A stretch of 43,274 nt of DNA, taken from contig JAUCBJ010004040.1 of assembly GCA_032718475.1 (NCBI GenBank), forward strand, positions 1 to 43,274, read 5' to 3'. The notes below the pieces were generated by a model. That model worked only from the letters and a program-made list of their open reading frames with translations. It was not told where the DNA came from and made no database searches. Of this stretch, positions 1 through 43,274 are shown in pieces. Every line of letters begins with the position of its first letter. Within the stretch, counting starts at the first letter, position 1. This DNA comes from Nemertoderma westbladi (taxonomy: Eukaryota > Animalia > Xenacoelomorpha). The translations under genes were made by a program, and so were the position numbers.

Positions 1-3000
1 CGATTTACCATAAAGCAATACAGGAATCCCTAAAGGGGGGACTACATAAACCAGAAATGCATATGCCAACAATGATGCGTCGCAAAAGACATGGATATCG
101 CAGTCAGAGTTAAGATGAATGCATCTGGGGAAAGTAACAGAAATCTGGGCATCTGCAACCCATCGGGTCAGTTTATCACATAATTGATCAGGTAGGGGAT
201 GGTTCCAACCATGGCCGGTTTGCCAAGATTGCTGGAGAATCAAACGGCCTTGCAAAATCCAGGGGCTTAGTAGGCCAAGAGGATCAAAAACTAAACAAAT
301 AACACGAAGTACAGCTCGGCGCGTCAAGACTGGGGGTAATACAACCTTAGATGTATCAATCGAGATAGCATCGGCATGGCTATCCCAACATAACCCGAGA
401 ACCTTTTGAGGGTTTACTACAGGTTTCAAGGCCATACCAGCAGTAGCTAATAAATCAATAACATGGGCTAGGAAGGTATGTAACTCATTTTGATTATTAG
501 ATGAACGGTAAAAATCATCACAATAAAGATGTTTAATAATCTCAGAGGCTGTACTGGGGTCCGTGTTTGATACAATATGATGTTGTACAGTAGAATGTAA
601 CAAATATCCACTTGGAGTTATTCCAAAGGGAACTCTAGTAAATTCACATTCTTGGTTATTGCAAATATATTTTAACCACTTCCTATCGTTAGGATGAACC
701 TCCACTTGATGGTAAGCGGCGGTAATATCAGCGGCCACAACATATTTATAGAATCGGAATCGTAATAAAACATCAACTAGTGATGATAGAAGGTTAGGAC
801 CTGGATCCAGACATGCATTGAGGCTAATACCATCAGGATCCCCAGCTGACCCATTAAATACCACCCGAGGCTTAGTATCTTTCCGAGCAAGGTGGTGTGG
901 GAGATAAAATCCAGTATCAGGGGGACTGGTTGCCGTGGTAACAATACCATCAGTCTGTAATTTACTCATTTTTGTCTGGTAAATATCGAGCTCGGATGGT
1001 TTCAGTTGGGAAATAATTCGCTTTTGTTGCCGCTGAACTATGGAAAAGTTCGATTTTGGGCGAAGGAGACACCGGAAGGGAAGTCGAACTCGATATCGTG
1101 ATGGATCATCAGGAGAACGCTCAGGTATAGGGTAAGGAGTGCAATCCACTTCATCCTTTTTTATACCTACAGTTTCTAAATTCCAGAATTGTATAACTTC
1201 TATAGGTTCGGTAAGTAACATGGATGGGTTAGATCCTGACAGAGAGACGGGTATATGGGTACTACCAGGAGAAGTGGCACCAGATAAAACACAACCAAAA
1301 AATGTGTCAATAACTGCTGGCTGGTTAGGGAAATTCTGTACAAAATTTGTGACATTCCAAATCTGGTCTGCTCCTATAATTAAGGATATGTGCCTATCCC
1401 CACCATCAAAAGTATCTGCCCATTGGGTTAAATGGGATAGGCTATTTGGTATTGAGGACATAGTTTCTTGTTTAATGGGAGGACATAATTTCTCAGTAGT
1501 CCATGCATTTAGTTGGATTGGTGCCTGAGAAAACTGGCTGAAAAGGTTAAACTGGACAAGATTGGATTGCTGCGTTGTGCAGTTTCCACCAAAGGATCCA
1601 GTTGTCATAAGCTGTGATTGTAAACAAGGCAGGTCAAGAGCTTGACTAAGATCATATTGAATATAAGATCGTTTCGATCCATCATCAAGGTAAATATGTA
1701 TCCAATAACCATTATTAATATATGGATGTGTAATAAAACATAGGGCTAGTTTTATAAAAATGGCAGAAGTGTGCATGATTATGCTCGAATCGGTAGTGTT
1801 CACAGGGTTTACAGAGATTGCTGTATCACCCTGCCGAGCATCACCCTGCCGGGGAGGTGGATAAAATCTTTTCTGATGAAAGTTATTACGTTTGTAATGG
1901 TTATGGGGATGGGTAGCTTCTGAAGTGGAATTATTTTGGTGGTCAGATCGGTTACTTCCCGTTTTGGGGATTGTAGCAGTAGCTGCTTTATCCCTTTCAT
2001 TGCGGTAGCATAATAAGGTGTGATGTAATTTACCACAATGGTGGCATAATTCTGAAGATGGACATTCATATGTAGGATGTGGTCCAAAACAATTACTACA
2101 AAGTTTGGCAGTGCGAATTATTGAAATACGACCATCAACCATTTTGTTCATAAAGGTAGTGCAGGTTTTGAGTTTATGGGTTGCCCCTTTACATGCAGGG
2201 CACATTAAATTGGGTTTATACTGAGCCAAATTATCACCGGTAGCTAGGGCAATTGTTGAGGCAAAATTACCCCTAGTATTATAAGGTACGTATGTTTTAC
2301 CTGTATTATTGGTATATTTGGGACTAGACCGAGGTATGGTGTTAGTCGCTCCATAAGCTACTGACTCGAGCGATTCTAGTTCTGAGTTTACAAAGGTTAA
2401 TAACGCCCCCAAATTAAATCGTTCAGAGGCATGGTTACGGTTCCAGATAAGAACTAAATCTATTGGGAGTTTCTGTAAAAGTAGAGGGGCTAATAGAAGT
2501 GAAGTTAAATCTGGCGATTTATCACTCAAAGGAGTTCCACTTGGAGAAATTTCTGTAGATAAATGTCGGATTTCCCGCAATGCGCCCTCAAAAGAATCAA
2601 TAGTTTCACGGAATACTTTAAGGTTGGTTGTCTGGATCATTGGCAATGAGCATAGGCGGCTCGCATATAATCCTATAAGTAGGTTAGGATTACCATAACG
2701 GCGTTTTAGTATAGTAATAGCATCGTTATAATTACTGGCCGTCAATGATATACCTGAAAGGGCCTCTTTAGCGTCATTAATCAGAGAACTACGGAGGTAG
2801 ACAAACTTCTGAACCTCAGATAAACCTGGTCGGTTATGGATCAATGCTTCATATTGATCCCAGAAGGGACGCCAAGACATAAATTCGCCATCAAACGTTG
2901 GGACAGCAATTTTAGGTAATCCATGGGTACTACTGGCAATGCCATGGTTGGAGGAATGGTGCGACTGGCTGCCGGAATTTGTAGAAGAATTCGAGTTTGT

Positions 3001-3363
3001 TCTCTCAATCCGGGATAAAATTCGATTGGATTTAAATAAAGTTTTATCCAAGTCGCGGTCGTAGTTAGAAGGTTCCGGAGAATATCCAAGGTCAATTAAC
3101 TCCGAATCTATCGAGTTTAATATTTTACGTTGTCTGTCCACGAGTTCGATTTGGTACGCCAACTCATCCGAGTCGATATCTTCCTCGTTCTTACACCATA
3201 AAGTCTCAAGTTCTGTTATGAGTTTACGAGCTTTTGTGCGTTCTATCCCTCGAGTACGTTTTATCGCATTGATTTCAGTGGTTAGGTTGGGAGGGCCACC
3301 GGTATCCACACCCCCACGGTTGCGGGTTGGAGATGTAGGTGGGTTAGTGTCGTCGTCCGACAT
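1..3363 (-). CDS. BEL/Pao LTR retrotransposon gag-pol polyprotein, 3'-truncated by the window edge (at least 1121 aa)
   Basis: ATG at 3363 (MSDDDTNPP). Hand translation gives Pao gag LPKIAVPTFDGEFMSWRPFWDQYEALIHNRPGLSEVQKFVYLRSSL, three Cys/His knuckles (~2005-2202), protease-like YLDDGSKRSY (~1663-1692), RT motifs YLPHH..KPRVVFNGS..SLNACLDPGPNLL..ADITAAYHQV..RVPFG..LYCDD (YCDD 514-525) and RNase H HVFCDAS near the left edge. The start, protease, YCDD and RNase H motifs were checked to share one frame. The ORF is missing from the track, consistent with no stop inside the window. Confidence 0.95.
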   Translation of the reverse strand, partial: MSDDDTNPPTSPTRNRGGVDTGGPPNLTTEINAIKRTRGIERTKARKLITELETLWCKNEEDIDSDELAYQIELVDRQRKILNSIDSELIDLGYSPEPSNYDRDLDKTLFKSNRILSRIERTNSNSSTNSGSQSHHSSNHGIASSTHGLPKIAVPTFDGEFMSWRPFWDQYEALIHNRPGLSEVQKFVYLRSSLINDAKEALSGISLTASNYNDAITILKRRYGNPNLLIGLYASRLCSLPMIQTTNLKVFRETIDSFEGALREIRHLSTEISPSGTPLSDKSPDLTSLLLAPLLLQKLPIDLVLIWNRNHASERFNLGALLTFVNSELESLESVAYGATNTIPRSSPKYTNNTGKTYVPYNTRGNFASTIALATGDNLAQYKPNLMCPACKGATHKLKTCTTFMNKMVDGRISIIRTAKLCSNCFGPHPTYECPSSELCHHCGKLHHTLLCYRNERDKAATATIPKTGSNRSDHQNNSTSEATHPHNHYKRNNFHQKRFYPPPRQGDARQGDTAISVNPVNTTDSSIIMHTSAIFIKLALCFITHPYINNGYWIHIYLDDGSKRSYIQYDLSQALDLPCLQSQLMTTGSFGGNCTTQQSNLVQFNLFSQFSQAPIQLNAWTTEKLCPPIKQETMSSIPNSLSHLTQWADTFDGGDRHISLIIGADQIWNVTNFVQNFPNQPAVIDTFFGCVLSGATSPGSTHIPVSLSGSNPSMLLTEPIEVIQFWNLETVGIKKDEVDCTPYPIPERSPDDPSRYRVRLPFRCLLRPKSNFSIVQRQQKRIISQLKPSELDIYQTKMSKLQTDGIVTTATSPPDTGFYLPHHLARKDTKPRVVFNGSAGDPDGISLNACLDPGPNLLSSLVDVLLRFRFYKYVVAADITAAYHQVEVHPNDRKWLKYICNNQECEFTRVPFGITPSGYLLHSTVQHHIVSNTDPSTASEIIKHLYCDDFYRSSNNQNELHTFLAHVIDLLATAGMALKPVVNPQKVLGLCWDSHADAISIDTSKVVLPPVLTRRAVLRVICLVFDPLGLLSPWILQGRLILQQSWQTGHGWNHPLPDQLCDKLTRWVADAQISVTFPRCIHLNSDCDIHVFCDASLLAYAFLVYVVPPLGIPVLLYGKS

Positions 3364-5033
3364 AACCGCTGTACCAGTTATCTACCGGTAGGTCAGTAGG
3401 TATTAAATATAACATGGAAATTACAGCTTTCTGGCATTACAGTATTTTCTTGTTAGGTTAGGCTAAACTGTCCAATATTTCAGTATTTATTTATTAGGTG
3501 CGATTCTGATCCGGTTCGAAGAGTGTGCGGATCCCAATAGATCCGACTGGTCCAGGACTGTATAGTGGAGAGGGCAAAATGGTGTGATGAAAAAGCATAA
3601 GATAATATGTTTGGTTCAATAGCAATAATGCAGTAATGTAAGATAATGGATGGCGGTAAATATAAACAATAAACCATCAGACAATAAACACCACGGTACT
3701 ATAAAATATACAATGAAAGGTAGGCCTATAGGGAGACCGGTAATACTGCTGTACATATAAACAACAAAAGTGTGAAAGGGGGGGGGGGGGGGGGGGGGGG
3801 AGCATGGCCTATAATAAAGTCCATGGAGATCTGTAGGGGAGCTGGAACAAAATCAAAGAAGAGAGGAAATTTGCTTAAATAATCAGATGGCACTAGCTGA
3901 ACCCAGTCAGCCAGTTGTTAATAATAGAAAAATATCGGCTGTAAATACAGTTTGTTTTACACAAGATGACTAGGGCGTTACATCCTGTTGTATAAGAAAT
4001 ATAAAAATGTAACACACAATACAAGACTATCGGCTAATCGGGAGGAATAACTAAACCTCCCCGACTGTAGTCCTCCAATAATTACCATGACTATTATTCA
4101 TAAAATTTTTAATTAAGTATCACCGTGGTTTCTTTGAATACTACCTGGTATTTTATGTCCAATAGAAAGCGCTACATTACTTCATCAATGTCGACTTCCT
4201 CAAATTCCGAGTATAAATAAATAACAATAACAAAAAAAACATAATTATAAACAGATCAGAGCTATCCAGCTATCGGTATCTCCGCCCAACACAACCAACT
4301 CTCTATCCGCCTCGAGCATCGAGAATACGAGAAACTCGATCGAAATACCTGCCTGCCTGCCTGCTCATCCCAGTATCCGTCCGTAGCCGCCGGACCGTTG
4401 CGGTTTATTCCTGTATAACAGTAGAATTCCCGCAGCTTTCAGACCCAATTCGACAACGAATTCGACTCACACTTTCGCGTGGCAGAGAATGTAATCCGGT
4501 GCGATACACGTCTGCCCGACTTTCAACAATTTCCCCCAGGTGATCCCAGGATCCGGCTGTCCGGGCCGCCGCTAAACCCAAATCGCAATCCTCGTCGATT
4601 CGTCCAGTCGTCGACGTAAGTCGGACTCTTCCCACCGCACTCCAAGGTGGGTGGCCTGACTGAGGCATGAGGAACTTGGCAGTGGCCCGCATTACGATCC
4701 AACCGACCGCCGTATTCCCAGTGTAGTAAATATAATCTTACAGACAAGCAAGCAATTCCGTAGTATTTATTCCTCAGTTAATCGCATCTTGATGCCACTC
4801 GGCTGCTGGGGTCCAGATACATCGGACTGTTGGAAGCTGTTTAGATGATGAAGTTGTTTAGATGGCCTTGCCAACGACCAACGACCTGAAGACGGTACCG
4901 GTAACTCTGTACCACTGTAACAGTTAACAGTACCGGTACCGTACTGTAATCCTGTAGTCCCCTAGCAACCAGCTGATGCCAAGCCTAATAATTTTTGGGT
5001 AGATTTATTTATTATAACTGTAAGACAGTTACA
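1..5033 (-). mobile_element. BEL/Pao LTR retrotransposon (5' part; upstream boundary uncertain)
   Basis: Polyprotein at 1-3363. Tentative short LTR 4916-5033 (TGTAAC...GTTACA ends) followed on the minus strand by TGGTACAGAG, a possible PBS. No second LTR in the window to confirm it. Confidence 0.6.
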
Positions 5034-5037
5034 CAGA

Positions 5038-5256
5038 TGCTGCACGAAGACCCCACGCAAATTCAACTTGGAAAATTTCTAAACTTTTGCCAGACTACAT
5101 GTACCAAGTTTGGATATATTTTATCGAGATTTGGCTGAGTTATTAACGTTTAAAATTGGACACAACAGATCAACAGAACAACAGAGCAACGGACACACCG
5201 ATTGAGTTAGTGGTACCTGTATGCTAAGCTCGCTTACTTTCGTCGCTCGTCCCACA
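5038..5256 (-). repeat. Dispersed non-autonomous element copy (Helentron/HINE-like family)
   Basis: Aligns by eye with 17340-17530 (gctgagttattaacgtttaaaa...acagaacaacaga...gacacaccgattgag.tagtggtac...tgtatgctaa.ctcgcttactttcgt.gctc..cccaca). Its right end is the reverse complement of the left end of the element at 11446. Confidence 0.7.
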
Positions 5257-5659
5257 AAGTACATGTAGGTTATACAGCTACTGTAAACTATGTTACACAA
5301 CCTGAGCTCCGTTTAATTAGTTCATCGAAAGTTAGTTTCACAGAAAAATAACATTTGAAAATAATGCATTTCGTGGAATAGGAATATAACGCCCATGTTA
5401 AGTTTGAGTTTCCCAAGATTCCCTTTCCCAGCGAAAAAAAAACACATCGGAAAAGAATTTGGCCCATTCACTATCATTAGAGAACTTTCGTAATTTCGAC
5501 TATCTCACAAACAGTCTGGGAAAGTTCACTATAATATTGTATATGGGCATTGGCCTGAATTAAAGATAACATAACATAACATAGCATGGAAGGTATTTTG
5601 GTATTCACGTGCTTCGCGAAGTCCTTTTATATTTTGAGGGGGGGGGGGGGTGGTGTGTT

Positions 5660-5910
5660 GATCAGTCGAGGTCCCGAGCGCGTTCCGGACCTTGATTTTC
5701 GCTTCGGAACTCAGGATCTCGGGCGCCCGAGGGTTTGGAGAGGGTCTCGAAAGTCGGTATATTCGGGCCCGGGCACCCGAGCATTCTCGGGTAGGCCCGA
5801 GGTTTGGGTGTATCCGAGGGTCACGACACTCCCGAGTCCGAGAACACAAGCCCGTCGAGCTCCCGAGAACCCCACCCTGGAGAGCTTGGGAGGTCCGGAC
5901 CACCCAAGTG
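5660..5910. repeat. GC-rich patch of short CCGAG/CTCGG motifs, probably a MITE subterminal remnant
   Basis: Abrupt GC/CpG-rich island with many ccga/tcgg motifs in both orientations; no clear pair of TIRs. Confidence 0.4.
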
Positions 5911-6224
5911 CAATACAATTATTAGTTTTAAATCTTACCATTCCGGCACAACTGTATATGTATTACAGTAGAAGCCATTGACTCCGATTCTGAAATATCT
6001 GTTATTAATGCATAGATGTACACTTGACTTGCCCGTGGGAAAATGTAGATAGTGATTGAATTTATATATTGTATTTTGGCATAACAAACATCGTGTCATT
6101 GACATAAAATATTTTTTGTCGGGGGATAGCCTCGCGCAGGTGAGGTGCATAACCATGCAACATTTAAACGCCCATATCTGAGCTATTTTTCAACGAAATT
6201 CACATTGTGTTACATATTTGGAAT

Positions 6225-7493
6225 TAGGGGTGTGCCGGATATCCGGCCGGGCCGGAATTCCGGCCGGATTTTGAAATCCGGTACCGGCTCCGGCCGGATT
6301 TCAATTTCAACGAATTGTTGACAAAATTTAAAATTAATGTAAATTTTCGAAAATAACATCAAAATAAATTTTCTTTTAAATTCAAACAAATTTAAACATC
6401 AGCAAATACAATGCAATACAAAACAATTATTTTGATAGTTTGTATCATATTCATTCATATTATGAATATGATAAACTCTAAAGCAGAGCTATAATTTTAG
6501 GACCATCTACATGCTGAGCTGACTGACTAGTTTTTACCAATAATATTTGTATTTGGTTGGGCTCTGCCTCACTATCAAACGTTAATTTAATAAATAGTAC
6601 ATGTATGTATATTGAATACCCATATACTAATTATAACTAGTCAATAATTATTATATTGTCCCAGCTCGCAAGCCTTGATGTTAGGTCTAGGTAGGTTTGT
6701 TATTAAAATTGATATTAAGCTTACCACCGTGAATGACCAGTTTATATAACGACAGGCAATTTAGACTTAAACTTTAAACTTTAAAATTTAGTCAATTTAA
6801 CTCAGAGAGTATAAAAACACTACAGCTATTAATTGTTACTTTGTTCTATTTTTCAATTTGCACTTTATCATGCATCATTATCTTGCATTTATCATATCAA
6901 TCCATTATATCAAATATGAAATCGGCGTAGGTTATGGTACAAAATTATTAGTTTCTCTCCACAATCCGAAAGTAGACGAGAGCGTTTCTCATCAAATAAT
7001 ATTACCATTTAATATAATATTACCAGCCTCGCAGCCTCTACAAATATTCGCTCGGAATAAATTGAAGATGCTGGAGATATTAAATATACATGTACAAGTA
7101 TTTGTAAATTAGGAAATGATTCCTTATTTGTAGCCCACCATCGCAAAACACTCTTCTCGTCCCGTTTAGTTTGGATAATTGACATATACTTACTTATCTA
7201 CTTCTGAATTCTTATTAAAGTCAAATTCCTTATCATGCATGACCTTGCTGATGATAACGATCCAGCACGTTATCTATCGATGCAGGACCTAACGCCCAAA
7301 GGACCAAATGACGTGATACCCTCCCTCCCTCCAGTTCTGTTCATGCACAAAGGTAAATAGCTGATTCAAGGAAAAAATTGGTGATATATTAAAAAAATTC
7401 GACTTGGCCGGAATTCCGGCCGGATTTTTTTTACAAATCCGGCTCCGGCTCCGGCATGGCCGGTTTGAAAATAGTCAATCCGGCACATCCCTA
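6225..7493. mobile_element. Non-autonomous hAT DNA transposon
   Basis: TIRs TAGGGGTGTGCCGGAT / ATCCGGCACATCCCTA (1 mismatch), perfect 8-bp TSD TTTGGAAT (6217-6224 and 7494-7501), subterminal CCGG repeats with palindromic GCCGGAATTCCGGC at both ends, no transposase ORF. Confidence 0.93.
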
Positions 7494-7691
7494 TTTGGAA
7501 TCCTTGCATGGCCAGATTTCCATTGGTACCAACAAACAGCTAGTGTAAATAAGGTCGAAGAATAACTGCGGTGTAACTGGTGTAATATCGCTGGAGACAC
7601 TTTTTTAAACGCTTGTAGCTAAAGATTTAAAGCAAAAATAAAAATTCTGGCTCACCCAAGCAGTGGTCGGGAGGTGAAACAGTGTTCCCAG

Positions 7692-7786
7692 CTTAGGCTG
7701 AGACGACTAAGGAGTGTTCTCAGCCTAGGCTGAGACGACTGGTGAGTCATTTCAAGAGGGAGTTATCTCAGCCTTGTACACCGGCC
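7692..7786. repeat. MITE fragment with palindromic TCTCAGCCTAGGCTGAGA units ending in ACACCGG
   Basis: Same motifs and the same terminus (agttatctcagcctt.tacaccggc) as 27458-27626. Confidence 0.75.
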
Positions 7787-7850
7787 GTGTCACTGAATTA
7801 CGACACTATATTCTGGGACATGATGTAGTTACTTTAGCAATTTAACGGGC

Positions 7851-8460
7851 ATGATTGTAATTTAGCGGGAATGATTATAATTTAGCGGGAATGATTGTAA
7901 TTTAGCGGGAATGATTGTAATTTAGCGGAAATGATTGTAATTTAGCGGGAATGATTGTAATTTAGCGGGAATGATTGTAATTTAGCGGGAATGATTGTAA
8001 TTTAGCGGGAATGATTGTAATTTAGCGGGAATGATTGTAATTTAGCGGGAATGATTGTAATTTAGCGGGAATGATTGTAATTTAGCGGGAATGATTGTAA
8101 TTTAGCGGGAATGATTGTAATTAAGCGGGAATGATTGTAATTTAGCGGGAATGATTGTAATTTAGCGGGAATGATTGTAATTTAGCGGGAATGATTGTAA
8201 TTTAGCGGGAATGATTGTAATTTAGCGGAAATGATTGTAATTTAGCGGGAATGATTGTAATTTAGCGGGAATGATTGTAATTTAGCGGGAATGATTGTAA
8301 TTTAGCGGGAATGATTGTAATTTAGCGGGAATGATTGTAATTTAGCGGGAATGATTGTAATTTAGCGGGAATGATTGTAATTTAGCGGGAATGATTGTAA
8401 TTTAGCGGGAATGATTGTAATTTAGCGGGAATGATTGTAATTTAGCGGGAGTGATTGTAA
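7851..8460. repeat. 20-bp tandem repeat (ATGATTGTAATTTAGCGGGA), about 30 copies
   Basis: Directly visible and nearly homogeneous; followed by one inverted unit at 8461-8478. Confidence 0.99.
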
Positions 8461-8696
8461 AATCATTCCCGCTAAATTTATTAATAAACACTATACCGTT
8501 CATGTAGGAATATCGAATCATAAAGAAATTGGTAAAATATTGTCTACTTTAGCTTTAGCAACAGAATTCTAGAATTTACATTTTAGTTTCCATAAAACGG
8601 AAATGTAATTTTATATAAATTTAACAGCTTACAGTAATTAGTGTGTCATTGTAAAAGGATCTGATCTAGATAGGCCTACCATTTACTTCCATATTA

Positions 8697-8975
8697 ATGG
8701 CTGCGAGCGCAGACAGTGACAATTATGGAGCGGAGCAGGTTGAAGTGCCGGGTTCGGGTTTAGTTGACGATCGGGTGGAAACAAGCAAGAAAGAAATGGA
8801 GAAAAGGAGACGAACGACGAGAAAGGGAAGTAATAAGGGAAAGAAGAGCAGGTCAAGGAGTCGCCGAGGTAAAGGAAGTAAGTCAAAGAGTCGAAGAGGA
8901 AAGGGGAAGAAAGGAAAGGGGAAGTCGAAAAGGAGAGGGTCGAACGTTAGAGGTAGACCGAGTGGCGGAGTGAAG
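8697..8975 (+). CDS. Exon 1 of a small Lys/Arg/Ser-rich basic protein (protamine-like / nuclear basic protein candidate)
   Basis: ATG at 8697; acidic N-terminus then KRRRTTRKGSNKGKKSRSRSRRGKGSKSKSRRGKGKKGKGKSKRRG; phase-0 donor AAG|GTCAGA at 8975/8976, where composition turns AT-rich. Confidence 0.65.
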
Positions 8976-9197
8976 GTCAGATTAAATATTCATTTGGGAA
9001 TTATTTATTATCGTTTCTAATTAATTATGGGACCTCCATGTCATTATAATTATATTCTGATTGGTTTACTAGACTTATTTTTTAGTATAAGATTACATTA
9101 GTCACAATTATTTAGAATTATATATAGCTACATAATTGGTAGGTGAGATCATATTGTAACTAAAATTATTTGGTTCTTTTTTTATTATTTTAATTAG

Positions 9198-9359
9198 GAT
9201 AAAAATATTCGAGGAATAAGTACCGGTACCAGAATTCGAGAAAATAGTGAAGCAAAGACTAGCACCAATCCAGCCAAGTCTCAAAAACGAGCAGAGATGA
9301 CAGGATGGGAGTTCATGAAAATGGTTTCACACAACAAGAAAACATTACCTAAACGTTAG
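9198..9359 (+). CDS. Exon 2 of the basic protein (DKNIRGISTGTRIRENSEAKTSTNPAKSQKRAEMTGWEFMKMVSHNKKTLPKR*)
   Basis: T-rich acceptor ttcttttttt...ttaattag|GAT, open in phase 0 for 53 codons to TAG; AATAAA at 9566-9571. Confidence 0.6.
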   Translation, partial: DKNIRGISTGTRIRENSEAKTSTNPAKSQKRAEMTGWEFMKMVSHNKKTLPKR

Positions 9360-10263
9360 AGAAGAGAAAGGGAATGAGTTGATGTTGTTAAGGACTTTGT
9401 TATCATATCTGTGGACATTGTTCATTTTATAGTACATTTTAATAATATACTTTAACATTTAATTTAATTGTTCAGCATAGTACTGAATCGAGTAATACAA
9501 CTTAGGTAGACATTAATATTCTGAAACTTTATATGTCGTAAAACATATCAAAATATCGTTTAATTAATAAAATGATGAGCAATTTTTGAAAAGAAACACT
9601 CAAATATATAAGATATCTTTTCGGTAATATAAAAAAAATAAAAATATACTGAAATATACTGAATTATTCGTGAATGAATTATGTCACGCATTAGGGGGAA
9701 GGGGGGTCTCGACTTGTGTGACAGTCACCGCGATGTTATATACTTTAATATAGCTTGACTTTGACTTGCACATTTGTAGACTTTAAAGGGGGTGGGGTAC
9801 ATCATTTTCGGACAACTTTTCGATTTATCACTTTCAGCGTTTCAAAATTTGTTGTTTTTGCTATAATTTGGAATATAAGTACCTAAGATGCCATTCTACA
9901 TAATAGGTCAGATTTTCGCTATTTAATATTAGATAATACTAGTTAACAATAAAAAAAACTTGGTTGCGCTTAAAACCCTAAGGCTTTAACAGTTATGAAT
10001 CTAATCACATGAAAGTTTTTTATATGATAGATCAAAGATGGGGCAACATAACTATCAGGCGAAATTTTGTGAAAATAATTTTGCACCGCTAGGTGGAGCT
10101 GCAAATTTATGTTAATTTTCTAGGTTTGTTATAAATAGTATGAAATTTTATTAACAAAAATTTCGAAAGGTTGTCTGATACTTTTATGCAGGGTGGCTAT
10201 GTAGACACCCACCAAGGTTTACTAAGTAACAGGTCATGCAGCGAGCGGATTGCTGAAATTACC

Positions 10264-11217
10264 GGAGGCCGATCGTTTCCCTATTTATGAAACTATTTTC
10301 ATAATATTTCCTTAGAAACTTATTATGTGCTTCTTTGGTTAGGTGGATATGATGACTAGGATTCATATCAATGTAATAAAATGTCTTTCTGGAATTTTTA
10401 TCTTGTAGTTGCCAAGGTAACCGGGTGCAAAGTTCAAACTTTGCGCGTCTGTATTTCAAGGCGACAATAGATTCTTCCCTTGAGATTTGGTAGGTGATTA
10501 AAGGAAATAAAAGTCTATCAAAATATTTTACATTTGAATTTGTTTACATTCCCGTTGCCATGGAAATAAGTAGAATGAAAAATTTTAAAAATTGTCTACC
10601 AATTCTATAAAACACCATTTTTATTCAGGTTGTCAGTCTAAATAATAAGTTAAAATTGCCAACATTTTATTTTATAATTCGTCAATTGTGAATCATATTT
10701 CTAAAAGTCAATATTTGCAAATAAACTAAACTGTCCAATCAGAGAGCAAGATCTGTTATACCATGATTTTGACATTCCAGAATATTAAATTTCGGTTAGC
10801 CAACATTAGAAATAAAGGACAGCCACCAGGCATGTTTGTTGAAAATTATATAAGTAGTAAATAGTAGCCGAATTTCAATCTGGCTGTCATAATGGGAAAT
10901 TATCGTAATTCCCGTCACCATGGAAACGGGATTGAAAAATAAATTAAATGTAAAATATTTTGATAGACTTTTATTCCCTTTACTCATATACCAAATCTCA
11001 AGAACATAATCCCTTGTCGTCTTGAATTACAGGCGCTCGAAATTTGAACTTTGCACCCGGTTACCTTGGCAACTACAAAATAAAAATTCCAGAAACACTT
11101 TTTATTACATTTCTATGAACCCTAGTCATCATATCCACCTAACCAAAGTTGCATAAGAGAGGTTTCTAAGAAAATATTATGAAAATTGTGTCATAAATAG
11201 GGAAACGAACGGCCTCC
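10264..11217. mobile_element. Foldback-type non-autonomous DNA transposon with ~300-bp imperfect TIRs
   Basis: 10264-~10565 is the reverse complement of ~10917-11217 (ends GGAGGCCG / CGGCCTCC; e.g. gtagttgccaaggtaaccgggtgcaaagttcaaa vs tttgaactttgcacccggttaccttggcaactac). No TSD recognised. Confidence 0.85.
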
Positions 11218-11442
11218 ATTTAGTAAGGTTTTGAAGTTGACAATTTCATAAAAAATATTTGGAGATAATCAACCTTTCAATATAGGCCTACATACAGTAT
11301 ATAATCTCTAAAACCTATGTTTACTTTCAGGGTAGTATTAGCAGTTCCTTTCAGATGCTGCGCTTTAAATACTATACAGAGTTATGACTTACGATAATTA
11401 CAACGGAATATTTAATAGAGCCAGTGTTATTTACATCCTTTA

Positions 11443-12700
11443 AGGATGTGGGGCGAGCCACGAAGTTGGCGGAGCCTTAGCGAATTGACACTGTTAGGGG
11501 GTGGGTCAATTTATGCAAATAGTTGTCGTCGTCGTCGTTGTCGTCGTCGTCGTCGTCGTTGTCGTCGTCGTCGTCGTTACGATTTTGACATGCTAATAAC
11601 TTTGTCGGATTTAAAGCTGCCAAGTTGAAAATTTGTAGGTATCAATATGAGCAAAAGTTGAGATTTTTGAGAGACTTTCAGACAGCATCAGTGCAATGGT
11701 CTCTCGCTAGAGGGCCACATGTCTAAACATTAAATGGCCACCCATTTCTTTGCTTTTAATCCGTTTAAGCTGTATGTACTAGACCATTAGCTGTAAATTT
11801 CAAAGGAGGCTAATCTGTCTGCAGTTCTCCAGTCTGCCGCTAGAGGGCGAAATGTCCCGAATGTGAAATTATTCTTCCATTTAGTTGTTTATGATCTGAT
11901 TACGCTGAAACTTGTCATATATGTACTAGATGACATCCTGAGTCTTTGTGTGGATTGTAATCGGTCCGAAGTTTTCCAGTCTGCCGGTAGAGGGCCACAT
12001 GTCTAAACATTAAATGGCCACCCATTTCTTTGCTTTTAATCCGTTTAAGCTGAAACTTGGGAAGTATGTACTAGACCATTAGCTGTAAATTTCAAAGGAG
12101 GCTAATCTGTCTGCAGTTCTCCAGTCTGCCGCTAGAGGGCGAAATGTCCCGAATGTGAAATTATTCTTCCATTTAGTTGTTTATGATCTGATTACGCTGA
12201 AACTTGTCATATATGTACTAGAAGACATCCTGAGTCTTTGTGTGGACAGTAATCGGTCCGGAGTTTTCGAGTCTGCCGCTAGAGGGCGAAATGTAGGAAA
12301 GTGATAACCTTCGCGAATTCCTTGATCTTAATCTATTTAAGCTGAATTTTGGAATATACAGTACCGGTATGTACTAGACCACATGCCTCGTCTTTGTGAG
12401 GAAGGTGATCGATCCGTAGTTCTTTAATATGCCGCTAGAGGGCTAAATGTATGAAAGTGAAAACCTTCCAACATTTCGTTATTTATGATCCGTCAATCGG
12501 AAACTTGGTACTGTAGATATGTAATAGACCATAGGCTGTGGCTTTGTAGGGAAACTAATCCTTCCTTCTTCAGTTACCCAGTCTCCCGCTAGAGGGTTAA
12601 CGTTTTCCGGGAAAATCTTCTCCTATGTTTTTATAATCCTTTCGAGTTGATACTTAGCATTAACTCATTTCACGTGCTGCGCGAAGGCCCCACTTCGTGT
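11443..12700 (+). mobile_element. Helentron-associated (HINE/DINE-like) non-autonomous element with microsatellite and ~150-bp internal tandem repeats
   Basis: Subterminal inverted motifs GTGGGGC/GCCCCAC and CACGAAGT/ACTTCGTG, (GTC)n microsatellite ~11523-11578, and seven ~130-155 bp internal units arranged as a ~290-bp dimer repeat. The family assignment is inferred from architecture. Confidence 0.65.
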
Positions 12701-13184
12701 AGTATTATGTAGGCTACTCGCACTCACTCCACTGGCAATAATTTGGGAATACACTGATTTGCTGACGATTACCAATTTTGCTCATGTATAAGGATAATTT
12801 CAGCTCACTTACGTTGGTATTATGAAATAGCATAAAATATCACACAAACCACTTGAATTTGATCTGAATTAGTTACTCGAACTTCTATTCTGCTTATCTC
12901 TTAAAAATAAAGAAAGTTAGTTGAGATTATCGATTATGTATACGTGTTCTCCAAATATAAACATTGAGCAATAACATCACCAAATAAACAATGAACAACA
13001 GTTCAAAGCAGCAAAATGCCGGCGGTGACGGCAATAATGCCGCAGTGCATTTAATCAACAGTCCTCAGTTGGTTGATATGTGTATAATTGAGTTCTTATA
13101 GCCGAGTGGTCGGTGAGTATAGTGAAATGAGTTAATTAGGTAACTTGTATAGTGCTCTATAATTTATGCCACTGTTGTTTTTGG

Positions 13185-13254
13185 GCTAGCACATGGCCTA
13201 CTTAAATAGGCCATGTGTTTTTAAGTGTGTCTATTTAAGTAGGCCATGGCTAGC
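13185..13254. repeat. Short palindromic element (mini-MITE)
   Basis: gctagcacatggcctacttaaatag ... ctatttaagtaggccatggctagc inverted arms, plus an internal hairpin acatggcctacttaaataggccatgt. Confidence 0.7.
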
Positions 13255-14152
13255 ACCATCAGACTGCAGGAACTTAGCTATGTCCTGCACTAAAATATCA
13301 ACAAAAAGGTGAGTCATAGAATTCTCCGAATTTAACTCCAATCAGGGGTCAGTAATCCTTGCCAGCTGTCCGTAACCCCATGTATCCAGTTTTCTGTGTA
13401 ATGGAACTCTACGGGGAGGGGAAGGGGGGGGGGGGGGGGGGTAGGAAAGTAAAAATTGCCCTGATTGGTCGTTTGAAATAACAGGGGGCTACCGGACAAT
13501 GAAACCAGGGTTCTGTTCCTGGGCTGTTCAAGGCATTTGTGGCAATTCAGAGTCGTATGCCAAAACCAAACACAGCAGCAAGGCGTAAGTTTATATGTTC
13601 TCAACAACCTTGAGATATTGCTGCGTTTAGAGTAGTTCGCGAATTGCACAAAAAGATATATTTTTGCCGCAAAAGTTTGTTGTTTTGGTTATGAGGTATG
13701 TAACAACAACATCGTTTATTGTTTGGTTAGAAAAGCTTTAGCTACAATCGCGTATGAAAGAGGTGTATCCGGCGATATTTCTCCAGTTACACTCCAGTTA
13801 TTCTTCAATCTCATTGTGATTTGTTGGTTGATAGAAAGCTGGCCATGCAAGGATTCCAAATATGTAACACGTTCTGAATTCTTTGCAAAATTGGCGAGAT
13901 ATGGGCATTCAAAAGCTCCATGGTTTTGTACCTGATAGACCTCGTGATTCTTTACAATATGTCAAGAGTTATTCACTGGCATAGTAAACCGTGTTGGTTG
14001 CCAAGTTTTATTCGTAGGCTATATAAGGAAAGGCTATGTTTACTCCCACATACTACTAGTACTACTACTAGGATTGGCATGCTGCATTGCAGCTGCATTT
14101 TTAAGAATGCTGTGCCGGCTTGTTGACAAAATTGCGCCATCACAACTCCCTA

Positions 14153-16200
14153 TCACCCATGAGGCCATGCATTTGCTAGATCATCCGCATCTTCAAGGCC
14201 AGTGTCCTTTAAGTGTCTCAAGAAAGTCATGGGCTGTCCACCATGCTTATTCTCTCCATGAGGCTGCCAAAGTACAAGATTATGCACTGGTTGGTCCTCA
14301 CGGCGAAAGCAATGTCCTGCAAAGCGGAGGCGACTTTGTTCTAGTGTCAAGCTTGGGGGAACCCATGAGACACCTCCAATGTTATATAGTGCGTGATTGG
14401 AGATGTGTGCATTGTATTTGACACAATGAACCCGGCGTAGCATTCTTGTGAATGTGCCATCCAGAGATTTGGTGCCCTCAGCAGTTAGAGCCCAGCATGG
14501 ACTCCCATAGAGGAGTACTGGAATTACTGCTGCTCTAAAAAATTGGACCTTAAGTTTCCGATTAATTCTCGGTGACTTCCAAATCCTGGAAAGCCTATTC
14601 AAGGCTGCCCATGCCTTTTCCTTACGTATTCGAAGGTCCCTATCTGACTTCCGGATCCATGATCCCAGGTAACAGAAGCAGAGCCGTATTAACGGCGGGA
14701 CTTTTGGGGTTGCAGCTCCGGGCCCCGTGAAGGTTTGGGGCCCCCCAGAAAAGGAGAAAAAGTAATGGTCCCTCCCCCCTTACATTAAAAAAAATATTTT
14801 TGGAACCACGTTAAAACTAACACGTACAAGCTACATGTACAAGGAATATTGTACCCAGATGAACAAATGCGAAATTCACATTCCAAAATCTACTACTGAA
14901 AATATACCATACCATACATACCTCTCCAACTTCTCACTGTAAACATTGCCAAAGGGCAAGAAAGGCGGGGGGGGGTGGTCATAATGCAAAGAACACTTCG
15001 TAACAGTAATAAAGGAAGGGAGCAACACTGAGCTTTATACAGACAGTATTACCTATACATATATTACCTAAATATTATGAAATCGAGAAAACTGGCGGAA
15101 ATTTATTGAATCTTATGAAATTATTACCTTTCATATAAATAAAAAATTGCAAAAAACGGTTAAGAAATGGAGGAGGAGTGATATTTCTCGCGCGAAAAAA
15201 TGTCATTCAGAGATAATTGCCTGAAGTTCAAAGCTTCCTGCGCAAAATTGTCTGTATGGGGTCCTGTTGGATAATAGAGTCTGACAGGAAGGAAGCACAC
15301 CACTGAGCAAAAATTATATTCACATATTTTCGGGGTCGCTGATTTCATTTCCGGAGGCAGTTTTAATATTTGATGGAATTTAGTCTGTCCGTCGGTCGGT
15401 TGTCTGTCTGTCTTACATTTTGACATTCAGATTGCCAGACAGATATTCCACGATAATTCGAGAACTAAAAGATATCTCTCTAAGCAGTTTTTAGATTTGA
15501 AATCCCATCAAATTCTGCTCTAGATACAATAAATCCCATATAATGAAAGTATGCTGAACATACGTGAGCGAGAAACTGAATCAAAGGCCTTAAGAAGTCA
15601 ACAAAGATAACAGCCAGGTGCCTGTCTATCTTTTTTGATAACTCTTCAATTATCCTTCTAAGTGCCAAAATGGGCTCCATGGTCCCACGACCTTTACGAA
15701 ACCCATCCTGATTTCCCTGGAGCAGTCTCTCAATGGGATCCCTGATGCGATTAAATAGAATTCTATTGTATAGCTTTGCAGCAATCGAGATCAATGAGAT
15801 TCCCCGAAAATAACCATAGAGTGTTAGGTTGCCCTTCTTGGGAACTGGCACAAACTTATTTGTTTTCATTTCTTGAGGGACTCTTGTTGTTCGGTACATG
15901 TCTACTATGATGGGATAGATGAGCTTTAAACACTCAGGTATTTTGAAGACCTCTGGGGGAACACCATCTACTCCACTGGCACGATTGGTCTTAATGCTCT
16001 TTGCAGCAGCGTTCACTTCTACAAAGGAGATATCGCCAATGGGAATATCTGGGAGTACAGACTCAGACACTTTTACTTCTATAAAGTTATCAGGCAATAC
16101 CCCGTCATTATTGAGGAGCTTTTCAAAGTGGGCCTTCCAACCATTGAGGCGATCGGTGGTGATTCAGCTTTAACCTTGGTGGTTGCTTGGCTTTTCCGCC
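14153..16200 (-). pseudogene. Decayed RTE-clade non-LTR retrotransposon (LINE) reverse transcriptase
   Basis: RASGVDGVPPE, PVPKKGNL..YFRGISLISIAAKLYNRIL, QDGFRKGRGT, IFVDF then a frameshift to KAFDSVSR; C-terminal FCYLGS...LSRIWKS...VIPVLLYGSPCWALT...RLRFAGHCFR. The central RT part is missing, with unrelated DNA at ~14679-15530. Confidence 0.92.
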
Positions 16201-17339
16201 CAGTAAGCAAGTTGATCGATTTCTATGCCTGGGATGATCGCATATAATTTAAACATCAATGCCAAAATCTGACATGAATCATCAATTACTCACAAGAGGT
16301 TATATCCATACTCAAAGTCACTCAGTCATTATTTAAAATACTTAAAACGGTCAATCGCTATCATACTAGTACTAATATCAGTTTAAGGAATTTGTTTGTA
16401 TGAAATTAAGTGATAGGCCATGCAGACACAATTTATTGTTGAATAACTATCACTTTAGGTAGTTAATTATTTTATAATTAATCTCCAATGGTTGATATAC
16501 AGTACTTAAAATCAATTATTTGAGTTTTATTTAAATTAATTATATTACTTCGTCTATATTGATATTCTACTATTTTCAAATACTGTATAATACAATGTAT
16601 ATTGTGATCCTCGCAACCTCTCCTTACATATCAAACTTAATTTTAATAATACGTTCTGAAATTGATTAGTTCTGAATTACTGTAGTTCCCCGTCGTAGGC
16701 CTACCATTCGAATTTGAGTTACGAACATTGTCAAATTTATGTTGAGAAATTGAGAAACCATGAAAACGAAGTGATTTACAATAACCTTGACACGTTGTGG
16801 AGCCTTCGCGCAGTATTAATTTCCATTACATATACGAAAACTGTCAATCCCAAAATATCAATGAGTGATGCTTTCAGTTTGCGTTAAACGGGTTGTAAAA
16901 AAACAGAGGACCATTTCAGTTTGCCTTTACACGCATTAACTGTCAATAATTGTAAACATGGTAGCTAGGGCTATTTAAGTTAAGTATGACATTTTTAGTT
17001 TTACAATATTAATCTCCATCATTATCCTCGTTGCGCTCGTCCTCTTTTGAATCAAAAATATTTTCTTAAACACAGACTGACGACCTTTATTACTATGCAA
17101 AATCTCGAAAATGAGCGAGTAATTGCTGACTTATGACAGATGGATACTCGTATCCACTCCAAAATTTGTTGCGTACGTACTGTACAACCTGGTCACCAAA
17201 TAACAAATATAAAACATTCTACCACTGGTACTGATCAAATTGACTAGATCGTGCAATATGCTACCAGCTTGTTTACGAGTATGAGTATAGTCATAACACT
17301 AACTCGTCTCCTTCATTAGCCTCGTTGCGCTAGTCCTGA

Positions 17340-17530
17340 AGTCCCATGCAAATTCTATTTGGAGAATTAATAAAGTTTAAGTACTAAGTTTGGATAGATT
17401 TAATGGAGGATTAGCTGAGTTATTAACGTTTAAAAACACGAATTTACAGAACAACAGATCTAAAGACACACCGATTGAGATAGTGGTACGCTGTATGCTA
17501 AACTCGCTTACTTTCGTGGCTCACCCCACA
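17340..17530 (-). repeat. Dispersed non-autonomous element copy (same family as 5038-5256)
   Basis: Direct similarity to 5038-5256; lies ~190 bp upstream of the MFS start codon. Confidence 0.7.
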
Positions 17531-17717
17531 TGCATCTCACCGTACCAATCGTTTAAAACATCACTGGTGAATAATTTTTCGATAACATTTCGTGATTCAT
17601 CCATAGCTCGGAAAAACTCACCAATTTTGAACTACAACCTGGACGTAAATGACACTTAAATCACATAGATGACATACTGTATCACTTAATTAATTAATTT
17701 ATTTATAAGAAAATATA

Positions 17718-18450
17718 ATGGGGACGTCTGATAAAGAAATTTCTCCTGACAAAAGTCTAACAGATAATCTACCGAGACATGGATGGAGGATCAAGGTATT
17801 GGTGACATTTTTGATGATATTTCAACTAATACCGGGTTGGTGCGTCAACCTACTGGAATCATTTTTCCCTATCGTTGTTGAAAAGCGTGGCTGGTCTAAG
17901 ACTCTAATCGGTTCCTTACTCGCCACCTACTCCGCGGTACAAATAATCATTTACATCGTTTTCCCCCATTCTATCAGTAATTGGGGTACTCGGAAATCGT
18001 TAGGGATATGCGGTATCATTGGAACGATCGCCCAGTTGCTTTTTGGGTTTGTGGAATATATTCCTAACAACGGAGGACACATATTCGCGTGTTTTTTCTT
18101 GCGAATCGTCGAAGGAATTGGACTCAACATCAGCTACACTTACTCCTACAATTTGTTAATGGAATTGATGCCAAACCACAGAAGTTTCTTGGCTAGCCTA
18201 TGTCTTGTGCTTGGCACTATTGGGTATACAATTTCGCCAGTTTTCGGATCCGTCGTTTTTTCTTCATTGGGCTTTGAGTTTCCATTTATTATATCGAGTC
18301 TGATGTTTCTCATTGTGGTCCTTTACTGCTGGTTTGATGGGCCGTCATACCTTCACGACCGACCCGAATGTAATGAGGAACGACCAACGTATCTGGCACT
18401 GCTTAAGAACCCGGGAATTGCAGACATCTATATTTTACATGCATATGAGG
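17718..18450 (+). CDS. MFS transporter (SLC18B1-like), N-terminal half
   Basis: Six hydrophobic helices; ESFFPIVVEKRGWSKTLIG, FFLRIVEGIG, LGTIGYTISPVFGSVVFSSLGFEFPFII, LLKNP; candidate phase-1 donor G|GTGAAG at 18450/18451. Confidence 0.85.
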
Positions 18451-19609
18451 GTGAAGTGGAATTTAACAACATTTTACGTAATTTAGTTTATTAATTAATC
18501 ACAGGTCCTTTTTTTAAATTGCTTTTTTTAATTGATTTAAATTTTTTAATAATGCCCCACGCATTATTGGAACAGAACGTGCATAATCAATCCAATCCAA
18601 ATGGTATAAATAGTATATTATCAGCGATTACTAAAAGAAGGCCAAATAATTAGAGTTGAGGACAGTGGCTGCATTTTTGCTATTGACAGATGGGAGGACA
18701 TGAGGACGTAAATTGCTGACATACAGGGTATCAGGTAGTTTCTGTATCTCAAGGTCTACCTTTTATCCGAGCCGCTATCGGTATGGTCATGCGCTAGACT
18801 TCCAACATGGGAGACTCGAGTTCGATCCCACCTGGACGTCATTGCCGAATTTGCTAAGCTGTACCCAACAAAAGTTATTCCTAAAAGTGTTACTGTGCCT
18901 TTTCTCAAAATTGCAATTTTTTGTGGGGTAAGTGGTCAAATTAGGCCGCGTTCACACTACCGAGTCAAAGTCAAAGTACCAATATTTTACCAATATTGAG
19001 TAGGAATAGGCCTATTTGTACCAATATGGTGTACCGATATCGTGTACAAATATTTTCTAACCAAAACAATAAACGGTCACTTTACAAATTGAGGGAACTA
19101 AGAAGGTTAGAGAGGCAGGCTTTTCTAACGAAAACAATAAACGGTCACTTTACCAATTGAGGGTCACTCTATAACCAAAAAAATCAGGCAGTCAAGCAAT
19201 AGGTACCGCTCTGCCGGTACGCAGCTGTAGAATGACAACTAGAAAGGTTGAAACAACGGTCCCCAAAGTAACAAGACTCCTGCTGTCCTAAGCTGCTCTA
19301 CATTCCGTACCTCAGTAGACCTTCCTACTGTATCTATTATCCTTACAACTACAGAAGCCTAACCAGTTCGCAGATTGGAAGAGCGCTACCGGTATCGTAC
19401 TAGTTTCCAGTCTTTGTTTTTTTTTTTTGGGGGGGGGGGGGGGGATTTTCCTAAGGGGGGAATAATTTCCTAGTAAAAATTGCCCGGGAGGCATATTCTA
19501 GGGGGAGCTGATTTCCCTGTGACACCGGTACGAGAGTAATGTAATGGCTTTTCAGTTTAGATTTGACCTGCTTTTATTTTCAAAATGTGTTACTTTTCAC
19601 TCCACCCTG
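18447..19609. mobile_element. Degenerate TIR-bounded insertion inside the MFS gene
   Basis: Left end AGGGTGAAGTGGAATTTAACAACATTTT matches the reverse complement of the right end AGGGTGGAGTGAAAAGTAACACATTTT. TGCATAT occurs on both flanks (18440-18446, 19615-19621). Confidence 0.7.
18769..18840 (+). repeat. tRNA-derived SINE head / tRNA pseudogene
   Basis: A-box-like tatcggtatgg, loop cttccaa and B-box gagttcgatcc; acceptor stem does not pair well. Confidence 0.4.
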
Positions 19610-19625
19610 CCTATTGCATATTAAG

Positions 19626-20182
19626 CGCTGGTGGTGTACTTTGTAATGGCAAATTATGCCGCCTATCTTCACAGCTACTATAACGTAACCCAGTATTACA
19701 TCGGAGTTGCGTTTATGATATACCCAATAACTGGAGGCTCTACCGGTTTTATATTGACGCTTTTCATGAATAAAATCAAGACAATTTATTCCACTTTAAT
19801 TGGCGTAATAATTATCATAGTGGCAATGCAACTAGTAGGGCCGACTGAGGTACTGGGTATCCCATCTTCACTAGCGACTTCCCTGAGTGCTATGGTCATC
19901 CTTGGGATAGGAGCAGCCTTAGTCCAAAACACGGGATTTGAAACGCAAGCTAGACTTGCGGTGAGTGTCAGCCATAGTCCCGACAACATAGATACCAGGG
20001 CAGTTCTCCAGCAAGCTCTAAGAATTTCGTTATCTCTTGGAAACATATTTGGCGCGGTTATCGGTGGAATTCTTAACGACTACTTCGGGTTCCAAAATGC
20101 AGCATCGATGCTCAGTCTGATCGGTTTGCCTTTTTTCTTCTTTCTTGTGGGATTATTTAATCGTGGTGATGTATACCAGTAA
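19626..20182 (+). CDS. MFS transporter (SLC18B1-like), C-terminal half
   Basis: YNVTQYYIGVAF, LVGP..LGIPSSL, MVILGIGAAL, SLGNIFGAVIGGILNDYFGFQNA; candidate acceptor TTAAG|CG at 19625/19626 in phase with the N-half; stop TAA at 20180-20182. Confidence 0.85.
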
Positions 20183-22730
20183 TAAATTATGTACTTAAGT
20201 TAGTATTCTGGTGGTGGAAGAGTCACTTGTTTTAATTGTTGTGGTTTGAATTTATGTGCATTTTTAATTGTGTGCAATGGTCCACAATTATTTATATTAT
20301 TATTATAATACACCATGACCCGTAATATAGTGTCATTTTCTGATGACACGGAGCCCCCCCCCCCCCCCCCCAACCTTTTCTACAAATCTTTATCACATTG
20401 CTTGAAATTTGAAACACAACTACTGTAGTTCAACTCACCGTTGATGTCCACGAAGTCGGAATTTTCGATTTTGCCTGTACATTTTGTACATTTTTTTATA
20501 AGCGTTTTAAAAAAGTGTCTTTTGCGAAATTGCACATCTCCTATCGTCGCCATTCTTCACATTGGCCTCAGTTTGTAATAAATTGTAGATATCATTTGAA
20601 AGAGAGTTACAAGAATTCCTAATATGTAACAATGTTTGAGTTTCGTTTAGAAACAGCGGAGATACAGTAGGCGTTTAAAGATTGCAATAATTATTGTTCT
20701 CTGCAGGCCATTTATTATATTTAATCTCGTAAAAACCCAGTTATCTCAAGATCTTTTTATATTTCTCGAACAATTCTGACTGAAATCAGTTGAAAGTTGG
20801 AACAGAGAGGATCTAAGGCTGTTATTAATTTTTGCTAAAAATGCTTTGAAGCCATTTTAGAGAGAAAAGACCCCCAAAAGGCACTTTTTAGGCCTTCTGG
20901 TGCATAAAATGGCCCCCCAGCTCTATTTCAGCAAAAATATATCAATGGCACTGGATGTAAAACAATGATTTTAAATAATTCATCAAAAATTGAACTCAAT
21001 AGAATAAAAAAATATTTAAGGTGCAGTAATTTGAGGACCTTGTTTGGGGCAAAAAATAATTTTGATAAAATAAAAATAAATGGCAAAATAAGTACCCCTA
21101 CTGAAAGATAAATAAAATATCAAAACATAAAGCAAAATTTAGGAAATAGCGCGAAGCATTAAAATACCGCAGTGGTGGGAGACTCGTCTACAAGTTGCAC
21201 ATTAAACTACATTTTAAATTACATCCAAAAGATTTTAAACATTTTGTAGAGCTTGAAAAATTTGATAGAGTCGGCTGGTTCTATGTAAAGTATAAGTCGT
21301 TGTAGATTTTGAATAGAACGCATTCTGAACAAGAACTGGATTTTAGACTTTGTATATAAAGTTTGGGCGATCTTGGGCAATGTTGCTGTGAGATTTTCCA
21401 AAGTCTACCTTTTCCGCGGTCTACAACAAGCTCGTCCAAAGTGGACTGATTTTGGGCTCGACGTGGAACAAACAGTCGATTTTTATCAAATGTGATTTAT
21501 TTTATGGTTGAGAACCTTGGAAGTATATAAAATAGTGGTGGCGCAATATAAACACGTAAACGTTACCAATTTTATAGCCACGATCTACATTTTTATTTTA
21601 TTTTCGGTGTTGGTGTTACTTATAATACTAGGAGATGATATGGTCACATAATTAGTTATATAGAAAGCACATAAATTATCTTCATAATGGGCTTGTAATT
21701 GAACCACTAGACCTTATCTACAATGAACTTTCAAAGTTTGATAATATTTTTTGGAAAACCCATATTTTAAGGTGACAATGTTTCAGGTGGCGAAATAATT
21801 ATGTATATGTTAGTGTTTAAAATACGAATTTTATTATCCATTCCCCTGGATTCATATTGGCCAATATGGGTCCAAGTGTATCTCTCAGAAAATTGTCTTC
21901 CACGAGATAATATTTTTACATTGGCCCTATGGGACAGCGGCTCGCATCAAAGCGAAAGAAATTATCTTTCAATTTAATTCCCAAAATTATTAATATTATA
22001 TTATATTATAGTAATTCAAACTGTACACATTCACACTGTGTATATTATTCGAAGCAATGTGTAGTTGAAAAGGCCGAAAGAAAACAGACCGACCGCATAG
22101 TGGGACCGCGAAGTAAATAATAATACTTCAAATTCCATTCAAAATTCGGTGCATCATCTTCACATTGTGAAAATCCCCAAACATATAAAACGTACTAAAA
22201 ACGTATACATTTAAAGTTGCGCCCAAGATCCACACTAGATTTACTATAAATAGCAAAACTACAAATTAAAAATACGATAAATAGTTATTGTCAATTGTTA
22301 CAAATGAAGTATGTTGTGGGGTTTATCAAGAGCTACAAAACAAACCCATAATTGTCGAATTTCGTTTACGCAATCAAAATATATGAACATTTTAAAGTTT
22401 TAACTTTTAACTTTTGCCGGTTCAAAGTCACAGTGACCATGTATGTATATTATTTATGTATATTTATTATATTGTATATTAAATTTAAAAATTTGGAATG
22501 TTTGAAAAAATATGCGAAAAAGTCATGTTCCTAAATCTAGACAAAATATTTTCGATTATTATCACCTTCTGTATCCACCTTCTGTAAAGCACCCAATTAA
22601 TAGTATCCATATTCTACCGGTATGTATGTATCATGTCGTATACAAAACACCTCTAGCAGTTAAAAATAATGTTAAGATATCTAATCATAAATTTGTCTGG
22701 CTGCATCGTACTTAATCTCATTGTATCTGA

Positions 22731-25700
22731 GCACGTCAATCATATGATAGAGTCACCGAGTCTGGGTATCAGTTCAATTATTAGCGCACGTCAATCATAT
22801 GATAGAGTCACCGAGTCTGGGTATCAGTTCAATTATTAGCGCACGTCAATCATATGATAGAGTCACCGAGTCTGGGTATTAGTTCAATTATTAGCGCACG
22901 TCAATCATATGATAGAGTCACCGAGTCTGGGTATCAGTTCAATTATTAGCGCACGTCAATCATATGATAGAGTCACCGAGTCTGGGTATCAGTTCAATTA
23001 TTAGCGCACGTCAATCATATGATAGAGTCACCGAGTCTGGGTATCAGTTCAATTATTAGCGCACGTCAATCATATGATAGAGTCACCGAGTCTGGGTATC
23101 AGTTCAATTATTAGCGCACGTCAATCATATGATAGAGTCACCGAGTCTGGGTATCAGTTCAATTATTAGCGCACGTCAATCATATGATAGAGTCACCGAG
23201 TCTGGGTATCAGTTCAATTATTAGCGCACGTCAATCATATGATAGAGTCACCGAGTCTGGGTATCAGTTCAATTATTAGCGCACGTCAATCATATGATAG
23301 AGTCACCGAGTCTGGGTATCAGTTCAATTATTAGCGCACGTCAATCATATGATAGAGTCACCGAGTCTGGGTATCAGTTCAATTATTAGCGCACGTCAAT
23401 CATATGATAGAGTCACCGAGTCTGGGTATCAGTTCAATTATTAGCGCACGTCAATCATATGATAGAGTCACCGAGTCTGGGTATTAGTTCAATTATTAGC
23501 GCACGTCAATCATATGATAGAGTCACCGAGTCTGGGTATCAGTTCAATTATTAGCGCACGTCAATCATATGATAGAGTCACCGAGTCTGGGTATCAGTTC
23601 AATTATTAGCGCACGTCAATCATATGATAGAGTCACCGAGTCTGGGTATCAGTTCAATTATTAGCGCACGTCAATCATATGATAGAGTCACCGAGTCTGG
23701 GTATTAGTTCAATTATTAGCGCACGTCAATCATATGATAGAGTCACCGAGTCTGGGTATCAGTTCAATTATTAGCGCACGTCAATCATATGATAGAGTCA
23801 CCGAGTCTGGGTATCAGTTCAATTATTAGCGCACGTCAATCATATGATAGAGTCACCGAGTCTGGGTATCAGTTCAATTATTAGCGCACGTCAATCATAT
23901 GATAGAGTCACCGAGTCTGGGTATCAGTTCAATTATTAGCGCACGTCAATCATATGATAGAGTCACCGAGTCTGGGTATCAGTTCAATTATTAGCGCACG
24001 TCAATCATATGATAGAGTCACCGAGTCTGGGTATTAGTTCAATTATTAGCGCACGTCAATCATATGATAGAGTCACCGAGTCTGGGTATCAGTTCAATTA
24101 TTAGCGCACGTCAATCATATGATAGAGTCACCGAGTCTGGGTATCAGTTCAATTATTAGCGCACGTCAATCATATGATAGAGTCACCGAGTCTGGGTATT
24201 AGTTCAATTATTAGCGCACGTCAATCATATGATAGAGTCACCGAGTCTGGGTATCAGTTCAATTATTAGCGCACGTCAATCATATGATAGAGTCACCGAG
24301 TCTGGGTATCAGTTCAATTATTAGCGCACGTCAATCATATGATAGAGTCACCGAGTCTGGGTATTAGTTCAATTATTAGCGCACGTCAATCATATGATAG
24401 AGTCACCGAGTCTGGGTATCAGTTCAATTATTAGCGCACGTCAATCATATGATAGAGTCACCGAGTCTGGGTATCAGTTCAATTATTAGCGCACGTCAAT
24501 CATATGATAGAGTCACCGAGTCTGGGTATCAGTTCAATTATTAGCGCACGTCAATCATATGATAGAGTCACCGAGTCTGGGTATCAGTTCAATTATTAGC
24601 GCACGTCAATCATATGATAGAGTCACCGAGTCTGGGTATCAGTTCAATTATTAGCGCACGTCAATCATATGATAGAGTCACCGAGTCTGGGTATCAGTTC
24701 AATTATTAGCGCACGTCAATCATATGATAGAGTCACCGAGTCTGGGTATCAGTTCAATTATTAGCGCACGTCAATCATATGATAGAGTCACCGAGTCTGG
24801 GTATCAGTTCAATTATTAGCGCACGTCAATCATATGATAGAGTCACCGAGTCTGGGTATCAGTTCAATTATTAGCGCACGTCAATCATATGATAGAGTCA
24901 CCGAGTCTGGGTATCAGTTCAATTATTAGCGCACGTCAATCATATGATAGAGTCACCGAGTCTGGGTATCAGTTCAATTATTAGCGCACGTCAATCATAT
25001 GATAGAGTCACCGAGTCTGGGTATCAGTTCAATTATTAGCGCACGTCAATCATATGATAGAGTCACCGAGTCTGGGTATCAGTTCAATTATTAGCGCACG
25101 TCAATCATATGATAGAGTCACCGAGTCTGGGTATCAGTTCAATTATTAGCGCACGTCAATCATATGATAGAGTCACCGAGTCTGGGTATCAGTTCAATTA
25201 TTAGCGCACGTCAATCATATGATAGAGTCACCGAGTCTGGGTATCAGTTCAATTATTAGCGCACGTCAATCATATGATAGAGTCACCGAGTCTGGGTATC
25301 AGTTCAATTATTAGCGCACGTCAATCATATGATAGAGTCACCGAGTCTGGGTATCAGTTCAATTATTAGCGCACGTCAATCATATGATAGAGTCACCGAG
25401 TCTGGGTATCAGTTCAATTATTAGCGCACGTCAATCATATGATAGAGTCACCGAGTCTGGGTATCAGTTCAATTATTAGCGCACGTCAATCATATGATAG
25501 AGTCACCGAGTCTGGGTATCAGTTCAATTATTAGCGCACGTCAATCATATGATAGAGTCACCGAGTCTGGGTATCAGTTCAATTATTAGCGCACGTCAAT
25601 CATATGATAGAGTCACCGAGTCTGGGTATCAGTTCAATTATTAGCGCACGTCAATCATATGATAGAGTCACCGAGTCTGGGTATCAGTTCAATTATTAGC

Positions 25701-25753
25701 GCACGTCAATCATATGATAGAGTCACCGAGTCTGGGTATCAGTTCAATTATTA
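22731..25753. repeat. 55-bp tandem repeat, about 55 copies
   Basis: Unit GCACGTCAATCATATGATAGAGTCACCGAGTCTGGGTATCAGTTCAATTATTAGC; only one recurrent C>T variant seen. Confidence 0.99.
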
Positions 25754-25920
25754 ATTATTACAAAAAGGAGAAAAATAATAGAGATAATAATTAGATTACA
25801 AAACACTATTACAAAACTCGAAATAAATCACTAGAGCCTAATTCCTGGCACAATATGGTCACGAAACCCAATCTTAAATACTGTAGAAGCCATTCGTGAA
25901 CTGGGTAGGTTTCTCATTAT

Positions 25921-26020
25921 TCAATGTTTTCCTGGTGGTTTTTTCTTACAGCAATTTCCGCAGAGTTTTTCCTGTACAGTGGCGAAGAATCCCATAGGTC
26001 GACCAGGTTTATTTAGGTGT
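25921..26020 (-). CDS. ABCG: ABCG last coding exon ([33 protein letters not shown])
   Basis: Acceptor TTTGGTTTACAG|A, phase 2 matching the upstream donor AA|GTGAGT; open to TGA at 25921-25923. Confidence 0.75.
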
Positions 26021-29000
26021 CTGTAAACCAAAGTAATATGCTTTATTATAGTTTAATGATAGTAATATTAGATTATTAGAAAATTAACTGGTATATAATT
26101 CGAGCCTCCGGTGCGATGTTACCTTAAATAGGCTTTTAATAATAAACCCAAAAGTAATAATCGTCGTGCAAAAATCAGTGTTCAAAAATTTTATATTTCA
26201 TATATATTTTATATTTCTCTTAGAACAAAAGTAAATAAATAATTAAGACCCCAATAAAACCCCATTAAATATATTACAGTTGTCTGCAAATATGAAAAGC
26301 AAAAAGTTTATTACCGGTATTAATGTCCAGCTAACCTATATTCTTTCCTATACAGTAGTCAATAGATCTATAGCCTATTAAAATATTACACATTTCTGAA
26401 AAGGAGTAAGCAAAAACTAATAATAAACTTTTTGCTTTTCATATCTGCGGAAAACTGTAAAGCAAAAACTCAATGAAAGAACGAAGTGGCCCAAAATCCT
26501 AAAATACTGTCCATTATTGCTACTCACTTAAGTGCGAGGTATCCCAAATTCCTGAGCAGTAATCCTGATATCAAGAGGATTAGTATGTTACCCCATAATG
26601 GAAGGTCAGTGATTCCAAGTAGTTCTAGAACTTCTTTGTTGGTAACTATACCATTAGGATTGGTTGAACAGGACTCTGGGAACATGGTAAGATTTCTATC
26701 GATGTTACATCTAAATAAAATGTGTAAACATGATGTTATTATCGATATTATGGTCATTTATTCGACGTAGTCAAAATAATAATGAAAGTTTCAATTTTCA
26801 AGAATGTTGGCCTATGATTTACAAATCATTGTGTGTAAAATGAACTTTACATAGGGAGGGTGATATAAACTAATATTGGATGCTGAAAACCACCCTTATA
26901 AATGGACTAGAGTCAGACGGCCTATCTCTGTGCCATTAGACAATTATTGGGAAACTCATTTTCAAACATTGCAATCCAACGATGATGACCTGCTCGAACT
27001 CCGAGAGAGTGACTCCGATGGAGAGGTGAGGTGAGAGATGAAGTCAGCCAAAAAAACCCATTCCACATATACCCGCAATGGAGTTGTAGTCGCTAGGATC
27101 GGCAACGAAGGTGAAGTAATTCCTATTCGAAAATTCATCGACATAGCGAATCTTGCAGCCACTGTGGGATTTGCCCATGGGCGCCTAAACTCCACCAATG
27201 ACAGTTCTCCCTAAGAACCAAAGGGTTTCTTCTCGTTGAATTTTCTGTATCCCACTAATTATAGGGTCGGCCAACCAGTAACATAACCCAACTAATTAGT
27301 CATTTTTAATTAATCGTTCATGCATCAAATATTTCTCCCTGTAAGGGGGACCAGTATATACCTGTATATACCGTACTATACAATAACATAGGATACAGTT
27401 TTATTTTTGCAATATACGAAAATAACACAGGTACGGATATGAATTATAACTCAATTAGGGGAGTCATCTCAGCCTAAGGGGAGTCTTCTCAGCCTAAGGG
27501 GAGTGTTCTCAGCCTAGGCTGAGACGACTGAGGAGTGTTCTCAGCCTAGGCTGAGACGACTGAGGAGTGTTCTCAGCCTAGGCCGAGATGACTGGGGAGT
27601 CAGTTATCTCAGCCTTTTACACCGGCGACATGAATATTTACTTACTCAATAGTTAAATGATGAAGAATCAGTAAAGCAAGGATTAATTTTATTACAAAAT
27701 GATGCAGATCTAATTACTGAATGGTGTAAGAAATGGCGTATTATCTATATATATATATCGTATAAGCAATTATCTGCTATCCTATGTTATCTTATTAAAA
27801 TATATATTTCCCACGGTTCTTTCCCGGACACTTTAAAAAATGCCAAAGTTACCGATATAATCGATCGAAATAATTACCGTCCCATTTCTCTCTTGCCAAT
27901 TCTTAGTAAAATTTTTGAACAATTAATTAATTAATTAACTCGCAGCTTCTCTCCGACATACATATATTCTCGTTCCTTTCATCCTGCCAATATGGTTTCC
28001 GCCCCAAGACTAAAACCTCTTATGCCCTGTTATCCGTCATCGAAAATTTAAGCAGTACCTCGACAATAAAAATTATTCCTGTGTAATATATATTGATCTA
28101 AAAAGAGCTTTGTTTGATCTCGAATTTTCACATCCTATGAATATTGCATAGTTGTATTTGGATTAATTGTAAACTACGCATTAAGTAATACTAAATATAA
28201 CTTAGTAAAAAATAATCCAATCCACAAACTGAAAGTAACGAAAGTTCGCAATAATTGGAACAAAGATCGCAATAATAGGAACAAAGTTCGCAATAATAGG
28301 AACAAAGTTCGCAATAATAGGAACAAAGTTCGCAATAATAGGAACAAAGTTCGCAATAATAGGAACAAAGTTCGCAATAATAGGAACAAAGTTCGCAATA
28401 ATAGGAACAAAGTTCGCAATAATAGGAACAAAGTTCGCAATAATAGGAACAAAGTTCGCAATAATAGGAACAAAGTTCGCAATAATAGGAACAAAGTTCG
28501 CAATAATAGGAACAAAGTTCGCAATAATAGGAACAAAGATCGCAATAATATGAACAAAGTTCGCAATAATAGGAACAAAGTTCGCAATAATAGGAACAAA
28601 GTTCGCAATAATAGGAACAAAGTTCGCAATAATAGGAACAAAGTTCGCAATAATAGGAACAAAGTTCGCAATAATAGGAACAAAGTTCGCAATAATAGGA
28701 ACAAAGTTCGCAATAATAGGAACAAAGTTCGCAATAATAGGAACAAAGTTCGCAATAATAGGAACAAAGTTCGCAATAATAGGAACAAAGTTCGCAATAA
28801 TAGGAACAAAGTTCGCAATAATAGGAACAAAGATCGCAATAATAGGAACAAAGTTCGCAATAATAGGAACAAAGTTCGCAATAATAGGAACAAAGTTCGC
28901 AATAATAGGAACAAAGTTCGCAATAATAGGAACAAAGTTCGCAATAATAGGAACAAAGTTCGCAATAATAGGAACAAAGTTCGCAATAATAGGAACAAAG

Positions 29001-32000
29001 TTCGCAATAATAGGAACAAAGTTCGCAATAATAGGAACAAAGTTCGCAATAATAGGAACAAAGTTCGCAATAATAGGAACAAAGTTCGCAATAATAGGAA
29101 CAAAGTTCGCAATAATAGGAACAAAGCTCGCAATAATAGGAACAAAGTTCGCAATAATAGGAACAAAGTTCGCAATAATAGGAACAAAGTTCGCAATAAT
29201 AGGAACAAAGTTCGCAATAATAGGAACAAAGTTCGCAATAATAGGAACAAAGTTCGCAATAATAGGAACAAAGATCGCAATAATAGGAACAAAGTTCGCA
29301 ATAATAGGAACAAAGTTCGCAATAATAGGAACAAAGTTCGCAATAATAGGAACAAAGTTCGCAATAATAGGAACAAAGTTCGCAATAATAGGAACAAAGT
29401 TCGCAATAATAGGAACAAAGTTCGCAATAATTGGAACAAAGATCGCAATAATAGGAACAAAGATCGCAATAATTGGAACATAATTAATTATCCTTGAAAA
29501 TGTGATAGGAACATAGTTTGCAATAATAGGAACAAAGTTCGCAATAATAGGAACAAAGTTCGCAATAATTGGAACAAAGATCGCAATAATATGAACAAAG
29601 TTCGCAATAATAGGAACAAAGTTTGCAATAATAGGAACAAAGTTTGCAATAATAGGAACAAAGTTTGCAATAATAGGAACAAAGTTTGCAATAATAGGAA
29701 CAAAGTTCGCAATAATTGGAACAAAGATCGCAATAATATGAACAAAGTTCGCAATAATAGGAACAAAGTTCGCAATAATAGGAACAAAGTTTGCAATAAT
29801 AGGAACAAAGTTTGCAATAATAGGAACAAAGTTTGCAATAATAGGAACAAAGTTCGCAATAATTGGAACAAAGTTCGCAATAATATGAACAAAGTTCGCA
29901 ATAATAGGAACAAAGTTCGCAATAATAGGAACAAAGTTTGCAATAATAGGAACAAAGTTTGCAATAATAGGAACAAAGTTTGCAATAATAGGAACAAAGT
30001 TCGCAATAATTGGAACAAAGATCGCAATAATATGAACAAAGTTCGCAATAATAGGAACAAAGTTTGCAATAATAGGAACAAAGTTTGCAATAATAGGAAC
30101 AAAGTTTGCAATAATAGGAACAAAGTTCGCAATAATTGGAACAAAGATCGCAATAATATGAACAAAGTTCGCAATAATAGGAACAAAGTTCGCAATAATA
30201 GGAACAAAGTTTGCAATAATAGGAACAAAGTTTGCAATAATAGGAACAAAGTTTGCAATAATAGGAACAAAGTTCGCAATAATTGGAACAAAGTTCGCAA
30301 TAATATGAACAAAGTTCGCAATAATAGGAACAAAGTTCGCAATAATAGGAACAAAGTTTGCAATAATAGGAACAAAGTTTGCAATAATAGGAACAAAGTT
30401 TGCAATAATAGGAACAAAGTTCGCAATAATTGGAACAAAGATCGCAATAATATGAACAAAGTTCGCAATAATAGGAACAAAGTTTGCAATAATAGGAACA
30501 AAGTTTGCAATAATAGGAACAAAGTTCGCAATAATTGGAACAAAGATCGCAATAATAGGAACAAAGATCGCAATAATATGAACAAAGTTCGCAATAATAT
30601 GAACAAAGTTCGCAATAATAGGAACAAAGTTCGCAATAATAGGAACAAAGTTCGCAATAATTGGAACATAATTAATTATCCTTGAAAATGTGATAGGAAC
30701 ATAGTTTGCAATAATAGGAACAAAGTTCGCAATAATAGGAACAAAGTTCGCAATAATAGGAACAAAGTTTGCAATAATAGGAACAAAGTTTGCAATAATA
30801 GGAACAAAGTTTGCAATAATAGGAACAAAGTTCGCAATAATTGGAACAAAGTTCGCAATAATATGAACAAAGTTCGCAATAATAGGAACAAAGTTCGCAA
30901 TAATAGGAACAAAGTTTGCAATAATAGGAACAAAGTTTGCAATAATAGGAACAAAGTTCGCAATAATAGGAACAAAGCTCGCAATAATAGGAACAAAGTT
31001 CGCAATAATAGGAACAAAGTTCGCAATAATAGGAACAAAGTTTGCAATAATAGGAACAAAGTTCGCAATAATGGAACAAAGTCGCAATAATAGGAACAAA
31101 GCTCGCAATAATTGAACAAAGTCGCAATATATGAACAAAGTTCGCAATAATAGGAACAAAGTTCGCAATAATAGGAACAAAGATCGCAATAATTGGAACA
31201 TAATTAATTATCCTTGAAAATGTGATCGAGGAACATAGTTCGCAAGTAGAGGAACAAAGTTCGCAAAATATCAATAGAAAAAAAATTCGCGCCACCTTAA
31301 AATTAATATATTTACATTGTGTATGTAGTACAGTAAACACATTTACCGACCTGATATGATCACCACCATAATATTCCAGTTGGTTTAGCGCTTGATACGA
31401 ATAATGTATGATTGATAGAAATCGTATCCATTGGAGCCAGAAAGGCAGACGTCTGATAAAGAAACCACCAAGTAACATCGTAGAAACGGCAAATATAATA
31501 GCAACTGTTATTCCTTCCCGAATATTGACGCAGGAAGCGCTGATGACAATGCCTATTGCCTGTTGAAAACATTAATAACATAACAGAAGAATAAACCATA
31601 TAAAAAGGGAGGATACAATAGGAACATTAAAATATTTTACGTGCAAAAATAGTTTGAGTATCCATCAGTAACCATCAGACCGTAACTCGCCCGTGCCATA
31701 GCAACCCAGCTGCGTTCTACAGGACGCTTTGCCCACCTGCAAACCAGCTGTCTCATAGGTCGCCAACTAGAGTAGAGCATTGGTTGTCAATTTTCGGTTC
31801 CAAGAAATTCAATGGCAACCTCGCCAGTCGGCTGGCATATGAAACTCACGTCCCTGCTGATCAGTTCTACTATAGTAGTGGTTTTGGTATAAGACGAAAT
31901 TTCCGAAATTGTACAAACTACTGTATCTTATACCATGAACCCGGCGCAGGGCGCAGCATCCTGGTCTATCAAGAGATCTGGTACCCTCTGCAGTAAGAGC

Positions 32001-35000
32001 CAAACAGGGATTGTCGTATAGTACAGTACATAACCTATTCTAATTAATTTGTGGTTTAGGTTGAATTCAACTATACCGCAACCTATGCTTATAGTGAAAT
32101 CCTGGTATTATTCACATGAGGCAAGCTGAATATAATTCACACGGGACATATAGGGGACTGGTACTATATAGGCGCAACTGGCGACTATAGGCACAACAGG
32201 TGAGACTATAAAAGACTGGCACTATAGGTAGAACAGGTGGCACTGTTATAGGCACAACAGGGTGGCAATATCCGCGACTGGCACAAGGTTGCTCGAAAAC
32301 GTTAATGAAAAGTAGAATGTGTGTCAGGAGTGATCAAGCTCTGCCCAAATTTTGTAGGATTTCATTAGACGACTACAAAAATATAGTGGGTGGGCCGAAT
32401 CGCCCCCCCCCCCCCCCCCCCCCCCCCCCCCCAGTGGTGCTAATGGTCAAAACACCCCAGTGGTAATAGGGTTAATAAGCTTAACGTTATTTTATATTCC
32501 GACTAAACGCTGTATAAATTTGACATTGTTGTGTCCTTAGGCCAGACACTTTGGACATTAGTGCTAACTCATCGGTATATAATGGGAACCTTGCTTTGCT
32601 GAGTTAGTAATAATAAAGGCGATTTGAGTAGGCTGAACGTAGAATAAGCCTATATATATATAAATAATTAATATTATTATCGTTATAATATAAAGTTAGA
32701 ATTATTTTATATACCACACGATTAGGCCATTATTTACTAGAGCTAAGCACCATCGAACAAATGGTTATTACCTGAAATGTTAAAGCGTTGAAGAGAACTA
32801 CCATCCAGGTACCAAAGAAGAGACCAACGTATGCTGCGTCGGTAGAAGCATAAAGACCAACGACCCAGTAAACAATGCAGACAAACACAGTGGGAAGAAG
32901 TACGATAAGTGGAGCTTCGCTCGTGAGTTTGGCTAAATAATAGGCTGATAGTCGGTAGGAACCGCTGGAACGTTCTTTGTTGATCACCACACGTTCGGTG
33001 GGAACTAGGGGAAAAAATACAAATCTTGTTAGTTTTTATGCCCTTTTAATTTTAATAACTGCCGTTAGTTGATAATTCCCTACACTAATATTACACTTTG
33101 GTTGATAATTTATGCAGTGACGTTACAAAAGGATGGAGGACAGCACTCACACGACATCAGAGCATTCATCATTGGGTGCATCGACCACGTGACATTAAAG
33201 AAGAACAAACAACCAGCTCTATCGAATACAGACTCCTCCTCCCATGGCAATTGAAACCATACCAGACTACAAATTGCTGTTATGATGACCTAAAATAAAT
33301 AAAAAACATCTAGAAACAATTTTAAATCAATCTAAAAAGAAGTATACTCGTGCATGTATGTTACAATGTGGAATAACTGCATATTGTAAAGTGCTACTAA
33401 ATAATTCTAGTCTATCCTAAATGTTCGTCATGTTACGGGGCCCGTAGGCATATTTCCAATTGGGGTGTCGTTTCAGCCTATGGAAGTGTTTCTGGGCTTC
33501 TAATTGGCTGTTCCTTCAATAAGCTCACCTCATTGGCTAACACTCTCCCATAGCCAAAAGGTGTGTCGGTTCAGCCCAATTGCCAGAAGGGGTTTGTTTG
33601 TATGTGAATTTGTAGGCAGATACTGATGAGCGCAAGGCTGTCAGGAGCTTGGGCTTTGAATGTTTCTATCTGTCAGTACAGCAGTACCGGTACTGGCAGA
33701 CAGTTTCTCCAAGCGACATCCCTTTTGGCAATTAGGCTGAACCGACACACCTTTTGGCTATGGGAGAGTGTTAGCCAATGAGATGAGCTTATTTGATGGA
33801 TCAGCCAATTAGAAGCCAAAAATTCTTCCATAGGCTCTTGGCTCTTGTCTTGCTCTAGCATGTCGCTTTGTTCCATAGGCTGAAACGACACCCCAATTGC
33901 AAATATGCGGCCCGTAGCGCTTATTAATAAAACATTATCCACGCTCACAGTGTCAAACCAAAGGATACAGAGGGAATGAATTACATAGTATACAATTGCA
34001 TACTTGGTCCAGTTATATATAACTTTGGTGATCTTCTAATTTAATAAATAAAATAAATCACTCACATACTCTATGATTACGAATTTATTTAGAATAATTG
34101 AAAGATTTTGTTTCACTGATCTCTTGGACAATGTTGTAAACTGTGTCCAGAATGACGTGGGCCATTTCGCTTCAACGATCTGGGGCTCCTGCAAAGAACA
34201 TGAAAAATAAATACTAAATAATTAGAAGTATTGAACTTAAAAAAAAGGCGGGGCTAGCTGAGTTGGTTGAGCGCCGAGCTAACAATCTATTGGTTATTGA
34301 TTGAACACAAGTGTCATTAGTCACTACAAATGTCAGCACCGGTAAATCTGGTCAGTGACAATTTAGTTATTTAGTTTTTTAATCACTGTTTCTTTATTTG
34401 GGTTTAGTTAAATAGTTAGTTTGTTAAACTCGAGATCCATACATATAATGCATATATATAATGCATACATATAAAGTGCTCAATGAGTTAAATCTGGTCG
34501 TTTAGGGCTAGGGTCAAAAATTCATGCACCTGTCTTCGTTGGCAGAGTCAGAAACCTCGGGTGCGACAGACATATTGTAAAGGTGCCCTTTTGATTGAAA
34601 TCTTTTCTTTAATGGTTGTTCTTCCGGTGAACTAGCTTATATAGGTAAATACAGAATGATAAATGTTTAACTTCACTATTACCCATATGTACTACATTAC
34701 TCAAACTAACGGTCTCTTCAGCTGGGAGAACAACAACATCGACTTCCTGTTTCTCTTCATTATCTGACGGTAGTTTTAGCTCCGGGTCCTTCTCCCGAAT
34801 CGTATTGAAACCCTCAACAATAGTGGTTTCTACCTCTTTAGATTCACGAAGTTGTTCCACTATAAATAAAACGTCCCAAATTTTATCAGAAAGATCGTTT
34901 CCTAATTACGAACCTTTCTTACTGACATGCATGGAGTGGACTACTTACTTTTAGTGTAAACCTGATGCTTAAAAACAATTCCTTTTATGTACCGCACGTC

Positions 35001-37551
35001 GGTCGTCCTAAAATTGTCTACTTTAAATAAACTACTTACACCATGGTTTCATCTAGAGGTTGACAATATTGTGAAACTCCTCATATGACTCGTTTTGGGG
35101 CCTTCGCGCAGAAAGATGTCTGTGATCTTTTTATCATAGAGTTTTCGTTCGGGTGCAAATAGTCAAAAGTGAGGAAAAAATTATAGTTTGGAATTCACGG
35201 TCCTTTGGTCAGAAGTTACATAAAATATCTTATATTATGATTTTGGGTTCTATCTATCTATAATTAAAATAATAAACCATTTAGGGATCACGAACTATCA
35301 GAAATCTATCACAAGGACCTGATGCAGGGAACCATATTGTTCAAGATGGCTGTGGATACAGCTGGGCAAATCCCGCGGCTTCCTGATTGGTCCCGTGGAT
35401 ACAGCTGGGAAAATCCCGCAGCTTCCTGATTGGTACTGTGGATACAGCTGGGAAAATCCCGCAGCTTCCTGCTTGGTCCTGTGGATACAGCTGCGCGCAA
35501 ATCCCGCAGCTTCCTGCTTGGTCCTGTGGATACAGCTGGGCAAATCCCGCAGCTTCCTGATTGGTCCTGTGGATACAGCTGGGCAAATCCCGCAGCTTCC
35601 TGATTGGTCCTGTGGATACAGCTGGGAAAATCCCACAGCTTCCTGATTGGTCCTGTGGATACAGCTGGGCAAATCCCGCAGCTTCCTGCTTGGTCGTGTG
35701 GATACAACTGGGCAAATCCCGCGGCTTCCTGATTGGTCCTGTGGATACGGCTGGGCAAATCCCGCAGCTTCCTGATTGGTCCTGTGGATACAGCTGGGCA
35801 AATCCCACAGCTTCCTGCGTGGTCCTGTCGATACAGCTGGGCAAATCCCGCGGCTTCCAGATTGGTCGTCCTGTGGATACAGCTGGGCAAATCCCGCAGC
35901 TTCCTGATTGGTACTGTGGATACAGCTGGGCAAATCCCGCAGCTTCCTGAGTGGTCCTGTGGATACAGCTGGGCAAATCCCGCGGCTTCCTAATTGGTCC
36001 TGTGGATACAACTGGGCAAATCCCGCGGCTTCCTGATTGATAATTTCGCCAACCATAATATTAATATAATAATAGGCCTACAACTAGTTTTTGTAAATAA
36101 CATCTGGAAGTTAATTAAAGTAAACAGTTCATTTTTTCTCCAGCCATTAGGATTTTGCAGTCTGACGACATATTTCCAGTGCGGTCCCCCAGTCAGTACT
36201 ATAAGGTACTACTCCAGAGGAAACTCCATCATCATTTAGCTACCGAGAGAGAGAGAGAGATGCGTCCTGGCTAGTCCCTTTCAAGTATTTGTGCGGAAAC
36301 AAAAACTGCCCTAGCCCTCATGCGGGGATCGAACCCACGAACTCCGAGAGATGTGAATCCAATGTATCCACTACACCAATGAGGAGTTCCAATATTTATT
36401 ACGGAAAGTAAATATATATTCTTCGATAGAATTTGTCCGATACGAGCAAAATGGTCATTCACTTCGCAAGCTTTATCAAAAAACGCATGAATTCCATTAC
36501 AATTCATTATTATTTAAAAAGAAAACAAAAACTTACTAATAAAGTCGGCAGGGTTGTAATTGGGTTTACAAGGAACACCAACATCTTTAAAGAAGTCAAT
36601 AATTTCTGTACCGGGACCATAGTAAGCCACTTGTCCATTGCTAAGCAACAACAGTTTATCGAACATCTGTAATGTATTAAAACACAGTATAATAAGTACA
36701 ACAATGTCCAATATAAAAGGTCGCTGTCAGACTGGTGACTCAGAAGACCATACGTTTGAAAACGAATTTATTGATTTAGTTTAAACAGTGCTTGAGTAAA
36801 TTTGAAGTGAAAAATATAGACGCAAAGTAATTAAAGATTATGCTTCTATTGTCTTGACTGTCAGAAGGTTGATACACTACACAACCGCACGGGATATAAA
36901 GTAGAAAACTATTTTTGACTGGAAGGTTGATGGAAAACGGTACCGGTAATACACGATTGTAAGGATGCTGGATACAGGATATTAGTTAACTCACCAGAAA
37001 CTAAAAATAATTATTAATTTAGCAATTAGTATACAACATCAAATATTTTAGTAGAAAATTAATGGGTAAAGAAGGGTTACATAGAAAAACTACCAACCTC
37101 GAATATTTGACTTGAAGGCTGATGGATACTGGTTATAACAGTTTTTCCCGATTCGCGTGTGAACCGCTTAAGGGTGGTCATAAGTTGGAGGGCAGTGGAT
37201 GAGTCTAAACCAGTAGTTGGTTCCTGTTGGTCAAGATGAAAACAAATATGTGTTGTAAAATAGGGGGGTGGCTGGTGGTTAGAAACTTTATGATAAGAAA
37301 GAATCATTATGATATAACTATATTAATAAGTAATTAAGGTGCACCAAAAATAACACTTTACAGTAAGTGAAACGCCCTGTAATACTGTATGCTAGAGGCA
37401 ATACTTCCAAAGAACTGGACATTCATTAACATAATGTCAAAAGCACTCACATCGAGAAGCAGCAAGGAAGGGTCGGTTAATAACTCGCTGGCTATATTAG
37501 TTCTTTTCTTTTCGCCTCCGGAAAGTCCCCTAACCATGAAATCACCGATAA
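25921..37551 (-). CDS. ABCG: ABCG-family (white-type) half ABC transporter, ten 3' exons; 5' exons including Walker A lie beyond the window
   Basis: Exons 37451-37551, 37098-37223, 36537-36666, 34711-34859, 34066-34188, 33151-33289, 32772-33004, 31351-31559, 26528-26710, 25921-26020. All are GT-AG and phase-compatible. Signature [10 protein letters not shown], Walker B LLLLD-EPTTGLD, H-loop SIHQPSS, NPADF and ABC2 membrane motif [17 protein letters not shown]. Confidence 0.95.
26528..26710 (-). CDS. ABCG: ABCG exon (extracellular loop and last TM helix)
   Basis: TTTTATTTAG|A ... [27 protein letters not shown]|GTGAGT. Confidence 0.9.
27458..27626. repeat. MITE fragment with tandem TCTCAGCCTAGGCTGAGA palindromes (family of 7692-7786)
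   Basis: Repeated ggagtgttctcagcctaggctgagacgact units and the terminus acaccgg. Confidence 0.75.
27640..28115 (+). pseudogene. Degenerate CR1/L2-like LINE RT fragments in an ABCG intron
   Basis: [16 protein letters not shown] (~27692), [43 protein letters not shown]; broken by indels. Confidence 0.8.
28241..31266. repeat. 21-bp tandem repeat (AATAATAGGAACAAAGTTCGC), about 140 copies, with higher-order structure, intronic
   Basis: Directly visible; lies between ABCG exons 31351-31559 and 26528-26710. Confidence 0.99.
31351..31559 (-). CDS. ABCG: ABCG exon (AIGIVISAS...[36 protein letters not shown])
   Basis: TTTTCAACAG|GCA ... ATC AG|GTCGGT (phase 2). Confidence 0.93.
31760..32020 (-). pseudogene. 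Short RTE-like LINE 3' fragment, intronic
   Basis: [16 protein letters not shown] resembles WALTAEGTKSLDGTFTRMLRRVH at 14153-14602. Confidence 0.75.
32150..32286. repeat. Degenerate ~19-21 bp tandem repeat (GGCACTATAGGCACAACAG-like)
   Basis: About 7 diverged copies of actataggc.caac.gg. Confidence 0.6.
32772..33004 (-). CDS. ABCG: ABCG exon ([26 protein letters not shown]...ALTFQ)
   Basis: CCCTAG|TT ... CAG|GTAATA. Confidence 0.95.
33151..33289 (-). CDS. ABCG: ABCG exon ([46 protein letters not shown])
   Basis: TTTATTTTAG|GTC ... T|GTGAGT. Confidence 0.93.
33434..33916. mobile_element. MITE with ~155-bp TIRs, intronic
   Basis: 33434-~33591 is the reverse complement of ~33720-33916 (cattggctaacactctcccatagccaaaaggtgtgtcggttcagcc vs ggctgaaccgacacaccttttggctatgggagagtgttagccaatg); ends TACGGG...CCCGTA. 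Confidence 0.9.
34066..34188 (-). CDS. ABCG: ABCG exon ([41 protein letters not shown])
   Basis: TTCTTTGCAG|GAG ... TAT|GTGAGT. Confidence 0.92.
34711..34859 (-). CDS. ABCG: ABCG linker exon ([17 protein letters not shown]...PAEET)
   Basis: TTTATTTATAG|TG in phase 1; donor ACC|GTTAGT is the best phase-0 candidate, but alternatives exist. Confidence 0.8.
35350..36039. repeat. 43-bp tandem repeat, about 16 copies, intronic
   Basis: Unit TGTGGATACAGCTGGGCAAATCCCGCAGCTTCCTGATTGGTCC. Confidence 0.98.
36311..36388 (-). repeat. tRNA-derived SINE head, intronic
   Basis: A box TGGTGTAGTGG and B box GGTTCGATCC at tRNA-like spacing; cloverleaf incomplete. Confidence 0.6.
36537..36666 (-). CDS. ABCG: ABCG exon ([17 protein letters not shown]...NYNPADFI)
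   Basis: TTACAG|ATG ... A|GTAAGT. Confidence 0.95.
37098..37223 (-). CDS. ABCG: ABCG exon ([11 protein letters not shown]...[11 protein letters not shown])
   Basis: CAACAG|GAA ... GAG|GTTGGT. Confidence 0.95.
37451..37551 (-). CDS. ABCG: ABCG exon ([33 protein letters not shown])
   Basis: TTTTCTGCAG|TT (phase 1) ... GAT|GTGAGT. Confidence 0.95.
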
Positions 37552-37691
37552 CTGCAGAAAATAAGGTAAAAAACAATCACACTTCTAGGGCAAATCAACC
37601 CAGTAAACCGATACAGAGGTAACCAATTTGAAAAGTGAATCAAGGTCGAATCACAGTCTTCATTGCATCCAATATAATAAACCAGCTGATA

Positions 37692-40600
37692 ATCCAAGCT
37701 ATCGATGATACAGTACAGAGGCCCAGATCCAAGCTATCGATGATACAGTACAGAGGCCCAGATCCAAGCTATTGATGATACAGTTAACAACTTACTTGTG
37801 TTTCTACAGAGACCCAGATCCAAGCTATCGATGATACAGTTAACAACTTACTTGTGTTCCTACAGAGACCCAGATCCAAGCTATCGATGATACAGTTAAC
37901 AACTTACTTGTGTTTCTACAGAGACCCAGACCCAAGCTATCGATGATACAGTTAACAACTTACTTGTGTTTCTACAGAGGCCCAGATCCAAGCTATCGAT
38001 GATACAGTTAACAACTTACTTGTGTTTCTACAGAGACCCAGACCTAAGCTATCGATGATACAGTTAACAACTTACTTGTGTTTCTACAGAGACCCAGATC
38101 CAAGCTATCGATGATACAGTTAACAACTTACTTGTGTTTCTACAGAGACCCAGATCCAAGCTATCGATGATACAGTTAACAACTTACTTGTGTTTCTACA
38201 GAGACCCAGATCCAAGCTATCGATGATACAGTTAACAACTTACTTGTTTGTTTCTACAGAGACCCAGATCCAAGCTATCGATGATACAGTTAACAACTTA
38301 CTTGTGTTTCTACAGAGACCCAGATCCAAGCTATCGATGATACCGTTAACAACTTACTTGTGTTTACAGAGACCCAGATCCAAGATATCGATGATACAGT
38401 TAACAACTTACTTGTGTTTCTACAGAGACCCAGATCCAAGCTATCGATGATACCGTTAACAACTTACTTATGTTTCTACAGAGACCCAGATCCAAGCTAT
38501 CGATGATACAGTTAACAACTTACTTGTGTTTCTACAGAGACCCAGATCCAAGCTATCGATGATACAGTTAACAACTTACTTGTGTTTCTACAGAGACCCA
38601 GATCCAAGCTATCGATGATACAGTTAACAACTTACTTGTGTTTCTACAGAGACCCAGATCTAAGCTATCGATGATACAGTTAACAACTTACTTGTGTTTC
38701 TACATAGACCCAGATCCAAGCTATCGATGATACAGTACAGAGACCCAGACCCAAGTTATCGATGATACAGTTAACAACTCACTTGTGTTTCTACAGAGAC
38801 CCAGATCCAAGCTATCGATGATACAGTTAACAACTTACTTGTGTTTCTACAGAGACCCAGATCCAAGTTATCGATGATACAGTTAACAACTCACTTGTGT
38901 TTCTACAGAGACCCAGATCCAAGCTATCGATGATACAGTTAACAACTTACTTGTGTTTCTACAGAGACCCAGATCCAAGCTATCGATGATACCGTTAACA
39001 ACTTACTTGTGTTTCTACAGAGGCCCAGATCCAAGTTATCGATGATACAGTTAACAACTTACTTGTGTTTCTACAGAGACCCAGATCCAAGCTATCGATG
39101 ATACAGTTAACAACTTACTTGTGTTTCTACAGAGACCCAGATCCAAGCTATCGATGATACCGTTAACAACTTACTTGTGTTTACAGAGACCCAGATCCAA
39201 GATATCGATGATACAGTTAACAACTTACTTGTGTTTCTACAGAGACCCAAATCCAAGCTATCGATGATACAGTTAACAACTTACTTGTGTTTCTACATAG
39301 ACCCAGATCCAAGCTATCAATGATACAGTTAACAACTTACTTGTGTTTCTACAGAGACCCAGATCCAAGCTATTGATGATACAATTAACAACTTACTTGT
39401 GTTTCTACCGAGACCCAGATCCAAGCTATCGATGATACCGTTAACAACTTACTTGTGTTTCTACAGAGACCCAGATCCAAGTTATCGATGATACAGTTAA
39501 CAACTTACTTGTGTTTCTACAGAGACCCAGATCCAAGCTATTGATGATACAGTTAACAACTTACTTGTGTTTCTACAGAGACCCAGATCCAAGCTATCGA
39601 TGATACCGTTAACAACTTACTTGTGTTTCTACAGAGACCCAGATCCAAGTTATCGATGATACAGTTAACAACTTACATGTGTTTCTACCGAGACCCAGAT
39701 CAAAGCTATCGATGATACAGTTAACAACTTACTTGTGTTTCTACAGAGGCCCAGATCCAAGCTATCGATGATACAGTTAACAACTTACATGTGTTTCTAC
39801 AGAGACACAGATCCAAGCTATCGATGATACAGTTAACAACTTACTTGTGTTTCTACAGAGACCCAGATCCAAGTTATCGATGATACAGTTAACAACTTAC
39901 TTGTGTTTCTACAGAGACCCAGATCCAAGCTATCGATGATACAGTTAACAACTTACTTGTGATTCTACAGAGGCCCAGATCCAAGCTATCGATGATACCA
40001 TTAACAACTTACTTGTGTTTCTACAGAGACCCAGATCCAAGCTATCGATGATACAGTTAACAACTTACTTGTGTTTCTACAGAGACCCAGATCCAAGCTA
40101 TCGATGATACAGTTAACAACTTACTTGTTTGTTTCTACAGAGGCCCAGACCCAAGCTATCGATGATACAGTTAACAACTTACTTGTGTTTCTACAGAGAC
40201 CCAGATCCAAGCTATCGATAATACAGTTAACAACTTACTTGTGTTTCTACAGAGACCCAGATCCAAGCTATCGATGATACAGTTAACAACTTACTTGTGT
40301 TTCTACAGAGACCCAGATCCAAGCTATCGATGATACAGTTAACAACTTACTTGTGTTTCTACAGAGACCCAGATCCAAGCTATCGATGATACAGTTAACA
40401 ACTTACTTGTGTTTCTACAGAGACCCAGATCCCAGCTATCCATGATACAGTTAACAACTTACTTGTGTTTCTACCGAGACCCAGATCCAAGCTATCGATG
40501 ATACAGTTAACAACTTACTTGTGTTTCTACAGAGACCCAGATCCAAGCTATCGATGATACAGTTAACAACTTACTTGTGTTTCTACAGAGACCCAGATCC

Positions 40601-43274
40601 AAGCTATCGATGATACAGTTAACAACTTACTTGTGTTTCTACAGAGGCCCAGATCCAAGCTATCGATGATACAGTTAACAACTTACTTGTGTTTCTACAG
40701 AGACCCAGATCCAAGCTATCGATGAAACAGTTAACAACTTACTTGTGTTTCTACAGAGACCCAGATCCAAGCTATCGATGATACAGTTAACAACTTACTT
40801 GTGTTTCTACCGAGACCCAGATCCAAGCTATCGATGATACAGTTAACAACTTACATGTGTTTCTACAGAGACACAGATCCAAGCTATCGATGATACAGTT
40901 AACAACTTACTTGTGTTTCTACAGAGACCCAAATCCAAGCTATCGATGATACAGTTAACAAATTACTTGTGTTTCTACAGAGACCCAGATCCAAGCTATC
41001 GATGATACAGTTAACAACTTACTTGTGTTTCTACAGAGACCCAGATCCAAGCTATCGATGATACAGTTAACAACTTACATGTGTTTCTACAGAGACACAG
41101 ATCCAAGCTATCGATGATACAGTTAACAACTTACTTGTGTTTCTACAGAGACCCAAATCCAAGCTATCGATGATACAGTTAACAAATTACTTGTGTTTCT
41201 ACAGAGACCCAGACCCAAGCTATCGATGATACAGTTAACAACTTACTTGTGTTTCTACAGAGACCCAGATCCAAGCTATCGATGATACAGTTAACAACTT
41301 ACTTGTGTTTCTACAGAGACCCAGACCCAAGCTATCGATGATACAGTTAACAACTTACTTGTGTTTCTACAGAGACCCAGATCCAAGCTATCGATGATAC
41401 AGTTAACAACTTACTTGTGTTTCTACAGAGACCCAGATCCAAGCTATCGATGATACAGTTAACAACTTACTTGTGTTTCTACAGAGACCAAGATCCAAGC
41501 TATCAATGATACAGTTAACAACTTACTTGTGTTTCTACAGAGACCCAGATCCAAGCTATTGATGATACAGTTAACAACTTACTTGTGTTTCTACAGAGAC
41601 CCAGATCCAAGTTATCGATGATACAGTTAACAACTTACTTGTGTTTCTACAGAGACCCAAATCCAAGCTATCGATGATACAGTTAACAACTTACTTGTGT
41701 TTCTACAGAGACCCAAATCCAAGCTATCGATGATACAGTTAACAACTTACTTATGTTTCTACAGAGACCCAGATCCAAGCTATCGATGATACAGTACAGA
41801 GGCCCAGATCCAAGCTATCGATGATACAGTTAACAACTTAATTGTGTTTCTATAGAGACCCAGATCCAAGCTATCGATGATACAGTTAACAACTTACTTG
41901 TGTTTCTACAGAGACCCAGATCCAAGCTATCGATGATACAGTTAACAACTTACTTGTGTTTCTACAGAGACCCAGATCCAAGCTATCGATGATACAGTAC
42001 AGAGACCCAGATCCAAGCTATCGATGATACCGTTAACAACTTACTTGTGTTTCTAAAGAGACCCAGATCCAAGCTATCGATGATACAGTTAACAACTTAC
42101 TTGTGTTTCTACAGAGACCCAGATCCAAGCTATTGATGATACAGTTAACAACTTACTTGTGTTTCTACAGAGACCCAGATCCAAGCTATCGATGATACAG
42201 TTAACAACTTACTTGTGTTTCTACAGAGGCCCAGATCCAAGCTATCGATGATACCGTTAACAACTTACTTATGTTTCTACAGAGGCCCAGATCCAAGCTA
42301 TCGATAATACAGTTAACAACTTACTTGTGTTTCTACAGAGACCAAGATCCAAGCTATCGATGATACAGTTAACAACTTACTTGTGTTTCTACAGAGACCC
42401 AGATCCAAGCTATCGATGATACAGTTAACAACTTACTTGTGTTTCTACAGAGACCCAGATCCAAGCTATCGATGATACAGTTAACAACTTACTTGTGTTT
42501 CTACAGAGACCCAGATCCAAGCTATCGATGATACAGTTAACAACTTACTTGTGTTTCTACAGAGACCCAGATCCAAGCTATATTGATGATACAGTTAACA
42601 ACTTACTTGTGTTTCTACAGAGACCCAGATCCAAGCTATTGATGATACAGTTAACAACTTACTTGTGTTTCTACAGAGACCCAGATCCAAGCTATCGATG
42701 ATACAGTTAACAACTTACTTGTGTTTCTAAAGAGACCCAGATCCAAGCTATCGATGATACAGTTAACAACTTACTTGTGTTTCTACAGAGACCCAGATCC
42801 AAGCTATTGATGATACAGTTAACAACTTACTTGTGTTTCTACAGAGACCCAAATCCAAGCTATCGATGATACAGTTAACAACTTACTTGTGTTTCTAAAG
42901 AGACCCAGATCCAAGCTATCGATGATACAGTTAACAACTTACTTGTGTTTCTACAGAGACCCAGATCCAAGCTATTGATGATACAGTTAACAACTTACTT
43001 GTGTTTCTACAGAGACCCAGATCCAAGCTATCGATGATACAGTTAACAACTTACTTGTGTTTCTACAGAGACCCAGATCCAAGCTATCGATGATACAGTT
43101 AACAACTTACTTGTGTTTCTACAGAGACCCAGATCCAAGCTATCGATGATACAGTTAACAACTTACTTGTGTTTCTACAGAGACCCAGATCCAAGCTATC
43201 GATGATACAGTTAACAACTTACTTGTGTTTGTTTCTACAGAGACCCAGATCCAAGCTATCGATGATACCGTTAA
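37692..43274 (-). repeat. 56-bp tandem repeat, about 100 copies, apparently derived from the ABCG exon end plus 5' splice site; runs off the window
   Basis: Minus-strand unit ATCATCGATAGCTTGGATCTGGGTCTCTGTAGAAACACAA|GTAAGTTGTTAACTGT = IIDSLDLGLCRNT + A, donor, and intron start. Confidence 0.95.

Follow-up and report, generated by a model that had tools for sequence, protein, structure and literature searches.

Tandem repeats that reiterate an exon/intron junction have been described in five human genes and in lancelet (PMC1557585, PMC3087553). Intron 7 of human F7 carries a 37-bp VNTR of 5-9 copies, whose first unit spans the exon end and the donor and is followed by identical pseudo-donors; in the part of that study available, the most upstream donor is the only one used, a preference that was tested (Borensztajn et al. 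2006, PMC1557585). The same portion of the article describes minisatellites of IFI6 (6-16) intron 2, CBS intron 13, LMNB2 and PDGF intron 4, where the junction is likewise reiterated in tandem in the following intron, in 10-26 copies; IFI6 and CBS use two further donors, and LMNB2 and PDGF the first only (PMC1557585). The 'mirage' repeats of the lancelet Adh3 and globin genes are also invertebrate tandem duplications across an exon/intron boundary in a minisatellite-prone genome, and are given in the accessible part of their description as length-unstable, with splicing reportedly undisturbed and the first donor used (PMC3087553). A more distant system is chicken LL2R, which stands alone as a non-coding unit of 160 kb and consists of 446-bp repeats derived from a retrotransposon promoter; its transcribed, donor-rich array recruits splicing factors into a local condensate, according to the sections of the preprint available (bioRxiv 10.64898/2026.03.19.712899).

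Here we describe an array of this kind in an intron of an ABCG gene of Nemertoderma westbladi. The window, the whole stretch of DNA analysed, is 43,274 nt long and ends inside the array. The unit of the array joins 51 nt of exon to 5 nt of intron, whereas that of F7 has 4 nt of exon and 33 nt of intron, and at least 95 donors are present, compared with the copy numbers given above for F7 and the other four human genes (PMC1557585, as far as available). Lancelet mirages occur on both donor and acceptor sides, with 3-6 units reported for the globin case, in contrast to a single donor-side array of more than 5.5 kb here (PMC3087553, in the part accessible). LL2R has more than 5 predicted donors per 2 kb, compared with about 34 in the present array, which is intronic and exon-derived; the condensate effect is reported for LL2R (bioRxiv 10.64898/2026.03.19.712899, available sections). 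The novelty implied by an earlier note on this DNA is not supported: the repeat class is already known, and size alone stands out. In the open-licence literature we found no published array of comparable size and no satellites derived from exons. A UPF3A VNTR is reportedly a related case; a literature search on it found none.

Structure of the array

The following array features were placed in the window.

37692-43274, minus strand: tandem array, about 101 units in the window; 56-bp unit of 51 nt exon end plus GTAAG
37700-37769, minus strand: downstream edge of the array, with two 35-bp deletion units that lack the donor
37791-37795, minus strand: intron-derived GTAAG (5 nt) of the last donor-bearing unit, the most downstream donor copy (joint 37551-37796, CT..AC on the plus strand)
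37796-37846, minus strand: exon-derived 51 nt of the last donor-bearing unit, VNCIIDSLDLGLCRNT plus 1 base (fit to a spliced contig, 1 difference in 51)
38722-38756, 41781-41815 and 41984-42018, minus strand: further donor-less 35-bp units

The units lie head to tail with a period of 56 bp, within the 10-160 bp of splice-junction minisatellites, and continue to the right end of the window, the upstream side of the gene, so that the full length of the array probably exceeds the part inside the window. Among the 100 intervals between 101 anchors, 90 are of 56 bp, 3 of 58, 2 of 54, 1 of 60 and 4 of 35, with a fifth 35-mer in the terminal piece. The 90 56-mers are 98.4% identical to their own consensus, which 35 of them match exactly. 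The GT is kept in 95 of the 96 units with a donor slot and GTAAGT in 91 of these 96, and GTRAG occurs 93 times on the minus strand and not at all on the plus strand; five units, those of 35 bp, have the donor deleted. The earlier note had counted about 100 intact donors: the array and its period stand, and the intact donors number 95 among the 101 units in the window. Thirteen variant types of the unit occur more than once, and some of them carry two linked changes, a pattern that block duplication gives.

Five long arrays together make up 29.8% of the window, and GTRAG is absent from the other four. An Rfam match was not found in 26000-43274, and an exact search with 31 nt of the unit against metagenome contigs gave 0 matches.

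The host gene

Judged by its sequence, the host gene is an ABCG half-transporter, and the array lies on its strand. We modelled its downstream part with the features below.

37552-37691, minus strand: remainder of the array-bearing intron, 140 nt of unique sequence with pyrimidine tract and acceptor (X1 DNA contig 37502-37721, 0 differences)
37451-37551, minus strand: ABCG exon with signature motif and Walker B start (PF00005, E=1.3e-5; spliced joints at both ends)
37098-37223, minus strand: ABCG exon with D-loop and H-loop (spliced joints at both ends)
36537-36666, minus strand: ABCG exon, end of the nucleotide-binding domain (a joint on one side and, on the other, a loose end that fits the following exon; PF19055 match below cut-off, E=1.9e-4)
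34683-34859, minus strand: linker exon (start from a spliced contig's loose end, end inferred from frame)
34556-34635, minus strand: linker exon, predicted from the reading frame only
34066-34188, minus strand: exon with the start of the membrane domain (homology and frame)
33151-33289, minus strand: membrane-domain exon (homology and frame)
32772-33004, minus strand: membrane-domain exon (homology and frame; alone without a Pfam match)
31351-31559, minus strand: membrane-domain exon (PF01061, E=2.4e-10)
26524-26710, minus strand: last coding exon, to the stop codon (homology and frame)

As the earlier note had proposed, these ten downstream exons can be modelled as one open frame, of 517 aa, which aligns end to end with its best relative at 43% identity; identities to animal relatives are 35-43%, and no full-length relative above 43% was found. 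A model without the exon at 34556-34635 was rejected, as the frame shifts. PF00005 and then PF01061 were both found above cut-off, placing the nucleotide-binding domain before the ABC2 membrane domain, and the order of signature motif, D-loop, H-loop and ABC2 membrane domain is that of ABCG half-transporters. The Walker A exons lie outside the window. The closest solved structure to the best relative is that of plant ABCG25. Protein searches using a membrane exon gave 0 of 11 candidates, and another search one weak match.

Spliced RNA and the identity of the unit

One public run, X4, is labelled 'DNA?' and was treated as RNA because its contigs skip three GT..AG joints; its sample differs from that of the DNA runs and may or may not carry the array. 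In a 138-nt X4 contig (depth 1471), 37796 is spliced to 37551 at GT..AG; the contig matches one unit over 51 nt and has 37 nt of unique sequence upstream of it. Since a single copy of the unit thus stands between unique upstream sequence and exon 37551, the unit corresponds to the true exon end, which supports the origin claimed in the earlier note. The split of the unit into 40 exonic and 16 intronic nucleotides was wrong: because the spliced contig fits the 51 nt of 37796-37846, the bases placed after GTAAGT as intron are exon, leaving 51 nt of exon plus GTAAG, with 91% of the unit exon-derived. The phase 1 junction to exon 37551-37451 is as claimed. The translation of the unit agrees with this assignment, as, among all 112 registers compared with a profile built from 16 homologous ABCG segments, the frame of VNCIIDSLDLGLCRNT scores best, at a value reached by 0 of 2000 shuffles (1 of 2000 without the two registering columns); such a comparison had been suggested in the earlier note.

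Between the junction contig and the window there are 3 differences in 50 positions and 1 in 51, so that the letters of the contig are probably those of another, more abundant copy of the gene; the contig merges copies, and its source sample may lack the array. X4 also contains a spliced contig identical to the window's gene copy (0 differences over 165 nt, depth 536) and a divergent form (5 differences in 82, depth 1180). The depth of the junction contig lies between 1180 and 1716, the sum of both forms, which hints weakly that both may share part of it. X4 cover on the array is fully explained by this single contig. No unit-to-unit junction contig was found among the X4 contigs placed, and this was not counted as evidence, since contigs drop rare forms.

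The array in genomic DNA and the other gene copies

Three DNA runs from two studies were used (X1, X2 and X3, with X3 from the X1 sample). Unit contigs placed on the array number 24 in X1, 61 in X2 and 1071 in X3; in X2, one 54-nt unit contig has a depth of 4829, compared with 21-22 for single-copy introns. Lower bounds from unit k-mers are 7, 261 and 356, respectively, rough values from summed depth that differ even within one sample, X1 being uninformative. Depth nevertheless suggests more than 200 units. The orientation of the array and its place in the gene agree with a first unit at the authentic exon end; the DNA contigs listed include none joining the array to a unique upstream exon, the array's upstream end being outside the window. 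The unique intron at 37563-37690 is covered in X1 and not in X2 or X3, a gap that was not counted because X3 is from the same sample as X1, which covers it.

There are at least three close gene copies, as three intron types were found behind exon 37451, and in a close copy the corresponding intron is short and lacks the array (X2 contig of 211 nt; X3 loose end of 82 nt). Among the 14 exon differences listed between copies, 9 are synonymous, and R/K or T/A exchanges make up the remaining 5.

Constraint and folding

Conservation of the donors does not exceed that of the remaining unit: of 27 distinct variants, 5 fall in donor positions -3..+6, where a share of 9/56 is expected (p=0.79). A coding tandem repeat or tandem exon array was rejected, as 56 is not a multiple of 3, stops occur from the third donor on, and unit variants fall 7/7/10 by old codon position. 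Masking of the donors by RNA structure was likewise rejected, with four units folding no better than shuffles (z=+1.55). A micro-exon with an acceptor within the unit seems unlikely, as on inspection the AGs have no convincing pyrimidine tract.

Discussion

We consider it likely that the array is a splice-donor minisatellite, spliced at its first copy, with the rest removed as intron, and probably neutral. One local duplication may have taken in 51 exon-end bases and the first five intron bases, and the array would have grown from it through slippage and unequal exchange. The array would then begin directly at the true exon; the cell would splice at the first unit copy and remove the remaining copies with the intron, giving normal mRNA from array-bearing alleles, and it is from such splicing that neutrality would follow. 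We infer that later donors are kept silent by first-donor choice, through 5'-to-3' scanning or exon definition, the choice that was tested in human F7 (PMC1557585, available part). Rare later-donor transcripts would be cleared by nonsense-mediated decay. The length of the array is several times that of the human cases, in which the scanning model was tested on 5-9 copies only.

Use of the second and third donors in IFI6 and CBS (PMC1557585, in the part available) means that silence of the later donors is not guaranteed. The array might lower or tune the output of this copy, with later-donor transcripts degraded and copy number acting as a dosage dial among three close ABCG copies, a reading we regard as unlikely. 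Every later donor gives a premature stop, the arithmetic of the earlier note being correct (donor 2 leads to a TAG in the next exon, donor 3 and later ones to a TAA inside the array), and the window-type transcript contig has a depth of 536 against 1180 for the other form in X4, although contig depth is a poor measure of expression. However, the donors carry no excess conservation, donor-less units exist, the X4 contig runs directly from one unit copy to the acceptor, and in the F7 minigene, as far as the available text goes, the only later donors to compete were those with a perfect match to the consensus (PMC1557585). The tuning by nonsense-mediated decay offered in the earlier note thus finds no support here: the donors show no extra conservation, and the array is missing from a close gene copy.

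It is quite unlikely that the unit also occurs elsewhere, in a larger or dispersed satellite, with most depth-counted copies outside this intron. The rough k-mer lower bounds of about 260 (X2) and about 360 (X3) exceed the 101 units in the window, but the array is cut by the end of the window, and greater length at this single place would account for the excess; no DNA loose end with foreign flanks was found at the unit among those listed, where 30-letter overlaps may be missed.

We also doubt strongly that the array has disabled or detached this copy, as a young pseudogene or 5'-truncated duplicate, with the normal junction RNA coming from array-free copies. The position of the array's upstream end beyond the window and the 4 differences between junction contig and window would fit such a copy, whose loss could be tolerated given the number of close copies. 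Against it, the ten downstream exons form one open frame in the model, a spliced contig matches this copy without difference over 165 nt, and the differences between copies are, as listed above, synonymous or R/K or T/A.

With about 34 donors per 2 kb in an expressed pre-mRNA, and perhaps several hundred near-identical ones in all, the array could also act as a U1 snRNP sponge or local splicing condensate and as a length-variable dial on the output of this ABCG copy relative to its array-free sisters. We hold this to be improbable; if true, it would be a regulatory element arising by amplification of a gene's own splice junction. That the assembler inflated a short repeat is extremely improbable and largely ruled out, for although the array reaches the window end and its exact length rests on the assembly, it is present in DNA of two studies at unit contig depths far above single-copy introns, and its variants are recurrent substitutions.

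As a splice-donor minisatellite, the array is likely harmless, and it differs from the repeats of this type in human and lancelet genes by its unusual length. It offers an extreme natural test of first-donor selection, with at least 95 and probably more than 200 near-identical donors compared with 5-26 in the human cases. The close gene copy, whose intron at this place is short and free of the array, provides a built-in control. Clean splicing of array-bearing alleles would mean that the choice of the first donor extends, in an invertebrate-like genome, to ten times the scale tested; otherwise, transporter dosage would be set by array length.

The unit is the end of the host gene's own exon

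The tandem array lies on the minus strand of an ABCG half-transporter gene, within the intron that precedes exon 37551-37451. Minus-strand exons match PF00005 (E=1.3e-5) and PF01061 (E=2.4e-10), and the exon part of the unit forms, with ten downstream exons, a single open frame of 517 aa in our model, in which the linker exon 34556-34635 was placed by frame alone. Over its full length the model can be aligned to its best relative, with 43% identity; among named relatives, animal ABCG proteins come first (36-41%), and the nearest solved structure to the best relative is plant ABCG25. A search of 38 proteins gave 20 signature motifs in 19 proteins. The profile was made from the 16 signature segments with an upstream C-x-x-T/S motif, leaving out the four that lacked it; this motif lies 8 residues before the signature in 16/16, and the spacing in the model is identical. 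The unit frame VNCIIDSLDLGLCRNT ranks first among 112 registers on this profile, and its score was matched by 0 of 2000 shuffles (1 of 2000 once the two registering columns were omitted).

Contigs from public runs were compared with the window. X1, X2 and X3 are DNA runs; X4, labelled 'DNA?', was treated as RNA because three introns in a row, each with GT..AG ends, are missing from its contigs:

36666-37098, minus strand, intron
37222-37450, minus strand, intron
37551-37796, minus strand, intron bearing the array

The X4 contig across the last of these (138 nt, depth 1471) matches 37502-37551 and then 37796-37846, and runs 37 letters past 37846 into sequence unlike the array, where a reading of 30 listed letters keeps the frame open. 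The true upstream exon therefore ends in unit sequence, as the earlier note had proposed. That note's view that the unit spans the gene's junction holds, but its division into about 40 nt of exon and 16 nt of intron does not: the bases following GTAAGT, counted there as intron, are exon and code for V-N-C, and the unit is 51 nt of exon plus GTAAG.

Structure and extent of the array

Tandem Repeats Finder and a fixed-anchor split both recovered the array as first described. The former reported a 56-bp period that starts near 37749 and continues to the window end, and 35-bp units at 37692-37784. The latter placed 101 anchors, giving 100 intervals of 56 bp (90), 58 bp (3), 54 bp (2), 60 bp (1) and 35 bp (4). 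The terminal piece contains one more 35-mer, making five, all of them deletion units without a donor. The 56-mers have a mean identity of 98.4% to their own consensus, which 35 of the 90 match exactly. CAA|GTAAGT is present in 83 of 96 donor-slot units, GTAAGT is kept in 8 further units and GT with another change in 4, and GT is lost in 1. At 37692-37769, beyond two donor-less 35-mers, the array stops mid-unit in exon-derived sequence, so that the original 5' intron sequence is not next to the last donor.

Unit contigs matching the array are plentiful in DNA of two studies (24 in X1, 61 in X2 and 1071 in X3), which indicates that the array is not an assembly artefact; X1 is possibly the source of the assembly, and X2 is the independent study. 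One 54-nt unit contig in X2 has a depth of 4829, versus 21-22 for single-copy intron contigs. Summed contig depth is not copy number; corrected for contig overlap, it puts the units at roughly 261 or more in X2 and 356 or more in X3. These lower bounds are indications and not counts, since X1 gives one of only 7 though from the same sample as X3. The true array is probably longer than the part in the window. It is notable for its length, with 95 GT donors within the window and probably more than 200 in all, and also for its exon-rich unit.

Close copies of the gene

Three different intron sequences, the window's and two loose-end types both contained in X3, lie behind exon 37451, which implies that close copies, or alleles that have diverged strongly, number three or more. 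Across 37445-37562 in X1-X4, these at least three ABCG copies have exons about 95% identical, unalignable introns and similar depth in X3; they may be recent paralogues with exon homogenisation or the product of a polyploid genome. Nine of the 14 listed exon differences between copies are synonymous. A 211-nt X2 contig matches 37445-37562, and 21 of its other 93 letters match the exon end; by deduction, any intron in it would be no longer than about 62 nt and free of the array.

X4 is another sample, whose window-type allele may or may not carry the array. At the next junction it contains a spliced form identical to the window across 165 nt (depth 536) and a second with 5 differences in 82 nt (depth 1180). 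The junction contig into the unit differs from the window at 3 of 50 and 1 of 51 positions, which makes the commoner form the probable source of its letters. The contig's depth of 1471 could be reached if about 59 of 108 words were common to both forms, a fit that hints weakly at both passing through it.

Consequences of the repeated donors

Stop arithmetic agrees with the earlier claim that only the first donor can yield protein: use of donor 2 adds 56 nt and leads to a TAG in the next exon, and donor 3 and every later donor, in-frame ones included, lead to a TAA within the array.

Distinct variants fall at donor positions -3 to +6 in 5 of 27 cases, against an expected share of 9/56 (p=0.79), in a test with little power because the array is so young. 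Variants per old codon position number 7, 7 and 10, the donor is deleted in five units, and four units showed no folding advantage over shuffled sequence (z=+1.55). Thirteen types of variant unit occur more than once, some of them carrying linked changes, the pattern that block duplication would leave. Variant spread, donor loss, recurrence and folding are signs of drift rather than function.

Other arrays and elements in the window

Five long arrays make up 12,878 bases (29.8%) of the window. GTRAG is absent, on either strand, from the other four:

7839-8460, tandem array, 20 bp unit
22731-25753, tandem array, 55 bp unit, 99% matched over 55 copies
28241-31200, tandem array, 21 bp unit
35350-36039, tandem array, 43 bp unit

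We infer from this that the genome readily amplifies local seeds, one of which chanced to span a donor.

Two of these four arrays are housed in ABCG gene introns, and the 20-bp array closes at 8458-8478 with a single unit in inverted orientation (95% complementary). Other elements were observed:

8670-9017, plus strand, short K/R/G/S-rich frame, protamine-like by eye, with no Pfam match above cut-off
15483-16163 and 14156-14779, minus strand, reverse transcriptase fragments (PF00078, E=2.6e-6; PF20049, E=2.6e-4), a putative LINE-type remnant, both matches under cut-off
17709-18491, plus strand, Major facilitator superfamily ORF (PF07690, E=8e-22)
about 19600-20180, probable second coding stretch, by eye only
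33448-33908, nested inverted repeats in an ABCG intron (outer arms 38 nt, 97%; inner arms 74 nt, 96%), forming a MITE-like foldback element some 460 bp long
36160-36360, high-copy interspersed element with many loose ends (summed depth in X1 reaching 93,558), SINE-like by eye

Relation to known splice-junction repeats

Borensztajn et al. 2006 (PMC1557585) described the F7 intron 7 VNTR. By their account, two of the 25 pseudo-sites of IFI6 are also used, as are two in CBS (15-20 units); LMNB2 (10-15) and PDGF (16-18) use the authentic donor only, and in minigenes the choice falls on the most upstream functional donor. Lancelet 'mirages' straddle exon/intron boundaries, reportedly leaving splicing undisturbed (PMC3087553). 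The RNA of the donor-rich chicken repeat LL2R is described as able to gather splicing factors (bioRxiv 10.64898/2026.03.19.712899, a 2026 preprint); by analogy, a bold and improbable reading would have the ABCG array do the same. The array belongs to an already described class, the earlier note was right to derive it from the junction of its host gene, and it is most likely neutral, with splicing from the first donor.
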